Below are positions 1 to 64,000 of a stretch of 64,000 nt of DNA, piece after piece. Within the stretch, counting starts at the first letter, position 1, and the number at the start of each line of letters is the position of its first letter. Below the pieces are notes generated by a model that saw nothing but the letters and a program-made list of their open reading frames with translations, searched no databases and was not told the DNA's origin. The DNA comes from an uncultured bacterium (GTDB taxonomy: Bacteria > Babelota > Babeliae > Babelales > Vermiphilaceae). A program made the position numbers and the translations under genes. The stretch spans positions 864,001 to 928,000 of the forward strand of contig OY970172.1 in assembly GCA_963707655.1 (NCBI GenBank), read 5' to 3'.

Positions 1-457
1 AAAATCTTTAATTTCTGCTGCCATAGGAGCCATAAGCGGCTATGCTTCACTCCTTGCCTATCTGATTACTCGCTCACGCGCGATAAAAAATAGCGATCGC
101 TGGGATAGCTGGAAACAAGAAGTTCCTGTGGCAGCACTACATGAACTACCAATAACGCAAGTGGCCAACGTACTTCGCGATGCATTACACAAAAAATATA
201 ACAAGGCTGAGCCACGCGAGCTTGTATCGGCACTCGCCGATATTGAAGCAGAAAAAAACCAACTGGAGCGCCTTATTTTTTACTCTTCTTTGATAAAAAC
301 ATGCAAACTGAGCTTATTGTTTTGGTACCGAGACTCAGTGGAGGAGCTCGCAAAAAACAAACTCAAGCGACTGGAATTCATCAGAGAGTTTCTTATAACC
401 CATATGGTAAAGATTGTTGAAGGACAACCGTCTGACGCACTGGCCAATGCTGCGTAA
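1..457 (+). CDS. hypothetical protein, probably 5'-truncated by the window edge
   Basis: ORF track 128..457; the stop overlaps the start of the next gene; no recognisable motif. Confidence 0.6.
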   Translation, partial: KSLISAAIGAISGYASLLAYLITRSRAIKNSDRWDSWKQEVPVAALHELPITQVANVLRDALHKKYNKAEPRELVSALADIEAEKNQLERLIFYSSLIKTCKLSLLFWYRDSVEELAKNKLKRLEFIREFLITHMVKIVEGQPSDALANAA

Positions 458-935
458 AAACATGTATCTTGCCGCGTTTTATACACATCTAGTGTGTGCT
501 GCGCCAAATGCAGCAGAAGTGAGTTTTGAACAGGCACTGCAGGCATTACACAACAACAAGCCGCATCTTTTTGAACCTACTGAGCAAAAACAGGAACAAC
601 CCTCATCATGGACCAGCTATGAAAACTGTAGCACCGCGATTGATCTGACCGCTCTGGCATCTGCCTTGGTAAGAATATATATAAGGCATAACCAACTCCT
701 TGCCGCCAAAACGGATAACAGTGGCATGTGGAATACCATTTTTAAAAAAATTTTCCCTGAAAGCATGCAGAAATTAAGCAACCAAACTCTATGGCTAAAA
801 GATTCTTGTATCATAACTGTAGAAACGATACTGTACAAAACCGTTGCGAAATTAGCTTTGTATTGCAGCAAGGGCGATGGGTACGATCTTATAAAAAAGG
901 CCTTCATGAAGGCAAAATCTATCGTACTTGGCTAG
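447..935 (+). CDS. hypothetical protein, possible signal peptide
   Basis: ATG at 447 in the 414..935 frame, overlapping the end of the upstream gene; N-terminus MLRKNMYLAAFYTHLVCAA. Confidence 0.6.
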   Translation: MLRKNMYLAAFYTHLVCAAPNAAEVSFEQALQALHNNKPHLFEPTEQKQEQPSSWTSYENCSTAIDLTALASALVRIYIRHNQLLAAKTDNSGMWNTIFKKIFPESMQKLSNQTLWLKDSCIITVETILYKTVAKLALYCSKGDGYDLIKKAFMKAKSIVLG

Positions 936-1060
936 CGTTCCTACTCTTGCCTTTTAAGAATTCAATTATAATCCGGAACCGTCGCGCACGCGCAGTTGCA
1001 AAGCAAAGGGCTTTCTATATCATAGCGAATATACTTGGTTTGATTTTCTGAAGAAGGACA

Positions 1061-1885
1061 TTGTTTATGAAAAATCTGAGAATTAAAAACACATTCATTG
1101 TTGCCACGATTTTAACACTTGGCACCAGTTTTAATGAATTCGCGCAAAACAGCGGCCCTGACGCGCAACAACAGATACACCAAGTCCTCGACAAGTATCG
1201 AATATTTTTAGACGAAGGCACCCTTGCTGGTCAAGACTGGAGCAGCTTTTCTAAACCTCCAAAAACCAGGCACTTTACCTTCAAAAGAGCCTTTGAATTA
1301 TTTGCGGAAAAGAAAGGAACTGTGATAGTTGAATTAGGAACAACTCGAAGCTTTGTGCATGGGGGGCTTATTGGATGCAATAGTGATGATGTACGGTTCT
1401 GGACCCCTGATCAACCTGAAAACTGGGATTGGGGTGCTGGCGGCTTTACCCGCATGGCAGCAGAAAGTCTTATGCATCTTAACCCAAAAATTTACACAGT
1501 CGATTTAGCAAAAAGACACATTGAGCGCTGCAAGATTATTACTGCCCCTTTTGCGCATATAATACATTACTGCGTCTGCTCATCGCTTGATTTTCTTGCT
1601 ACAACAAATCAAAGAATTGACCTATTGTATATGGATACAGGTGACATGACCCCTTTGGAGCCCACGGCGCAACTACAGCTAGCCGAAGCACAAATTATCG
1701 TTCATCGTGATTTGATAATGCCCGGCGGACTCATTTTAATTGATGATGTCAGAAATCAGACTCCCAAAAAATTTGGTGAGCAATCAGATCTGGGCAAAGC
1801 AAAATATGCACTACCCTACCTACTCGAGAATGGTTTTGAAATCGTCGAAAATGAGTACCAAGTCCTGTTACGCAAAAAACAATAA
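1061..1885 (+). CDS. class I SAM-dependent methyltransferase-like protein with signal peptide
   Basis: IVELGTTR (motif I-like), IDLLYMD and PGGLILIDD motifs; hydrophobic N-terminus ending ...NEFA. Confidence 0.75.
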   Translation: MFMKNLRIKNTFIVATILTLGTSFNEFAQNSGPDAQQQIHQVLDKYRIFLDEGTLAGQDWSSFSKPPKTRHFTFKRAFELFAEKKGTVIVELGTTRSFVHGGLIGCNSDDVRFWTPDQPENWDWGAGGFTRMAAESLMHLNPKIYTVDLAKRHIERCKIITAPFAHIIHYCVCSSLDFLATTNQRIDLLYMDTGDMTPLEPTAQLQLAEAQIIVHRDLIMPGGLILIDDVRNQTPKKFGEQSDLGKAKYALPYLLENGFEIVENEYQVLLRKKQ

Positions 1886-1930
1886 TCGAACGTCTCATAA
1901 TTGCTTTTATTTTGCCTATAGAGAGCTGTA

Positions 1931-3091
1931 ATGATAAAAACTAGTGATAATTACATAAATAAAAAATTAAAGCCAATTTTTTTTATTTTCTTCTTCTGCC
2001 TGTTTATTCAATCCCAGGCACATGGTGATTCCCATCTTACAAAAGTTCTGCATCTCAGCTTTCATTTGGGATGTATCAAGGAATTTGAAGCAGTCGCCCA
2101 CTATTTACCGATTGAGCTCACTTCTTGGTACATTCATTCAAACAGGGAGCAATTTGATGATCAAGCGGTGGGGGCTGCGATATACAACATAGGTCATGAT
2201 CGCGCAAAACGAATATGGGAGAAGAATAAAAACTATTTCAATCAGTTTGATATCATTCTTACTTCCGACACAGCCCCACTTTCTAGAATTTTCTTACAAA
2301 ATGGCTGGAAAAAACCATTGATCATATGGGTTTGTAATCGATTTGATTATGCTGATAGAGGAAGTCTTGACTGTAATTTCCCCGACAAAGAATACTACGA
2401 ACTATTCCAAAAAGCAGCTCAATTACCTAACGTAAAAATTATATCATACACTCCTTATGAACACTTTTATGCAAAAAAGAAGAACGTTCACTGGAAAGAG
2501 TGTGTCGTAAAGCCGATTGGGACGATTGAGACAGCGCTGTGGCACTCAGACGCCTCTCTAATACCTTCTTTTGTTGATCAAAAAAATACTTTTTTTGTTA
2601 ATCCTCGATTGGAATCCTGGGGCTCGCACCCGGGGCAACAATTTGATTACCTGCAAACAGAATGCGAAAGCCGCAACATCAACGTGTACATGGGAAAATA
2701 CAGCGGCCCGGAAGACATTAAAGATTTCAAAGGGATAATCTTTTTTCCCTATCAATGGTCTAATTTAGTTTTTTTTGAAAACATACAACGTGGAATTATC
2801 CATTTCGTGCCAACGATCAACTTCATCAATGCACTTAGAAAATTAAATAAACCGGTAAGCTATAATGCAGAAATACTCACAGGAAACTTTGAACTTTGTG
2901 AATGGTATATGCCGGAGCACAAAGACTTAATAGTTTATTTTGCTTCATGGGATGATTTAAAAGAGAAAATTGAAACAATCGATTATGAAGCAATGCACAA
3001 AAAAATTAAGGCTTTTGCAGAAACCCACCGAGAAAAAATGCTCACCGCATGGCAGCAGGTATTTCACCTCTTCGCCTCAAGCGGGATTTAA
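1931..3091 (+). CDS. putative glycosyltransferase (GT-B-like) with signal peptide
   Basis: 386-aa ORF in glycan cluster; C-terminal FPYQWSNLVFFENIQRG resembles a GT-B donor-binding segment; N-terminus KKLKPIFFIFFFCLFIQSQAHG. Confidence 0.5.
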   Translation: MIKTSDNYINKKLKPIFFIFFFCLFIQSQAHGDSHLTKVLHLSFHLGCIKEFEAVAHYLPIELTSWYIHSNREQFDDQAVGAAIYNIGHDRAKRIWEKNKNYFNQFDIILTSDTAPLSRIFLQNGWKKPLIIWVCNRFDYADRGSLDCNFPDKEYYELFQKAAQLPNVKIISYTPYEHFYAKKKNVHWKECVVKPIGTIETALWHSDASLIPSFVDQKNTFFVNPRLESWGSHPGQQFDYLQTECESRNINVYMGKYSGPEDIKDFKGIIFFPYQWSNLVFFENIQRGIIHFVPTINFINALRKLNKPVSYNAEILTGNFELCEWYMPEHKDLIVYFASWDDLKEKIETIDYEAMHKKIKAFAETHREKMLTAWQQVFHLFASSGI

Positions 3092-4099
3092 AAACTTATT
3101 TTTAATGCTTGGATCATTTTTATAACGGCATCGCACACATGGCGCATTGCGCGGTAAATATATAGATTTAATCTCAGGATTAAAAAAGCTGACAAAATTG
3201 GCAACGTTACTTGTGGTATGAATCAAATAATCACAGCGAGAAAGCAACAGGCATTCATAAAGTACTGGTACGCCTCCCGCAAAACCGGGCTTTTTCTTGT
3301 GCCACTCTTCGGGGTGACTGACCCAATACTGTGTATTTTCATCAATCAAATGCGGATCCTCCGTTCCAATCGCGCGAAAGGCATCAATATACAGCAACCT
3401 GCTGCCATATCTTTTTTTAAAAGCATTCATAGCTTGATGGCTATCCGATGCAAGGTAAACTTTAATATCTGCATCAGGATTTGCGTATAATAATGCATCA
3501 ACTTCTGCAAAATATTGTTCCAATGTTGGAAGACGACCACCGGGCACCTCGCGCGCGTGTCCCTTAGTAAAACGAACATGAACACCTATGCATGGAAAAC
3601 CTAGCATGTTTTTTTTATAGAAATCATCTACAACGCTAAGGATTTCTTCTTTAATGCGAATGTATTTTGTAATTTTTTCATGTAAAAATTTGCGATATGG
3701 CAAAAATTTATCGTATTCAATCCACTGTACAGAACATACCTGGTCATGGATTTCATGAAATGAACTTTGGCAAACAACATTGACCGCTCCAGCTTGCTTT
3801 GCATCGTCGGTATTGATGGGCTCGAAGTAGAGATCCCAACCATTCTCATGAATCTCATCTTTATAGGGAAAAAATTCATCCGCCCAATCAACATATACGC
3901 TTTGCATGCCCTCTTCTTCATAACGGATAAGAGCTGTAAGAACCTTTGAAAGCTCAGCAAAAAAACCTGCTCCCAAATGGGTTTTAACAACAAGATTTAT
4001 AGGATGAGAATTGACCATGTTGACATCAAGAGCATGAACACCGGAGGCACGCGCTAACAAAACTGTTAGCCCAACAAACAATATTTTTTTACTTTTCAT
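3077..4099 (-). CDS. NodZ-like (GT23-type) fucosyltransferase, copy 1, with signal peptide
   Basis: AGFF, IGVHVR, VYLASDS and LLLSRCDYLIHTTSNV fucosyltransferase motifs; signal ...ASGVHA. Confidence 0.75.
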   Translation of the reverse strand: MKSKKILFVGLTVLLARASGVHALDVNMVNSHPINLVVKTHLGAGFFAELSKVLTALIRYEEEGMQSVYVDWADEFFPYKDEIHENGWDLYFEPINTDDAKQAGAVNVVCQSSFHEIHDQVCSVQWIEYDKFLPYRKFLHEKITKYIRIKEEILSVVDDFYKKNMLGFPCIGVHVRFTKGHAREVPGGRLPTLEQYFAEVDALLYANPDADIKVYLASDSHQAMNAFKKRYGSRLLYIDAFRAIGTEDPHLIDENTQYWVSHPEEWHKKKPGFAGGVPVLYECLLLSRCDYLIHTTSNVANFVSFFNPEIKSIYLPRNAPCVRCRYKNDPSIKNKFLNPA

Positions 4100-4227
4100 A
4101 ACATTCCTTTTTTTAAACTTTTTACTTTATGAAGCGAGAAAAAATTGGCATTGCAACTATCTATTAAATGGTATATAAAACATACTTAATCGCAACTCGT
4201 ATACCATCTTACAAAAAAGGAAGTAGT

Positions 4228-5229
4228 ATGCATGCAAAAAAGCTTTTTTTATCATTCTTTCTGCTACCACTCTCACTTTACTCAAAGCAAGACATAGCTT
4301 TTAATAAAGTAGTAATCTGGGGATGGAAAATGCACAGCCATACCCACTCATATATTCATTATGCCTTTTACAAAACATTCAAACACCTTGGTTATGATAC
4401 GTATTGGTTTGATAATAAAGACGACCTTAAGGATTTTGATTTTGATAATGCTCTTTTTATAACTGAGGGACAGGTTGACCAAGACATTCCTTTACGGGAT
4501 ACCAGTTATTATATTTTGCATAATTGCCCTGATCCTAAATATAATGATTTGTTCGATAACAAACACGTACTCTTGTTAAAAGTGTATGTCCATGATGTTT
4601 TCACTAATGGACATCAAGATCTTCAAAAGCTTGATGACTATACTTATTGTTCTATGGCGGATAACGCTGTATATATGCCCTGGGCTACTGACCTTCTTCC
4701 TCATGAAATTGATGATGTAAAAGAACGGGTGAAGAAAAGCTGGGGAACAAAAAAAGAAAATATGACATATTGGATCGGGTCAACAGGCCAAGGTTATCAG
4801 GGCCCCGCCCCACAACTCGCACCTTTTATAAAAGCCTGCAAAGCGAATGGTATTGCTTTTCGAGTCGCAAAAAAACAGCATTGGCCGGGTGCTATGGACC
4901 CAGAAGAAAATCTTAATTTAATTTTCAAATCCTATCTTGCCCCCGCTATTCAATGCCAATGGCAGCTTGACCATGGCTATATCCCTTGCAGAATTTTCAA
5001 AAACATAAGCTATGGACAACTTGGCATCACTAATTCAAAAACTGTTTATGAGCTTTTTGACAAAAAGATCGTGTACAATGAGAATACCGAACAATTATTT
5101 TATGACGCGCAAGAGAGAATAAAACATCTCACTTTGCAAGAACTGCTTGACCTTATGGATTTCGTAAAAAATAAGCATACCTACATCAATCGAATTAGCA
5201 CACTATTGGAGGTATTTTCATTATTATAA
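4228..5229 (+). CDS. putative glycosyltransferase with signal peptide
   Basis: ATG 4228 after AAGGAAG; C-terminal YIPCRIFKNISYG...VKNKHTYINR resembles GT-B/CgeB-like tail. Confidence 0.6.
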   Translation: MHAKKLFLSFFLLPLSLYSKQDIAFNKVVIWGWKMHSHTHSYIHYAFYKTFKHLGYDTYWFDNKDDLKDFDFDNALFITEGQVDQDIPLRDTSYYILHNCPDPKYNDLFDNKHVLLLKVYVHDVFTNGHQDLQKLDDYTYCSMADNAVYMPWATDLLPHEIDDVKERVKKSWGTKKENMTYWIGSTGQGYQGPAPQLAPFIKACKANGIAFRVAKKQHWPGAMDPEENLNLIFKSYLAPAIQCQWQLDHGYIPCRIFKNISYGQLGITNSKTVYELFDKKIVYNENTEQLFYDAQERIKHLTLQELLDLMDFVKNKHTYINRISTLLEVFSLL

Positions 5230-5259
5230 ACATATAATTTCAAAAAATAGGAGCACACA

Positions 5260-6444
5260 ATGAAAGCACTTTCAACTATACTGACAATACTGCTACTTAC
5301 CATTTCTTTACCCTCGCAAGCTCACCAGCATTCGGCTGTCACGGTAATAGGGCTTGGACGGTTGGGATTATGTATGGCGCTTTGCTTAGAAAAGACAGGA
5401 TTTGATGTGTTGGGGGTTGATGTTATCTCTTCTTACGTAGACAGCCTTAATAAAAAAACTTTTACTTCAGACGAACCTTTCGTTACCGAATACCTAGGAA
5501 AGAGTACCCACTTTAAGGCCACTACCTCACTTGAAGAAGGAATTAATTCCTCAGACATATTTCTTATTATTGTCGATACTCCTTCAAGTCCACATGAAGC
5601 ATATGATCATTCTAAATTAAGTCGACTTTTATCAAATATTAATAAGCACAAAGTCAAAAATAAGCACATTGTGATTTGTTGCACCGTTTTCCCCGGTTAT
5701 ATCAGAAATATAGCATCTTTGCTGCTTAAAGACTGTGAAAATACTTCTATCAGCTACAATCCAGAATTCATTGCGCAGGGGAGCATCATAGATAATTTTG
5801 AACACCCTGATATGGTGCTTATCGGCGAAGGCTCTTCTGAAGTTGGCGATAGGTTGGAATCTATATATCGTAAGGTGTGTAAAAATGAGCCTAAATTTGC
5901 GCGCATGAGTGCTGACAGCGCAGAAATTGCCAAGCTTGCTATTAACTGTTTTTTAACCACAAAAATTGCCTATGCAAACATGGTTGGTGACATAGCAGAT
6001 CAAACATATGGCGCAGACAAATTTGATATTCTTAATGCGGTTGGCTCAGACTCCCGTATTGGAGCAAAATATCTTAAGCCCGGTTATGGCTTTGGCGGTC
6101 CTTGCTTCCCGCGCGATAATCGTGCCTTGGGGGCATATGCTGAGAAGATTGGTATAGAACCAACTATCCCTTGTGCGACAGATGCAGCCAACAAGGAACA
6201 CGCCTGCCATATGGCCGAAAATCTAATACGAACCAGGCAAGCGTACTATGTGTTTGAGAATGTAAACTACAAGGATAATTGCCCCGTGATTATTATAGAA
6301 GAATCTCAAAAACTTGCCGTTGCTGAAATCTTGGCAAAAAAAGGACACAAGGTTTTGATTAGGGACCGGACTGAAGTTGTTCATGCGGTTCAAGAAAAAT
6401 ATGGTTTTTTGTTTGAGTATGAGATTATTGAAGAGGTGAATTAG
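5260..6444 (+). CDS. UDP-glucose/GDP-mannose dehydrogenase family protein (short C-terminal domain) with signal peptide
   Basis: VIGLGRLG Rossmann motif, [23 protein letters not shown] catalytic Cys motif; signal ...LPSQA; RBS GGAG. Confidence 0.85.
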
Positions 6445-7345
6445 GTTTTTTTGCTCTGACAAGCATATGCCAACCTATTTCTGATTCAAGCTCTGCAAAG
6501 AGATCATCTGCTATATCCTTAAAGCAATCTTCTTTTTCATATTCGTATTGTATATATTTTTGAACGTTCCAGGGAAAAATATGTGCTTTGCGTATATCCA
6601 GGATTTCAAAATCTGAGAATAATCTTTTTGCGCCTTCTAACGTATAGGAATACGTTATAGGGCAGCCTGTTTGTGCTTCAGAGTAAGATGAAATAAGTTC
6701 ATCTAGTTTACTAAAATCCCATACTCCCGTTTCTTTCATCAAATTAAAGAGCTTATAACTGATTTTGGAATAAACCATCATTCTTATCTCGCCATCACTT
6801 TTGAGTAATTTTTTGCACTGTTTTAGAATTTTTTCAGGATGAGGGCTATGATGAATAACACCAAATGACCATACGAGATCAAACTGTTCTCCCTCAGGGA
6901 GCAATTGATCAAGCTCTTCTGCGTTGCCTAAAATAAAATTTGCTTCTAATCCATATACGGCAAATCTTTGCTTTGTCAGGGCCAAACTTTCTTTGGACAA
7001 TTCAATCACCGTCAATTTGGCGCCGTGCCGTGCAAAGTTTGTTGCCTCGGTTCCTATGCCGCAGCCAATTTCTAATACTGATTTCCCTTTCCATTTTTCA
7101 AACTCAGCAAAAGCGGGGATATGAGGTTCAATAAAATGTTTTCTTTTCTCTACTTCATCAAAATACTCGCGCGTTCCAACCGTTTTATTCGAATGGCGTA
7201 CGTTACAAGGGCGCCTATCCCAGAATTCTTTTACTTTATCAATAGAAACAGCCGAAAAATCTTGGCATTGCAATGGGGTCAAGACAATTGAGCTGCATAG
7301 AGCGCAGAGTAAAGATTTTAATTTTTTCATCGTATTTGCTTGCAT
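6425..7345 (-). CDS. class I SAM-dependent methyltransferase with signal peptide
   Basis: VLEIGCGIG motif [21 protein letters not shown]. Confidence 0.85.
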
Positions 7346-7459
7346 TGTCTACAGTCCTCAACGGATATTTTTAATAACATAAATTCAATAGTTACTTTCT
7401 AGCATGTCGTGCGGTTTTTTGCAAACGAGAGGTTTGCTGAAAGCTTAAAACTCAACAGC

Positions 7460-7488
7460 TTGACATAAATTCTATGCCTTATTATGTT
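7460..7488 (+). promoter_or_regulatory. putative sigma70 promoter for the second NodZ-like gene
   Basis: TTGACA (7460-7465), 17-nt spacer, TATGTT (7483-7488). Confidence 0.5.
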
Positions 7489-7544
7489 ACCCTTTGCGTC
7501 CCAAATTTCTTATATGAGCAACATCGCCCACAAAAAAAGGAAGA

Positions 7545-8564
7545 TTGATGATTGTACGACTCATTAAATTGTTATGTCTCCTTTTCTTAATAACCCATTC
7601 GTTAATATTACATCCATACGGCTCTATAAATCTTGTCGTTAAAACTCAGGTAGGAGCAGGTTTTTTTTCTGAGTTTTTAAAAGTCGTGGGATCTATTATT
7701 CATTATGAAGATGAAAGAGTTAATAGCGCGTGTGTCGACTGGACAAATCAGTTTTGTCCCTATAAGGACGATCCGCATGAAAATGGCTGGTGTCTTTACT
7801 TTGATCCTATTCATATGGGGAAAGAGGATAATACAGCTTCCCTTTCAAAAAACCATACCCTTGAGATTTGTGATGTGGTGCCTCCCGGAGTTCATCAATA
7901 CTATTGCAATGAACAGTTCATCAAGTACGATAAGTTTTTGCCATGTCGTAATTTTGTACATGAGAAAATTATGAAATACATTTATATTAAAAAAGAAATT
8001 CTTAATTTTGTTGATGATTTTTATAAGCAAAATATGCAAGGCTGTATCTGTATAGGTGTCCACTGCAGACATTCTTGGGCTCACGCCTGCGAAGTTCCTG
8101 GCCGTCAACTGCCAACATTACAAGAATATTTTTCAGAAATTGATGCATTATTATACGCAAATCCTGATGCAGATATTAAAATTTATATTGCATCGGATAG
8201 CCATCAAGCTATGAACGCTTTCAAAGAGAGATATGGCAGCAGATCATTGTGTATTGATGCATTTCGATCGGGCGAGAGAGAAGAGGCACATGTGATTAGT
8301 GCAAATACTTCATATTGGATAAACAATCCTGAGGAGTGGCATAAGAAGAAGCCTGGTTTTGCTGGAGGAGTTACAGTACTTTACGATTGCTTATTGCTTT
8401 CCCGTTGTGATTATCTTATCCATACGACAAGTAATCTCGCTACCGCCTCTACCTTTTTTAATCCTGATATTAAGTCTATATATTTGCCCCGTACTGCGCC
8501 ATGCGTGAGCTGTCATGAAAATTACGATTCAAGGAATCTCAAAAATAAATTTTTAAAACCCTAA
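7545..8564 (+). CDS. NodZ-like fucosyltransferase, copy 2, with signal peptide
   Basis: Collinear paralog of 3077..4099 (IGVHCR, IYIASDS, LLLSRCDYLIHTTSN). Confidence 0.75.
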   Translation: MMIVRLIKLLCLLFLITHSLILHPYGSINLVVKTQVGAGFFSEFLKVVGSIIHYEDERVNSACVDWTNQFCPYKDDPHENGWCLYFDPIHMGKEDNTASLSKNHTLEICDVVPPGVHQYYCNEQFIKYDKFLPCRNFVHEKIMKYIYIKKEILNFVDDFYKQNMQGCICIGVHCRHSWAHACEVPGRQLPTLQEYFSEIDALLYANPDADIKIYIASDSHQAMNAFKERYGSRSLCIDAFRSGEREEAHVISANTSYWINNPEEWHKKKPGFAGGVTVLYDCLLLSRCDYLIHTTSNLATASTFFNPDIKSIYLPRTAPCVSCHENYDSRNLKNKFLKP

Positions 8565-8808
8565 GACTCTGCGAACAAAAAAAGGAGCATAATGAATGAA
8601 TATTATATTTCCTAAAGTAGATGCAAATTGGTTTTAAAAAATTCGGGCGGAAAAGGCTCTTTGGACTATGCCGGATAGGCTCCGATCAGTGCGTCTAGCA
8701 TTATTTTTCATTTAATGATAATGAAAGTTGCTCTAGCGATGGATTAATCGTTGCGAAGAAAAACGGGGTTCTGGGCGCTGAGCAGATCTCGATTAGAAAA
8801 TAGTGATG

Positions 8809-9648
8809 TTATTTTTTGAAAAGCATCTCTGCCGAGGTCCAATGAGGCAATGGTTTGTGCCAAAACGGAATATAATAAACAATGCCCTCCGATAAAAGTC
8901 CCGCGGCATAACTGAAAGAACTGCGACCTGTGACCAAAACATCGGCAAGGACCATAGCAGTAAATGCATCTTCCACAGATTCATTGAGATGCAAGATTAT
9001 ATCGTGAGCAATAAATGCGTTAAAATCTTCGCTTTTTCCTTGTGAAATAAGATGAATCAGAAGATCTTGCGAAGCATGGATTTTTCTTAATTGTGTAATA
9101 ATATCCAGAAAAAGTTGTTTCGGTGTATTGGCACCTTCTATGCGGTTGTCGTGGGGATTTGGTCTTCTCACATGAATAACAATATTGAAACTTTCATTGT
9201 TAAAATAATTGTTTCTATTTTTATTGGCTCTAAAAATTTTTCTTATTTTCTTTAAAGATAAGCTATTTGCGCATTCAGCAACATTCGCATCAAAAAATGC
9301 CTTGTAACCAGCATTGTTAGAATTTATACGACCCTCATTAACCTCAAAGTTATCTATAAAATTAACGAGCCATTCTTTTTTCGCTATGAAACAGGGGTCA
9401 GCATCATAATTGTGTTCCATTTCTTTAAATGGCGTGTAAACAAATTTCTTATTATTTAATTCAGCGTAAACGACAGATGCTATAATTTCTTGAAATTGAG
9501 AGCCAAAACCATCTGATTGTTTATGATTCGTTACAACTTCTTCGGATCTGGAATCAATTAAGCACTCACTGTATTGTTGCCACCCTAAAGTGCTTACAAT
9601 CCCCAATAGACACACATCCAACAAAGCGATTTTCATGCACAGGATCAT
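8809..9648 (-). CDS. putative fucosyltransferase-fold (GT11/GT23-like) glycosyltransferase with hydrophobic N-terminus
   Basis: DGFGSQFQ, IVIHVRR, ADVLVTGRSSFSYAAG motifs. Confidence 0.6.
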   Translation of the reverse strand: MILCMKIALLDVCLLGIVSTLGWQQYSECLIDSRSEEVVTNHKQSDGFGSQFQEIIASVVYAELNNKKFVYTPFKEMEHNYDADPCFIAKKEWLVNFIDNFEVNEGRINSNNAGYKAFFDANVAECANSLSLKKIRKIFRANKNRNNYFNNESFNIVIHVRRPNPHDNRIEGANTPKQLFLDIITQLRKIHASQDLLIHLISQGKSEDFNAFIAHDIILHLNESVEDAFTAMVLADVLVTGRSSFSYAAGLLSEGIVYYIPFWHKPLPHWTSAEMLFKK

Positions 9649-9660
9649 TTCTGTTTTTAT

Positions 9661-10404
9661 CTATTTTCTCATCTCTGCATGGTTTTTATCCAAAGCCAAT
9701 AATCGTTTATGATAAGGCAATTTCCAGCTTTCCGGATAACAATAGGAAGGATTTAAAATTACCGTAGGTGGGTTATCGATAAAATAACGGTTCAAATGGC
9801 TTTCATCGTGCCACACAGCCACCACCCCATTCTCAAGATCTTCGTTGATATTGGTCAACATAGTATGTACCAATTTCAAGAATTCTTTCGAATTGCCTCC
9901 ATGAAATCCACCGGCAAAATAATATTTTCCTTCATCGGGGGCAACATGGGCATTTGACTCAGATCTTGTTTCATAGGTGCCTCTCTTGCCTACAAAGCCG
10001 GGGTGTATGGTGGCAACACGCTCTCCCAAAATTTCATCCCCAACCGTATCTACAAACAACATATCTGCATCCAACGCGAAGAGATAATCCATATCATCAA
10101 ACATATCCCGATATTGATAGTAGGCAGCGCATCTCATCATAGTATCATAGGGCCAACCCAAGCGCGTATGCGGTAGACATACAATATCATCAGCCGCCGG
10201 CAATGAACCGTCAGTAAAAACAAAGTAAGTTATTGTATGATCAGGACAAAAATGCTTTCGAGCAGACTCAACAAGGGGAGGAACAAAATTAATATATTTT
10301 CCGGTAGCCACAACCAATAATCCCACATTGTATTGTGCTGAATTACTGGTTAAAATAATCATGTTCAGCAATAACAAGCCCGCTATTTTTACTATTTTAA
10401 TCAT
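9661..10404 (-). CDS. GT6 (ABO blood-group/alpha-1,3-Gal/GalNAc transferase family) with signal peptide
   Basis: ATGKY, YFVFTD, WPYDTMMR, DADM, YFAGGFHGG, WHDESHLNRY and LNPSYCYPE are GT6 motifs; ATG 10404 just after the gmd stop. Confidence 0.9.
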   Translation of the reverse strand: MIKIVKIAGLLLLNMIILTSNSAQYNVGLLVVATGKYINFVPPLVESARKHFCPDHTITYFVFTDGSLPAADDIVCLPHTRLGWPYDTMMRCAAYYQYRDMFDDMDYLFALDADMLFVDTVGDEILGERVATIHPGFVGKRGTYETRSESNAHVAPDEGKYYFAGGFHGGNSKEFLKLVHTMLTNINEDLENGVVAVWHDESHLNRYFIDNPPTVILNPSYCYPESWKLPYHKRLLALDKNHAEMRK

Positions 10405-10405
10405 G

Positions 10406-11572
10406 TTATCGTTCCTGGCTAGACAATGTCTTAAATTCATTTCGCAATTTTAAGGCGGCACATTCTGCTCGCACCATCTCTTTGACAAGTTCTTGAAAGC
10501 CTGTTTTTGGCTCCCATTCCAACACACGCCTCGCCTTTGAAGCATCTCCTAGCAAAAAATCAACTTCTGCTGGTCTAAAATATCTCGGATCAATAAAAAT
10601 TAAATCTTTTCCCGTCTGCACATCATAACCTACTTCATTTACCCCGGAACCACGCCATGCAATGGCAATACCAACCTGGCCAAAAGCTAACTCGACAAAT
10701 TCTCGTACCGAATGAGCTTGCCCGGTAGCTATCACAAAGTCATCAGGCACGTCTTGCTGCAACATAAGCCACATAGCCTCAACGTAATCAGCCGCATATC
10801 CCCAATCGCGCATTGCGTCCAAATTACCAAGATATAAAGCATCACGCAGGCTCAGGCTGATAGATACGGCAGCCTGCACTATTTTTTTGGTGACAAATGT
10901 TTCTCCCCGATAAAATGATTCATGATTGAATAAGATGCCGTTTACCGCAAACATTCCATATGCTTCGCGATAATTCCTGGTGATCCAATAAGCATACAAT
11001 TTTGCAACTCCATAGGGAGAGCGAGGATAAAAAGGGGTTGTTTCTTTTTGAGGAATTTCTTGTACTTTGCCAAACATCTCACTGCTAGATGCTTGATAAA
11101 ATTTTGCTTTATTTGTTAATCCGGTAATGCGTATCGCCTCTAAAAGAGACAGTGCGCCGAGCCCATCAACCATGCCAGTATACTCAGGCAGCTCAAATGA
11201 AACTTTAACATGACTTTGCGCTCCAAGATTATAAATCTCGTCTGGTTGAATTTGCTGCAATAAGCGAATCATGTTTGATGTATCAGTCAGATCACCGTAA
11301 TGCAAAAAAAAGCGAACATCTCCACCCTCGTGCTGATCACGATATAGATCATCAATACGCGCAGTATTAAAAGATGAAGAACGTCGCTTAATGCCGTGCA
11401 CCTCATAGCCTTTATTCAAAAGAAATTCTGTCAACAGGCGCCCATCCTGTCCGGTGATGCCGGTAATTAATGCCTTTTTACGAATTTTTTTTGCCGCGCA
11501 ATCATCTTCAGCACGAGAAGAATTACCTACTAAAAAACACGACAAGAGCAAAAGATGTACTATTTTTATCAC
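10406..11572 (-). CDS. gmd: GDP-mannose 4,6-dehydratase with N-terminal signal-peptide extension
   Basis: [50 protein letters not shown]. Confidence 0.97.
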
Positions 11573-11577
11573 TAAAT

Positions 11578-12579
11578 CTACTCTTGAGAAAAAATATTAT
11601 TTTGTCTACACCATTCTACTGTTTTTTTAATGCCTTCAGCCAACCCTGTTTGTGCCTGCCAACCCAACGCGGTAAGTTTATCCACATTAAGCAGTTTTCG
11701 AGGTGTACCATCCGGCCTTGATCTGTCAAAAACAAGCTCACCTTCAAAACCAACGGCCTCTTTAATAAGTTCTGCGGCTTCTCTGATAGTCACATCCTTG
11801 CCCACGCCTACATTCACCAATGAAGACCCTTCATAATGATTCATTAAAAAAACAGCCCCACTAGCAAGATCATCGACATATAAAAATTCACGATACGGAT
11901 TACCACTACCCCATATTGTTACCTCTCTGGCATCATCTCTCTTTGCCTGAATCATCTTTGCAATCAAAGCGGGTAATACATGGGACGTTTGCAAGTCAAA
12001 ATTATCATGTGGCCCATATAAATTAGTCGGCATACACGCAATAAAATTGGTGCCATATTGGCGATTATAAGCTTCACACGATTTCAAGCCTGCTATTTTG
12101 GCAATGGCATAAAATTCATTGCTTTTTTCAAGCTCACTGGTCAGTAAGTATTCTTCCTTGATCGGTTGCTCACAATTGCGAGGATAAATGCAGGAAGAAC
12201 CCAAGAAAAGAAGTTTTTTTATCTTATGCAGATATGAAGCATGAATAACGTTTGCTTCTATCATCATATTGTCATAAATAAATTGAGCCGGGTAATCAAT
12301 ATTTGCCTGAATGCCACCCACTTTTGCAGCGGCTAGAAAAACATATTCCGGTTTTTCTTTTTCAAAAAAAGTATTCACCGCTCCTTGATCACGCAAATCA
12401 AGCTCTTGGGAAGAAGCTGTTATAATGTCTGAATAGCCCCCTTCTTGAAGACAGCGGACGATAGCACGACCAACCAACCCTGTGTGACCCGCTACATATA
12501 TTTTTGAATCTTTTTGCATGATACTTTTTACATGAGCAATGGGTAGCAAGCAAAGTATCAAAAAAATAATTTTTTTCAT
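11578..12579 (-). CDS. fcl: GDP-L-fucose synthase with N-terminal signal-peptide extension
   Basis: [59 protein letters not shown]. Confidence 0.97.
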
Positions 12580-12593
12580 AACTGTTTTTCCTT

Positions 12594-13415
12594 TTATGTG
12601 ATAAAAAGTTTTTCAAGAGAATCGTATGCTTTTTTGCCCCTTATTTCCTGCTCCAGCTGTATTTGAAAAGACCGATTGGTTGCCCGATCCCCAATGGGAT
12701 TGCTCCGGTTATAGATATAAAGAATGTCTTCTATGTAACGCGAATGATTGCCCGCCATCTCAAGCATGGGGAACATGAAAGCCAGATCCCATGTCATTGG
12801 AAAAAATGCATTGTTATAAAGCAAGTCTTCTTTGTTAATTAATTTAAATAGACGGGCATAGAATGTGCGCAAATGAGTGGTAACCCACGGATAACGCCGG
12901 TAAGATTTGCTCTCGATTATCGATTGTGGCAATGCGTGAATCCATGGATCGCGAGTGTTTGCGGGCCAAGACACATAACTGCCGTAGGTAATCCATACAT
13001 TGGGGTCTGTATATTCGTGATTAAGTGTTGTAAGCACTTTGTTATGTGCAAACCAATCATCACCATCAAGCGTTACTATGATAGCTGTATCGGGACAGGA
13101 ATGAATGGCATTATAAAGATTTTCCAAAGCCCCACACCGCTGCATATTGTTAATCAAAATCACTTTATGGCCACGAGGATGAGTTTTGATTAAGGTTACC
13201 ATTAAATCATAGGTGCGGTCCGCTGAACAATCATTGATGTAAACAATGTGATAATTATCGTAATCTTGCTCCAGAGCAGAAAGAAGATTTTTCTCGCACC
13301 ATTGCTCATTATTATATGAGGGAATAATAACTACAAAATACAGCTGTTGAGCCGTCAATGGTCTGAAAAAAATAATTGTGAGCAAAATTATTAGTATTGA
13401 TCTTATGTTCTTCAT
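12594..13415 (-). CDS. GT2 family glycosyltransferase with signal peptide
   Basis: VVIIPSYNN, YINDCSAD, TLDGDDW. Confidence 0.9.
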   Translation of the reverse strand: MKNIRSILIILLTIIFFRPLTAQQLYFVVIIPSYNNEQWCEKNLLSALEQDYDNYHIVYINDCSADRTYDLMVTLIKTHPRGHKVILINNMQRCGALENLYNAIHSCPDTAIIVTLDGDDWFAHNKVLTTLNHEYTDPNVWITYGSYVSWPANTRDPWIHALPQSIIESKSYRRYPWVTTHLRTFYARLFKLINKEDLLYNNAFFPMTWDLAFMFPMLEMAGNHSRYIEDILYIYNRSNPIGDRATNRSFQIQLEQEIRGKKAYDSLEKLFIT

Positions 13416-13422
13416 TTTCTTG

Positions 13423-14313
13423 CTATCGGCTTATAAAACTAAATTCATATTCCATGTGCGCCCCTTTATTATCAATTTTATGTAAGGGAGCACTATCAAT
13501 TTTTAATCCTTTTTCAAACAACTCAAGCATCTCTTTTGTGGATAAACCCTGCATATTACGATTATTCACGTATTCCTGTTGTGTCAAATTTAGGGGTACA
13601 TTAACTATCTTACTGTGCCTGAAACAAAGGCCTTTTTTGTTACCAACCAATTTTGCTTGCCGAGCCCATGCTCCCTCCAAAGAATTTGGCGCTCGATAGG
13701 GTAAAGAGCAAATGGTGTCTATAATATCTGATTTTTTGTACAAGGTCATATCAACGGTGTTTGGGTATCCCCAATCATACTTGCCGTCTCCCAAGGTCCA
13801 GCACACAATTTCATGGGCAATGGGAGTGAGTGGCGGTAATGGTTGCTTGCAGTTAAGCATATAGCATTCGGTTAAATTAAGACCGAGACGAAAGTAAAAA
13901 CCATAAGCTCCCGCATATTGCAACACTTCAATGCAGCGCTGCAGATCGATTGCATCAGTAACTATAATGTCATCCACCGCAAAAAGTATGTAATTATTCT
14001 TTGACGAGAGCAAAAAAGACTCTGTGATAGGCTTAAAATCTTTTTGCGGCTCATTCCCCTGCCGACAAAAAACAACCTTATCAAAATCTTCTTTAACAGA
14101 TTGATACGATTGCTCAAAGCGCTCATCGCTTGCGCGATAAACAACACAGATATTTTCAGCTCCCGTTACGTACTGCTCAACCGATTCCAGCAATGCATAA
14201 AGCTGCATGGGGCGGTCATACGAAAAAATAATTAAATCAGTTTTATCATCGGTTTTATTAGTGGCAAACGAACAGAATAATAAAAAAAGAACAGTGATTT
14301 TTCTTACAAACAT
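13423..14313 (-). CDS. putative GT-A fold glycosyltransferase with signal peptide
   Basis: LIIFSYDRPMQLYALLES and YILFAVDDI (DXD-like); cluster context. Confidence 0.65.
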   Translation of the reverse strand: MFVRKITVLFLLFCSFATNKTDDKTDLIIFSYDRPMQLYALLESVEQYVTGAENICVVYRASDERFEQSYQSVKEDFDKVVFCRQGNEPQKDFKPITESFLLSSKNNYILFAVDDIIVTDAIDLQRCIEVLQYAGAYGFYFRLGLNLTECYMLNCKQPLPPLTPIAHEIVCWTLGDGKYDWGYPNTVDMTLYKKSDIIDTICSLPYRAPNSLEGAWARQAKLVGNKKGLCFRHSKIVNVPLNLTQQEYVNNRNMQGLSTKEMLELFEKGLKIDSAPLHKIDNKGAHMEYEFSFISR

Positions 14314-14343
14314 AATACCAATCTCTCTTTTAGAAAAACATTA

Positions 14344-15723
14344 TTACGCGCCGGGCTGCCCCAATTTATAGCATACAATAGGTTTTTTACGTGTCGCTTG
14401 CGTAAGGCGAACAACATCTCTCATATCAATAATTATTGGGTCAACCATATACTCACTAACTGTTGCATAATCAAATGCTTTAAATTCTTGCCACTCGGTG
14501 AGTATGACCAGTGCATCAGCCTGCTCAATCGCTTGCTCTTTTGTTTGGCAATATTCAATGGAAGGTAGAACTTTTTTCATATTGCTCATCGCAATAGGAT
14601 CGTATGCTTTAACATGAGCACCCATGCTTAAAAGCGAGGTGATAATGTAAATGGCAGGGGCGCTGCGCACGTCGTCAGTATTTGCTTTAAAGGCTAACCC
14701 CCAAATTGCTATGGTTTTGTTTTTAAGATCATTACCACAAAAGTCGCAAACCTTGCGAACAACATACATCTTTTGATGGTAATTTGCTTCTACAGATGCC
14801 GTAATAATGCGCAAGGGCGACCCCAACTCTTCTCCTTTTTTCATCAAGGCGAGCGCGTCTTTGGGAAAACATGATCCGCCAAATCCTGGACCGGGAACAA
14901 GAAACTTATTGCCTATTCGTTTGTCGAGCCCCATACCCTTGGCCACATCAGTAATATTGGCTCCTGATTTATCGCACAGTTGCGCTATCTCATTAATGTA
15001 AGCAACTTTGACCGCGAGAAAAGCGTTTGAAGCGTACTTTATAGTTTCCGCCGATGCAAGGTCCGTGTGCAAGACTGGAATGTTTTTTACTAACAATGGA
15101 GCATACAGAGAATGGAGAACGTGCGCATCATCTTCTGATTCTGCTCCTATAATTATGCGATCGGGATTGAAAAAATCATGTACGGCGAATCCTTCTCGCA
15201 AGAATTCAGGATTAGAGATCACCCGCACGTCAAAAGCGCTCTCGTGTTCTTGTATTATAGACATGATTCGAGCGCTCATGCCAATAGGTAATGTACTTTT
15301 GATACAGACCGTTTTGTTACCGTTAAGATTCATGCCAATGGTATTTGCAACAGCCTCAACTGCTGAAATATCAGCAGACCCATTAGGACCAGCGGGTGTC
15401 CCCACTGCTATGAAAACAACGTCTGATTGTTGAATTGCTCGACCAATATCATCAGTAAAAAATAATCTTGCAGCTTCTGTATTTTTTTGAACCAGTTCAG
15501 GCAATTCAGGCTCAAAGATAGGCATTTCTCCACGCTGCAGCTGTGCAATCTTTGCCGCATCAATATCAGCGCAATAGACAGTATGGCCAAGATCAGCCAG
15601 ACAAGCGCCCAAAACAAGACCAACGTAACCCGTTCCTATAACCGCAACATGCTGCTTGTCATCTGCGTGCAGAAAAAACGAGCAAACAAGCAATAGGGCT
15701 ACGATTAATATTCTCTTCTTCAT
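14344..15723 (-). CDS. ugd: UDP-glucose 6-dehydrogenase with N-terminal signal-peptide extension
   Basis: VAVIGTGYVG, IAVGTP, SNPEFLREG, GPGFGGSCFPKD, GLAFKANTDDVR; signal MKKRILIVALLLVCSFFLHA. Confidence 0.93.
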   Translation of the reverse strand: MKKRILIVALLLVCSFFLHADDKQHVAVIGTGYVGLVLGACLADLGHTVYCADIDAAKIAQLQRGEMPIFEPELPELVQKNTEAARLFFTDDIGRAIQQSDVVFIAVGTPAGPNGSADISAVEAVANTIGMNLNGNKTVCIKSTLPIGMSARIMSIIQEHESAFDVRVISNPEFLREGFAVHDFFNPDRIIIGAESEDDAHVLHSLYAPLLVKNIPVLHTDLASAETIKYASNAFLAVKVAYINEIAQLCDKSGANITDVAKGMGLDKRIGNKFLVPGPGFGGSCFPKDALALMKKGEELGSPLRIITASVEANYHQKMYVVRKVCDFCGNDLKNKTIAIWGLAFKANTDDVRSAPAIYIITSLLSMGAHVKAYDPIAMSNMKKVLPSIEYCQTKEQAIEQADALVILTEWQEFKAFDYATVSEYMVDPIIIDMRDVVRLTQATRKKPIVCYKLGQPGA

Positions 15724-15793
15724 AACTACTGCTTCTCACTTCTCTTGTACTACTCTCTATTTTTTATTGATTGCCCACGTTTTTACGCTTGGC

Positions 15794-16315
15794 TCAGAGT
15801 TCAAAATCTTTGTACATCAAGCTCGGCTGTACACCGCGATTATCCTGATATTTGTTGCTCGCATAATGAATGTAATCACCTTCTATGGTGTGGTAGAAAA
15901 TCTGACACAATTCAACTTCAGGATAAATTTTTATTGGCTGCACACAAAACATTTCAAGCGTCCAGAAGCCACTAAAACCCACGTCGCCAAAACCGGCAGT
16001 TATGTGAATAAATAAACCGAGCCGCCCGACTGATGAACGCCCTTCAAGCATGGGTACACACGCAAGTGTCTTGGTGTACTCGATAGTGCGACCCAAATAC
16101 AAAACACCGGGCTGAAGCAGCATGCCTTCTTTGGGAATCTCTATTTTTCTCACTTCATTCTTCTTTTTCATATCAAGAACTGAATCTTCATAGACAAGCA
16201 ATTCATTATGCAGTCTGAGATTGTAAGAATTAGGACCAAGCTGCTTCTCATTAAAGGGCTCAATAAGAATATCTGAGCCAAGCCTGCGTTTAATTTCTTT
16301 GCCAGAAAGAATCAT
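15794..16315 (-). CDS. dcd: dCTP deaminase
   Basis: MILSG, GPNSYNLRL, EGRSSVGRLG, TAGFGDVGFSGFWTLE, KYQ. Confidence 0.93.
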   Translation of the reverse strand: MILSGKEIKRRLGSDILIEPFNEKQLGPNSYNLRLHNELLVYEDSVLDMKKKNEVRKIEIPKEGMLLQPGVLYLGRTIEYTKTLACVPMLEGRSSVGRLGLFIHITAGFGDVGFSGFWTLEMFCVQPIKIYPEVELCQIFYHTIEGDYIHYASNKYQDNRGVQPSLMYKDFEL

Positions 16316-16435
16316 AATGCCTCCAGAACATAATCACATATCAAGTTGTAAGATTGTCGCAACGTGCTAGAATGGAAAATATCAGATTTTTATAAAAAAG
16401 TAACATTCACTTACAATGAAAAAAAATCATGAGGT

Positions 16436-17449
16436 ATGAAGAGCATGATCGAACACAATCAGACAAAAAGTCCGCTGCTTAACCCAATCATAGATCAAAT
16501 CAAACAAGAGAGCGTACGCTTTCAAAAACTTACCGGCGAAGTTGGCAAGGTTGTTGTTGGGCAAGAAGAAACGTTACATTTCATTCTCATTGCCATTTTA
16601 TGCAACGGCCACATTCTTCTTGAAGGAGTTCCCGGCGTTGCAAAAACAACTATGATTAAAGCGATGACGCGCGCATTGGGATTAAAATTCAATCGAATTC
16701 AATTCACTCCTGATTTACTGCCGGCAGACTTGATCGGAACACTGATATATAATCCAAAAACACTTGATTTTGAAACAAAACAAGGTCCCATTTTTGCAAA
16801 TCTTATTCTTGCCGATGAAATCAATCGTGCTCCAGCCAAGGTGCAATCAGCACTACTTGAATCAATGCAAGAGCAACAAGTTACTATCGGATCAAGCACG
16901 TTCTCTCTGGACAGACCTTTTTTGGTTTTTGCAACACAAAACCCCATTGAACAAGAAGGAACGTATCGTTTGCCCGAGGCGCAAGTTGACCGTTTTATGT
17001 TTAAACTCTTGGTAAAATATCCCAGCTTTCAGCAAGAAAAAGCCATTGTACAGCGCCAATTGCACGAACCAACAATTTATCCCATACTCACCAAAGATGA
17101 CATACATGCCGCTCAAGCATTGGTGAACTCTGTTCATGTTGATGAAAAAATTAGCGACTATATTTTACATATTATTTTTGCAACGCGAGAGCCGGAAAAA
17201 TACAAGCTCAAGGAATTAAAGCCATTTATTCAGCATGGGGTTTCTCCTCGGGCAAGCTTGGCCATGCATCAGGCCGCACGCGCACAAGCATTCTTGAAAC
17301 AGCGCCATTTCGTTATTCCCGATGACGTAAAAGAAGTTGCTTATAACACCCTTGCCCATCGCGTGTTGTTAACGTATGCAGCAGAGGCGGAAGAAGTAAC
17401 GCCGCACGCCCTTATTTCAAAAATATTAAATGCTGTGCCAACCCCATAA
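16436..17449 (+). CDS. MoxR family AAA+ ATPase
   Basis: GHILLEGVPGVAKT, RIQFTPDLLPAD, ADEINRAPAKVQSALL, ATQNPIEQEGTYRLPEAQVDRF. Confidence 0.95.
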   Translation: MKSMIEHNQTKSPLLNPIIDQIKQESVRFQKLTGEVGKVVVGQEETLHFILIAILCNGHILLEGVPGVAKTTMIKAMTRALGLKFNRIQFTPDLLPADLIGTLIYNPKTLDFETKQGPIFANLILADEINRAPAKVQSALLESMQEQQVTIGSSTFSLDRPFLVFATQNPIEQEGTYRLPEAQVDRFMFKLLVKYPSFQQEKAIVQRQLHEPTIYPILTKDDIHAAQALVNSVHVDEKISDYILHIIFATREPEKYKLKELKPFIQHGVSPRASLAMHQAARAQAFLKQRHFVIPDDVKEVAYNTLAHRVLLTYAAEAEEVTPHALISKILNAVPTP

Positions 17450-17504
17450 TACGTATCAATGGAATCATTCGAGTTGATTATGAAACAACGCGATCAAAGC
17501 AGGC

Positions 17505-17534
17505 TTGACAAAATTCCAATAAGATGGGTATTGT
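17505..17534 (+). promoter_or_regulatory. possible sigma70 promoter of the T2SS operon
   Basis: TTGACA 17505-17510, 18-nt spacer, TATTGT. Confidence 0.35.
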
Positions 17535-17568
17535 GTGAAATAAATTCAACAAAAAAGGAAAAATAATA

Positions 17569-18663
17569 ATGAGACATCCAGTATGGATTTTAAACAGCGC
17601 GCTCCTTTTTTTGTTTATTATCGCCGCTGGTTTTATTTTTTTTTCATGGCAAAGACCCCCTGAGCGAGAAGACATTGAGCCTGAATTGGTAGTACAGCAA
17701 GTGCGCCGCAACCTTCCTCGCGCCAATATAGAAAAAATTTATGAAAATGATCTTTTTGGAACGTACCATGCAGCGATCGCTCCAGAACAAGCGGAGTCAG
17801 AAATGCTCATGCCGGAAGCGCCTGCGCCCGCTCCCATTAAAGCTCCTGAAAAACAAACGGTACAATTTTTGGATCCTTTGGCGGTCACTCTTAAAGGGAT
17901 CATGACTTTTTCCGGTAATGATTCAAAAAATAGAGCAGTACTCGAGGACAATGCCACAAAAGACGAACGCCTTTATAAAGTTGGGGACAAAATAGAAGAT
18001 GCTCAGCTTATACGAATATTCAGTAACAAGATAATGTTCATCCGCTCTAACGGGCAACAAGAAGTGCTTTATCTGCGGGAAAAAGATGCCTTGACCGATC
18101 CAAGCTATATGGGTGTTTATGGCTGGGCCGACGTGATAGAGCGGGTCAATGAAAGCCTTTTTGCAGTAAATCCTGAACTGTTTATTACGCGCGTGCAAAA
18201 TCTTGGCCAGTTCATTGATATGTTGGATCTCACTACTGCATACAAAAAAGGTGATAGCGCCGGCTGCCGTATTGGTCACCTAGAGGATAATTCACTGGGG
18301 AACGCTCTTGGGTTGCAGCAGGGAGACATCATCATAAGCGTTAATGATATACCTGCAACTACCACTTCTCACCGCTTTAAAATTTATAAAGCGTTGGTAT
18401 CTCACGATACACATGATACTATTAAGGTTGTTTTAAGAAGAAACAACATGCATTTAAATATAGAATACAAACTAGAAAAAATAAAAAAACGAGATCATGC
18501 TACAGAACAGGAAGCAAATGAGCGCGAGCAAGATCGCTTAAAAATTTTACAGAACAAACAAGTATTCGCACCAACAATGCAAGATATACGGATAAGAGAA
18601 AAAAATTATATGCGAGAGCAAGGTGGTAAACCAGCCACCCCTCTTTCTAACCAAGCCGAGTAA
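17569..18663 (+). CDS. gspC: type II secretion protein GspC-like (TM, HR domain, PDZ)
   Basis: N-terminal TM; LKGIM...YKVGDKIEDAQLIRI HR-domain pattern; LGLQQGDIIISVND PDZ; precedes a secretin. Confidence 0.8.
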   Translation: MRHPVWILNSALLFLFIIAAGFIFFSWQRPPEREDIEPELVVQQVRRNLPRANIEKIYENDLFGTYHAAIAPEQAESEMLMPEAPAPAPIKAPEKQTVQFLDPLAVTLKGIMTFSGNDSKNRAVLEDNATKDERLYKVGDKIEDAQLIRIFSNKIMFIRSNGQQEVLYLREKDALTDPSYMGVYGWADVIERVNESLFAVNPELFITRVQNLGQFIDMLDLTTAYKKGDSAGCRIGHLEDNSLGNALGLQQGDIIISVNDIPATTTSHRFKIYKALVSHDTHDTIKVVLRRNNMHLNIEYKLEKIKKRDHATEQEANEREQDRLKILQNKQVFAPTMQDIRIREKNYMREQGGKPATPLSNQAE

Positions 18664-18668
18664 CCACG

Positions 18669-21107
18669 ATGAACAAAAAGATTATATCTCTGCTTTTTAT
18701 AGTGCTCCATGCTTCATCGCAAGCGGCGAATGAGAGGCATCCCAACTTTGTTAATCGAAGAAAAAATATTTTATTATCAGCAGTTGATCAACCGTCTCTC
18801 AATACTAACATAGACGCAAACGAAGCAGATGTTCCTAAAGAAAGAAAAAACACCCCTGACGACAAAGAATTCCGTGATATAGATGCACAACCAAATGATG
18901 TGCAGACAGAGGAAAGCGGAGGGGTTGAAATAGGCGTTGGTAAAATAATGCAGAAAGAAACCCCCGAAATTGATGATGAAGAAACTATAGATTTCAATTT
19001 TGAAAACACGAGCCTCGATCAGTTGATTAATTATGTTGCAGATGTGTTTCACTATCAATTCATAAGCCCTGAAATATTGGATCCCTTACCGCAGGGAGAA
19101 AAGAAGATAAAAGGGAATCTTGTCTCATTCAAGACAAACCGCTCCCTCTCCAAGCACGAGGCATGGGATCTTTTTCTTACCTTTTTAAATATGGCCGGTT
19201 TTGGTGTTACTCCCGACCCTCAACCAAATACGTTCCGCATTCTTTCTTTTGACACAGCAAAACGAGCGCCATTACCCACATTTATTGGTGTTGACTTAAA
19301 CAAAATACCAGAAGACATCGCCGACAGCGATCAGCTGATTCGCTATGTTTATTTCATTGAAAATACTACTATTGAGGCGTTAGAGCCTATGATCAACCAG
19401 ATGAAAAGCCCAACAGCTACTGTTCTTATGCTTAAAGAACACAGAGCCATACTCATAATTGATCGCGCTTATAACACGGTAAGCTTAATGCGCATCATAA
19501 AAGAGTTGGACAAAGTAAGCATGCCGCAAACCATGTCTGTGCTAAAACTGCGCCGCGCAGGGGCAAAAGAGGTTGCCGAGCTCTATCAAGCGCTTATCAA
19601 AGGCGGAGATGAAAAAGCTCCTGCGCAAAATCGTGTCTTGCAAAGAAAGCAGCCAACCTCATACTACTTTCCTGAAAATGTACGCGTAATCGCTGAAGAG
19701 CGCACCAACTCACTCATTTTGCTTGGACCGGTCGAATCAATTAAAAAAATTGAAGATTTCGTGATTCAATATATTGATGTTGAATTAGACAAATCATTCT
19801 CTCCGCTTTTTGTTCATAATCTACGCTATGCCGATGCCGGGATCGTTTCTGAAATTATGAGTGAGGTGACCAAAATAGGCTCTGAAAGTGGATTGCGCGC
19901 AATAGGTGGCGTTCGCGGAACAGATAAATTTTTAAAACCAATGACCTTTACGCCCGACAAAAGCACCAACAGAATTATTATCAAAGCTGATTATGAAGAT
20001 TACTTGAAAGCAAAAGCCATTATTGAAAAATTGGATGAGCCACAAGCTCAAGTTGCTATTGAAGTGCTTATTCTTTCTCTCAGCGTCAGCGATATGAAAA
20101 TTCTGGGCACACAATTGCGCACCAAACAACCCTGTGGAACGAATGGTATTTTTGGCAATAACGTCACCTGGCAAACTTCAGGATTATTCGGCGGTTCAGG
20201 ATACACACAAGAGGGGGTGGTGGTCAATTCAGCAGGGAGTGGCGCCAGTCGGTTGCTTGGTGATTTAATAAACTTGGTAACCACTGCAGGAGCGGGTAGC
20301 ACCGTTGTCTCTCTGGGTGATGCTGCTGGTGCTTATGCTATTATACAGGCGCTGGAGAGCATCAACTCTACACAAACTGTTGCCAATCCATTTCTCCTCG
20401 CGACTAATCGCACAAAAGCAACTGTTGAAGTGGGTACAACGGAGCGTGTGATTGCGTCATCGATTATTCAAACAGGGACCGACGTGGGCCAAGACACGTA
20501 CAAAGATGAAGCGGCAGATTTAACGGTAGTGGTAACCCCAACCATAAACTCAGATGGCATGATAACTCTTGATCTAAACATTAGTCTTGAAAGTTTTCTT
20601 GGTGTTTTCAACCCGGCATTTGTACAAAAAAATACCCAAAAAGTAGTAACCAAAGCTCTTGTTGCTGACAAAGAGGTAATTGCTGTTGGCGGATTAGTTC
20701 AGGACACCACTAATGACACGGTAAGCAAAGTGCCTATTCTGGGCGATATACCAATTATTGGCTGGCTCTTTAAAAACAGAAACAAACAAGAGATGAAGCA
20801 AAGCTTACTCATTCTCATTTCAACACAAATTGTGCGGCCCGATAATAATGGGGGTGGTGACGCGTTCACTTTAAGGCATATCGATAAGTATGAAAGCTCA
20901 TTGTCTAGCCTGTATCCTCGTGAGCAAAAAATTGATCCTATTCATCGCTGGTTCTTTGAAGATAGGCAAGAAGATTCGGGCCAATTGTTGGATGACTTTG
21001 TATTCAACAGACACGCGCATGCTACCGAAGGTATGGCGGCTAAAAGGAAGCGGAATCGAAAAGCTAAAGCGCCCTCCAAAGAAACAAACAGTGGAGTTGC
21101 CCCATGA
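18669..21107 (+). CDS. gspD: type II secretion secretin GspD (copy 1)
   Basis: N-domain repeats (ERTNSLILLG), LDEPQAQVAIEVLI, VTPTIN, KVPILGDIPIIGWLFK. Confidence 0.9.
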   Translation: MNKKIISLLFIVLHASSQAANERHPNFVNRRKNILLSAVDQPSLNTNIDANEADVPKERKNTPDDKEFRDIDAQPNDVQTEESGGVEIGVGKIMQKETPEIDDEETIDFNFENTSLDQLINYVADVFHYQFISPEILDPLPQGEKKIKGNLVSFKTNRSLSKHEAWDLFLTFLNMAGFGVTPDPQPNTFRILSFDTAKRAPLPTFIGVDLNKIPEDIADSDQLIRYVYFIENTTIEALEPMINQMKSPTATVLMLKEHRAILIIDRAYNTVSLMRIIKELDKVSMPQTMSVLKLRRAGAKEVAELYQALIKGGDEKAPAQNRVLQRKQPTSYYFPENVRVIAEERTNSLILLGPVESIKKIEDFVIQYIDVELDKSFSPLFVHNLRYADAGIVSEIMSEVTKIGSESGLRAIGGVRGTDKFLKPMTFTPDKSTNRIIIKADYEDYLKAKAIIEKLDEPQAQVAIEVLILSLSVSDMKILGTQLRTKQPCGTNGIFGNNVTWQTSGLFGGSGYTQEGVVVNSAGSGASRLLGDLINLVTTAGAGSTVVSLGDAAGAYAIIQALESINSTQTVANPFLLATNRTKATVEVGTTERVIASSIIQTGTDVGQDTYKDEAADLTVVVTPTINSDGMITLDLNISLESFLGVFNPAFVQKNTQKVVTKALVADKEVIAVGGLVQDTTNDTVSKVPILGDIPIIGWLFKNRNKQEMKQSLLILISTQIVRPDNNGGGDAFTLRHIDKYESSLSSLYPREQKIDPIHRWFFEDRQEDSGQLLDDFVFNRHAHATEGMAAKRKRNRKAKAPSKETNSGVAP

Positions 21108-22762
21108 TAAAAAACATTTTTATTCCTGAACGCCTTGGCTCTTATTTTATATTTCCTCAGCGGATTGTTGGGTTTGATATTACGAAAACAGATATCTATG
21201 CCACCCAAGTATATTTAAAGGGGCGTGCAATCGTAATAGAGGCAATTATTCACCAGTCAATTGAAGGAATGGGAAGCTATCAAGAAAAAGTCGCCGCTGC
21301 CTTGAATAAAATAATTCCCCAAATAGACGCGCGCAGCCTTACTTTCAGCTCGATTTCAAGTTCTGTGGTGATAGCAAAAACCATAAAGCTCCCTTTTGTT
21401 AATTATGAAAAAATTAAAATGATCATAGCGTATGAAATTGAGCCGCTGCTGCCTTTTCCCGCGGCAAACGCGATAATAGATTTTATTATCACCAAAACCA
21501 ATCCTGCAGAACATAGCGCAGAAATTTTTGTTGTAGCAGTGCAAAAGCAAAACATAGAAGATCATCTAGCTCTTTTTAAGCAGGTCAACCTGACACCGCA
21601 TTTAATTACGGTAGATATGCTCGCTCTCTACATGCTTTATGAACGCATGCCCGCGTACCAACAATTAACAGCAGGGCAAAATATTGTGCTGCTTGATATT
21701 GGCAATTACGAAACCAGAATGGCCTATCTTTTTGATGGGCAAATCAAACTGTTGCGCACATTGCCGCAGGGCATTCTTGATCAGCTCAAAAATGTTTCCA
21801 AGCAATTAAATATTGGTTTTGGCGAAGTGCATGAGCTTCTTATCCGTTTTGGAATGCAAAGCAACAGTGATGCGAATTTTGATGCAGCACTGCAGAGCGC
21901 AATGAACAATTTTGTTAAAGAAATTTCATTCACCATAAACTCGTTCGTGCAACAAACAGGAAGTAACCTTGGCCAGCTCAACAAAATAATTCTTATAGGC
22001 GGATCGGAAATAAAAGGACTTGATGATTTTATTTCACGAACTCTGGCAACACCATGCGAACCTTGCAAGCCAACTGAATTTTTACATGACCACCAGCTCA
22101 GCATGCTCCCCAACAAAGGGGCAATCACTCCCAATGCATTGATCAGTCTGGGCACCGCTTTGGGTTCCGTTTCTGAAAATCCATTTAATCTTATGCCACC
22201 GGAATATGGCAGACAAGATTCAACCCTGTTTAATTATCAGCTTATCACCGGGGCTTTACTCAGTGTTTTTCTACTTCTTGGCTTATGGGCGACCGGATAT
22301 TGGCAGATACGATCTCTCAACAACGAAGCGTATAGTTCTGTTGAGCAGACAATAACAGAATTGAAGGAGGCTTTTCCCAAGGCAGAAGATTTGGATGTCG
22401 AAGGGGATACGCCACTGGAAAGACTTGACGCAGCCGTGGGAATAGCATCAAGCATAGTGACCAAACAAGAGAAATTGGTAAATGAGTTTTCTAACACCTC
22501 GCGCACGGCGCTAGTGACTTATTTAATTGAGCTTTCAACAATACTAGATGCTTCAGCATTGGACCTAAAGGCATTTAAAATTTCTATAACCCCAGAGAGA
22601 ATGATTTTTAACGGCTCGGTTGCCCACTTAAAAGATGCGCCTCAAGTACGGCAATTGCTGATGCAGTCCCCTCTTTTTGGAGAGATAACACCGCCTGAGG
22701 CTTTTGAAACTACTACATTTAACGCAACCATAGCACTCAAAAAACCGCGAGGTGGTTCATGA
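21104..22762 (+). CDS. GspL/PilM-like actin-fold assembly platform protein
   Basis: IVGFDI, KLPF...IAYEIEPLLPF, LLDIG, IILIGG, then TM and periplasmic domain; overlaps gspD stop (ATGA). Confidence 0.75.
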   Translation: MIKNIFIPERLGSYFIFPQRIVGFDITKTDIYATQVYLKGRAIVIEAIIHQSIEGMGSYQEKVAAALNKIIPQIDARSLTFSSISSSVVIAKTIKLPFVNYEKIKMIIAYEIEPLLPFPAANAIIDFIITKTNPAEHSAEIFVVAVQKQNIEDHLALFKQVNLTPHLITVDMLALYMLYERMPAYQQLTAGQNIVLLDIGNYETRMAYLFDGQIKLLRTLPQGILDQLKNVSKQLNIGFGEVHELLIRFGMQSNSDANFDAALQSAMNNFVKEISFTINSFVQQTGSNLGQLNKIILIGGSEIKGLDDFISRTLATPCEPCKPTEFLHDHQLSMLPNKGAITPNALISLGTALGSVSENPFNLMPPEYGRQDSTLFNYQLITGALLSVFLLLGLWATGYWQIRSLNNEAYSSVEQTITELKEAFPKAEDLDVEGDTPLERLDAAVGIASSIVTKQEKLVNEFSNTSRTALVTYLIELSTILDASALDLKAFKISITPERMIFNGSVAHLKDAPQVRQLLMQSPLFGEITPPEAFETTTFNATIALKKPRGGS

Positions 22763-23304
22763 AATTCTTGGAACCAATAAAAAATTTTATCGAATCAAAA
22801 GATCAAAAAGAATTTTTGCGATACTTAATTATCAGCCTTGGAGTTATCGTATTTTTAGCTGTTCTTGTTTTGTGGTGGCGCCATTATCGGTTATCATCTG
22901 CAGAAGAAATGATACAAGATATTAATACCGAGCGAGAACAGGTAAAGCAGATCTTGAGTAAACACAAGCATCTGGAAAAAGAGGAAAAAGATCTGAATGA
23001 GCTTATGGCAAAAAATCCTGATTTTACCATTCTTGGCTACATAACCCACTTACTCGATGAATTTAGGCTCAGGTCCAGTACTCCTCTTGAGGAAAACATC
23101 AGTGCAGGCGCAGGAACCGATACGTATGCAGAAATTATATCGCACATAGAGATTGTCGATACTGACATGCAAACCTTAGCAAAATTATTTCAAGAAATTG
23201 AAAAAGAAAAACGAGTCAGCATCAAGTCGATTGATATTACCCGAGCAAAACCAACAACCGTTAACGTCAGACTTGAAATAGCTACATTGCGTAAAAAAAC
23301 ATAA
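22759..23304 (+). CDS. GspM-like inner membrane protein
   Basis: N-terminal TM, coiled coil and ferredoxin-like C-terminus; position after GspL-like gene. Confidence 0.6.
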   Translation: MKFLEPIKNFIESKDQKEFLRYLIISLGVIVFLAVLVLWWRHYRLSSAEEMIQDINTEREQVKQILSKHKHLEKEEKDLNELMAKNPDFTILGYITHLLDEFRLRSSTPLEENISAGAGTDTYAEIISHIEIVDTDMQTLAKLFQEIEKEKRVSIKSIDITRAKPTTVNVRLEIATLRKKT

Positions 23305-23314
23305 TAAATAGCCC

Positions 23315-25981
23315 ATGATAACAGGGAAGAACAGCGTGCTATCATTAAAAAAAAATAGAATAATGTATGTGTTGTCTTATCTAATATTTTTTTCTCCCCT
23401 TCTTATTGCGGCTTCCCAAACTGTTGGTGAACAACATGCATTGCTGTTCAAAAATATTGCGGTCGAAGAAGCTGCGCAAGCAAAAAAAAGAGGAAAAAAA
23501 ACAGCTCCTAAAAAAAATATCACTATCGATTACACAGATGAAGCGTTGATTGATGTAATCAATGCTATTGCAGCAAAAAAACAAATCAATATTGTGCTCC
23601 CCATAAAAGAGCAATTGGAACAACTTTCAAAATGTAAAGTCACCGTCCATCTCAAAGAAAAACTTACTTTAGAAGAAGCGTGGAGTTTTTTGATAACGTT
23701 GCTTGATTTTGAAGGATACAGCCTTATTAAAGAGGCTGATATTTATGAAATAGTAAAAAATAGCAAAGATATCAATAGAGAACCACTTCCGCTTTATATT
23801 GGTACGGAAGTTGATCAACTTCCCGATACTGATCAGCGCATTCGCTACATTTATTATCTTTCTAATTTAAAGCTTGATCCCAATGCCAACAAAGATAAAA
23901 AAAATGAAGTTTATGCGCTATTAGATACTTTATTGCCCCAGATCAAAGATGCACCTAACACCTACCTTGATGCAAACACCAACAGCATTATTTTTTCTGA
24001 AAAATCAAACAGCATAAAATCAGCAGCAAAAGTAATCCAATACCTTGATCAGCTTGAAATACAGGAGAAAATGGAATTTATTAAGCTCCGCTATCTTGAT
24101 GCAAAATTTGTCGCCGATCTTTTTAATAAAGAGATTACCCCTCCAGTTGCCAATACGTATCTGACAAACACTCCTGCTTCTGACGCCGGCTACTTTTCTC
24201 AAAAATTAAAAATAATGGCCGATACAAAAAACAATGCCTTAATAGTGCTTGGTAAAACACAGGCGATTGAGCGCGTAAAAGATTTTATTTTTAAATATCT
24301 GGATGCTCCTCTTGATGAGGGGCACACTATGCTGCATGTCTATCAATTGCAATATCTTGACGCGGGAGACTTTGCGCCAATATTGGAGCGTGTCGTAAAA
24401 AATGAAAGCAAAAAAAGTACTGGGCAATCAACTACTGCAGCAGGAGCAGCAACAGAAGGACCTGAGCGCTTTTTTGGTGAAGTTATTGTAAAATCTGATG
24501 CGCCCGATAACAAAACGTCTGAAGAGAATAAATACTGGGGAGGCAATAAGTTGGTTATTGCCTGTAGCGGCGAAGACTGGAAACGCATTAAACAACTGAT
24601 AGAAGAGCTGGATATCCCTCAGGCGCAAGTGGTAATTGAAGTATTGATTGCAGAATTAACATCAAAACAAACCAGACAGCTGGGCAGCATGTTGCGCAAT
24701 CCGGCTTGTTTTCCTTTTCCTCGCAACATGAATGCTCAATCGGCTCAACTAACCGGCGTTATTACCGATGCTACACAAGCCGGCGTTTCTCCGGCAATTA
24801 CTCCTCCCACCACTATACAGGCAGACTTGTTGGGAAATGTTTTAGTGCCTGCATCAGCATCAGGGTCGACCGCAGGAGTGAGCCTTGCCAACCCTTCTTA
24901 CACACAAGCTGGCACATCAATGTTGGCCATTAGCGATAAAAGCACCGGATCGGTATGGAACATATTGGAAATACTCGATTTTCTCACCTGGGAAAACATT
25001 ATTACCAATCCACACGTAATCGCTATGAACAATGTGCAGACTGAGATTCTTGCCAAACAGAGCCGTTTTCTTATTGATAGAGCAGCTAACACTGCTGGTT
25101 CGGGTGCTACTGAAATTGTTAATAAATGGATAGACGCGCCGGTTGTAGTCAAGGTAACCCCCCGCATCAGCTCGGCGAATACCGTTAACCTTAACCTGGA
25201 TATATCTATTGACGAATTCAATACACCTTCTTCGCAAGTAGATACCCAAAATCCAACTCAACAGACTCGTGCAACACGCAAATTGCAAACCAACGCCAAT
25301 GTTGCCAGTGGTGATATTCTTACTCTGGGCGGACTCACTCGTCATGATGATTCCGATAACGTTACCCGCACTCCTGTCTTGGGCCAATTGCCGATTATTG
25401 GTTATTTATTTAAAAACCGCAGTAAAACCGAATCGGAAACGAGCCTTACGGTATTTATTTGTCCAACAATCATTCAGCCTCGCCTGAGAAGCGGTATAAG
25501 TACCTATACAAACGACTATGTCAAAATATCCAAAGACTATATACAGGAAGGCGGCCTTTTTGAATCATTGAGAGATCCGATTACCCGTTGGTTCTTTACC
25601 AATGTTGAAAACAATCCTATACAGGATGTTGATGACTTTATGAATGAAGATGTGGTGAGGCGCAAAGAGTCTTTTATTCCTCAACTAGCCGAGCAGGAAA
25701 TTAAAACACAAGATGAATATCGTGTTATAGGTGGAGAGTTCTCAAGCCAAAACGCTCTCAATTCACCAAAGCCGGTGGACAACAAATCTCTCGTGGCACA
25801 GGCAACAGATGAAAGCCAAACACGAATTGTTGCATCGCAAGAACCTACACGTTCCCCTATACGAACAAGCATTATGTCTTTGGCAAAAAATGAAAGAAAT
25901 AGAGAAGCCGATACAGAAAACCCAACGGCACAGATAAAGGAAATGTATAAGAATCTACACAATCCCTTGTTAAGAAGCTAA
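23315..25981 (+). CDS. gspD: second secretin (GspD-like)
   Basis: LDIPQAQVVIEVLI, VTPRIS, LTLGGL, RTPVLGQLPIIGYLFK; collinear with 18669..21107. Confidence 0.88.
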   Translation: MITGKNSVLSLKKNRIMYVLSYLIFFSPLLIAASQTVGEQHALLFKNIAVEEAAQAKKRGKKTAPKKNITIDYTDEALIDVINAIAAKKQINIVLPIKEQLEQLSKCKVTVHLKEKLTLEEAWSFLITLLDFEGYSLIKEADIYEIVKNSKDINREPLPLYIGTEVDQLPDTDQRIRYIYYLSNLKLDPNANKDKKNEVYALLDTLLPQIKDAPNTYLDANTNSIIFSEKSNSIKSAAKVIQYLDQLEIQEKMEFIKLRYLDAKFVADLFNKEITPPVANTYLTNTPASDAGYFSQKLKIMADTKNNALIVLGKTQAIERVKDFIFKYLDAPLDEGHTMLHVYQLQYLDAGDFAPILERVVKNESKKSTGQSTTAAGAATEGPERFFGEVIVKSDAPDNKTSEENKYWGGNKLVIACSGEDWKRIKQLIEELDIPQAQVVIEVLIAELTSKQTRQLGSMLRNPACFPFPRNMNAQSAQLTGVITDATQAGVSPAITPPTTIQADLLGNVLVPASASGSTAGVSLANPSYTQAGTSMLAISDKSTGSVWNILEILDFLTWENIITNPHVIAMNNVQTEILAKQSRFLIDRAANTAGSGATEIVNKWIDAPVVVKVTPRISSANTVNLNLDISIDEFNTPSSQVDTQNPTQQTRATRKLQTNANVASGDILTLGGLTRHDDSDNVTRTPVLGQLPIIGYLFKNRSKTESETSLTVFICPTIIQPRLRSGISTYTNDYVKISKDYIQEGGLFESLRDPITRWFFTNVENNPIQDVDDFMNEDVVRRKESFIPQLAEQEIKTQDEYRVIGGEFSSQNALNSPKPVDNKSLVAQATDESQTRIVASQEPTRSPIRTSIMSLAKNERNREADTENPTAQIKEMYKNLHNPLLRS

Positions 25982-27220
25982 TAATGATAACATTAAACTG
26001 TCTTCTATGCGTAATAGATGATTGTATTTAGCTAATCGCTCTCCGCGACAGGGCGCACCAGCCTTGAGGTGTCCTGCGCTTGCTCCCACGGCAATATCTA
26101 CAATGAGAGTTTCATTTGTTTCTCCTGCAGAAGATGAAAGCATGGTCAACATACCATGTTCTCTGCATAAATTAATCGCTTGCAAGGCCTCGGTTATGGT
26201 GCCAATTTGGTGCGGCTGTATGGCTGCTGCCGTAGCTGATTGGTTCTCAATCGCCGATGCGATGCGATAAGGAGAGCTGGCAAAAATGTCTCCACCAACA
26301 ATATGCACCGATTCGCCCAATGATTTGGTCAATGCTTGCCATCCGCTCACATCAGAGCTTGCAAGACCGTCTTCTATAGAATACAGGGGATAGCTTTGGG
26401 CCAGTTTTTCATACCATGCGATCATGCCTTCTGCGGTATACTGCTCGTCTTGCCACGAGTATAGTCCTGTCTTTGCATCGTACAAATGGGAGGCCGCAAT
26501 ATTAAGGCCCAATGAAACAGCATCTTGCGCTTGAGTAATCTCTATCGCTTCCATAGTTAAATCGAGAAGCTCCTGAACATCGGTAATGTCAGGGGTCATG
26601 CCACCTTCATCGCCCACTGCAATGCGGAAGCCTTTTTTTAATAACAGGGCACGCAGGGTGTGATAAATAGTTGCTGCCAATTCCATTGATTCACGAAACG
26701 ACCCTGCCCCATTTGGCACCAGCATGAGCTCCTGCAGCTTGAGATGGGTATCGGCAAATATACCGCCATTCACCAATGTAAACAAGGGAAAGGGGATAGA
26801 TACAGAGCTCTGGTCGCACAAATGTGCAATAAGTTCAAAAGGTTCTATTTCTTCTAAAAAAGCCTGCGCTTTCAATAATGCGCTGCTGGCCGCAAAAATA
26901 GTGTTCCCACCCAAATTTGACTTATCTTCAGTGCCATCAAGCTCTGTCATGAGCAGATCCATTTCAACGACTGCTGGCTCTTTGCCAATCAACTGAGGGG
27001 CTATGACCGTTTCAAGTTTTTCAATAGCTTTGGCAACTCCTTTGCCAAAAAGTCGCACATCTCCATCTCTTAACTGGGTAACTTCATATGCGCCGGGAAA
27101 TATAGAGCTTGGTGAAGCTGCAGCTACTGTTATTCCCTCTTCCAACCCAATTTCACATTCGATAGTAGGAAACCCACGCGAGTCAAAAATTTCACGTCCA
27201 ATAACTTTGGTAATTTTCAT
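25970..27220 (-). CDS. eno: enolase homologue with degenerate active site
   Basis: Full-length enolase frame (REIFDSRG.PT, VGDEGG, SIEDGL, ERLAKYNHLLRIE) but many catalytic motifs substituted. Confidence 0.9.
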   Translation of the reverse strand: MKITKVIGREIFDSRGFPTIECEIGLEEGITVAAASPSSIFPGAYEVTQLRDGDVRLFGKGVAKAIEKLETVIAPQLIGKEPAVVEMDLLMTELDGTEDKSNLGGNTIFAASSALLKAQAFLEEIEPFELIAHLCDQSSVSIPFPLFTLVNGGIFADTHLKLQELMLVPNGAGSFRESMELAATIYHTLRALLLKKGFRIAVGDEGGMTPDITDVQELLDLTMEAIEITQAQDAVSLGLNIAASHLYDAKTGLYSWQDEQYTAEGMIAWYEKLAQSYPLYSIEDGLASSDVSGWQALTKSLGESVHIVGGDIFASSPYRIASAIENQSATAAAIQPHQIGTITEALQAINLCREHGMLTMLSSSAGETNETLIVDIAVGASAGHLKAGAPCRGERLAKYNHLLRIEDSLMLSLLAS

Positions 27221-27418
27221 ACAACTTCCTCATTCTTTTTTTAAGATCATTTCACAAATATGATTCAATAATAATACATAGATTACTATAGTGAATCATA
27301 TAAATAAAAAAAGAGGATTAATTAAATGGGCAGGGCAAACACGTTTAATTTTTTTAACGCGATGGAGAAAAAATGTATGGGCCAATCAAGGCTGTGACTT
27401 GATATAAAAACTAGGCTT

Positions 27419-28000
27419 TTAAACCAATTTTTTTTCATAATAAACATAGCCTTCATCCCGCTCATATTCGGTAAAACCACTACGAACATAGACAGCCTGT
27501 GCTTTTAGATTTGTTGTTCTTGTTGGCAAACGAGCTAATTGGCAACCCTCTTTTTTCAACTCTTCAAGCGCAGCTTCAAGCAAGATTTGAGCAAACCGCT
27601 TCCCGCGATATTTTTCATCTACACACAGAAACAGGATTTGTCCCACGTAAAAGCTCTTCTTGTAATAGGCGACAAAACCAATCAGCTGGTCATCTTTTCT
27701 CATTACTTTGATTTTTAATTTACCAAAGTAGCGCGGCTCATACATACTCGGCGCCATGTTATGAAGAATAAAGTCGATTTTGTCTTTAAAGTAATAGTCA
27801 GGTGTTGCAATTAACCAGTGCCAATTATCTTTTATGAGCCTATGAACATCATTTTCATCACGTGCTGCGTTATATTCATAGATGTCTTCTTGTTGTTGTA
27901 CGTGTGTGTGGCGCTTGTAATAAAGGCCGCCGATTATTGATAATCCGCCAACGACTAGTGCCAGCACAAGCAGCAGGCGTAATTTGTTGTTTTTATTCAT
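27419..28000 (-). CDS. GNAT N-acetyltransferase with N-terminal membrane anchor
   Basis: LCVDEKYRGKRFA acetyl-CoA motif, N..AQAVYVRSGF. Confidence 0.85.
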   Translation of the reverse strand: MNKNNKLRLLLVLALVVGGLSIIGGLYYKRHTHVQQQEDIYEYNAARDENDVHRLIKDNWHWLIATPDYYFKDKIDFILHNMAPSMYEPRYFGKLKIKVMRKDDQLIGFVAYYKKSFYVGQILFLCVDEKYRGKRFAQILLEAALEELKKEGCQLARLPTRTTNLKAQAVYVRSGFTEYERDEGYVYYEKKLV

Positions 28001-28748
28001 GATTTTTCCCGTATTTTATTTTATACAATAGTAAACCATGCGGTGGAGCATTAGGCAAGATTTGCACGGGATTTTTCTTTTCAAGGGCCTCTTTTAAAGC
28101 ACTAATTGGGGTTTCATGTTGGTATGCGACCGTGAGCGCAGCTCCCGCAATGCGGCGAATCATGTGTCTTAAAAAAGCCGGGCCATTTACGACAATGCGA
28201 TACGCGCCCCATTTTTTAAATTGTTCTACATGAATACTATTGATTGTGCGAGTCTTGTCTTCACGCGTATCTTCGCTGCTGGAAAATGAACTAAAATCAT
28301 GTGTGCCGACAAAAATCTGCAATCCTTCTTTGAGTTTTTCTAGATCAACTGGTTTTTGTATGTACCAGCCATAACCTTGCACAAAGGGCAGCGGACGCTG
28401 CAGAAAGAAATGATAATGGTAGGTTTTTGATTCAATATTGGCATAAATATTGTGATTTTCATCAACGAGTTGGATAGAGCGAATGAGAATATCGGCAGGA
28501 AGGCGATTGTTCCAGGCATATTTAAGCTGCTCGGCGTCGATCGTTAAGTCTGTTTTAAAAGTAACCACCTGGCCCAAAGAATGTACACCCGCATCGGTGC
28601 GCGATGCACCCCGCACAATAATTTCACGATCAAAAATTCTTTTAAATGAATCTTGCATCGTGGCCGCAACAGACGGTAGCTCTTTTTGAGCCTGCCAACC
28701 GCAGTAGCGGGCGCCATCATAGGCAACAATTAATTTGTAACGGTTCAA
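27993..28748 (-). CDS. truA: tRNA pseudouridine(38-40) synthase
   Basis: YDGARYCGWQ, GASRTDAGVHSLGQ, GTHDFSSF, FLRHMIR, APPHGLLL. Confidence 0.96.
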   Translation of the reverse strand: MNRYKLIVAYDGARYCGWQAQKELPSVAATMQDSFKRIFDREIIVRGASRTDAGVHSLGQVVTFKTDLTIDAEQLKYAWNNRLPADILIRSIQLVDENHNIYANIESKTYHYHFFLQRPLPFVQGYGWYIQKPVDLEKLKEGLQIFVGTHDFSSFSSSEDTREDKTRTINSIHVEQFKKWGAYRIVVNGPAFLRHMIRRIAGAALTVAYQHETPISALKEALEKKNPVQILPNAPPHGLLLYKIKYGKNHE

Positions 28749-28760
28749 GTTTTTCTATTT

Positions 28761-29111
28761 TTACTTTTCGTTGTGTTTTTTTATAAGAAAGTAAGCGGCG
28801 AGTGTACCCACAAAACCAATGCCAAATCCTGCTACAAACGGCACCCTCAGCTCGGGATTCAATAGTGGCTGTGGTTGGCTGATCACCAACTCATCGAGCC
28901 GTTCTTCGTGTTGGCGTATTTGCGCTTTGAGTCTAGCGTTTTCAGCCTCTAGTGTAGCAATTCTTTTATTATTAAAAATGTCAGAAAAGTAAGACGTTCT
29001 TTTAAAAAAAGATCCCGCAGCCAAGGAATCATCCTGATCCATTGCATGGGTTGAGCCGACACTCAATAAAGAAAAAACAACTGCCACAGCTGCGATATCC
29101 ATCAGTTTCAT
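28761..29111 (-). CDS. secreted/membrane hypothetical: signal peptide, coiled coil, C-terminal TM
   Basis: ...STHA|MDQ; RIATLEAENARLKAQI; FVAGFGIGFVGTLAAYFLIKK. Confidence 0.7.
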   Translation of the reverse strand: MKLMDIAAVAVVFSLLSVGSTHAMDQDDSLAAGSFFKRTSYFSDIFNNKRIATLEAENARLKAQIRQHEERLDELVISQPQPLLNPELRVPFVAGFGIGFVGTLAAYFLIKKHNEK

Positions 29112-29142
29112 AATAATTTTCTCCGGCGATAATCGGCATTTA

Positions 29143-29457
29143 CTATTTTGCTACAAGAGTGGCAACTAGAACCCCCACAAACAGGCCCAGCGTAGCAGTA
29201 CCTACGGCTTTCTTCATTTCAACCGCGCGCTGCATTTCCAGGTCTTCTTCCATTTTTTCTAACTCCGCTTTCAATGCATTATTTTCGATGCTTAATGCTT
29301 CAATTTTTCTAGCACCAAGAGGATCTTGAACAAATTCTTTAAGCTGTTGAACACACTCTGCCATTCTTTCTTGCAAGAGCGGATGAGAAGGTGTCTCATC
29401 ATAAGCCATCGACAGCGAGCAGGTAAACATAAGAACCGTTATAACTATTTTATTCAC
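29143..29457 (-). CDS. probable paralog of 28761..29111 (signal, coiled coil, C-terminal TM)
   Basis: MNKIVITVLMFTCSLSMA; KIEALSIENNALKAEL; ATLGLFVGVLVATLVAK. Confidence 0.7.
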   Translation of the reverse strand: MNKIVITVLMFTCSLSMAYDETPSHPLLQERMAECVQQLKEFVQDPLGARKIEALSIENNALKAELEKMEEDLEMQRAVEMKKAVGTATLGLFVGVLVATLVAK

Positions 29458-29537
29458 GAGTGATTTCGCCTTCTTGGGTTTGTTTCTGGAGACGTCGCTT
29501 GCAGCCTACTTTGCCGCAAGCGACTCCATAAATTCGG

Positions 29538-31336
29538 TTACTTTCTCAACGAAGCGCGCAATACTTTTTTACGCAAGCGGATGCTCTGCGGAGTCACTTC
29601 AATAAGCTCATCCGGCCTGATCCATTCCATACATGTTTCAAGTTCCATTCTGCGCACAGGAGCAAGTTTTACCGCATCATCGGTGCCAGAAGCACGCATG
29701 TTGGTTAATTTCTTCTGTTTGCACGGATTCACATCAAGATCATTATCACGGCTACATTCACCAATGATTTGGCCTTCATACACTTCATCAGTTGGCTCAA
29801 CAAACAAGATACCGCGCTCTTTGAGCGTATCGAGCGCAAAGGCGGTGACTGTTCCCTTTTCCATAGAGACCATAGCACCTTTGGTACGGGTTGGGATGTC
29901 GCCTTTGTATGGTTGATACCCATGGAAACTATAGTGAGCAATCCGGTACCGCGTGTGTCGGTTAAAAATTGACCGCGGAATCCGAGCAACGCGCGTGAAG
30001 GAACTTCGTATTCAAGGCGCACGCGACCGTTTTCATAGGCATGCATGTTTTTCATTTGTGCTTTGCGTTTGCCCATGTTTTCCATCACTGCACCTTGATA
30101 TTCCTCAGGAACATCGATCACTACAAATTCGATGGGCTCGTTTTTAACTCCATCAATTGTTTTATAAATCACTTCAGGCGCAGAAAGTTGCAATTCAAAA
30201 CCTTCGCGACGCATGTTTTCAACCAAAATACCCAAATGCAATTGCCCACGACCGGCAAGCTTAAATGATTCGGTTGAGGTTGTTGGTTCAACGCGAAGCG
30301 CCACGTTTACTTTTAATTCTTTTTCTAGGCGGTCTTTAATCTGGCGGGAGGTGAGCAATTTGCCCTCTCTGCCGTTAAAAGGAGAATCGTTTACAGACAA
30401 ATACATAGTTACGGTTGGCTCATCAACCTTTACGTATGGGTAGGGAGCCGGATGCTCAACATCGCACAAAGTAGTGCCGATGGTTGCCGGTTCAGTAAAC
30501 CCAGTTACCGCAACAATATCACCAAAAGAGGCATCGGGGGATTCTATTTTGCTCAAACCAAGAAATTTGAAAATTTTTGTTATTTTTAATGGCTTGCTCA
30601 CCGCATCATCTTTACACATGACCACTTGCTGGCCAACTTTCAACGAACCGCTAAAAATACGGCCAATCGCTATGGGCCCCAAGAAGTCAGAGTGATCAAG
30701 GCTGGTGACCAATAACTGCAAGCAATCTTTTTTAGCCTGCGGAGCAGGAATATATTTTGCAATTGCTTCAAAGAGGGGTTCCATGGTTCCTTCGCGCAAT
30801 TCAGGATTGTTTGAGGCAAAGCCAAAACGGGAAGAACCATAAAAGATAGGGAATTCCAGCTGACTTTCATCAGTGGCTAGATCGAGGAAAAGATCATGAA
30901 CCGCATTTTCTGTGCGCGCAATATCAGCATCTTTACGATCGATTTTATTAATAAATACAATAGGCTTTAAACCAAGAGCCAGTGCTTTTTGCAATACAAA
31001 GCGGGTGCCGGGCAATACCCCTTCAGCCGCGTCAACAACAAGCAAGAAGCCTTCAACCATTTGCAGGGTACGTTCAACTTCACCGCCAAAATCACTGTGA
31101 CCGGGGGTATCTACAATGTTAATTGTGTAATTGTTCCAGCGAATGCCGGTATTTTTTGCGAGAATGGTAATACCGCGTTCACGCTCAAGATCGTTTGAGT
31201 CCATTACTCGTTCAGTCGCATCTCCCTTAAGGGTGCCTGACTGACGTAACAATTGGTCAACCAGGGTTGTTTTACCATGGTCAACGTGGGCGATTATGGC
31301 TATATTTCTTATATCTGAACGTTCGTTTCTATTCAT
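29538..31336 (-). pseudogene. typA: translational GTPase TypA/BipA split by a 1-nt frameshift near 29935 (real lesion or sequencing error)
   Basis: [29 protein letters not shown]; the C-terminus (YSFHGYQPYKGDI...KKLTNMRASGTD...SIRLRK) continues in a different frame. Confidence 0.9.
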
Positions 31337-31454
31337 ACATTTACCCCTGAAAGCTCCCCCTGTTTTAAAACTCAGGGCTCTATTGGTATTAAATAATTGT
31401 TTGTTTTTCTAACTGTAACATATTTTAGATAATTTGCTAGGCTCGGTCATTACA

Positions 31455-31483
31455 AATAGAGCCCGCTTTTTGCGGGCTCTATT
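31455..31483 (-). terminator. intrinsic terminator-like hairpin after rpsF-rpsR
   Basis: Perfect 12-bp inverted repeat aatagagcccgc-N5-gcgggctctatt. Confidence 0.7.
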
Positions 31484-31501
31484 GCTACACATGGTATCTT
31501 A

Positions 31502-31789
31502 TTAAAAGCTTGAAGCAGAGTAAGGTAAAAGAGCCATTACTCGTGACTTGCGCACGGTGCGTGACATCTCACGTTGATGCTTGCAACAGTTGCCAGAAAT
31601 GCGTGATGGTAAAATCTTACCGCGCTCGGTAAGAAACGCACGCAAAAAGCCGGCATTCTTGTAATCAAGTGCTGCTTCTTGTTCCGCACTACCACAGAAA
31701 CGGCAGTGCTTGCCCATGCCAGCGCCTTGGCGACGATTTCTTTTTTTGAGAAGACGGGCGCTTATCTTTAATTTAATTTTTTTTGTCAT
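31502..31789 (-). CDS. rpsR: 30S ribosomal protein S18 (zinc-binding form)
   Basis: CRFC, LDYKN, FLTERGKILPSRISG, CCKHQR, ALLPY. Confidence 0.95.
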   Translation of the reverse strand: MTKKIKLKISARLLKKRNRRQGAGMGKHCRFCGSAEQEAALDYKNAGFLRAFLTERGKILPSRISGNCCKHQREMSRTVRKSRVMALLPYSASSF

Positions 31790-31798
31790 CTTTAATCC

Positions 31799-32239
31799 TT
31801 ATTGAGCAAATTCTTCGGTCATTTCATCTTCATCGTTATCTATCGCGCCGCGCTGATCTCTTCTATCAGACATGTATCCGCCCATTTCACGAGCCGGTGC
31901 TTCTTCAAGAGATTGAGGACGCTGATAAACAAGAGAACGCTTCGGATCAAGAAGAGAGCTCATGTGACGCATAACAAGATCATTGAGACGAACAGCCATC
32001 AATGTTTTGATTGCATCAACAACTACTCCCGGTGTTTCTGATTCGAAACGAGCCAAGAAATAAATGCCGTAATCATTTTTGTTAACAGGATACGCGAGAC
32101 GGTATTTGCCCCATTTTTCAAAGGAAATCATGTTTCCTTTGTTTTCCTTAACGGTGCGTTCAAACTGAGATTCTATATTTTTGATCTCATCTTGCGTGAC
32201 CGTAGGAATGGCAAGCATTAATACTTCATAGGTAATCAT
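31799..32239 (-). CDS. rpsF: 30S ribosomal protein S6
   Basis: YEVLML, WGKYRLAYPV, acidic tail; adjacent to rpsR. Confidence 0.92.
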   Translation of the reverse strand: MITYEVLMLAIPTVTQDEIKNIESQFERTVKENKGNMISFEKWGKYRLAYPVNKNDYGIYFLARFESETPGVVVDAIKTLMAVRLNDLVMRHMSSLLDPKRSLVYQRPQSLEEAPAREMGGYMSDRRDQRGAIDNDEDEMTEEFAQ

Positions 32240-32352
32240 AGAGTAAACCTTTGGTTTGTACTAAATGGAAATGTTTTTCAACACTAGAGAACGTAAAGTG
32301 CCGCCCTCTTTAGCACAGAGTCACCTTGAACGATGATCTCTCAAATAAAAAA

Positions 32353-32391
32353 TGTACCAGAAAACCAATAAAATACTAGTTTTCTGGTACA
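32353..32391 (-). terminator. terminator-like hairpin downstream of the XRE regulator
   Basis: 13-bp inverted repeat tgtaccagaaaac/gttttctggtaca followed on the minus strand by a T-run. Confidence 0.5.
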
Positions 32392-32419
32392 AAATATTTT
32401 AAGAAAATCTCTGTTTGAA

Positions 32420-33097
32420 TTACAGAAGATTTTGTTGGCGTTGGATTACGCGACCAATAATTCTAAAATGATCTTTGCCGCGAACCAATGCTATAGGTGG
32501 ATTTTTGTGATTTACTGATTCCAAAACGATAAAGTCTTCGGTATAAGTTACCTGCATGATCGCCTTGGTTGCTGCATCATTGCCGTATTCGACAGCAGCG
32601 ATATCGCCGGAGCGGGTCCAAATTTCAGGTGATATTATCAAATAGTCACCCTTGATAAACGCAGGAGCCATTAAATTGTTTTCCACACACAGGGCAAACA
32701 TTGCCGAATCATTATTGTTAAGCACGGGAATAAACATATCTTTAAATCCGGTGGTAACTTGCATGAGCTGGTTATTGTACGGGGATGGGTTCGAAGGAAC
32801 TTCACCAACTACCGGCACTATTTGAACGCGCAATTCAACATCTGATTTTTCAGGCAAACTAACGTTGCTGTCGATATTGTCTGTTCTCTTGCGGCGTTGT
32901 GCAAAAAGATCTATAGGGCTGATTTCAAATGCATTTGCTAATTTTCTCAAAGAATCTTCGTTCCAACGACGAGTTCCGTTTTTGATGTGGGTAAGGTAAC
33001 TTTCCGACATTCCGGTCTTTTCAGCCAGAATTTTGGTTGTCCAGCCTTTTTCTCTGAGTAATTCTTTTACTCTTAGTTCAGTCGAACGTGATGACAT
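32420..33097 (-). CDS. XRE-family HTH regulator with LexA/S24-like C-terminal domain
   Basis: LAEKTGMSESYLTHIKNG HTH; FALCV..NLMAPAFIKGD, LESVN, IIGRVI S24-like fold. Confidence 0.85.
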   Translation of the reverse strand: MSSRSTELRVKELLREKGWTTKILAEKTGMSESYLTHIKNGTRRWNEDSLRKLANAFEISPIDLFAQRRKRTDNIDSNVSLPEKSDVELRVQIVPVVGEVPSNPSPYNNQLMQVTTGFKDMFIPVLNNNDSAMFALCVENNLMAPAFIKGDYLIISPEIWTRSGDIAAVEYGNDAATKAIMQVTYTEDFIVLESVNHKNPPIALVRGKDHFRIIGRVIQRQQNLL

Positions 33098-33217
33098 TGT
33101 AAACTCCTACTGATTATTATATACTACCACTTTGGGGTTAAACTTATATGGTTACAACACTGCCTTATTTCTAATTGTACTCACAAACATAAACATGTCA
33201 AATGGAAATGATTGACA

Positions 33218-33916
33218 ATGAGCAAATTAAGCCGCTTCACAAATCTGACCGAGCGCTTCAATAAGAATTATTTCGAAAAAGCCTCCTGGGAACAAAAACA
33301 GGTGGTTTGTGGCATTGATGAAGTGGGTAGAGGCTGTCTCGCGGGCCCTCTGGTTACCGCTGCCGTTATCTTACCTGAGGGTAAAACCCACCGCCTACTC
33401 AAAGATTCAAAAGTGATGACTCTGCAAGAACGGCTCGATGCCTATAAATGGATCACTAAAAACTGTTATTATGGTTACGGCATAGTAAACCACCGAGTCA
33501 TTGACTCTCATAACATATGGCACGCCACCTTGATCGCCATGAAAAAAGCATTAATGCACACATTGGCCACCTCGCCGCGCCTGCCACAGGTCGTTTTGGT
33601 TGATGCGATGCCGCTGAGTCTCTTCGATACCGGATACAAAGAAATACCGGTACACTATTTCCCCTTCGGCGAAAGCAAATCAAGCTCAATAGCCGCCGCC
33701 TCTATTATTGCCAAGGTTAAGCGAGACATGCTTATGGGCAAGATGGATGCCCTTTTTCCCGGCTACAACTTAAAAGAACACAAGGGATACAGCACGCCCG
33801 GGCACAAAAAAATCCTTTTTGACACGGCCCATTCCCTCATTCATAGACAAACTTTTGTTAAGCGTTTAAATGCAGGAGCCGCAGAAGATGATAACGAACA
33901 GCAAACCATTTTCTGA
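33218..33916 (+). CDS. rnhB: ribonuclease HII
   Basis: GIDEVGRGCLAGPLV, LKDSK, SIAAASIIAKVKRD, HKGY. Confidence 0.95.
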   Translation: MSKLSRFTNLTERFNKNYFEKASWEQKQVVCGIDEVGRGCLAGPLVTAAVILPEGKTHRLLKDSKVMTLQERLDAYKWITKNCYYGYGIVNHRVIDSHNIWHATLIAMKKALMHTLATSPRLPQVVLVDAMPLSLFDTGYKEIPVHYFPFGESKSSSIAAASIIAKVKRDMLMGKMDALFPGYNLKEHKGYSTPGHKKILFDTAHSLIHRQTFVKRLNAGAAEDDNEQQTIF

Positions 33917-34487
33917 GGTTATAGAGAGTTCTCTTTCAAGCTGGCTCGTGCAAAGCTGGCGTTGGGACATTCTGCCTTCTTTTGGCTCACTGGTAAAAGT
34001 GCAAACCCCCACAAGACAACTTTTTGGCATTGTTCATCAAATACAGACCGGCTCAATGGATCCGGTGCGCTATCCCTTTCCTTATCAAAAGTCACACGAA
34101 GAGTTATTGCGCGAACAGCCACAAATCTTTGAATTTTTAAAAACAACCTTTTCTTGCATTCCCCTTGGCTATCAGGACAAAGGCAGCATTATTCATTTAA
34201 TAGCGCCAGAGCCACCCACTATTCATTCTTTTGTGAGCATTATGGATGTTGAGCTGAGCAAACAATTTTTTTATCACGATAAATACCTGCACCTGCTCTT
34301 TAGCTTGAGCAATCAGATAGCCTATCTTGACGAGTTGCTTCTGGTATTACTCAAACAGCAAGCCGCGCTTGATATTTTGGGAGAAGAGAAAATGAATCGT
34401 TTTATGCAAACTTATTCGCTCCTTATAGGCAACGATTACCGACGACTCAAGCTTTTTTTACAGCGCGCGCAAAACATTATAGAATAA
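33888..34487 (+). CDS. conserved hypothetical protein, HAS-barrel-like
   Basis: FSEVIES...PSFGSLVKV...QIQTGSMDP..R...EQPQIF resembles standalone HAS-barrel proteins (from memory); AGGAG RBS before ATG 33888. Confidence 0.55.
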   Translation: MITNSKPFSEVIESSLSSWLVQSWRWDILPSFGSLVKVQTPTRQLFGIVHQIQTGSMDPVRYPFPYQKSHEELLREQPQIFEFLKTTFSCIPLGYQDKGSIIHLIAPEPPTIHSFVSIMDVELSKQFFYHDKYLHLLFSLSNQIAYLDELLLVLLKQQAALDILGEEKMNRFMQTYSLLIGNDYRRLKLFLQRAQNIIE

Positions 34488-34520
34488 GAAAAAAACCTTT
34501 TTTCAAACGCAGCCATCTTC

Positions 34521-35405
34521 ATGTTCAATTTCATAAAAAATCAATTCAAAAAAATATATCAACAAGTCACCTCAAAACTTGGTGAACTGTTCTCACGCAA
34601 AACGCTTGATGACAATACCCTTAAAGATCTTGAGTTGCTCCTTATTAATGCTGATACCGGCGTGAAAACAACGCGCAGCATTATCCAAGCACTCAAAGCG
34701 CAATATGCACGGGGAGCCATTACCGCAGGAGACGAGTTAAAAAAAGCACTTGAACAGGAATTGCTCTCTCTTTTAATAGCTCCTACACAAACAGAAGCAG
34801 CCGTCTATTTACTCGTCGGCATAAATGGGAGCGGCAAAACAACGTTTGCCGGCAAATTGGCAAATCACTTCATTGCACAAAAAAAGCGCGTGCTGTTTGT
34901 AGCGGGCGACACTTTTCGCGCTGCGGCAACACAACAACTGGCCGCGTGGGCAGAGCGTATCGGCGCTGACATTGTGATTGGCAAAGACAATCAAGATCCT
35001 GCCAGCGTCGTATTTGCCGGATGCCAAAAATTCAAAGATGAAGGATACGATATTCTTATTATCGATACCGCCGGCCGTTTGCAAACAAAAGCAAACCTTA
35101 TGCATGAGCTAGAAAAAATCAGACGCACAATCAATAAACAATTGCCCGAAAAAACAGTTTCGTGTCTGCTCACCATCGATGCAATGCTCGGTCAAAATTC
35201 ATTTGAGCAAGCGAAGCTCTTTAATGAAAGCACCAAGCTCGACGGTATTGTTTTAACAAAGATGGACGGAACAGGAAAAGGGGGCATTGTTTTTGCTATC
35301 AGCCAAGAATTAAAAATTCCTATCTCTTACGTCTCTTTTGGCGAATCAATCGAACTGTTCAAGGTATTTGATCCGCAAGAATATGTGCATGACTTGTTAG
35401 ATTAA
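34521..35405 (+). CDS. ftsY: SRP receptor FtsY (NG domain only)
   Basis: GINGSGKTT, DTFRAAA, DTAGRLQ, TKMDGTGKGG. Confidence 0.96.
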   Translation: MFNFIKNQFKKIYQQVTSKLGELFSRKTLDDNTLKDLELLLINADTGVKTTRSIIQALKAQYARGAITAGDELKKALEQELLSLLIAPTQTEAAVYLLVGINGSGKTTFAGKLANHFIAQKKRVLFVAGDTFRAAATQQLAAWAERIGADIVIGKDNQDPASVVFAGCQKFKDEGYDILIIDTAGRLQTKANLMHELEKIRRTINKQLPEKTVSCLLTIDAMLGQNSFEQAKLFNESTKLDGIVLTKMDGTGKGGIVFAISQELKIPISYVSFGESIELFKVFDPQEYVHDLLD

Positions 35406-35524
35406 CGCGAATACATCGCTCTGGTGACTGTGTCCAAATCCTTGCCATTTTGTGGGCAATATGTTATTTCTAGCCCAATGAAAAAGATGGAATTGAAACA
35501 GACTTTTTTGCAGCGAAATAACAT

Positions 35525-36430
35525 ATGATCCCTTCAACTGCCACCATTTTTAACCTTATCGAGCAAATCGCTCAACAACTCGCCCCCCGCTATGAAGATT
35601 ATATGCTGTGCCATCAATACGCCTGGTGGATGGTGCAAGCAATAAAAAACGAATCACAGGCAGCTCTCATTGGCCATAACACTATTACTCTTACCCACGA
35701 ACAAATCAACACTTTATCTGTGTGGATAGAAAAACAAGTCAAAGAGCATATGCCATTGCAATATTTGCTGCAGTCCGTGCCCTTTAATGATGTTGATATT
35801 CTTGTAGAGCCACCCATTCTTATTCCCCGCCCTGAGACAGAAGAATGGTGCACGGCCCTTATTGATCAATTAAAAAGCGCAAAAATAGAAAAATTAAACA
35901 TTCTCGATTTGTGCTCGGGCAGTGGCTGCATAGCGCTTGCGCTGGCCAAAGCATTGCCGCACTCTTCATTCATTGCTGTTGATATCTCGCAACAAGCCGT
36001 TGCATTGGGCCGCAAAAATGCTCAGCATAATAAAATAAACAATGTGCAGTTCTTGCAATCAGATCTCTTTGAACAGGTTCCCTTGAACACTTTTGATATT
36101 ATTGTTTCAAACCCTCCTTATATTGATGAACAAGAATGGGCTTATTTAGATGCATCGGTAACCAAATGGGAAGACAAAAATGCATTAATAGCCCCTGATA
36201 GTGGCCTGGCTATAATAAAAAAAATTATCAGCGGCGCTCATGGGCGCTTATCACATAACAGGCAACTGTCTCAACACGGCATTGCGCAATTATGGATCGA
36301 AATTGATCACACTCAAGGCGCACCGGTAAAAGAGCTCATGGAAAATGCAGGTTTTATTAATGTACAAGTAATGAAAGATTTAGAAAATAAAGATAGGGTA
36401 GTGGCGGGAAACATGCCAAACACCTTATAG
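35525..36430 (+). CDS. prmC: release factor glutamine methyltransferase
   Basis: PLQY, LIPRPETE, LDLCSGSGCI, VSNPPY. Confidence 0.95.
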   Translation: MIPSTATIFNLIEQIAQQLAPRYEDYMLCHQYAWWMVQAIKNESQAALIGHNTITLTHEQINTLSVWIEKQVKEHMPLQYLLQSVPFNDVDILVEPPILIPRPETEEWCTALIDQLKSAKIEKLNILDLCSGSGCIALALAKALPHSSFIAVDISQQAVALGRKNAQHNKINNVQFLQSDLFEQVPLNTFDIIVSNPPYIDEQEWAYLDASVTKWEDKNALIAPDSGLAIIKKIISGAHGRLSHNRQLSQHGIAQLWIEIDHTQGAPVKELMENAGFINVQVMKDLENKDRVVAGNMPNTL

Positions 36431-36458
36431 CGCCAAAATCATAGAGAAAAGGGTAATT

Positions 36459-37049
36459 TTGAATACATATTATGCAGTAGTAATTCTAACCAGCTTTCTA
36501 ATTGCTCGTGCAGCAGAAGAGGGTGGAGTGATGATTAAATCAAATGAACTGCAAAATGCACTAAAACATAAAATTAGTTCGGGGAACCCAGAAGACTTTC
36601 AAGAAATTTTTGGGTTATTATACGAATCAACTCAAGAAAGCTTAGCCCCTGCTTTATTAAAATACTCACAAGATGTGAAAAATTATACCCAAGAAGAATT
36701 AAAAGAAATACGCTGTTTTACCACTCAACGCCCAGCGCTTTTTGTGTCTGATGCAGCTGGATTAGGCGGCATTGTGACCGCTACTGCAAGCTTTGCTGCG
36801 GCATTCGCGACCGGCAGCCAAGCCGCTGGCTGGATTGCTCTGGGGTCGCTTTTTGTTGGTGCAGCGGGAATTGCAGCGCGTCCTTACATGACTCCTCATT
36901 CTCAACGTTATAAAGGCATTGCTAATGCGCAGACAGAGATCCAAGAAACTATCAACGGCACTCCCCTGATTGCCGATGTAGAGTTAGAAAGGTTGGAGTT
37001 CCTGCCGCCACAAGAATCAGAAGAACCCTCAATGGATGATTATGTATAA
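36459..37049 (+). CDS. secreted hydrophobic-hairpin protein, paralog 1
   Basis: Signal-like N-terminus, long bilobed hydrophobic block, ANAQTEIQ motif. Confidence 0.75.
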   Translation: MNTYYAVVILTSFLIARAAEEGGVMIKSNELQNALKHKISSGNPEDFQEIFGLLYESTQESLAPALLKYSQDVKNYTQEELKEIRCFTTQRPALFVSDAAGLGGIVTATASFAAAFATGSQAAGWIALGSLFVGAAGIAARPYMTPHSQRYKGIANAQTEIQETINGTPLIADVELERLEFLPPQESEEPSMDDYV

Positions 37050-37641
37050 AAAAGGATACGCAATAAACAAACAATTTTTAACAATACTCATGCTGACCAG
37101 CATTATTTCCGCACAAGCAATGGATCTTGAGCGAGGGGGCCGCCATCAGGCTATCGAAAATCAAGATAACCCCTCTCTTCGTAGCCACCTACAAAGAGCA
37201 ATGTACGATAGCCGGGCGCAAGACTTTGAAGATATGGTAAAATTTGCTGATAAACCGACGCTAATGGCGGCTTTGCCAGGTTTGAAAGAGCGCTCTCAAG
37301 GTTATAAAAAATGCCTGAAGTCGGGGACTGATAAGGGAAACAAATATTTAACTGCTAGCATCACCACAGGCGGCGTCTCAGGGCTTACCCTAATGCTGGG
37401 AAGTGTTTTTATTGTCGGAGCAGATCCTATTGCTATTACTGCTCTGCTTACCGCATCGGCCCTAGCAACGCTCGGTAGCGCTGGCGCCAGTTCCCTGCTG
37501 TATCTGCATAGCACAAAATCACACGCTCAGATCGAGGCTCAGAAAACAATACAAAAGTGCATAGCCAGTGCTGAAGCTGCAAATGCTCTTAGCCACGGAG
37601 AGCCGTATAGCCATGACAGTGAATCTGGCAACCAAAATTAA
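37036..37641 (+). CDS. secreted hydrophobic-hairpin protein, paralog 2
   Basis: NKQFLTILMLTSIISAQA|MD; hydrophobic hairpin; EAQKTIQ. Confidence 0.75.
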   Translation: MIMYKKGYAINKQFLTILMLTSIISAQAMDLERGGRHQAIENQDNPSLRSHLQRAMYDSRAQDFEDMVKFADKPTLMAALPGLKERSQGYKKCLKSGTDKGNKYLTASITTGGVSGLTLMLGSVFIVGADPIAITALLTASALATLGSAGASSLLYLHSTKSHAQIEAQKTIQKCIASAEAANALSHGEPYSHDSESGNQN

Positions 37642-37672
37642 TTTATAGTAAAAAAAGAAAGAGGTATAAAAA

Positions 37673-38200
37673 ATGAACAAACAATTTTTAACAATACTCG
37701 TGTTGAGCTGCGTTGTTTCCATGCAACCCATGGAGCCCGCCGAAGATATTGAGAATGGTTTTAACCCATCTTTAATTGTGTTTAAAGCATCAATTGACAA
37801 TAATACATCAAGTGCTTTCAATGACCTGGTAATTGTTGCCGATAAATCAGAACTAAGAAAACTCGCACCGATGTTAAAAACCTATTCAAAAGATCGGCAA
37901 ATCGTCTTAAACGATAAGATAAAATTCAGTGAACGCATGGGACACGCATTAGGGGTTACTGGCGTACTCGGTGGCATCGGCACTTCAGCGCTTCTACTTT
38001 CCGACGCGAGCAGCACTCTTGCGGGCATTATCGCAGGAATTTCGGCCACCGCATTCGCTGCTGGCCTAGGCGGGGTTTGGTTAAATGCGATGCGGTATTC
38101 GCACTTGCATCATGAGCATGCTGCACAAACGGAAATTCAAGGCTTGCTGCTAGAAGCTGAATCTGAAACCCCAAAAAAGACAGGACTTAAAAATGAATAA
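37673..38200 (+). CDS. secreted hydrophobic-hairpin protein, paralog 3
   Basis: MNKQFLTILVLSCVVSMQP|ME; hairpin; AAQTEIQ. Confidence 0.78.
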   Translation: MNKQFLTILVLSCVVSMQPMEPAEDIENGFNPSLIVFKASIDNNTSSAFNDLVIVADKSELRKLAPMLKTYSKDRQIVLNDKIKFSERMGHALGVTGVLGGIGTSALLLSDASSTLAGIIAGISATAFAAGLGGVWLNAMRYSHLHHEHAAQTEIQGLLLEAESETPKKTGLKNE

Positions 38201-38723
38201 ACAGCTTTTAATAGCGCTTATGGTCAGCAGTATTGTTTCTATGCATGCTATGGATCTTGAGCAAGGCAACACGCCTAAACCTCAATTTAATCCACTTTTC
38301 AAACGAGCAATCGATGATAATAAACCACAAGATTTTCAGAGTTTGATTGATCTTGCCGATAAAGCAAAATTAAAGCCGCATTTATCAACTCTAAAACAGT
38401 ATTCCCAAGAACATCAAGCACAGCTTGGCGGTATCGGAACAATGGTAATTGTCTGTAACGTTGTTGGCGGCATCGGAACAATCGGAGCAGTGGCAGGAGT
38501 CACTGCTGCAGCAGCAAGCGGCTTTACAAGCATCGAAACTATGACTTATCTTGGGACGGGGCTTGGTCTAGGCATTTTTGGCACATTATCTTGTCTCACA
38601 GCCACTATTATTGGTGGAAAGCGGCGCGCTAAAGCAAACGCTCAACAGGAGATACAGCAGTGCATAGCCGCTGCTGAAGCAGTAAGTGAAACCACAGATA
38701 CCGCTGGAAATGAACAGATATGA
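38193..38723 (+). CDS. secreted hydrophobic-hairpin protein, paralog 4
   Basis: MNKQLLIALMVSSIVSMHA|MD; hairpin; ANAQQEIQ. Confidence 0.78.
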   Translation: MNKQLLIALMVSSIVSMHAMDLEQGNTPKPQFNPLFKRAIDDNKPQDFQSLIDLADKAKLKPHLSTLKQYSQEHQAQLGGIGTMVIVCNVVGGIGTIGAVAGVTAAAASGFTSIETMTYLGTGLGLGIFGTLSCLTATIIGGKRRAKANAQQEIQQCIAAAEAVSETTDTAGNEQI

Positions 38724-39325
38724 AAAAAATATTATTAATTACTCTGGCAGCAAGCTGCTTTGTTTGCGTACACGCAATGGATACGACAGATAATAGTGAT
38801 GGACAGTTACTATCAATACGATATCGCTTTCATGCCCCAACCAGAAGTGTTGGTGTCGATCAAATAAAAGAAGCGTTCACCAATGCTGTGCAGGATGCGG
38901 AAGGGGACATATTGCAACTTATGTTCGAACACAAAGATTTCCCCACAGATACTACATCGAGCGACTTGTTGACCCATTTACAAAACACCTCACTCTCGTG
39001 TGAAGAAGCGGAGCACGTTGAAACTGCGAGGCGGAGAAAGTGTTGTTCGACATCAAAATTAATCACATATGGTTCGTGGCTTTTCAGTGCTGGAGCAACT
39101 ACTGCCGGCATAGTGGTAAGTGTTGCGACGCCACATTCAACAGAAGCAATTTGGAGCTCAACGGTCGCCACATTGCTTTCGCTGGGCGTAGGTTTTTTGT
39201 CACACATCCGCAATCAACGCGCCCTGGCTAAAAGTGCCAAGAAAATTGCCACACAACAAAAAATACAAGAATATTTGCAGCAACAACCGATAAATCCCGG
39301 TCCCAGTGCAGATAATGTAGTATAA
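38720..39325 (+). CDS. secreted hydrophobic-hairpin protein, paralog 5
   Basis: MKKILLITLAASCFVCVHA|MD; hairpin; ATQQKIQ. Confidence 0.75.
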   Translation: MKKILLITLAASCFVCVHAMDTTDNSDGQLLSIRYRFHAPTRSVGVDQIKEAFTNAVQDAEGDILQLMFEHKDFPTDTTSSDLLTHLQNTSLSCEEAEHVETARRRKCCSTSKLITYGSWLFSAGATTAGIVVSVATPHSTEAIWSSTVATLLSLGVGFLSHIRNQRALAKSAKKIATQQKIQEYLQQQPINPGPSADNVV

Positions 39326-39344
39326 AATAAGGAGATGACACAAC

Positions 39345-40046
39345 ATGTGGCCGCTGCCAAAAATAAGCGATGAATTGGTAACTATTATTATTGATTCGTC
39401 GCATCTTTCATTGGGTGTTATAAACATCGCTTCTGTTTCAAGCGCTCCTTTTGACTTGCGTGCCTATCGCACAATACCCATTAAAGACAGCATCTATAAA
39501 ACAATGATCTATAACTCTTCTTTTTTAGAGCAGCAGATACAGTCGTTTATCGTCACTTATCGACTTGAGAATGCTTTTTTTTCATTATGTATTGCTGATA
39601 ATCACATAGAGGAGCGGCTGGTTAAACTCAAAAAGTCTTCGCCGACAACTACAGACTTTGCTCATCTTGGGCTGCACAAGCTTGTTTGGGATTATTCTTA
39701 TCTGTACGCCCACGAACAGGGAGAGTTTGTATTTGCCGTTTCAGGAATAAAGCGTGAGCTTCTTTTCCAATATCAGCTTCTGGCGCTCTCACTTGGTATT
39801 AATTTAATTACCCTTACCACCCCGTTTAATCCTCTTGTTGCACTGTATCGCTATATGCAGGGGGCGGCTTTTCGTCAGGCAAAATTGGCAAACGATATGC
39901 AGGCGCATCAATATCGCTTGGAAAATTATTTTACTCCGGCTATGTATAGCAGAATTATTCGCGCCAGCCAGCCGGTTGATCAAGGAGTATTGCGTAGTAT
40001 GGTTGGCTTGTATTGCCTGGAAAAAGGAAACAATGAAAAAAATTAA
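39345..40046 (+). CDS. hypothetical protein, possibly a divergent PilM-like protein
   Basis: GGAG RBS; VTIIID N-terminal strand; precedes a PilN-like gene. Confidence 0.45.
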   Translation: MWPLPKISDELVTIIIDSSHLSLGVINIASVSSAPFDLRAYRTIPIKDSIYKTMIYNSSFLEQQIQSFIVTYRLENAFFSLCIADNHIEERLVKLKKSSPTTTDFAHLGLHKLVWDYSYLYAHEQGEFVFAVSGIKRELLFQYQLLALSLGINLITLTTPFNPLVALYRYMQGAAFRQAKLANDMQAHQYRLENYFTPAMYSRIIRASQPVDQGVLRSMVGLYCLEKGNNEKN

Positions 40047-40554
40047 TCTGTTGCCTACACTTTCAATAGTACAACAAAAAGAGATTACGCGGTGGCACAA
40101 TGGCACAATGTTACTAATAATGCTCGCCTTCATCGTTTTAAGCGCCTTGTCAATGATGGGCTTACTTCAGCTCTATGCTCTTAAAAGAGAGTGCGCCATG
40201 CTCCAAAAAAGGATACTACCGCATGCCTCTTCTTTCGCTAAACAGCAGGCCATGCAGGGCGAGATTGAATTACTGAATCAGCGGGTGGTCGAATTTAAAA
40301 AAATTTCTCAACCAACTGCATCTTTTACTCAAGCGGCATGTGCTTTGCTGCACGGCTCTACCAAAATTAAGTCTCTAACTTTTAACAACAAAAACTTAGA
40401 GTTTTCTTTCTGTTGCGCAAACATTGCAAAGGCAGAAAAGAAGCTGCTTGAACTACGATCCCTCGCTCTGTTCTCTGAGCTTGTCCCCTCTTCCGCCTGC
40501 TACAACAAACACGGCGAAGCAATTATTGTGGTTAATAGTATAATTAACTCCTGA
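40033..40554 (+). CDS. PilN-like membrane protein
   Basis: True start likely ATG 40033: MKKINLLP (classic PilN INLLP motif), then TM and coiled coil. Confidence 0.6.
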   Translation: MKKINLLPTLSIVQQKEITRWHNGTMLLIMLAFIVLSALSMMGLLQLYALKRECAMLQKRILPHASSFAKQQAMQGEIELLNQRVVEFKKISQPTASFTQAACALLHGSTKIKSLTFNNKNLEFSFCCANIAKAEKKLLELRSLALFSELVPSSACYNKHGEAIIVVNSIINS

Positions 40555-40631
40555 CAATTTTTATTTTTATTGATATTCTACAACATAGCTAATCCCTTTG
40601 ATAAACAATGCAGAATACATACAGGAAGACG

Positions 40632-41222
40632 ATGAAATTATTGCTCATTTTCACTCTTGCTCCCTATTTTTTACTTGCTATGGACTCACCGCCGCCCACA
40701 TTTGATATTGCGCAATTTCTTCCAGATGAACGGCCGGTAACAAAACGCGCTGGCGATTGTACTCATCAAACCCCATCAACACAGCTTCTCTTAGATATGG
40801 CCGCAACAGACACCGTTGTTAAATATCAGACCGGCTCACCGCTGGCGCCAAGAACCTTTGACACATTGCCCTCTGTAGCAATAATCAAAAAAAATATAAA
40901 TGACTGGATGAATGATGAACGATTTCGTGCGCAATTGCCTGAAATCGTGGCCCAAGGCAAGCGACAACTGGGTGGCGGCACTGCCTGCTACAGATTCAGA
41001 GATGAGTGCGAAGACTGCGTATCCCTGACAGGAATTGCATTGACAAGCGGTCTCAGCTGCTTCATTTACTACTGCACTGGATCTTTGGGACTTGGCGAGA
41101 CTTTTTGCCTAGCCTCTTCCAGCGGTATATGTTATTGCCACGATAGAAGAAGTAAAAAACGCAATGACATTAGAAAAAAGTTAAACATTTTGATAGCCAC
41201 ACAGCAAGCCCGCGAGGTATAA
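40632..41222 (+). CDS. secreted hypothetical protein with Cys-rich hydrophobic C-terminal block
   Basis: MKLLLIFTLAPYFLLA|MD; hydrophobic segment followed by basic tail. Confidence 0.65.
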   Translation: MKLLLIFTLAPYFLLAMDSPPPTFDIAQFLPDERPVTKRAGDCTHQTPSTQLLLDMAATDTVVKYQTGSPLAPRTFDTLPSVAIIKKNINDWMNDERFRAQLPEIVAQGKRQLGGGTACYRFRDECEDCVSLTGIALTSGLSCFIYYCTGSLGLGETFCLASSSGICYCHDRRSKKRNDIRKKLNILIATQQAREV

Positions 41223-41233
41223 AGCTCTCTCTC

Positions 41234-43054
41234 ATGAATCGCATTAAACAATTATCAGTGCAGGAAGCGCAAAAAATAGCCGCCGGTGAAGTAGTAGAAA
41301 GACCAGCAAATATCGTTAAAGAATTGGTTGAAAATTCTATTGATGCACGCGCAACACAGATAAGCATTTATATAGAAGATGGCGGCAAGCAGCTTATTCG
41401 TGTTGTTGATAACGGTTGCGGCATGTCTGTGGAAGATGCACATCTGTGCTTTAAACACCATGCTACCAGCAAAATTACTTCTGTTGATGATCTGACCCAT
41501 ATTAACACTTTTGGCTTTCGCGGCGAAGCGCTCTCCAGTATCAGCTCGGTGAGCAGAGTTGCTCTACTCACTAAAGAGACAGAGAGCGAATTGGGTGTTT
41601 CATTATCACTTGAACAGGCAATAGTAACGCAAGAATCGCCCGTTGTTTGCGAACAGGGAACAGATATTACCATTGCCGATCTCTTTTACAATGTTCCGGC
41701 GAGAAAAAAGTTTTTAAAAACAAAAGAAACCGAATGGCGCCAAATAGTTACTTTGTTCGAAGCTTTTTGTCTGGATTACCATGCCATACACTTTAAATTA
41801 TTCTCTGAGGGTAAAATTGTTTTTAATTGTCCTGCAGTTTCTACAGTGCAGCAACGCGTAGTGCAGCTATGGGAACATACCTTTGCTGATCAAACAATCG
41901 CTCTTGATCCTGTTGCCCAACAAGGGGTGACTATAAGCGGTGTAATTTCATCTCATCAATATAACCGGTATGATCGCAATACGATTTTTTTCTTTGTAAA
42001 TTCACGCTGGGTTAAAAATTATAAATTAACGCAGGCGCTGCTTAAAGGATATTTAAATGTGTTGCCACAGGGCCGTTTCCCCGCTGCTTTCATATTTATT
42101 ACGCTTGACGGCGCACAGGTTGATATAAATATTCATCCGCGAAAAGAAGAAGTACAATTTCTGCACCCGCGCATTGTTGAGCAGATTATTACCCAGGCGG
42201 TTAAAAAAACATTGGAACAGCATTTATCTGCCTATTTAAAAACCGATGTGCAATTAACCCAGGCGCTGCCAATGCAGCCAACAGTGTACGAAGCACCACG
42301 GCCATTTGAAAAAATGCCGCCGCCTATGCCTTATTCATTTCAACCATACAAAGACGCTCCTCCTTTTATACCACAATCCTCCACGTCAATCTTTACTCCT
42401 GCATCTTTGCATCAAACTCTCTCTGTTGAGCAGGCTGTTGAGCAACAGGTAATCAAAGAAGAAACAGCAACAGAAGCATACCATTTGATTGGCCAATTGA
42501 ATGATACCTATATTTTGCTTGAAAAAGCTGACGGCCTTGCCATGATCGATCAACATGCGGCTCATGAGCGTGTTTTGTACGAATTATTTGCACATCGTTT
42601 TGCCGATGTCGCCACTATAGCACTACTTTTCCCTGCGATTATCAATGTTTCCCCGGAAGATCTACGCTCACTTGAGCCTCATTTGCCGATCCTACACAAT
42701 AGTGGCATTGATGCTGAAATCTTTGGGGACTGTCAACTTATAATCAAAGCGACCCCGGCGCATTTAAAAAACGTAAACATGCAGGAATTAATCAAACAAG
42801 TTATTGCTTGGGTTCATGAATTTCAACATGTTGACAAGGCACTGTTTTCTAAAACTATTAATGAAAAATTGCATGCACAAATGGCCTGCAAAGCCGCAGT
42901 AAAAGCGGGAGACACCTTGAGCAATGAACAGATGCATCAGTTGATTAAAGACCTTGAAAAGAGCGACAATCGCTTTACCTGTCCCCATGGTCGACCAACT
43001 ATCTGGTTTATTTCAACCTATGAAATAGAAAAAAAATTTAAAAGAAAATTATAG
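41234..43054 (+). CDS. mutL: DNA mismatch repair protein MutL
   Basis: IAAGEVVERPA, KELVENSIDA, HATSKI, GFRGEAL, DQHAAHER endonuclease motif, CPHGRP. Confidence 0.98.
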   Translation: MNRIKQLSVQEAQKIAAGEVVERPANIVKELVENSIDARATQISIYIEDGGKQLIRVVDNGCGMSVEDAHLCFKHHATSKITSVDDLTHINTFGFRGEALSSISSVSRVALLTKETESELGVSLSLEQAIVTQESPVVCEQGTDITIADLFYNVPARKKFLKTKETEWRQIVTLFEAFCLDYHAIHFKLFSEGKIVFNCPAVSTVQQRVVQLWEHTFADQTIALDPVAQQGVTISGVISSHQYNRYDRNTIFFFVNSRWVKNYKLTQALLKGYLNVLPQGRFPAAFIFITLDGAQVDINIHPRKEEVQFLHPRIVEQIITQAVKKTLEQHLSAYLKTDVQLTQALPMQPTVYEAPRPFEKMPPPMPYSFQPYKDAPPFIPQSSTSIFTPASLHQTLSVEQAVEQQVIKEETATEAYHLIGQLNDTYILLEKADGLAMIDQHAAHERVLYELFAHRFADVATIALLFPAIINVSPEDLRSLEPHLPILHNSGIDAEIFGDCQLIIKATPAHLKNVNMQELIKQVIAWVHEFQHVDKALFSKTINEKLHAQMACKAAVKAGDTLSNEQMHQLIKDLEKSDNRFTCPHGRPTIWFISTYEIEKKFKRKL

Positions 43055-44314
43055 CTCATTTTTATCACACAATAGCTTGTACCGCGCTGATTCTGGAGCA
43101 ATTTTTTTTGCAATTTTCAACGCAGAAGTCAAAGCACTTTCGTGTGAATCAATGTCATGAGTATATAACCCGGCCATCCACAGATTGTGTTGTCCCTGCA
43201 CAAGAGCGAGCTCTTGTTGCGCTTGAAAATATGCGGGCGTAATCTCTGCATGATAATAAGAATCAATAGAATACGTTGGTTCCGGTTGAGGGAACCCTGG
43301 CATGAGCCAACTGCGAAAGAGGGGAATAGTACTCCGCCACGGCTTGTGAGTGGTGAGTGTGCTATTTGTTCCGTCATACCAGACATTGGCAATCGACCAA
43401 TCGGCTTTATCTTTGGGCATAAAACGAGCATCGCCATGAATGGCTATCGTAGCATGAATATATTTGACTTTGTTTAATGCAGCACTCACCGCTGCAGATT
43501 CTGGTATCTGCTTTACAAGATCACGTGCTTCATGGGCATTTGTAGCGATAATGAGATGATCAACTACGTGTTTATTTCCGGCATCATCAACGAGTGTATA
43601 GTGGGTACCGTCATGAGCAATGGTATTTATTCCTGTTGAGGTATTTAACCCGCTGCGTCTTATCTGACCGACAAGGGCGGCAATGTAAGAAGAAACCCCG
43701 CCGGGAATTTCGTTCCACGGGCAACTTTGTAATCCCATTTTTTGATTATTAATTTCCCATGCCATAAGGTTGTAAGCAGAAAATGTTTTAAACATCTCGG
43801 GTGTTACTCCCCAACCGGAGCAAAAAATAGGAACAAAAAAATCATTTTTAAATGAATCGGTAAGCCACACGCTGTCCAAAAATTCTTGCAGAGTAGGAAC
43901 GGCGTTTTTTTCTTTTACCAAAGTCTTACTTTTGTTAAGAAGATACTTGAGTTGAAGCATGGTAAATAGTTTTGAAGGACCAAACATGTGCCAAAAAATT
44001 TTACCTTTACGAATTGGCGGCAACATATAGATGTTATTATCTTTTTCAGAAAAAAATGTGTAACTAAAAGGATATTCTTGTATGGGCACCTGCAAGATAT
44101 TTAATAGCCGCATGAAATGGGGAAACATTGCATTATTAAAAAATTCAAAACCTGTTTCTGCCGCAACAGATCCCTGAGGTGTTTTGACATAGGTAGTATG
44201 CGCATGGCCGCCAAGGCGATCACGCTTTTCAAAAAGAGTTACTTCATGTTCTTCGTCCAAAAGCCACGCTGCTGCAAGGCCGGCAATGCCGCCACCAATA
44301 ATGCCAACTTTCAT
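43049..44314 (-). CDS. FAD-dependent oxidoreductase (amine oxidase-like fold)
   Basis: VGIIGGGIAGLAAA, LFEKRDRLGGHAHT, HESALTSA. Confidence 0.85.
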   Translation of the reverse strand: MKVGIIGGGIAGLAAAWLLDEEHEVTLFEKRDRLGGHAHTTYVKTPQGSVAAETGFEFFNNAMFPHFMRLLNILQVPIQEYPFSYTFFSEKDNNIYMLPPIRKGKIFWHMFGPSKLFTMLQLKYLLNKSKTLVKEKNAVPTLQEFLDSVWLTDSFKNDFFVPIFCSGWGVTPEMFKTFSAYNLMAWEINNQKMGLQSCPWNEIPGGVSSYIAALVGQIRRSGLNTSTGINTIAHDGTHYTLVDDAGNKHVVDHLIIATNAHEARDLVKQIPESAAVSAALNKVKYIHATIAIHGDARFMPKDKADWSIANVWYDGTNSTLTTHKPWRSTIPLFRSWLMPGFPQPEPTYSIDSYYHAEITPAYFQAQQELALVQGQHNLWMAGLYTHDIDSHESALTSALKIAKKIAPESARYKLLCDKNEL

Positions 44315-44537
44315 ATTTTCCCCCTACATACTTTTGAAGTTACATAGGTACTCTAGCATGGCATGGTTTTTGAAATAAACAGTTTGCCTTTTAGCATAAG
44401 TGGTGCAATTCGAAAATTTTGACGTAATCATAAAAGAGCACTAGAATAACTCATCGCAATGTTTCAATTCTATTTCACACAGGATCTGATAGAGCAATTG
44501 CCATCGAGACAACAGAAAAAATAGAGTCGTATAGAAT

Positions 44538-46697
44538 ATGCTAAAAAAAATCTTCGCAATCATGGCGCTGGCAAAAATAACCAATCTTTCATTCAGCGCC
44601 GAGGACAGTTACTCGATCACGAGACAAATTGCCGCAAATAGCCAAATGGTTCTAGCTCGTGCAGAGAGCAATAGTTCCGCATCTGAGATACAATGGAGCA
44701 AATTGGTGTCTGCTTCACGGGTGCTCTCTGATATGGTAGCAGATCTAGGCGCCTCTGCACCTATCAATGTCGCTCCCCTAGAAACACTGCTGCCTACCGT
44801 TTCCACAACAACACGAAAAAATATCATGCAGCTGATTGAATCAAGTGATCGGAAAGACGCTCTTCTTAAACTCGACAACAAAGAACTAAAAGACCTGGCC
44901 CACGCCGCCCGCTTGCTGGAAATACCTGCAATCCTTGTCCCTTTAAGAGAAATATTGGCAGAACAACTGCAGGATCCAGACAATCACTGGCGCAAAGCAT
45001 TTGAAAAAAATCCACTGGATGTGATTAACGGATTAAGTAAGGCCGGTATTGATATGAGTGATACTGATTTGGGTTTTGCGCTCATACAGCCTCACCTGCA
45101 CGAATTATGGCGGCCGGCGAAGCAGCGTACTATTTTTGGCGCAAGACTCGCATTACTGAATCCTAACGGCACCATCTTGGCATCAGCATCAGATAATACG
45201 ATAGACATCTGCCATCTTCACACAGGCGAAACAAAACACATTCGTGCCGGTCGTCACATCACTAAATTATCATGGAGTCCCGATGGGACCATGCTAGCCT
45301 CAGCATCACGAGGTCACACGATACGCATCTGGGATCCTCAGACAGGTTTAACAAAGCATGTTCTCACTGATCCTGTATGTTACGGACTGAATCATCATCA
45401 CACAAGTGGAATCGCGTGGTTGAGATGGAGCCCTGATGGCGCCACGCTAGCCTCAGCATCAGACAACAATACGATATGCATCTGGAGTCGCGAAGGCCAA
45501 CTAGTGCATTCTATTGCTTGCCACACAGGCCCGATCTGGTCGCTAGAATGGAATTGCAATGGCACCACGCTCGCTTCAGGATCATCAGACAGCTCAATTT
45601 GTATCTGGGATTGCGAAGGTCACTCAGTGCAGTCCCTTGATAAACATACCGCCCCAATTAGCGCATTAATGTGGAGTCCTGACGGTGCCATACTTGCCTC
45701 AATATCGTCTGACGGAATGGTATGCATATGGGATCCTTATAAAAATCAACTACTGCGTACTTGCAGAACGAGCCATTATAACGGGAAATGGTTAGCGACA
45801 TGGAGTCGCGATAGTACTATGTTCGCATCAGGATCAAACAATGCGATACACGTGTGGCATCATCGGACAAACCAGCTATTTGATATCACCGCCACGAACG
45901 ACAGTTACCGGAATGAAGCAATCAGTCGCCTAACATGGAGCCATGATAGCACCATGCTAGCCTCAAAATCACATGGTGGCCTGATACGCATCAGGAGTTC
46001 CCGCACGGGCCAACTACTGCACACACTCGTTGATTGCAGCGGAACCTGCTCATTGGCATGGAGCCATGATAATACCACGCTTGCCGCAGGATCGGGGCAT
46101 ACAGTGCGTTTATGGGATTCACGCACAGGCAAAATATTACAGGTAATTGTTGACGCAGACTGCCACAGCTCAATCGATTCATTTGCATGGAACCCTGATG
46201 ATACCTTGCTTATCACCAAATCAACTGACAACACAGTGAGTACCTGGGATATGACTCCGCTACTCTTTGCTCATCGCGTCGCTGTGCTAGATTCTCTGGT
46301 GCTTCTTACCCTGTTGCAGCACCCGAAATGGTTAATAGGCAGCGAAAACCTTCAAGCCTCAGATCTGATCAAAAGTCTCCGTTGGGCCAAATTTGTGCCT
46401 ACCAAAACGAACACCATTACCGCACCAATGCTTTTCTCTGTTATTGCTGAGAATCAATATGAACAGAAGAGGCAAAAAATAGCGTATTGGTTGGAGCGTA
46501 CAAAGACAGACATAAACGCATTACAAGCACAACAAACAGAACCAGAGAGACTCAATCAATGTCGTCGTTTACAAGAAGAAGAGATAGAACTCAAACAAGA
46601 ATCGCAAAGAGAAAAAGAAGAATTACAACGCAGATTATATTCTCGAAATAATTCTCGAGAAGTCAATGTCACCCCATCTTCTTGCTCAATTTCATGA
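44538..46697 (+). CDS. secreted WD40-repeat protein with Skp1/BTB-like N-domain, coiled coil and C-terminal CaaX
   Basis: About 9-10 repeats of WSPDG..LAS.S.D.TI.IWD; signal peptide; ends CSIS*. Confidence 0.9.
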   Translation: MLKKIFAIMALAKITNLSFSAEDSYSITRQIAANSQMVLARAESNSSASEIQWSKLVSASRVLSDMVADLGASAPINVAPLETLLPTVSTTTRKNIMQLIESSDRKDALLKLDNKELKDLAHAARLLEIPAILVPLREILAEQLQDPDNHWRKAFEKNPLDVINGLSKAGIDMSDTDLGFALIQPHLHELWRPAKQRTIFGARLALLNPNGTILASASDNTIDICHLHTGETKHIRAGRHITKLSWSPDGTMLASASRGHTIRIWDPQTGLTKHVLTDPVCYGLNHHHTSGIAWLRWSPDGATLASASDNNTICIWSREGQLVHSIACHTGPIWSLEWNCNGTTLASGSSDSSICIWDCEGHSVQSLDKHTAPISALMWSPDGAILASISSDGMVCIWDPYKNQLLRTCRTSHYNGKWLATWSRDSTMFASGSNNAIHVWHHRTNQLFDITATNDSYRNEAISRLTWSHDSTMLASKSHGGLIRIRSSRTGQLLHTLVDCSGTCSLAWSHDNTTLAAGSGHTVRLWDSRTGKILQVIVDADCHSSIDSFAWNPDDTLLITKSTDNTVSTWDMTPLLFAHRVAVLDSLVLLTLLQHPKWLIGSENLQASDLIKSLRWAKFVPTKTNTITAPMLFSVIAENQYEQKRQKIAYWLERTKTDINALQAQQTEPERLNQCRRLQEEEIELKQESQREKEELQRRLYSRNNSREVNVTPSSCSIS

Positions 46698-46738
46698 AAA
46701 CTAGCAACGGCGAGCGCGCTAGACTTTAAATAAATAGC

Positions 46739-47317
46739 TTATTCTTGATTTTCTGAAAGCAAAAAGCGATAGATATCAACTTGAGCCAATCCAACAATGG
46801 GCTGCGTTATGATTTGACCAAAAATAATCAATTTGCCGAGTCCATTAATAATCCAGCTTAAAATGCGAAAAAGGATAAGGCTCAGGGTATAACCGCGAGT
46901 CACAGAAGCGCTTTTTTGTATTGCTTCGATAATGCCACAATTGCGATCGAGCATGAGCAGGATAACAAATTGCAAACGAGCAGCAAGAATAATGCCCGGT
47001 AGAATGAAAATATTGTTTGTATTTCAGCTTTGTCATAGTCATGGAGCTGGAGAAGAAATTTGCGCCAACCTATATGTATCGAAAAAATAAACAAACCGAT
47101 ACCGCATAATGCAGCAACAAGCAAGAGTCCACCGCCTAATATAGGGTAAGTAAAATTAAGAAGTCCACCACCGCGCGCTACCGATATAAAAGCCCCGGAA
47201 ATGGCGATAAAAAGCAGTGCGGCAATAATCCAAAGCACTGAGCAATATCAACCCAATGTGTTTCCAGACTGTTTTTGCACCATATTCAATTGATTGAGAT
47301 ATAGGTAATTTTTCCAT
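46739..47317 (-). pseudogene. disrupted multi-TM membrane protein
   Basis: ATG 47317 after AAGGA gives MEKLPISQSIEYGAKTVWKHIGLILL; the TM frame resumes out of frame near 47235, and the FILPGIILAARLQF... frame begins after a second shift near 47005. Confidence 0.7.
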
Positions 47318-47334
47318 AATAAATTCCTTTGATT

Positions 47335-47541
47335 TTAAAAATTATCTTTGCGGAAATTGTGCCAGTTCCTGTTCATAAAAATAAATGATGGGCGCCTGCG
47401 GAATGCAAAGCCATAGAAAAAGAGAGCCAAGCCAATTAACGCAAACAAAAGGCGGAGCACCAATTCGCCGGCGGCGTACAAAAATATCGCCAAACCAAGA
47501 ATACCAAGAAAGGTTCGAATAGATGATTCAGTGTGTGACAT
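47335..47541 (-). CDS. small two-TM membrane protein
   Basis: 68 aa, two hydrophobic helices and a basic tail; follows aspS. Confidence 0.6.
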   Translation of the reverse strand: MSHTESSIRTFLGILGLAIFLYAAGELVLRLLFALIGLALFFYGFAFRRRPSFIFMNRNWHNFRKDNF

Positions 47542-47575
47542 AATTCACATGCCTTCAATGTACATATTATGTTTT

Positions 47576-49345
47576 TTAATCTTTTTTTATCGGCGCCAGA
47601 CGCAAGCCATATTCTTTTAATTGATCAAGATCAACCGGCGTAGGTGCTTCCATCAGCGGATCATAACCACGCGCTGTTTTTGGAAACGCAATCACTTCAC
47701 GAATTGATGCCGCGCCGCACATAAGCATAATCAGGCGATCAATGCCCAGGGCGATTCCACCATGCGGCGGAAAACCGAGTTCTTGTGCTTCAAGCAAGAA
47801 GCCAAACTTCACTTGCACTTGCTCTTTACTCAATCCAAGCAGCGCAAAAACTTTATCTTGCACTGAGGAATCATGAATACGAATAGAACCACCGCCAAGC
47901 TCAACCCCGTTTAAGACAACGTCATAAGCACGCGCTTTCATAGCGGCAGGCTCGAGATTCTCCCACCCTGCTTGCGGGGAAGTAAATGGATGATGCGCTG
48001 CTTCCCAACGTTTTTTTTCTTCATCATACTCAAACAAAGGAAAATCAGTTATCCAGCTAAAATTAAATTCATGATGAGGAATGATATTAAGAACGCGACC
48101 GAGTTCAAGGCGTAATCTGCCCAGCAAGGTCCACGCCTCTTTGTATTGACCCGCGATTAAAAAGAGAGTGCTGCCATTTTTCACATCGGGAAACATTGTT
48201 TGCACTTGTTGATAAAAATCGTTCGGTAAAAAGTTAGCAACCGGCGATTCTACCGCTCCATCTTTGAAGCGCATCCAGAGCAACCCTTTTGCGCCAAACT
48301 GTTGCGCTTTGTTAACCAAGGCATCAAGCTCTGAACGAGTAAATTCTTTATTGTTAACATGCAAGAAACCAATCTTGCCGCCTTTGTCGAGCACAGCGCG
48401 CAAAAATTTTAGCTCAGTGTCTTTGAAGAGGGCAGTTGTATCGGTAATTGGCAAACCAAAACGCAAATCCGGCTTGTCAGAGCCGTAGGTTGACAATGCA
48501 ACATCATACGTCAAACGCTTAAACGGAACTTGAACGTCAACGTTAAAAACTTTTTTCCATATGCTGGCGAGTAAACGTTCAATAACACCCTGAATATCCT
48601 GCTCTTGAATAAAAGACATCTCCATATCAAGCTGAGTAAATTCGGGCTGGCGATCGGCGCGCAAGTCTTCATCTCTGAAACAACGCGCAATCTGAAAATA
48701 TTTATCCATACCGCTGGCCATAAGCAACTGCTTGTAGAGCTGTGGTGATTGCGGCAATGAATAGACGCTGCCATGATGAATGCGAGAAGGCACTAAAAAT
48801 TCGCGTGAGCCTTCCGGCGTATTCTTGGTTAATAACGGTGTTTCGATTTCGTAAAAATTTTCAGCATTTAACATTTCACGTATGGCAAAAACAACCTGGT
48901 GGCGAAGAGCAAAATTGCGCTGCATTTCTGGACGACGAAGATCAAGGTAGCGGTATTTTAATCGCAACTCTTCGTCAACCTGATCAGCCTCTTCTAAGAT
49001 AAACGGCAACCCTTTGGCCCTGTTTAAAATAGAAAGATCGCTCACTTGAAGCTCCCATTGACCCGTAGGCAATTCTTTATTGATTGTTGCGGCGGAGCGT
49101 TCTACTACAGTTCCTTCAATTGCGATAACATATTCTGAGCGAAGAGAATGAGCATCGGCATGCGCCTTTTGGGAGAAGACAGAGTTAAAAACGAGCTGCA
49201 TTAGGCCTGTGCGATCGCGCAAATCGATAAAAATAAGACCGCCATGATCGCGCCGACGCTGCACCCAGCCGGCTAATGTAATTTTTTGTCCTAAAAATTT
49301 ATCAGTTACCTGGCCGCACCCGGTGGTTCTTTTAAACCCTTGCAT
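47576..49345 (-). CDS. aspS: aspartate--tRNA ligase
   Basis: RRRDHGGLIFIDLRD, PQSPQLYKQLLM, ARCFRDEDLRADRQPEFTQLD, GGGSIRIH, PPHGGIALGIDR. Confidence 0.98.
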   Translation of the reverse strand: MQGFKRTTGCGQVTDKFLGQKITLAGWVQRRRDHGGLIFIDLRDRTGLMQLVFNSVFSQKAHADAHSLRSEYVIAIEGTVVERSAATINKELPTGQWELQVSDLSILNRAKGLPFILEEADQVDEELRLKYRYLDLRRPEMQRNFALRHQVVFAIREMLNAENFYEIETPLLTKNTPEGSREFLVPSRIHHGSVYSLPQSPQLYKQLLMASGMDKYFQIARCFRDEDLRADRQPEFTQLDMEMSFIQEQDIQGVIERLLASIWKKVFNVDVQVPFKRLTYDVALSTYGSDKPDLRFGLPITDTTALFKDTELKFLRAVLDKGGKIGFLHVNNKEFTRSELDALVNKAQQFGAKGLLWMRFKDGAVESPVANFLPNDFYQQVQTMFPDVKNGSTLFLIAGQYKEAWTLLGRLRLELGRVLNIIPHHEFNFSWITDFPLFEYDEEKKRWEAAHHPFTSPQAGWENLEPAAMKARAYDVVLNGVELGGGSIRIHDSSVQDKVFALLGLSKEQVQVKFGFLLEAQELGFPPHGGIALGIDRLIMLMCGAASIREVIAFPKTARGYDPLMEAPTPVDLDQLKEYGLRLAPIKKD

Positions 49346-49430
49346 ATCTCATTCCTTACATCTGGATAGTCATTCAAAATATCTATCACTATAGCATGCT
49401 TTTTTGCTTCTGATAACAGAAATATCCATT

Positions 49431-49462
49431 AAAAAGAGCACCTTTGTGAAGGTGCTCTTTTT
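49431..49462. terminator. intrinsic terminator (symmetrical)
   Basis: aaaaagagcacctt-tgtg-aaggtgctcttttt, downstream of the 49508 gene. Confidence 0.8.
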
Positions 49463-49507
49463 GAAAATCGATTCTGTGCTTTTTGCTTTAAATCAGTTTT
49501 TGCAGTC

Positions 49508-51547
49508 TTAGAATTTGTATTCAAGACCAAGGTTAAGGGTAAAGGCAGTGTCGTCACCTTGGTTAGGTATGCTAACCGGCACACCTTCAGCTTGAGCGGC
49601 TTGCAATCTTTCAAGAGCTTTTTTGTGCCCGCCGTTAAATGGCAACCCTTTTATATCAGTATAATGAGCGCCCGGTACAAAGACAGAGCCTATGAAAAAG
49701 AGCTTTAAATTATCAAACAAGAAATAGTGTGCAAACAAATTTCCTTCTACACCCAAAAATGAGCGCGCGGGTTTGTCAATCGTTTTGAGTGCGCAGGCAT
49801 CAAATTTACGCGTTGCATGTTCTTGCCAAAATAAAAGCAGATTCGGATTGAATGAGACTTTTTTACAAGTCACCAGAGGCACCCACTGCACACCGGTACC
49901 CGCATAAACTAAATTGGTAAAACCATTCACCGATCTAGCATATTCAGCCGGAGATTGTACGAGATCCATTTCATCAGGCGCACTTAAAGGTCGCTTAATC
50001 TTTCCTGCGCCACCAAGAACAAACTGGCTGCGCACTTTTCTTCCCATGTATGTTTCCTGCACACCAAGGAAACCGGCATAATCGCCATCTTTGGTGGAGA
50101 AGTTTGGATTATCATCACCTGAAGCAACACCAGCTTCAAAAGCGAGCTTTAAATCTTTTTCCAGGGACCATAAAGCAAAGTCAGCTACAAACATCCATCC
50201 TTTATACGTATTTCTGTAAGGATCTCTAAAACGGTGCCTGCCATTATATAACTGATCAGGAGTGGTAACAGCTGTCGGCACATAAGGCAGCACTGCGGAT
50301 AACCCCGTCACAGGATCTCCAAGAGGCTTGCCGTTGGCTGCTTGGTCCTGCTGCGCTTCATCGATAATTTTTTGAGCAGTTTTACCCAAACTAGAAATAG
50401 CGCCTGTATCGGTTACTATTTGAGGCGCATAAGGAACTTTATATAAATCAAGATTGGCGGTAGGGGGATTTGCAAGAGGATCAGCGCCTATGTACACGTG
50501 GCTATTAACCGCGGTGATCTGACCACTTCTGTTTTGTAATTCAGTAATATTGCGATCCCAACCACGAACCTCTTGTCGACCAACGTTGAAAGCACATTCA
50601 AAGCCACACTCAATGCGGTCGCTCACATAGTCACCGGCTAATCCAAAGGTGCATAATTTGCTTCCCGCGTCGGCAACAAACTCAACGTCTTGCTCAGGAT
50701 CATTCACATACAATAGGTATGGTTCAATAATAACTTTATTTCGCGCTTTTTCATCTAATGGCATCCATCGGAAACGAGTAGCAACGGCAAAATGCACACG
50801 ACCAAACCCACGCTGAGGATTAAGGCGGTAGCCTCTTTCTTTGACACGAATATTGGCCGATGTGTCAGAAATCAAAGCACTCATATCCTCAAGAATAGCC
50901 CCATAAATGTCATAATAAAATCGTTTAGGCATAAACTCGCCGGAAACCCTAAATCCTGTAGCATATTGATCTACAAGGCCGTCAGTATAAAAACCCAAAA
51001 AGTCTTGTCCCACAGCATAGGCGGAACCAAGCGCGATACCGCGACCCAATTCAAAAGGAAAAGCTCCCAAGGTGAAGGTATGAGGATGGTTTAATGACAA
51101 ATGAAGCGCGTCAGGAATTGAAAAGCGCAACCAAGCCTCACGCATCCAAAAAATATGGCGCGGATAATAATGGCTGTGTTCACCGGTGACAATGTCACCA
51201 ATCTTGATGCTTGCGTTACTCATTTGAGCAAGAGTGCTCGGATTTCCCCAAACTCCTTTATTACGCACAGAAAACATAAATTCTGCCAACGGGTGGCCAC
51301 AAGTCTTAAGGCCCTGCACAACATTTAATGTGTAATCGAGTGTATGGCGCATAAACCAGACATTGTCAAAAGCATTACAACTGTTGAGCAAACTGATGTT
51401 TTTGCCATAGAACATATCTTCTTTAAGCGCGCCTGAGAAAAAATACTCTATATCCAGGGGTTCTTTGGTGCAAATTGGCTGACCAAAACTCGTTGAAAAA
51501 AATACCAGTGCACTCAGTGTAAACAACAGCTGTTTCATGATACGCAT
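49508..51547 (-). CDS. putative outer-membrane beta-barrel protein (alginate-export-like)
   Basis: Signal peptide, amphipathic aromatic-rich strands, EAGVASGDDNP, C-terminal LNLGLEYKF beta-signal. Confidence 0.7.
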   Translation of the reverse strand: MRIMKQLLFTLSALVFFSTSFGQPICTKEPLDIEYFFSGALKEDMFYGKNISLLNSCNAFDNVWFMRHTLDYTLNVVQGLKTCGHPLAEFMFSVRNKGVWGNPSTLAQMSNASIKIGDIVTGEHSHYYPRHIFWMREAWLRFSIPDALHLSLNHPHTFTLGAFPFELGRGIALGSAYAVGQDFLGFYTDGLVDQYATGFRVSGEFMPKRFYYDIYGAILEDMSALISDTSANIRVKERGYRLNPQRGFGRVHFAVATRFRWMPLDEKARNKVIIEPYLLYVNDPEQDVEFVADAGSKLCTFGLAGDYVSDRIECGFECAFNVGRQEVRGWDRNITELQNRSGQITAVNSHVYIGADPLANPPTANLDLYKVPYAPQIVTDTGAISSLGKTAQKIIDEAQQDQAANGKPLGDPVTGLSAVLPYVPTAVTTPDQLYNGRHRFRDPYRNTYKGWMFVADFALWSLEKDLKLAFEAGVASGDDNPNFSTKDGDYAGFLGVQETYMGRKVRSQFVLGGAGKIKRPLSAPDEMDLVQSPAEYARSVNGFTNLVYAGTGVQWVPLVTCKKVSFNPNLLLFWQEHATRKFDACALKTIDKPARSFLGVEGNLFAHYFLFDNLKLFFIGSVFVPGAHYTDIKGLPFNGGHKKALERLQAAQAEGVPVSIPNQGDDTAFTLNLGLEYKF

Positions 51548-51748
51548 AAGCTCCAAAATAATTTGCTTTAAATAATTATAGATACAGACCTGCCTCTTTC
51601 AAGACATCACAAAAAAAACATTATATAATAAGATGTTTTTTAGCTTATCAAGATAAAGAATTGTAGCGATTTGTCAAATGCGAAAAAAAATAAAATATTG
51701 CAACAAAGCACAATGGATAGATATTAATAAACAAATGAAAAGAAAAAT

Positions 51749-52627
51749 ATGCAACATAAAAAAACAACGCTCCTCTTAGGCGCTCATATGTCAACAGCCG
51801 GCGGGTTGGAACAGGCAATCATAAAGGGTGAATCAATCGGTTGCACCGCCATTGGCATTTTTACTAAAAGCAACCGCCAATGGCTCGCCAAGGATCTGAC
51901 GCCGGAGGAAATCACCTTATTTAAAAAAACAATGTCCGGCTCGAGCGTGGAGCAGGTTGTTGCGCATGCCTGCTATCTTATCAATTTGGCCGCAGGCGAC
52001 CCTCTTATTTATCAAAAATCTATTGATGCTCTGCAACAAGAACTGTTGCGCTGCGAACAACTCAACATTCCCTATCTCGTGTTGCACCCGGGTTCAGCCG
52101 GCTCACAAACAAGAGATGAAGCACTGCAAAAAATAGCTCATGGTCTTGACGCTGTGCTCAATGCAACTAACGGCAAAACAATGATTCTTTTAGAAACCAT
52201 GGCTGGTCAGGGAACAAGCACGTGCGCAACATTTGAAGATTTGGCACAAATACGCGCCATGACAAACAAGCGTGAAAAGATTGGCATCTGCTTAGACACG
52301 TGCCATATATTTGCTGCCGGCTATGATATTGCTACAGCCGCAGGATACGCCAAGACATGGCGTCAGTTTGATGAAACGATTGGACTGTCTCACTTGAAAG
52401 CTTTTCACCTGAACGATTCGCTCAAAGATTGCGCCTCCCGTGTCGACCGCCATGCAGATATAGGCGAGGGAAAAATTGGTCTTGATTGCTTTTCTTGGTT
52501 GATCAATGATCCGCGCTTTTTTGCCATTCCTAAAATTATTGAAACGCCAAAAGGGGATGATGCTTTGAAGCAAGACCTGAAAAACTTAACTGTTCTTAGA
52601 GGATTGTTCACCGGCGATGATGAATAA
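51749..52627 (+). CDS. nfo: endonuclease IV
   Basis: LGAHMS, HACYLINL, LHPGS, LETMAGQG, CLDTCH, HLNDS, DRHADIG, ETP. Confidence 0.96.
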   Translation: MQHKKTTLLLGAHMSTAGGLEQAIIKGESIGCTAIGIFTKSNRQWLAKDLTPEEITLFKKTMSGSSVEQVVAHACYLINLAAGDPLIYQKSIDALQQELLRCEQLNIPYLVLHPGSAGSQTRDEALQKIAHGLDAVLNATNGKTMILLETMAGQGTSTCATFEDLAQIRAMTNKREKIGICLDTCHIFAAGYDIATAAGYAKTWRQFDETIGLSHLKAFHLNDSLKDCASRVDRHADIGEGKIGLDCFSWLINDPRFFAIPKIIETPKGDDALKQDLKNLTVLRGLFTGDDE

Positions 52628-53407
52628 TTATTAAAAAAATGAGAGAGATTAGTGAAAAAAAAGAAAAAGTAATAGATAAAAAGAGCTTAAAAACCTTTTA
52701 TGAGCTAAGAAGGAATTGCAGTAGAGTATCCCTAAGCTTCTGTATCTATTACTTTTTCAAATAAGCAGTGCCCTTAACCAACAATGTTTCCATATAATAA
52801 CTAGGAGACCAGTTATCAGGTTATAGCTTCTCAATTTTGCTATAATGCATACAAAAAACAACAAAACTTTTAAGGGAAAAAAAGCAACAACAAAAAAATG
52901 TTGCTTGAACAGCATGTTTTCAAAAAACAGTAACGTTTTGTGCAAAAGCAACAAAAAAGCAACAACTCACATATTGCTAAAATAATGATATATTTTTGAT
53001 TGAACGTAGAAAAAATGGGTTATTTCGCAAAAAGAAGATAGATGCGCGTGCTCGACAACGGGGCTCGTGCGCAACTAGGTGAATCAAAAATACACGTTAA
53101 AAACAAAAGCTTATCAAGCTAAAAGCACTTCTGCTGCTCTGTGTGACCCGCAATACCCATACACAATTATCCCAGTAGGACAATCGAGATTAAGTTGCCA
53201 AGCGTCTACCACCATATCTTGAAAGAGATCACAGCAGAATTGAGTGAAAAATTTGTTGCGCGCATTATTGCAGCACTCCAACAGTCCATCTTTAGCCCGA
53301 CAGCTGTGCCCGCGTGATACGTGAATGAGTAAAATTCAGAGCTTCTGGAGAGAAAAACAGCTACCCATTTCTCGTCATGCTATGCCTGAAGAGAGGGTGT
53401 AATCTGC

Positions 53408-55474
53408 TTATTTTTGCGTAGCCGGCACTTGAATGAAGGCTTCAACCTTATCGTCAGGCTGCCATTCTGTGAAATTTTCAACCACAAAACCACACTCAAA
53501 ACCGGAATGAATCTCTTTAACGCTTCTTTTTTCTCGCTGCAAGCTGGTGATCTTTCCTTCACCAATTTTTTGCTTGCCTCGATAGATTACCAAGATGCTG
53601 TCTTTTGTAATGATACCATCTTTCACATAGCAGCCGGCAATAACGCCAACATTTTTGATATCAAATACCTTGCGTACAACAGCTTCGCCAATACGCTTTC
53701 GTGTCATTTTTACTTCTTTGGCGCTTTCGCTTACTTTCTCTAATGTTTCAAGTAGCTTATAAATAACGTCAAAGTTTTGTATTGAGACCGATAAGCGCTG
53801 AGCTAATAAATTTGCATTCGGCTCAGCCTTAATGTGCAGAGAAAAAATTTCTGACCCTGTATCGGCCGCCAGCATAACATCACTTTCATTAATGCTGCCA
53901 ATTGCTGCATGAATAATATTAAATCCTTTTTCGGTCTTGCTTGAAATTTTAGCAATAGACTCAACCAACGCTTCTTTTGAAGAATTAGTATCGGTTTTAA
54001 TAATAAGATTTTTGGCTCCTTCAGTGAGCAACTTACGGTACGCTAGGTTTTTGCGATTTTGATCGCCGCCCATCTTGATTTTGCGAACATCGTCTTTTGA
54101 CAATACTGCAAAATAGTCGCCCGCTTCTGGTTGGCTCTCAAATCCAGCAACTTGCACGGGAATTGATGGCCCAACCTCTTGCAATCTCTTGCCATATGAA
54201 TCAACCAAAGAGCTCACTTTTCCTGTCGTAAGACCACATGAGAAGTAATCGCCCACAGAGACTTTTCCTTGCTGCAATAAAAGTGTTGCAACAATGCCAC
54301 GCCCTTTTTCCAGGCGAGACTCCAGCAAATAACCGGCTCCCTGTCCTGCAACATCAGCGCGTAACTCCATCAGTTGAGACTGCAACACGATCATCTCTAG
54401 GAGAAGATCTATGCCGGTGCCATTTTTCGCAGATATGGGGACATAAATAACATTGCCGCCCCACTCCTCTGGCATTAGTCCATGATTGGAAAGATCGCGT
54501 CTTACGATATCAATGCGACTTGGGTCAACCTTGTCTATCTTGTTAATTGCAACAACAATAGGAATATCTATTTCTTTAACGTGTTTTATCGCTTCCAGCG
54601 TCTGAGGCATTATGCTATCATCGGCCGCAACAACTAAAATTGCTAAATCAGCAACTCGAATACCGCGCGCTCTCATTTTAGAAAAAGCCTCATGTCCCGG
54701 AGTATCCAAGAAAATAAGATTGCCCTGCTTGGTGTTTGCTTCGTAAGCACCAAGATGTTGCGTTATGCCACCTTTTTCACGTGCAGCAACGCGAGTGCTG
54801 CGAATGAAATCAAGCAGTGTTGTTTTTCCATGATCAACATGGCCAACAACCACGACAACAGGAAGTCTTTCTTTTACATTGTCTCCAGAAGCCAGAGCAG
54901 CAGAACGCTTAATCTCTTCTTTTTTTTGTACTAATTTTTCTGTTTTGATCTGAAAATGCTCCGCAAGGCGCGCAACAATCTCAACAGGGATCAATTGGTT
55001 TTTGTTCGAAAGTATTCCCCACTTCAACAACGTAACAATAACTTCGCTTGTGGGTTTTTGTATGATGGTAGCAAGATCCGCAACCGTTGTAGGCGCCAGA
55101 ATAAGTACGGGAGCAGGGGTTTGTATACCGACAGATTGCTTTGATCGAGGCAATGGCACTTCTCGAGTATTTTTTAAACCAGAGACATCTGGCATTATTT
55201 TTTTAGAATCAGTTGAAGCGTTGGTGTTGATCGGGGCTGTTTCCATCGTTTCCTTGTGGGTAGCTACCTGCTGGCTTAATTTTGTTGTTTCTTTGACTAG
55301 TGACTCCGACGACTGCGCTTCTTGTTTTTTGTTAAAAGTTTTATTCAAAAATTCAATTGCATCTGATGTCAAAACAGACATGTGGCTATTTACCGGAAAG
55401 CCCTCTCTGTTTAACAATTCAAGCAATTCTTTACTTGGTATGCCACTTTGTTTTGAAAATTCATACACACGCAT
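53408..55474 (-). CDS. infB: translation initiation factor IF-2
   Basis: MRVYE N-domain, GHVDHGKTTLLD, EKGGITQH, DTPGHEAF, GFECG. Confidence 0.97.
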   Translation of the reverse strand: MRVYEFSKQSGIPSKELLELLNREGFPVNSHMSVLTSDAIEFLNKTFNKKQEAQSSESLVKETTKLSQQVATHKETMETAPINTNASTDSKKIMPDVSGLKNTREVPLPRSKQSVGIQTPAPVLILAPTTVADLATIIQKPTSEVIVTLLKWGILSNKNQLIPVEIVARLAEHFQIKTEKLVQKKEEIKRSAALASGDNVKERLPVVVVVGHVDHGKTTLLDFIRSTRVAAREKGGITQHLGAYEANTKQGNLIFLDTPGHEAFSKMRARGIRVADLAILVVAADDSIMPQTLEAIKHVKEIDIPIVVAINKIDKVDPSRIDIVRRDLSNHGLMPEEWGGNVIYVPISAKNGTGIDLLLEMIVLQSQLMELRADVAGQGAGYLLESRLEKGRGIVATLLLQQGKVSVGDYFSCGLTTGKVSSLVDSYGKRLQEVGPSIPVQVAGFESQPEAGDYFAVLSKDDVRKIKMGGDQNRKNLAYRKLLTEGAKNLIIKTDTNSSKEALVESIAKISSKTEKGFNIIHAAIGSINESDVMLAADTGSEIFSLHIKAEPNANLLAQRLSVSIQNFDVIYKLLETLEKVSESAKEVKMTRKRIGEAVVRKVFDIKNVGVIAGCYVKDGIITKDSILVIYRGKQKIGEGKITSLQREKRSVKEIHSGFECGFVVENFTEWQPDDKVEAFIQVPATQK

Positions 55475-55531
55475 GCAGATATCTTGCTCGCTTCATTAAA
55501 GTTTTGATAATTATTTCATACAACGTATCTT

Positions 55532-56596
55532 TTAATCCAATTGCTGAAACTCGCTGTCTTCCTGTGAAAATGAATCCTTTTTCTCTTCCTGAACAAGATG
55601 AAGGTTCATTCCTACCAAACGGGAGGCAAGTGAAATGTTTTGCCCCATTCTGCCAATAGCTAGAGAACGCTGATCGTCATTAACATAAATCTCTGCGTTT
55701 TCACTGTCAACAATAACAACGCGCTTCACCTCTGCAGGTTTTAAAGCGTCTTTGATGAGCTCTTCTTTGGAGTCGCTCCACGCTATAATATCAATTTTTT
55801 CGCCGCCCAATTCCTTGAGTATCGGCTTTATGCGGGCGCCACCGACCCCTACACAGGTACCAACAGGATCAATGTTTTTATCGAAAGAGGCAACAATGAC
55901 TTTTGACTTGTACCCGGAAGTGCGAACAATTTTTTTGACCTCAACCAGCTTTTCAAAAACCTCAGGTATTTCAAGTTCAAACAACTTATGCAAGAAGAAT
56001 TCTGAAGCCCGATCAAGAATTAACTGGTTTTCATTGCGCGGCTCTACCAAGACCTCTTTCAAGAGAGCTCTTATAGAGTAGCCCACAACGCATTTGTCGG
56101 TTGGCATCATGAGTGATTTTGGCAAGAAGGCAACAGTGTCTTGAAGTTTTACGATAGCGCCGCCACGTTCACATTTGTGGATAACGCCATGCACAATGGA
56201 ACCTTCTTTGTCTTTGAATTCGTTGTAGACAGCCATGGCCTCAACGCCACGTATTTTTTGGGCAATGACCTGTTTGGCCCGCAAAATTTCTATTCTGCCA
56301 ATTTTGCCATCAAAGGGAACTTTTATATTATCGCCTGCCTGGATATTGAGATCAATGGCGCGAGCTTTCTTGGCGGAAATCTCAAATTCTTCATCCTCAG
56401 GATTTCCGGCAACAACAAGCTTCTCAACCAAAATCTTCACTTCATCGGTTTTTTTGTCATGTTCAACAAAAAGATTGAGTGCAGGATAGCGTTTTTCATA
56501 GGCGGCAAAAATTCCGTCACAAACTATTGAGCTCAGAACGGCTTTATCAAGACCGCGTTCTTCTACTAATTCTTCGATAACATCAGAAAGTTTCAC
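55532..56596 (-). CDS. nusA: transcription factor NusA
   Basis: GRIEILRAKQ, ELEIPE, DPVGTCVGVGGARI, SLAIGRMGQN; likely start GTG 56596 after GAGGA. Confidence 0.95.
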   Translation of the reverse strand: MKLSDVIEELVEERGLDKAVLSSIVCDGIFAAYEKRYPALNLFVEHDKKTDEVKILVEKLVVAGNPEDEEFEISAKKARAIDLNIQAGDNIKVPFDGKIGRIEILRAKQVIAQKIRGVEAMAVYNEFKDKEGSIVHGVIHKCERGGAIVKLQDTVAFLPKSLMMPTDKCVVGYSIRALLKEVLVEPRNENQLILDRASEFFLHKLFELEIPEVFEKLVEVKKIVRTSGYKSKVIVASFDKNIDPVGTCVGVGGARIKPILKELGGEKIDIIAWSDSKEELIKDALKPAEVKRVVIVDSENAEIYVNDDQRSLAIGRMGQNISLASRLVGMNLHLVQEEKKDSFSQEDSEFQQLD

Positions 56597-56844
56597 TGTA
56601 GATTTGTCCTCTAAATAAATTTTATAGCTCAGCAAAATCCTACTGACCGCCCGCGGGATAGAGAATGTGCATTTTTGGGAGCATGGGTTTAGTGTAATAT
56701 AAACTTGTTTTTCTAGCAAGTTTAATATCCACAAAGAACAATTTTAGCATGGTAAAGGGCTTTTTTCTCCCTAGACACTTATTTTTGCGGGCTTGGGGGG
56801 TACATCCTGTCGCCTAGCCAACTTTAGGTCCCTGCGGCGAACGC

Positions 56845-57167
56845 TTATTATTATATTTTATATATATATTTATATACTTAATAATAATAGGCGAACCGGT
56901 TTTTGGTGGATAACTTTGCAAATATCTTTAAAAAACCTTATAAGTAAGCCATTTTTTTAAAAAAACTTCTGGTGGATAAGTGGTGGATAAGTGGCAAAAA
57001 GTGGTGGATAACTTTGTGGAAAACCTTGCGATTGGTCTATTGATCGATGTTCCGCTGGTGGATAACTATGGGAATTACTTCTGGTTGGCATTATCCGAGT
57101 TACGTAAAAATTGACCAAAATGAGTTATCCACCAGTTATCCACCACTTATCCACCAAGTTATCCACC
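56845..57167. other. probable chromosomal replication origin (oriC)
   Basis: Nine TTATCCACC boxes plus one TTTTCCACA, an AT-rich element at ~56845-56890 and trio-like repeats. Confidence 0.8.
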
Positions 57168-57273
57168 AGACAGCAAGGGTCGTAATTTTTTTATTGTTTT
57201 GCTTATTGTTTCAAGTTGAATTTTTAAGGAGGCTGGGACCACCACCCCCCCCATGATCTTTGTTTTATAGATG

Positions 57274-58788
57274 TTACGAGATGTATTCTGCCAGGAGTTC
57301 TATCCAGCTGTTCGTGTTGGCAAAAATTGTTTTGCGGTATGAGTTATGTATTTTGTTTTCAGGGAAATAGATTGATATTCCGCCGGCTTGACTCAGATTG
57401 GGTCCCACAACGTTTGCAAAGGCAATATCTTTAATGAGGGCGCGCCCTTGCGTTAAGAGTTGATCGAGGGTGTGAAGGAGCATGTTGTTTGGTTTATTAA
57501 AAACAAAGTGTTTTAAATTTGTTTTTAAGTTAACATACAGGTGACGCAGATCAACATAGCTTGGTTCGTCAAAATGCGTACACAGGAGCTTGTTTTTGCT
57601 GGCGCGAATTGCATTTTTTACCGATTTGTCTTTTTGAATCCCTATTGCTTCAATCAAAAGAGTCGCAACAGAGCCAACATTGGCTTCGAGCTCTTTGATT
57701 TTGTCAAGGTCGAGGGCTGCAAGGGTGTAATCGTCGGTAATTTTTTTGTAATTTTCTCCATAGCTCTCAACAATGTGTTGCGCAAATTGCTTCGGGGAAA
57801 GCGTTGCCTGCGTGAAGGGCTTCATTATGTTGTCGTAGCGCCAGCCGGCACCCAATTCCAACTCTTGTGATGCCACCATAATATGACCGTATTCTCTGAC
57901 AATATTTCCTATTTCCAACATCGACATTAAACATGCGTCAAACCCGATAATATCGAACTTTTTTCCTTGCAAAGCGGTGCGGCATATCTGATTAAGCGCT
58001 ATTGTCAGCGCTTGATTGTTTAGGTAGTTACCTGTTGTGTCATCCCAACACATTCCGCGCTCTTTGAGTTGGTTGTCCATGCGGCTGATAAAATCGAGGA
58101 AGCCGATCGACCGGTCAATTTCAAGCTTGTTGGTAACGGGATTGAAGGTAAACAGGGTTGATGGGTTAACTATTCGACCATGTATGGGGTCAACAACTCC
58201 CGAGCCATGATTCCACAGGATTAACGCATGGTGATTGGCGGGAAAGCGTTGAATCGCCCATGTGCAAAATGAAACAAGGGTTTGCGCAGATCCGCTGTCT
58301 AGAGGCTGATCCATACTGTCCACGTCGGCAATATGTGTCATTGTATCTTTTTCGATGTAGTAACGACGAGTGATTTTTTTGTTGTGCGAGATGCGAGTGT
58401 GTAGCTCAACAATGATGTTGATGTGCAATGTTGAGCCAATTGCGGCAAGTTGTTGCAAGTTGCGCGCACCAAATCCACGCAAATCATTATCTGCTGCCAT
58501 ATATACGAGAAAGGTCCAATCTTTTTTTTGTTGCTCAAAATCGCTGGCGATGTGTTGCTCAATGAGAATCTTTGCTCTTTCTGCAACAGAACACTCTGCC
58601 GATTGCTCGTCGATAATATTTAATATCTCTGAAAAATCTGCGGAGATTTCTTGTTGTTGCGACATGTTGCTTTGTTCAAATGATATTTCTTCTATTGGTA
58701 TGGCAAGAAAGTTGCAATAGTTGCTTGTTATGCTGAGCAGGCTCAGTATGCACGAAATAAATTTGTTTTTTTTTGCAATCTTTAACAC
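57274..58788 (-). CDS. clostripain-family (C11) cysteine peptidase, probably exported
   Basis: WTFLVYMAADNDL, LILWNHGSG (His), IGFDACLM (Cys), VASQE, GGISIYFP; likely start GTG 58788 after AAGGGGA. Confidence 0.88.
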   Translation of the reverse strand: MLKIAKKNKFISCILSLLSITSNYCNFLAIPIEEISFEQSNMSQQQEISADFSEILNIIDEQSAECSVAERAKILIEQHIASDFEQQKKDWTFLVYMAADNDLRGFGARNLQQLAAIGSTLHINIIVELHTRISHNKKITRRYYIEKDTMTHIADVDSMDQPLDSGSAQTLVSFCTWAIQRFPANHHALILWNHGSGVVDPIHGRIVNPSTLFTFNPVTNKLEIDRSIGFLDFISRMDNQLKERGMCWDDTTGNYLNNQALTIALNQICRTALQGKKFDIIGFDACLMSMLEIGNIVREYGHIMVASQELELGAGWRYDNIMKPFTQATLSPKQFAQHIVESYGENYKKITDDYTLAALDLDKIKELEANVGSVATLLIEAIGIQKDKSVKNAIRASKNKLLCTHFDEPSYVDLRHLYVNLKTNLKHFVFNKPNNMLLHTLDQLLTQGRALIKDIAFANVVGPNLSQAGGISIYFPENKIHNSYRKTIFANTNSWIELLAEYIS

Positions 58789-59002
58789 GGCATCCCCTTT
58801 TAGTTTTCTCTGGTACTTTTCCCTCTCTGTAGCATATGAATTTGGTGAACAAATAATCAATGGTTTTTTGCGAAATTTGTATGTCAGTAGTGGTTTTACT
58901 CATGTGGTCTCGATATCATGAGCGTGTGGCGTGATTTGAGTGATTCGATCGAGGTCGGAGTGTTGCGCTAAGGGTCTTCTTAATAGCTCTTTCTATGGTG
59001 AG

Positions 59003-60131
59003 TTATTGCCCATGAGGCAAAGCGTATTTTTTGTTGCTTTGTAGCGTGCTATAAAAAATAATAGCGAAAGTAAGGAAAAAGCTCAGTTGAAAATCAAGGA
59101 AAAAGAGTTGCATGGGATTGTATAAAATGGTGCATAGGGTGATGATGGCGATAGAATGAAGCCCTTGTAGCGGCACGTGTGCAAGTGATCCAATCTTTGA
59201 AAGAATAAATACCCACAGGGCCCGATAAAAAGAGATGCTGCTCCAGCTCAACAAGGTGTACATGGCAACGATACCAATCAAGAGACTATTTTTGAGCCAA
59301 AATCTACACGGTATAAAGGCAAAAAGAGCCTGCCAAAGCATAATACAGATTACCAAGTGTAATCCTGAACGAGCAAGGTAGTGCGATATTCCCCATTGCA
59401 AACATTCTTCTTTGATGCTTTGCGTAGTGGGTTGTTGCTTTTGTTGCTTTCCGAGAAAAAGTGAAGAAAAAAGAGCTGCTGTTTGCTCGGAAAACTTTTT
59501 TATCAAAGAGCGATACGTATTTATAGCATAGGCATTAATGCCACGCGTAAATGAATAGGTGGGACGATGCACGATCGTATAGGAAAGTTTTGATTCAAAG
59601 ATAGTTGCAACTGATTTCTCTTTTATTAAATAGCGTGCAAAAGAACTGTTATTATTTTTTTTTATTTTTATATCGCGCACTTCAATGGTGTCACCTATAC
59701 ACAAATCAGCAACATTGTTGGCATAAACATGTACGGCGTGCGGATGATAGTCTGTTGCTATTGTATTAGTTAAGTGTGAAAGCGTAATAACAACTTGATT
59801 TTTAAAATGGGGATTTTCAGTCTGTTCTATTTTTTTGATAGTACCTTTAAATGAACAGGTGCTGCCGGCAAAAATCTGGTGAAAAAGGTTAAAATGATAA
59901 AGTTGCTGCTGATAGCGAAACGCGCCACAGGCAAAGAAAAGGGGTATCAGCAATAAAAGAGGTTGTCGGGCAAGCTCTCCTTTAATAAGCATGAGAGAGA
60001 ACAAAGATGGCAAATAAAATAACGGGCGCCAGTGTATATCCAAAAAAAGCAGCGCATACGCCAACCATTAATGCTATGGTTGCAAAGAACAGTGGATGAA
60101 AATGTGGCGTAGAAAAATAATAGATAAGCAT
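59003..60131 (-). pseudogene. comEC: ComEC/Rec2 competence channel split by a frameshift near its 5' end
   Basis: GISHYLARSGLHL, SFYRA, LYNP, FQLSF motifs; natural start ATG 60131 (2 nt after the mutY stop) is out of frame with the main ORF. Confidence 0.75.
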
Positions 60132-60133
60132 GT

Positions 60134-60967
60134 TTATGATGCAATTGAAAATAGATTGTTTTTCTTACAAATTAATTGTTCTGCGCACAGATCAAAGAGA
60201 TTTTTTTCAATACGCTGTGGGTCACGATCAAGCATGACTAAAAAGTCTGATAATGCAAGATCGTGAAATTGTGTCAGTAGCTTGAGTATCTCCCCTCTTA
60301 TTTGTCTGTCTGAACCGGCAAATGATGATTGTTTTGTGTGATGCGCGCTTGCCCGGCTTGGATTTTTTTTGCTCTTTTTCAGCATCACTCCATAATCCAT
60401 AAGTGCGTAATACCAATCACGCGCGCGTTTCTGGTCGACCGTCGCGTGAATGAGCGGGACAAGTTCTGTATCTTTGATGTCTGTCTTGCCTTTAAAAAAA
60501 GAGTCGATAAAAACAGCCCTGATATTTGTTTCTATGAAAACAGTGGGCGCATTAAAAGCGAATGCTGCAATGGATGAAGCTGTTGCTTTGCCTATGCCGG
60601 GAAACGTAACCAAAATATCAGGAGAAGAGGGAAGACAACCGTTATACTCGCCCATTACCTTTTGTGCAATTTCATGCAGATACTTACCGCGCCTGTTGTA
60701 ACCAAGGCCCTGCCAGTATGTGAGCACGTCTCGCAATGATGCATGCGCTAATTGCTCAAATGATGGGAATCTGTTGATAAACTCATCATATTTTTTTGCA
60801 ACACGATGCGTTTGTGTTTGTTGCAACATAACTTCGGAAACAACTATTTTGTACGGATCATCTATGTGGCGCCATGCGAAGCGTCGCCCATGAGATTCAT
60901 AAAAATCCCAAATTGTTTTTACAAAAACGGATAATGCATTTTGATCGGGCATAGTGGGTATGTTCAT
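60134..60967 (-). CDS. mutY: MutY-like A/G-specific adenine glycosylase (short, no Fe-S cysteines)
   Basis: PYKIVVSEVMLQQTQ, WQGLGYNRR, FPGIGKATA HhH, ALMDYG. Confidence 0.88.
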   Translation of the reverse strand: MNIPTMPDQNALSVFVKTIWDFYESHGRRFAWRHIDDPYKIVVSEVMLQQTQTHRVAKKYDEFINRFPSFEQLAHASLRDVLTYWQGLGYNRRGKYLHEIAQKVMGEYNGCLPSSPDILVTFPGIGKATASSIAAFAFNAPTVFIETNIRAVFIDSFFKGKTDIKDTELVPLIHATVDQKRARDWYYALMDYGVMLKKSKKNPSRASAHHTKQSSFAGSDRQIRGEILKLLTQFHDLALSDFLVMLDRDPQRIEKNLFDLCAEQLICKKNNLFSIAS

Positions 60968-60976
60968 TGTTGTCTG

Positions 60977-63733
60977 CTATTGGGATCTTCCGACTTTTAA
61001 TGTTAATAATTCATCGCTGATCAAAATTTTCTTTGCCGCTTCTTTTACCTGAGCAAGAGTTATTTTATTGAGGGTTGCTGCTCGTGTATCAAAATAGTTT
61101 GCAGGAAATTTATAACGATTCAAAAAGAGAAAAGCTTGTGCGGCATTTTGTCCCGATTCAAAATTGTTTACCATGCTGTTGATAAGCGCTGATTTTGCAT
61201 CTTCGAGTTCCTCTTCTGTTATTGAGTCGATTACCTGATTGAGCGTTGTCAGAATCGCCTTTTCTGCTTCTGCCAATCTATCAAGTGAAACTATTGTTTT
61301 AATAAGCACCATGCCCGGCTGCTCTCCTGCTTGAGCAATCAGTGATCCTTTGATGGTATAAAATAAGCCTGTTGCCTCGCGCAACTGAAACAAGCGTGAA
61401 GCCATTGATCCCAACACGCCACCACCAAAAATCTGATCAAAGAGTAACAACTTGTCGTAATCAGCATTCTTGCGGTCGATTGAAAGAGCCGCCATGCAGA
61501 GAACTACTTGATCGCGGTTTATGGGATAGTGAATCTCAGCTTTTTTTGTTCTCTCCAGGGAAGGGAACTTGATGTCTTCGATTTCACTTTGTTTCCAGTC
61601 AAGCAATGCATTTTCTAAGGACGTCTGCAAGCTTTGCTCATCAAAATCACCGGTTACCGCCAACGTTGCGCCATACGGGTTTACATATTTTTTGTAAAAA
61701 GCAACAATGTCATCCCGTGTTATGGCTGCAATCGATTCTAGCGAACCAAGGCTATTTTTGCTGTATGGGTGACCCGCGTATATTTTTTCTCTGAGCAATT
61801 GACCAGAAAATTGACTGGGCTCATCCCAAAAATTCTTAATTTCTGCGATCATCTGTGTTCGTATTTTTTCAATTTCTTTTTTTTCAAAAGTGGCATTCAT
61901 TAAAACTTCATGCATTATTTCCAAGCCGGTTTTAAGATGCTCTTTGAGAAAGCTCATTGAAAGCCCCCCCGCATATGCCTGGAATGAGATCCCCTTTGAT
62001 TCAAGTTCGCTGGCGAATTGTGCGGCGCTGTATTTTTTGGTTCCTTCAGTCAAAAGCGCCATGGTAAAGGTACACAAGCCTTGTTTATCAAGCGGATCAT
62101 TGAATGATTTTCCTTTAAAACTCAACACAAGATTTATTATGGGTGTTGTATTGTCTTGATGAGACAACACAGTGAGCCCATTGGAAAGTTCGCTCACCTT
62201 TGCTTTTGGATAAGAGAAATTGAGTGGTGCGTGTGGTTGAACTGTTTTGGCATATTTAGCCGGTTCAACGGGAGTTGTTCTTTCTCGTTTTGAAAGAATT
62301 TGTGTGTCCATCGCATCTGAGCGCTGCTGCAAGCGGTGCCATTCACCTTGTTCTGCCGCAGGCAAAGGCAACAAATAACCTTTGTTCAGCGTTGTTGGGC
62401 GCAGGTAAGCGGCGCAGATGGCTTGTACGCTTTTTTGGTAATATTCAATCGGTTGCTTGAAGAGGTTGAATATATAATTTTCTGAACCGGTTGCCAGGTA
62501 ACTCTCACCAATTTCATACGCCTGTTGCTGTGAATTTTCAAGCAATTGATAAAACTGCATTTGGGTAAGGTTGAGCGCACGCTGTACTTCTTGCGCGCTT
62601 ACGCCATTTTTTACTATGTTTTCTATTTCTTCATTTATAATTGCTGCGATCTGATCAATGCTTTCTAGTGTGTTTGGTTCAAAATAAACAAAAAGAAGAC
62701 CATGATCAAACAAGTTCCAAGAAAATGTTTCAAGTGATGTTGCCAGCTGTTTTTCATCAACAATTTTGTTGTATAGTCGAGATGCTTTACCTGAACCCAG
62801 AATCAAATTAATAATTTGTAGCACATCCTCTTCTTGCGCTTTTGCACCGGGGATGGCCCAGGAGAAAAGGCAAGCCGGCTGGGCAATGTCACGATACAAA
62901 GTGACCGACTTTGCGGTAATATCATTGTTCCAATAAAACTGTTCTTTATGATAATTTTCATCCGGAGCAAGCATACCAAAATATTGTTCCGCGAATTTAA
63001 ACGTCTCTTCGGGTGTAACATCCCCAACGACAACTAACGTTGCGTTGTTTGGCACGTAATGTTTTTTGTAGAATTTGTGTAAGTCATCTGAATCAACATC
63101 CCACAGGTCTTGTTTATAGCCTATTACCGGATAATGGTATGGATGATCAGGAAAGATGGCGGCAAGCATGTCTTGCATAAGTGTGCGAATGTAGTTATCG
63201 CGTCCCATTTTTAATTCTTGAATGACCGCTTTCATTTCAGAATTGAGATGATCGTTTTTAAAAGAGCAGTTCACCATGCAATCCGCAATTACCGGCAACA
63301 TCTCTTGCCAGTTCTGTGTTGGCATATCAAAGCGATAACCGGTGTAATCGTAAGAAGTGAAAGCATTGCAAACACCCGATAACTTGTGGGTGAGATCGTT
63401 GATGTCTGATTCTGAAAGCTTTTCCGTTCCCTTAAAAATCATATGCTCAATAAGGTGGGCTATGCCTTTTTCTCCTGTTTTTTCATCTTTTGAACCAACA
63501 TTGTACCATATTTGTATGGATACTTTTGGAACGGCGTGCATAGGGCGCACCAGAACAGTCATCCCATTGCTGAGTGTTTTTTTAAAAACTGCCGGCTGAG
63601 CTGAATTGTTCGAATTTTTCATATAACTGATACCTTGCTCTGAAAAAAAATTTGTTGTTAGTGGATGACAAGTTTCAGCGCTCTGTAACGCGCCCATACT
63701 GAAAATTGCTGAAATTGCTTTTATCATTTTCAT
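60977..63733 (-). CDS. M16 family zinc peptidase (two fused halves)
   Basis: WYNVGSKDE..GIAHLIEHMIFKGT (HXXEH), NAFTSYDYT, SRLFQLREATGLFY. Confidence 0.93.
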   Translation of the reverse strand: MKMIKAISAIFSMGALQSAETCHPLTTNFFSEQGISYMKNSNNSAQPAVFKKTLSNGMTVLVRPMHAVPKVSIQIWYNVGSKDEKTGEKGIAHLIEHMIFKGTEKLSESDINDLTHKLSGVCNAFTSYDYTGYRFDMPTQNWQEMLPVIADCMVNCSFKNDHLNSEMKAVIQELKMGRDNYIRTLMQDMLAAIFPDHPYHYPVIGYKQDLWDVDSDDLHKFYKKHYVPNNATLVVVGDVTPEETFKFAEQYFGMLAPDENYHKEQFYWNNDITAKSVTLYRDIAQPACLFSWAIPGAKAQEEDVLQIINLILGSGKASRLYNKIVDEKQLATSLETFSWNLFDHGLLFVYFEPNTLESIDQIAAIINEEIENIVKNGVSAQEVQRALNLTQMQFYQLLENSQQQAYEIGESYLATGSENYIFNLFKQPIEYYQKSVQAICAAYLRPTTLNKGYLLPLPAAEQGEWHRLQQRSDAMDTQILSKRERTTPVEPAKYAKTVQPHAPLNFSYPKAKVSELSNGLTVLSHQDNTTPIINLVLSFKGKSFNDPLDKQGLCTFTMALLTEGTKKYSAAQFASELESKGISFQAYAGGLSMSFLKEHLKTGLEIMHEVLMNATFEKKEIEKIRTQMIAEIKNFWDEPSQFSGQLLREKIYAGHPYSKNSLGSLESIAAITRDDIVAFYKKYVNPYGATLAVTGDFDEQSLQTSLENALLDWKQSEIEDIKFPSLERTKKAEIHYPINRDQVVLCMAALSIDRKNADYDKLLLFDQIFGGGVLGSMASRLFQLREATGLFYTIKGSLIAQAGEQPGMVLIKTIVSLDRLAEAEKAILTTLNQVIDSITEEELEDAKSALINSMVNNFESGQNAAQAFLFLNRYKFPANYFDTRAATLNKITLAQVKEAAKKILISDELLTLKVGRSQ

Positions 63734-63761
63734 GTGTCATCCCTTTTTTATAATCAATCTT

Positions 63762-64000
63762 TTAAAAACTAACGCTTATATTGGCGCCGATTACGGGAAC
63801 AAGCGCAATGTTTTTTCCTTTAAATGGAATGCGCGCATATGCTGATACATACGGAATAGCATGGCTTTCTTTTGTGCAATGATCTGAAAAATCATAATCA
63901 GCAACAACGTATATATGGTGCATAACCCATTCTTGCAAGCTTGTTGCCGTGTTGGCAACATTTGTTGAGAAAGCGCATGTTGCAAATGAAAGGGTGTCGG
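63762..64000 (-). CDS. 3' end of a probable outer-membrane protein (partial; not in the ORF track)
   Basis: Open minus-strand frame ...PYVSAYARIPFKGKNIALVPVIGANISVSF* ending in a Phe beta-signal. Confidence 0.55.
   Translation of the reverse strand, partial: DTLSFATCAFSTNVANTATSLQEWVMHHIYVVADYDFSDHCTKESHAIPYVSAYARIPFKGKNIALVPVIGANISVSF

Follow-up and report, generated by a model that had tools for sequence, protein, structure and literature searches.

In Babela, the genome report describes signal peptides on 79 of 126 ankyrin proteins and a type II secretion system (T2SS) as the only secretion system found (PMC4378268). The Chromulinavorax report gives signal peptides in 44% of CDS and lists LPS genes as not found (PMC6561590). 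In Chlamydia, secretion brings glycogen enzymes into the vacuole and host UDP-glucose is used (PMC4829429). Our literature search found no paper describing a signal-tagged glycan pathway.

The window analyzed here is a 64,000-nucleotide stretch of a 1.09-Mb genome from the phylum Dependentiae. All 14 ORFs at positions 1061 to 15723 were confirmed to be present, and their N termini open with a basic n-region ahead of a hydrophobic stretch that lacks charge. We favor, with a probability of roughly 0.45, the reading that these enzymes are Sec exported and act in the periplasm or cell envelope on host-derived substrates, their product being a surface glycan. The genes and their neighbors are as follows (a slash marks the putative signal peptidase site).

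1..457, plus strand: 3′ part of a 242-aa ORF that starts upstream at genome 863729; signal-like N terminus, no Pfam family
1061..1885, plus: MT-A, putative SAM methyltransferase; N terminus MFMKNLRIKN-TFIVATILTLGTSF; FtsJ and Methyltransf_24 (Pfam) under cut-offs
1931..3091, plus: unk2, no family; signal-like IFFIFFFCLFI, then QSQA/HG
3077..4099, minus: NodZ-1, GT23-type fucosyltransferase-like; PF05830 43.9 bits (cut-off 28.3); signal MKSKKILFVGLTVLLARASGVHA/LD
4168..5229, plus: unk4; probable start M21 at 4228; signal MHAKKLFLSFFLLPLSLYS/KQ
5260..6444, plus: Ugd2, nucleotide-sugar dehydrogenase paralogue; TIGR03026 239 bits (cut-off 189.8), from residue 26
6425..7345, minus: MT-B, class I SAM methyltransferase; Methyltransf_11 (Pfam) 69 bits; signal-like N terminus
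7545..8564, plus: NodZ-2, NodZ-1 paralogue; PF05830 38 bits (cut-off 28.3); probable start M2 (MIVRLIKLLCLLFLITHSLIL), AAGGA upstream
8809..9648, minus: unk8, third protein resembling fucosyltransferases; its family is restricted to Dependentiae and has no Pfam model; AF2 pLDDT 89
9661..10440, minus: GT6 family glycosyltransferase; PF03414 162 bits; NF041524 200.7 bits, under its cut-off of 250; signal MIKIVKIAGLLLLNMIILTSNSA/QY
10406..11572, minus: Gmd, GDP-mannose 4,6-dehydratase; GTG start; TIGR01472 574.8 bits (cut-off 415), from residue 32
11578..12579, minus: Fcl, GDP-L-fucose synthase; NF047922 471.9 bits, under its cut-off of 500, from residue 24
12594..13415, minus: GT2 glycosyltransferase; PF00535 65.9 bits; signal MKNIRSILIILLTIIFFRPLTA/QQ
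13423..14313, minus: unk13, GT-A fold glycosyltransferase; invariant DD (D114 D115); AF2 pLDDT 88; signal MFVRKITVLFLLFCSFA/TN
14344..15723, minus: Ugd1, UDP-glucose 6-dehydrogenase type; TIGR03026 465 bits (cut-off 189.8), from residue 25; signal MKKRILIVALLLVCSFFLHA/DD
15794-16315, minus: dcd, context gene
16436-17449, plus: moxR, context gene
17569..25981, plus: context; gspC (T2SSC+PDZ), gspD (N0+secretin), a PilM-like gene, a small ORF, and a second secretin

The signal-tagged block continues upstream of the window with another GT2 gene (genome 862264-863085), after which come two small signal-like ORFs, one reaching window positions 1-457. All four GT2 matches in the genome are signal-like. 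In Foldseek searches, the best matches of unk8 were NodZ, AtFUT1, FUT8, and POFUT1 (E 2e-5 to 1e-3, TM 0.4-0.5), and those of unk13, which is present in 49 of 121 genomes, were POMGNT1, GnT-I, SpsA, and TarP (E 5e-8 to 1e-5). MT-A has an orthologue of 66% identity in the relative G003, which also encodes signal-like orthologues of unk2 (44%) and unk4 (50%). The language-model look-alikes of unk4 are phage glycosyltransferase clusters, a lead only.

The nucleotide-sugar enzymes are extended at their N termini, as the first-pass annotation had claimed: family profiles begin at residues 24 to 35. Pfam or NCBIfam profile positions 1-3 correspond to residues 32-35 of Gmd, 24-27 of Fcl (27 for Pfam Epimerase), 25 of Ugd1, and 26-27 of Ugd2. 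Gmd, Ugd1, and Ugd2 contain no in-frame ATG, GTG, or TTG after the hydrophobic stretch and before the Rossmann GxGxxG motif, so that no start codon bypasses the signal; among these four enzymes, only Fcl has an internal start after the stretch, Met21, at the ancestral start position. SD-like AGGAG or AAGGA sequences precede the signal-including starts of six cluster genes. The seven minus-strand genes from Ugd1 to unk8 are separated by gaps of 30, 7, 14, 5, 1, and 12 nt, a spacing obtained only if signal-including starts are used; for GT6, the start at M13 (10404) lies 1 nt past the Gmd stop. These sequence features together show that the signals are translated.

The first-pass annotation had named downstream starts as one case against its own proposal, and of the four nucleotide-sugar enzymes Fcl alone has one. 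That the extensions are start-codon artefacts, never made by the cell, is barely credible. The longest-ORF rule does overextend unk4, GT6, and NodZ-2, but the starts that are probably correct (M21, M13, and M2, respectively) still yield signal-like N termini. Such a segment occurs in none of 16 housekeeping genes, and dozens of genomes keep its hydrophobic character although the sequence itself diverges. The artefact reading is contradicted by Gmd, Ugd1, and Ugd2, in which an alternative start is missing.

Signals were called by eye and with our own heuristic rather than with SignalP; the heuristic requires a K/R-bearing n-region, an 8-residue core with a Kyte-Doolittle mean of at least 2.3, and 9-32 consecutive residues free of charge. 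It flagged 13 of the 14 cluster proteins and missed unk8 (8809-9648) owing to an Asp in the stretch. The earlier statement that all 14 carry a signal-like segment is thus clear for 13 and weak for unk8, whose Asp lies within the h-region in this genome; across the unk8 family (224 homologues), the N terminus is hydrophobic in 25 of 26 aligned members. None of 16 housekeeping-family proteins in the window was flagged (enolase, TruA, a GTPase, S6, RNase HII, FtsY, MTS methylase, MutL, amine oxidase, AspRS, Nfo, IF-2, NusA, HhH-GPD glycosylase, Dcd, and MoxR). The Fisher test, done by hand on 13/14 versus 0/16, gives about 1e-7, with the operon genes not independent of one another. Dcd and MoxR had been described as free of an extension; neither has one, and neither was flagged. 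The genome background is high: with the first start used, 326 of 963 ORFs of at least 100 aa were flagged, and among ORFs of at least 200 aa, 193 of 620 were flagged and had no further TM segments; the heuristic marks about one third of all ORFs, including false positives such as CTP synthase. Among the ankyrin ORFs of this genome, 13 of 17 are signal-like. In this lineage, signals are the general tag for export.

The segments have the character of signal peptides rather than of anchors. Small residues occupy positions −3/−1 in 12 of 14 proteins by eye, in keeping with the plausible peptidase sites noted previously for most of them, and no RR pair was found in any cluster N terminus, again as noted. 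In an alternative that we consider improbable, the segments are uncleaved anchors or inefficient signals that hold a metabolon at the cytoplasmic face of the inner membrane, and an otherwise ordinary cytoplasmic pathway releases its product by an unrecognised route. This would suit cofactor-dependent enzymes, which are expected in the cytoplasm, as well as NodZ-2 and unk8, which have no clean cleavage motif. Against it, 13 of 14 proteins have their K/R residues N-terminal to the hydrophobic stretch, an arrangement that by the positive-inside rule puts the C-terminal domain outside. The uncharged stretch is also mostly too short for a stable span: 10 of the 13 flagged proteins have one of 11-18 residues, in contrast with 26 for the true TM anchor of GspC; in Ugd2, GT6, and NodZ-2 the measure is 24-31 and runs on into the mature domain.

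Comparison with relatives shows that the signals have been kept across the phylum as a physicochemical trait while sequence diverged. As the first-pass annotation had proposed checking, signal-like extensions recur lineage-wide: in Fcl of 28 of 35 genomes, in 28 of 37 Gmd ORFs, in 25 of 30 Ugd1 proteins, and in 20 of 25 unk13 proteins. The signal state of Gmd and Fcl was concordant in 27 of 28 informative loci (23 with both signal-bearing, 4 with both signal-less); the 31 loci in total include the one discordant locus and 3 with both Gmd types. These counts show, at the level of sequence, that the signals are coordinated between pathway partners. G003, G062, and G013 each encode signal-bearing and signal-less Gmd paralogues, which implies two locations and argues against anchoring at the cytoplasmic face; a single clade (SH-aLRT 97, in a quick, unrooted tree) contains 7 of the 8 signal-less copies. 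Eight glycan islands from relatives contain 52 ORFs that resemble cluster proteins; 44 of these are signal-like, ManC and a GalE-like epimerase among them, and transferase content differs between genomes. Signal-bearing and signal-less forms show no difference in Cys content, which gives no compositional sign of a different compartment.

By our reading, 22 of 26 signal-bearing Fcl orthologues retain a Met at the ancestral start, which leaves room for a cytoplasmic Fcl isoform. Dual localisation, with an exported form from the upstream start and a cytoplasmic form from the internal Met, is nonetheless very unlikely. Fcl here would permit it through Met21, and the NCBI annotation of two relatives starts at the internal Met (Fcl, 311 versus 330 aa; Gmd, 354 versus 372 aa). 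However, most signal-bearing Gmd orthologues lack such a Met, and Gmd, Ugd1, and Ugd2 in this genome have no internal start, so that Fcl made in the cytoplasm would be left without substrate. The internal Fcl Met has an SD-like 4-mer before it in 3 of 26 ORFs, versus 19 of 26 for an upstream start; the test is weak, since the upstream count uses the best among several possible starts and this group makes little use of SD motifs.

Gmd is the single copy in the genome, and Gmd and Fcl are its only PF01370 proteins. Thus there is no signal-less copy of either, a check that the first-pass annotation had suggested, and no GalE-type epimerase was found by this profile. Searching the genome with relatives' ManC by tblastn returned nothing, and the only NTP_transferase protein is a signal-less GalU-like one. 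With ManC and GalE-type enzymes not found, precursors must come from the host. The pathway described earlier as complete does convert and transfer sugars but cannot make GDP-mannose or the donor of GT6, presumably of UDP-Gal/GalNAc type given its family membership. The GalU-like gene implies that UDP-glucose is present in the cytoplasm, and no consumer of that pool was found; this could hint at cytoplasmic use and favors the anchored pathway, which in turn has no GDP-mannose source by the NTP_transferase and ManC searches.

Genome-wide profile searches found no LpxC, Wzy_C, Bac_transf/WbaP-type, or PMT_2/GT-C enzymes. PF00953 has one match, presumably MraY, and the single Wzx/MOP-family match (23.7 bits) is below cut-off, which extends to the genome the earlier observation that wzx/wzy and an initiating transferase are missing. 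The MOP-family match could be a flippase for a cytoplasmic pathway; against such a pathway, an initiating transferase, a ligase, and an LPS acceptor were not found in the genome. For export, the genome encodes two Peptidase_S26 genes (signal peptidase I), FtsY, GspC/GspD, and one intact T2SS-type ATPase, a second being broken by stops.

In the favored reading of Sec export, the toolkit would comprise the 14 genes and at least one further GT2 located immediately upstream of the window. It would make GDP-fucose (Gmd, Fcl) and include two dehydrogenases acting on nucleotide sugars, three enzymes that resemble fucosyltransferases, transferases of the GT6, GT2, and GT-A types, and two methyltransferases. 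Each member would bear a Sec-type signal peptide, probably cleaved by signal peptidase I, and would pass the inner membrane into the periplasm or envelope of an LPS-less, host-dependent bacterium. There, host GDP-mannose and UDP-sugars would be converted using host NAD(P)(H) and SAM. Ugd needs stoichiometric NAD+, Fcl needs NADPH, and the methyltransferases need SAM; since Sec exports unfolded chains, Gmd would have to bind NADP+ after export. Cofactor enzymes usually travel via Tat, and the absence of an RR motif here is a counterpoint to export. We infer that metabolites are available beyond the inner membrane: three TLC nucleotide transporters are encoded, and ATP must enter the periplasm because it feeds these inner-membrane transporters. 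Sugar precursors and cofactors would arrive by the same way. Sugars would pass directly to acceptors that are secreted or belong to the envelope, without the help of a lipid carrier, flippase, or ligase, and would form a surface glycan that is fucosylated and methylated and contains uronic acid.

The first-pass annotation had also proposed an exported pathway that works outside the cytoplasm with host cofactors. That core proposal gains strong comparative support from the translation and conservation of the signals, the co-variation between Gmd and Fcl, the coexistence of both kinds of Gmd paralogue, and the failure to find ManC, GalE-type enzymes, or the carrier-lipid machinery searched for. 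It is doubtful that the exported enzymes go on through the outer membrane, using T2SS or vesicles as presumed for the signal-tagged ankyrin proteins, and act in the host vacuole or cytosol, either altering glycoconjugates of the host or using its nucleotide sugars to make a glycan there. The host cytosol does hold all needed cofactors and donors, and several transferases belong to families prominent in eukaryotes (GT6; GT23/FUT8- and POFUT-like fold). GspC/GspD lie 1.8 kb from the cluster and offer a possible outer-membrane exit route, but tblastn for gspC, gspD, dcd, and moxR in 101 loci of relatives found none, so this proximity is not conserved, and the second T2SS-type ATPase gene carries stops. 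A toolkit of at least 14 enzymes with variable transferases resembles surface-glycan diversity rather than a set of host-directed effectors, enzymes secreted together would become dilute inside the host, and no host acceptor can be named. Signal peptides commonly tag presumed host-directed proteins in this lineage, as for the ankyrin ORFs here (13/17) and in the Babela and Chromulinavorax papers, and the Chlamydia glycogen enzymes (PMC4829429) provide a precedent for action in the vacuole. If Sec export to the periplasm or envelope is correct, the synthesis of activated sugars itself runs outside the bacterial cytoplasm on host supplies.

The window covers positions 864001 to 928000 of a genome closed as a single contig (1,091,075 bp; 41.3% GC; marker completeness, 88.6%), and its cluster at 1061-15723 holds 14 ORFs.

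Genes of the proposed glycosylation cluster
1061-1885, MT-A, methyltransferase-like (matches under cut-off)
1931-3091, unk2, ORF without a family
3077-4099, NodZ-1, fucosyltransferase-like (PF05830, 43.9 bits against a cut-off of 28.3)
4168-5229, unk4, ORF whose language-model look-alikes are phage glycosyltransferase clusters (a lead only)
5260-6444, Ugd2, nucleotide-sugar dehydrogenase (TIGR03026, 239 bits against 189.8)
6425-7345, MT-B, class I SAM methyltransferase
7545-8564, NodZ-2, fucosyltransferase-like paralogue of NodZ-1 (PF05830, 38.0 bits against a cut-off of 28.3)
8809-9648, minus strand, unk8, fucosyltransferase-like by predicted fold
9661-10440, minus strand, GT6 (PF03414, 162.1 bits against a gathering score of 25)
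10406-11572, minus strand, Gmd (TIGR01472, 574.8 bits against 415; profile positions 1-338 on residues 32-370)
11578-12579, minus strand, Fcl (NF047922, 471.9 bits against 500; Pfam Epimerase, 209 bits)
12594-13415, minus strand, GT2 (PF00535)
13423-14313, minus strand, unk13, GT-A fold in the predicted structure
14344-15723, minus strand, Ugd1, nucleotide-sugar dehydrogenase (TIGR03026, 465 bits against 189.8)

Gmd passes the GDP-mannose 4,6-dehydratase equivalog model TIGR01472 across the whole profile. Fcl falls narrowly under the cut-off of the GDP-L-fucose synthase equivalog NF047922 with full profile coverage (2-304), and it probably works like a GDP-L-fucose synthase, though strict equivalog membership is missed. 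Ugd1 and Ugd2 both pass the subfamily model TIGR03026 and both miss the equivalog cut-offs (e.g., TuaD, 497 against 700), so we infer their substrate. GT6 scored 200.7 bits with NCBIfam NF041524, under its cut-off of 250, and the PF05830 alignments of NodZ-1 and NodZ-2 are limited to the C-terminal half of the profile. No NCBIfam family was assigned to MT-A, unk2, NodZ-1, unk4, NodZ-2, unk8, or unk13, and phmmer searches of PDB sequences with unk2, unk4, unk8, and unk13 returned no meaningful match. The unk8 family has no Pfam model and numbers at least 224 proteins; its named members all come from Babeliaceae, Babeliales, or Dependentiae. Since the AlphaFold model of unk8 (pLDDT 89) best matches NodZ, AtFUT1, FUT8, and POFUT1 (E values of 2e-5 to 1e-3; TM scores of 0.4 to 0.5), unk8 is predicted to be a third fucosyltransferase-like enzyme of the cluster. 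The model of unk13 (pLDDT 88) has a GT-A fold with POMGNT1, GnT-I, SpsA, and TarP as best matches, and a DD pair is invariant in the alignment of its homologues.

The first-pass annotation proposed that all 14 proteins carry export signals. Every ORF opens with K/R and then an uncharged hydrophobic stretch, and a heuristic (K/R n-region, 8-residue core with a Kyte-Doolittle mean of at least 2.3, uncharged stretch of 9 to 32) flagged 13 of the 14; unk8 failed because of an Asp within its hydrophobic stretch, yet the N terminus is hydrophobic in 25 of 26 aligned homologues. K/R precedes the stretch in 13 of the 14 proteins, unk8 having one K only (MK-). For 10 of the 13 proteins that were flagged, the uncharged stretch is 11 to 18 residues long, and in the other 3 it extends into the mature domain (24 to 31); the anchor of GspC, encoded beside the cluster, measures 26. 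Plausible small residues at -3/-1 could be read by eye in 12 of 14 N termini. The absence of a twin-arginine motif was borne out, as no N terminus of the cluster has an RR pair, and a lipobox (L-x-[GAS]-C) was likewise absent from all 14. None of 16 housekeeping proteins in the window was flagged. The background of the heuristic is high, with 326 of 963 genome ORFs flagged (of 620 ORFs of at least 200 aa, 193 are flagged and have no further transmembrane segments), and there are false positives such as CTP synthase; the weight therefore lies on which enzymes carry the segment and not on the count. From polarity and length, the segments are predicted to be cleavable Sec signals and not anchors that would keep the enzymes cytoplasmic.

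Translation from downstream codons would remove these segments. Profiles start at residues 24 to 35 of Gmd, Fcl, Ugd1, and Ugd2; the N-terminal extensions are therefore real additions relative to the family profiles, as had been suspected. In Gmd, Ugd1, and Ugd2, no ATG, GTG, or TTG codon falls in frame in the interval from the hydrophobic stretch to the Rossmann motif, and among these four enzymes only Fcl has an internal start after the signal (Met21). Comparison of Shine-Dalgarno motifs at the two Fcl starts weakly favors the upstream one and is not decisive. Six cluster genes have an AGGAG/AAGGA-like motif ahead of the start that includes the signal. When such starts are used, the gaps between the seven successive minus-strand genes (Ugd1 to unk8) measure 30, 7, 14, 5, 1, and 12 nt.

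Among 26 signal-bearing Fcl orthologues (loci L002-L042, our reading), 22 have retained a Met at precisely the ancestral start position, immediately behind the predicted cleavage site; this Met could be vestigial, reflect a structural constraint, or serve for internal initiation. Start annotation differs between databases. In NCBI, Fcl of locus L005 (genome G003) has 311 aa and Gmd of locus L008 (G028) has 354 aa, each beginning at an internal Met with the signal trimmed; in the gene calls of ENA, Logan, and IMG, the same proteins keep the signal and have 330 and 372 aa. Homology-guided start calling thus trims signals where an internal Met exists, which may explain why the trait has gone unremarked.

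Conservation was examined in 121 genomes of the phylum Dependentiae, where orthologues of Fcl, Ugd1, and unk13 occur in 51, 52, and 49 genomes, respectively. By the heuristic, a signal-like extension is present on Fcl in 28 of 35 genomes, on 28 of 37 Gmd ORFs (33 genomes), on 25 of 30 Ugd1 orthologues, and on 20 of 25 unk13 orthologues; several heuristic-negative Ugd1 orthologues also look signal-like when read by eye. Between genera the extensions are unalignable and the mature N termini are conserved. Because related genomes are not independent, the following counts and tree are patterns and not statistical tests. At the 31 loci holding both genes, Fcl and Gmd both carry a signal in 23 and both lack one in 4, and a single discordant, ambiguous locus pairs signal-less Fcl with signal-bearing Gmd; both Gmd types accompany signal-bearing Fcl at 2 loci and signal-less Fcl at 1. 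Genomes G003, G062, and G013 each have one signal-bearing and one signal-less Gmd. In a quick unrooted IQ-TREE phylogeny of Gmd, which retained the long-branch row L028_p_363, a single clade (SH-aLRT 97) contains 7 of the 8 signal-less copies, and the signal state changes 5 times, against a shuffle mean of 7.4 (8 to 10 of 500 shuffles were as low). Eight larger islands of relatives contain 95 signal-like ORFs out of 126; 52 of these ORFs resemble cluster proteins, and 44 of the 52 are signal-like, including ManC and a GalE-like epimerase, and the G003 orthologues of MT-A, GT6, unk2, unk4, and NodZ-1 are among the signal-like island ORFs. Signal-bearing and signal-less proteins did not differ in Cys content (Gmd, 2.2 versus 3.0, P = 0.17; Fcl, 6.4 versus 6.0, P = 0.72). 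On this sequence evidence, we take the signals of the cluster to be translated and under selection, with their presence coordinated among the enzymes of the pathway.

Conserved linkage to type II secretion (T2SS) genes was considered and rejected: 101 loci of relatives gave no match to gspC, gspD, dcd, or moxR, genes that lie beside the cluster here.

The pathway was also described as complete. Enzymes for sugar conversion and transfer are indeed present, but the donors are another matter. PF01370 matches no protein of the genome other than Gmd and Fcl; a signal-less copy of either and a GalE-type epimerase are therefore lacking. Its single NTP_transferase is a signal-less GalU-like protein, and tblastn with the ManC proteins of relatives found no match in the genome. 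By its gene content, the genome appears unable to make GDP-mannose or the donor implied by GT6 family membership, which we take to be of the UDP-Gal/GalNAc type. Nor does it appear to have a carrier-lipid route: the LpxC, Wzy_C, Bac_transf, and PMT_2 profiles had no match genome-wide, PF00953 had one match, and the Wzx family PF01943 reached only 23.7 bits, under the cut-off. The lipid A, initiating transferase, flippase, and polymerase/ligase functions that define an O-antigen/LPS or Wzx/Wzy-type cluster were thus not found together. All four GT2 matches in the genome are signal-like, one of them just upstream of the window (genome positions 862264 to 863085), and the GT1 family PF00534 has no match in the genome.

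Sugar-related genes without a signal include a GalU-like UTP-glucose-1-phosphate uridylyltransferase (genome 269742 to 270605) and two PGM/PMM genes; a signal-less Leloir transferase of the GT1/GT2 type was not found in the genome. Several further proteins look export tagged. At genome 100707 to 103772, tandem genes encode two proteins (about 500 aa) that contain GT2 domains and have signal-like N termini; the second (genome 102216 to 103772) has a lipobox-like LLAC and an unk13-like domain and may be an extracytoplasmic lipoprotein glycosyltransferase. A 390-aa protein (genome 96420 to 97592) has a signal-like N terminus followed by a GxGxxG dinucleotide-binding motif and is apparently an export-tagged cofactor-type enzyme. 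Within the window, a GNAT acetyltransferase (PF00583; 27419 to 28000), acetyl-CoA dependent, carries a hydrophobic segment (about 20 residues) at its N terminus and looks membrane anchored or exported. A tandem family of small proteins (36459 to 39325 and 40608 to 41222; about 175 to 205 aa) shares similar, signal-like N termini (MNKQFLTILxLSC..), some members with further predicted transmembrane segments. A eukaryote-like WD40 beta-propeller protein (44538 to 46697), a clostripain-type C11 peptidase (57274 to 58860), and an M16 peptidase (60977 to 63733) are signal-like by eye or heuristic and are candidate host-directed or periplasmic proteins.

The export machinery includes two Peptidase_S26 (signal peptidase I) genes and one intact T2SS-type ATPase gene; a second ATPase gene is interrupted by stops. 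The latter, of T2SS/T4P type (genome 764698 to 765845), has PF00437 in two frames with internal stops, may be a pseudogene or reflect a sequencing error, and adjoins a pseudopilin-like gene (genome 763439 to 763933). At 17569 to 25981, downstream of the GspC-like gene, a PilM-like gene stands between the genes of two secretins (812 and 888 aa), of which the first alone has a GspD-type N0 domain. The one thiol-oxidase family covered, DsbA (PF01323), had no match in the genome. The genome has three TLC nucleotide transporters, no LpxC match, the GspC/GspD/PilM/secretin block, and 17 ankyrin-repeat ORFs, 13 of which were flagged as signal-like; this gene content fits Dependentiae. Exact sequence matches to proteins of relatives likewise carry the NCBI name "Candidatus Dependentiae bacterium."

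Export of the whole toolkit to work on host-derived metabolites is favored because the signals coincide with missing donor synthesis and a missing carrier-lipid route. The most likely site is predicted to be the periplasm or envelope, to which we assign a probability of roughly 0.45. The main alternative, secretion of the toolkit onward into the host, we consider rather unlikely. As for the periplasm or envelope, the TLC transporters can be fed only if ATP enters the periplasm, and nucleotide cofactors and sugars of similar size could therefore plausibly arrive there too. On a tentative reading, somewhat short of an even chance, the space beyond the inner membrane would serve as a bacterial "Golgi" for host-fed glycan assembly on envelope proteins and would replace LPS-type surface chemistry across the phylum. 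It would be supplied with GDP-mannose, UDP-sugars, NAD(P)(H), and SAM of the host, leaking in through the outer membrane. Leloir glycosyltransferases would act there beside Gmd, Fcl, Ugd, and SAM methyltransferases, joined in relatives by ManC and a GalE-like epimerase. Together they would assemble a complex fucosylated glycan directly on the envelope proteins, without lipid carrier, flippase, or ligase.

In textbook bacterial glycobiology all nucleotide-sugar chemistry is cytoplasmic, which is what makes lipid carriers and flippases necessary. A lineage that exports the whole toolkit would break this rule. If the Golgi-like reading is right, it would be the first periplasmic nucleotide-sugar metabolism known to us. 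Such export would also give an energy parasite a new way to exploit host metabolite pools and might explain how LPS-less Dependentiae decorate their surface or host niche. The cultured Dependentiae are Babela, Chromulinavorax, and Vermiphilus. Our literature searches found no description of signal-tagged nucleotide-sugar enzymes in the phylum and nothing relevant on GDP-fucose combined with signal peptides and the periplasm.

The enterobacterial gmd-fcl systems for colanic acid and O antigen are signal-less and cytoplasmic, and their glycan is assembled on undecaprenyl phosphate, flipped (Wzx/Wzy), and ligated. The present cluster resembles them in its orthologous Gmd and Fcl (Fcl just under the NF047922 cut-off) and in their clustering with GT2 and other transferases. 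It differs in that all enzymes are signal bearing; ManC, WbaP/WecA-type initiators, a clear Wzx, Wzy/WaaL, and lipid A synthesis were not found here. In the eukaryotic Golgi, GT6, FUT8/GT23, and POFUT-type enzymes are type II membrane proteins, nucleotide-sugar synthases are cytosolic, and transporters deliver the donors. Common to both are Leloir transferases of the same families or folds and an N-terminal hydrophobic targeting segment ahead of a noncytosolic catalytic domain. Here, in contrast, the nucleotide-sugar synthases are themselves signal tagged, and the segments resemble cleavable bacterial signal peptides and not signal anchors.

The published Dependentiae secretomes (Babela massiliensis and Chromulinavorax destructans) come from the same phylum. 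In the text available, 79 of the 126 ankyrin proteins of B. massiliensis bear signal peptides and the T2SS is the only secretion system found (PMC4378268), and C. destructans has signal peptides on 44% of its CDS, compared with 31 to 34% here by a cruder heuristic, and no LPS genes (PMC6561590). As far as these accounts go, they share with the present genome a very large proportion of signal-peptide proteins, signal-tagged ankyrins, the lack of LPS genes, nucleotide parasitism, and a T2SS/secretin as the only exit route described. The secreted set that they name consists of ankyrins, proteases, nucleases, ubiquitin/SUMO-related proteins, and ORFans (PMC4378268, PMC6561590); nucleotide-sugar synthases, glycosyltransferases, and methyltransferases are not among the proteins named in that text, and the supplementary tables could list such proteins.

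Chlamydia trachomatis, judging from the portions available, secretes glycogen enzymes into the inclusion lumen and uses host UDP-glucose (Gehre et al. 2016, PMC4829429), and chlamydial PGM has a type 3 signal (PMC9251005). As there described, this system too is obligately intracellular, places secretion signals on housekeeping sugar enzymes, and uses a host nucleotide sugar to make a glycan beyond the bacterial cytoplasm. It differs in phylum, in its type 3 secretion signals as opposed to the Sec-type signal peptides found here, in its product (the homopolymer store glycogen as opposed to the fucosylated, methylated heteroglycan proposed here), and in not involving the interconversion enzymes Gmd, Fcl, and Ugd. 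Among the sources as available, the secreted glycogen pathway of Chlamydia thus appears to be the closest concept, by an analogy that is conceptual, and the published Dependentiae secretome the closest setting.

Follow-up and report, generated by a model that had tools for sequence, protein, structure and literature searches.

In bacterial envelope biology, nucleotide sugars and NAD(P)H are assumed to be kept in the cytoplasm and glycans to be flipped outward on lipid carriers. The GDP-L-fucose pathway encoded by gmd-fcl-manC of Escherichia coli (PDB 1db3 and 1bsv) is a cytoplasmic one. The locus described here shares with it full-length matches for both enzymes, the motif residues, and the adjacency of the two genes; it differs in that both enzymes and their partners bear leaders and in that neither manC nor an initiating transferase or clear flippase was found in the genome. 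A second precedent is Chlamydia trachomatis, whose secreted glycogen enzymes use host UDP-glucose (Gehre 2016, PMC4829429; Triboulet 2022, PMC9251005). Here the likeness lies in secretion signals on sugar enzymes, which are used outside the cell's own cytoplasm on a host nucleotide sugar. In the available text of those reports, however, the signals are of type III, the product is a storage glucan, the site is the vacuole lumen, and the system is experimentally shown (PMC4829429 and PMC9251005), whereas our locus combines Sec-type leaders, a redox pathway needing NADPH, and diverse transferases and is a prediction. It would work like a secreted sugar pathway of the chlamydial type and is not a member of it.

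A third parallel comes from the chloroviruses, in which the parasite likewise supplies Gmd, GMER, and transferases acting on host GDP-mannose; according to the accessible part of that report, the viral enzymes are produced in the host cytoplasm and require no export (PMC5408694). The viral relatives seen for proteins encoded at our locus are leaderless, whereas the proteins themselves bear leaders. Closest in lineage is the Sec/type II secretome of the Dependentiae described for Babela (PMC4378268) and Chromulinavorax (PMC6561590), with signal peptides on 44% of the proteins and a type II system. The available text of these two papers treats ankyrins, proteases, and nucleases and, supplements with signal-peptide lists aside, holds no passage on exported sugar enzymes. 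Our literature searches, whose scope lay outside most subscription papers, found no report of an exported or Sec-leader-bearing Gmd or Fcl; the single match in one search, PMC3417536, deals, in the part available, with apicomplexans. Judged by their sequences, the enzymes are ordinary family members, and what is unusual is their predicted location.

Source genome and recognition of leaders

The window, i.e., the whole stretch of 64,000 nucleotides analyzed here, comes from a 1.09-Mb Babeliales (Dependentiae) chromosome represented by a single contig of 1,091,075 bases (G000), the Gmd of which has its closest named relatives in "Candidatus Dependentiae"/Babeliales. Members of this group are protist parasites, according to the accessible portions of PMC4378268 and PMC6561590. 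The contig ends meet inside glmS if one base is allowed, and the chromosome is therefore probably closed; its listed completeness is 88.6%. Several housekeeping genes (lon, groEL, leuS, and others) are broken into two or three open reading frames (ORFs), probably by sequencing indels.

Leaders were scored with a hand-written Sec-signal rule rather than with SignalP or another trained predictor, and those of orthologues were sorted by eye. The rule called 31 of 1,834 internal-Met windows (1.7%, its false-positive rate) and 135 of 1,989 antisense windows (6.8%) signal-like. In the source genome it was positive for 447 of 1,014 ORFs (44%), matching the 44% share of signal peptides given in the available text on Chromulinavorax (PMC6561590). 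With leaders this common, it is their conservation on orthologues that excludes chance, and not the score of a single gene. Outside the cluster in the window, Pfam and NCBIfam scans took in 307 of the 429 proteins positive by the rule and 346 of the 357 longer ones negative by it.

The same abundance in both organisms would fit a reading in which leaders are tolerated by-products, arising where signal-coding sequence is easily gained, and the exported enzymes are nearly idle. We regard this as highly improbable. Leader-bearing copies keep their catalytic residues, housekeeping enzymes that score positive do so (by inspection) through strands inside their domains and not through extensions, and the trait spans whole pathways and two phyla and tracks the loss of manC.

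The gmd and fcl genes

The gmd gene (10406..11572, reverse strand), the only copy in the genome (one match), starts with GTG at 11572 and encodes a GDP-mannose 4,6-dehydratase of 388 aa including its leader (PF16363, E = 2e-152; PDB 7kf3, E = 7e-153). The fcl gene (11578..12579, reverse strand) starts with ATG at 12579 and encodes GDP-fucose synthase, an NADPH-consuming epimerase/reductase of 333 aa including its leader (Pfam Epimerase; PDB 1bsv, E = 2e-101). By our rule, predicted Sec signal peptides are encoded at 11510..11572 in gmd (21 codons, with a basic start, a hydrophobic core, and Ala at -1) and at 12523..12579 in fcl (about 19 codons), both on the reverse strand. The Pfam GDP_Man_Dehyd match begins at Gmd residue 35 and the Epimerase match at Fcl residue 27, while the PDB alignments begin at residues 31 and 25, respectively; because all of them start downstream, the first 20 to 30 residues are true extensions.

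Behind the extensions, Gmd covers positions 1 to 332 of the 332 in PF16363, with the GxxGxxG, [ST]xE, and YxxxK motifs all present. SPYGVAK in Gmd and SSCIYP, YAIAK, and SHV in Fcl align with solved Gmd structures and the E. coli GDP-fucose synthetase, and S107-S108-C109, Y136, K140, and H179 in 1bsv numbering are kept in the alignment. We take these residues, together with the aligned Gmd motifs, to be the catalytic ones. Close paralogues of Fcl with other products exist; on the alignments, Gmd and Fcl are intact family members with predicted GDP-mannose dehydratase and GDP-fucose synthase activities. The initial annotation had read both proteins as signal-peptide-bearing enzymes with intact catalytic motifs, and the ORFs, the Pfam/PDB offsets, and the alignments agree with that reading.

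Its argument for the extended starts is likewise borne out. The gmd GTG sits 5 nt past the fcl TAG, and no ATG, GTG, or TTG occurs in gmd between the hydrophobic core and KALITG, where there is one ATT. The extended fcl start is preceded by a ribosome-binding site, AAGGA (12589..12593, reverse strand), whose duplex energy with the 3' end of the genome's own 16S rRNA, -4.9 kcal/mol, equals the median of 306 starts of leader genes; Met21 of Fcl (12517-12519), directly behind the leader, has no such site (-1.1). The ribosome-binding site of the gmd GTG is weak (-2.5), from which we infer translational coupling to fcl. Automatic annotation cuts off starts of this kind, as in the database copy of this very Gmd, which begins at residue 8 of the long form.

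Both leaders have the makeup of substrates of Sec and signal peptidase I (basic n-region, short hydrophobic core, small residues at -1 and -3, and a translated N terminus, by our rule) and are built like those on the Omp85, OmpH, and solute-binding proteins of the genome. The n-regions of the Gmd and Fcl leaders listed contain, by eye, no twin-arginine pair of the Tat type, and neither leader in the window has the lipobox Cys at +1 of a lipoprotein signal.

A cluster of leader-bearing glycosylation genes

The initial annotation framed Gmd and Fcl as a pair. The pair is real, but it belongs to a whole leader-bearing glycosylation cluster and to a wider set of cofactor enzymes discussed below. 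Between 414 and 15723 in the window, 12 of 15 genes pass the rule, two more are leader-bearing by eye, and one is doubtful; three further leader genes lie before the window. None of the 15 encodes a membrane helix behind the leader or a multipass protein.

Two leader-bearing NodZ-type fucosyltransferases, one at 3077..4099 (reverse strand; PF05830 over the cutoff) and a second, 62% identical to it, at 7545..8564 (forward strand), are present, and the former likely consumes GDP-fucose. An unnamed protein with no Pfam match (8809..9648, reverse strand) has an HxRR motif of the sort found in GT11/GT23 fucosyltransferases; its leader was recognized only by eye, and a relative has one too. Other leader-bearing transferases are a GT6 enzyme (9661..10404, reverse strand; PF03414), starting at its second Met (10404), where the ribosome-binding site scores -4.3; a GT2 enzyme (12594..13415, reverse strand; Pfam and our rule); and a GT-A-like protein (13423..14313, reverse strand). 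Leaders mark the relatives of the last in Dependentiae (Babeliales) and chlamydial loci, and seven viral contigs have it without one. On these contigs (L234-L240), the leaderless relatives stand with GT6, GT2, and, once, a member of the 4168-5229 family.

The cluster further encodes a leader-bearing, NAD-dependent enzyme of the UDP-glucose/GDP-mannose dehydrogenase family (14344..15723, reverse strand) and a second, divergent UDP-sugar dehydrogenase with a leader (5260..6444, forward strand), as well as a SAM-dependent methyltransferase with a leader (6425..7345, reverse strand), all three by Pfam and our rule, and a methyltransferase-like protein with a rule-positive leader and Pfam matches below the cutoff (1061..1885, forward strand). 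Two unnamed proteins complete the set. One (4168..5229, forward strand) has a leader, recurs in related clusters, and is leaderless in one viral contig; the other (1931..3091, forward strand) has a leader seen by eye and missed by the rule and belongs to a family found in Chlamydiota and giant viruses. The nearest Atlas clusters of the latter are chlamydial and giant-virus ones. A PHROGs scan of eight unnamed proteins of the cluster gave one match, itself unnamed.

Among 67 hand-picked proteins, related clusters contain leader-bearing GT10, GT32, sulfotransferases, FkbM methyltransferases, and WecB, and anchor-like and lipoprotein-like transferases occur in them as well. The clusters of G017, "Ca. 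Algichlamydia," and the isolate Noda2021 (L143, L203, and L162) bring together leader-bearing sulfotransferases, WecB, Anp1-like and CAP59-like proteins, and GT10; this enzyme complement is a Golgi-like set.

The idea that Gmd and GT6, both beginning MIKIV, reuse one signal module was dropped. The two starts share 31 of 60 bases against a null of 21 +/- 3.8 (reached by 0.9% of random pairs), but the comparison was a post hoc choice of one pair out of about 100; MIK begins 14 of the 447 leaders, and in G001, a genome of the same genus, the Gmd and GT6 genes start with unrelated sequences.

Conservation of the leaders among relatives

The family search suggested at the outset turned up leader-bearing Gmd and Fcl across Babeliales and in some Chlamydiota. 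Gmd is present in 35 of 61 Babeliales genomes. All 45 copies were read and sorted by eye into 27 with and 18 without a leader; at least one leader-bearing copy occurs in 24 of the 35 genomes, and six have one plain and one leader-bearing gmd together. Leaders were further seen on 16 of 29 readable Fcl proteins and about 16 of 32 ManC proteins read (two or three of these weak) and on none of eight GalU proteins (seven relatives and that of the source genome). Among the best 120 database matches to Gmd, leaders are confined to the closest group, two members of which are named Dependentiae/Babeliales, and no match named from another phylum has one. Of 201 Chlamydiota genomes sampled, 70 encode Gmd, with a leader in 11 of the 69 genomes in which the start was readable; one further chlamydial genome with a leader-bearing Gmd lies outside the sample, five chlamydial Fcl proteins have leaders, and five extra chlamydial copies lie outside these leader counts. 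Some of these chlamydial copies come from metagenome bins and could be contaminants, but in "Ca. Algichlamydia" the leader-bearing pair lies on a long contig. Noda2021, a cultured isolate that grows in Vermamoeba (PMC8812299), has leaders on both Gmd and Fcl.

The leaders on Gmd diverge in sequence and are conserved in shape. Position -1 is Ala in 23, Ser in 8, and Gly in 4 of 37, a preference partly built into the rule. The hydrophobic runs are short (median uncharged run of 16, including the c-region), and many of them reach right up to the first strand. For 13 of the 37 leaders, no more than two residues separate the predicted cut from the first Rossmann strand, which leaves no space for an uncut anchor and favors cleavage. 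In 28 of 37 (two false rows dropped), no Met follows the core. Catalytic residues are intact across the leader-bearing Gmd copies in the alignment. In Fcl, the Met behind the leader is kept in 17 of 22 relatives, so that a cytoplasmic form is possible in them. The suggestion that a signal had been grafted onto a normal Fcl gains from this retention, yet a Met just past the leader is found in 65 of 374 cases genome-wide, making it weak evidence.

On these grounds, it is quite probable that the leaders of Gmd and Fcl are cleaved and the enzymes exported by Sec. The alternative would place the enzymes on the cytoplasmic side, with the leaders serving as membrane tethers or being bypassed by internal translation starts and GDP-mannose entering through an unrecognized carrier. 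Every characterized Gmd and Fcl is cytosolic, NADPH is produced in the cytoplasm of this cell (zwf and gnd), Fcl keeps Met21, the leader of Gmd is followed by a basic patch, KKIRKK, the genome encodes an EamA carrier as well as membrane proteins without a name, and relatives show mixed leader states. The last occur in five genomes (G018, G046, G023, G024, and G029): leader-bearing ManC with plain Gmd and Fcl in G018 and G046, plain ManC with leader-bearing Gmd in G023 and G024, and plain Fcl with leader-bearing Gmd in G029 and G023. Nevertheless, the lack of an internal start in gmd, the ribosome-binding site at the extended fcl start, the shortness of the hydrophobic runs and their frequent contact with the first strand, the common build with the leaders of Omp85, OmpH, and solute-binding proteins, and the pairs of plain and leader-bearing Gmd, adenylate kinase, TrxB, and superoxide dismutase, which imply two compartments, make this alternative unlikely.

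A tree of 90 Gmd rows, including 34 chlamydial copies and 12 outgroup rows and omitting a highly divergent copy (G055, L151), was used to follow the history of the leaders. In the free tree, all 12 chlamydial leader-bearing copies group with seven from Babeliales (SH-aLRT 91). Transfer of a leader-bearing gmd between Babeliales and Chlamydiota was considered and set aside, as chlamydial monophyly is not rejected (AU p 0.495), and no donor is claimed. The leader state is clustered on the trees and needs 8 to 10 changes, yet a topology uniting all leader-bearing copies is not rejected (p 0.503). The G018 Gmd (L121:9295-10452) is leaderless and placed among the leader-bearing copies, and the gmd of G042 is split near its start (L150/L379). 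A recurring gene order, manC, plain gmd, fcl, leader-bearing gmd, and leader-bearing GT2 (L119, L123, L124, L125, and L141), adjoins a wecB-wecC and oxidoreductase locus that is leaderless and includes membrane transferases.

Supply of GDP-mannose

The initial annotation noted the absence of manB and manC from the window and proposed host-derived GDP-mannose. The absence of manC extends to the whole genome, in which no match to PF01050 or to a ManC query was found; the one nucleotidyltransferase match is a leaderless GalU, and GlmU is also present. A leaderless PGM/PMM-like gene, possibly manB, lies elsewhere in the genome. Across Babeliales, searches for manC found nothing in 9 of the 18 genomes whose Gmd copies all bear leaders, versus 0 of 17 with plain Gmd; the Fisher p value of about 0.001 (from a table of 9/18 versus 0/16) is overstated, as kin are not independent. 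Several of the nine genomes are fragmented, and three are single contigs. In the other nine, the ManC beside leader-only Gmd is itself leader-bearing in seven. The confinement of manC loss to genomes with leader-bearing Gmd fits the proposal, and from these sequence patterns the GDP-mannose of this Gmd is likely host derived.

Leaders on enzymes of cofactor metabolism

Fcl consumes NADPH, which the normal periplasm lacks. The zwf and gnd products of the source genome are leaderless, which counts against a periplasmic pathway in that NADP would have to be re-reduced outside; GDP-mannose and NADPH would moreover need passage across the outer membrane. A thioredoxin reductase-thioredoxin fusion (L078:3650-5107; 343650-345107 in the genome; relatives L313-L337) bears on this point. 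It is found in 29 of 41 Babeliales genomes, with the GGGDSA and CxxC motifs kept, and of 25 fetched, the 22 that were read all begin with a hydrophobic leader, which in several cases includes a lipobox-like Cys and in others is anchor-like; a plain cytoplasmic TrxB stands beside it in the source genome. These features imply that the fusion is a tethered, outward-facing NADPH enzyme and would point to NADPH at the envelope.

Leader-bearing second copies beside plain ones are further found in the genome for adenylate kinase (L112:3353-3997), Fe/Mn superoxide dismutase (L094:5747-6517), and a HAD hydrolase, as for thioredoxin reductase; a glutamine synthetase (L100:9552-10913), a ferritin (L064:5498-6154), and acetyltransferases, including a double GNAT protein (L062:3802-5058), bear leaders as well. 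The leader-bearing adenylate kinase is patchy, with two close relatives in 40 genomes, one of which was read and has a leader. MutS-V and AAA ATPases with leaders were also noted.

Envelope, secretion, and site of action

The genome encodes SecDF, YidC, two signal peptidases I, Lgt, LspA, BamA, and three TLC ATP/ADP carriers. LpxC, a PF02397 initiating transferase, the GT4 family (PF00534), and MetK were not found in it, and Wzx (PF01943) was seen only below the cutoff. With neither an initiating phosphoglycosyltransferase nor a clear flippase found, no Wzx/Wzy or ABC lipid-carrier locus of the usual kind was recognized in the genome; flippases or nucleotide-sugar carriers might be among several unnamed multipass membrane proteins and the ABC-2 permeases. 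Chromulinavorax, as far as the available text goes, is likewise without lipopolysaccharide genes (PMC6561590).

We put at about even the chance that the periplasm or envelope is where Gmd and Fcl act, using GDP-mannose and NADPH likely drawn from the host. The leader would direct each enzyme through the Sec channel, where signal peptidase would cut it. The periplasm would share small molecules with the host compartment, an exchange that the inner-membrane ATP/ADP carriers already depend on. GDP-mannose from the host (in genomes with an exported ManC, mannose-1-phosphate and GTP) would enter together with NADPH, and Gmd and Fcl would there produce GDP-fucose feeding the NodZ-type transferases. 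Coexported transferases might then decorate proteins or lipids of the envelope with a surface glycan that is fucosylated and methylated, built without the usual lipid-carrier/flippase route in a cell without a lipid A pathway.

The presence of a type II-like machine means that export need not end at the periplasm. Genes for GspC, two secretins, PilM, and GspM adjoin the cluster (17569-25981 in the window), and GspE, two GspF proteins, and a prepilin peptidase are encoded elsewhere. After Sec, such a machine might secrete folded Gmd and Fcl to the vacuole lumen or host cytosol, where GDP-fucose would serve host targets or the parasite's outer surface, much as chloroviruses proceed with a Gmd and GMER of their own. 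GDP-mannose, NADPH, and SAM are directly present in the host cytosol, the Gmd and Fcl leaders appear cleavable rather than tethering, and viruses have relatives of the cluster proteins. The accessible text on Babela reports no secretion system other than type II, and signal peptides on 79 of 126 ankyrin proteins, thought to be host targeted (PMC4378268). No type III apparatus was named in the profile scans of the source genome, which gave only F1-ATPase cross-matches. We nonetheless hold secretion into the host to be possible but rather doubtful: of 118 other loci, a single one was seen to have secretin genes near the cluster, anchored and lipoprotein-type partners could not diffuse off, the host cytosol may already make GDP-fucose, which would lower the need, and the cluster proteins are, by eye, without the Met-Asp/Glu mature start of many putative effectors. 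A functional link between the glycan cluster and the neighboring type II genes was rejected, the adjacency not being conserved. The tethered TrxB-Trx fusion, the anchored transferases in related clusters, and the unconserved type II linkage lead us to a mild preference for the periplasm or envelope as the site of action. The proposal of GDP-fucose synthesis outside the cytoplasm thus gains cleavable-looking Sec-type leaders conserved across the order, while export itself and the compartment stand as predictions.

More broadly, the predicted export by Sec of ManC, Gmd, and Fcl, of UDP-sugar dehydrogenases, of fucosyl-, methyl-, and sulfotransferases, and of an NADPH-thioredoxin system allows the tentative suggestion, somewhat short of an even chance, that in Babeliales and some environmental chlamydiae the space outside the inner membrane is a second, Golgi-like metabolic compartment running on host nucleotides and making surface glycans without flippases. 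Such a compartment would break the rule that no NAD(P)H or nucleotide-sugar chemistry takes place in the periplasm. A lineage-wide, Sec-exported GDP-fucose pathway would, if true, itself be an exception to the confinement of nucleotide sugars to the cytoplasm, hint at the nature of the coat on the LPS-free outer membrane of Dependentiae, and mean that the parasite leaves donor chemistry to host pools. The Vermamoeba-grown Noda2021, which has both leader-bearing enzymes, makes the idea directly testable.

Other observations on exported proteins

A small residue followed by Met-Asp or Met-Glu occurs at residues 14 to 34 in 66 of 374 soluble leader proteins of the genome, versus 103 of 11,900 background windows, and many exported proteins seem to begin with Met-Asp/Glu after cleavage. 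Host proteins with such starts are N-acetylated; the mature start might resemble these or be a secretion tag. The two signal peptidase I genes are almost adjacent (L097:10997-13602; 730997-733602 in the genome). An APH(9)-like aminoglycoside phosphotransferase gene, scoring below the curated cutoff, lies at L072:15084-16094.
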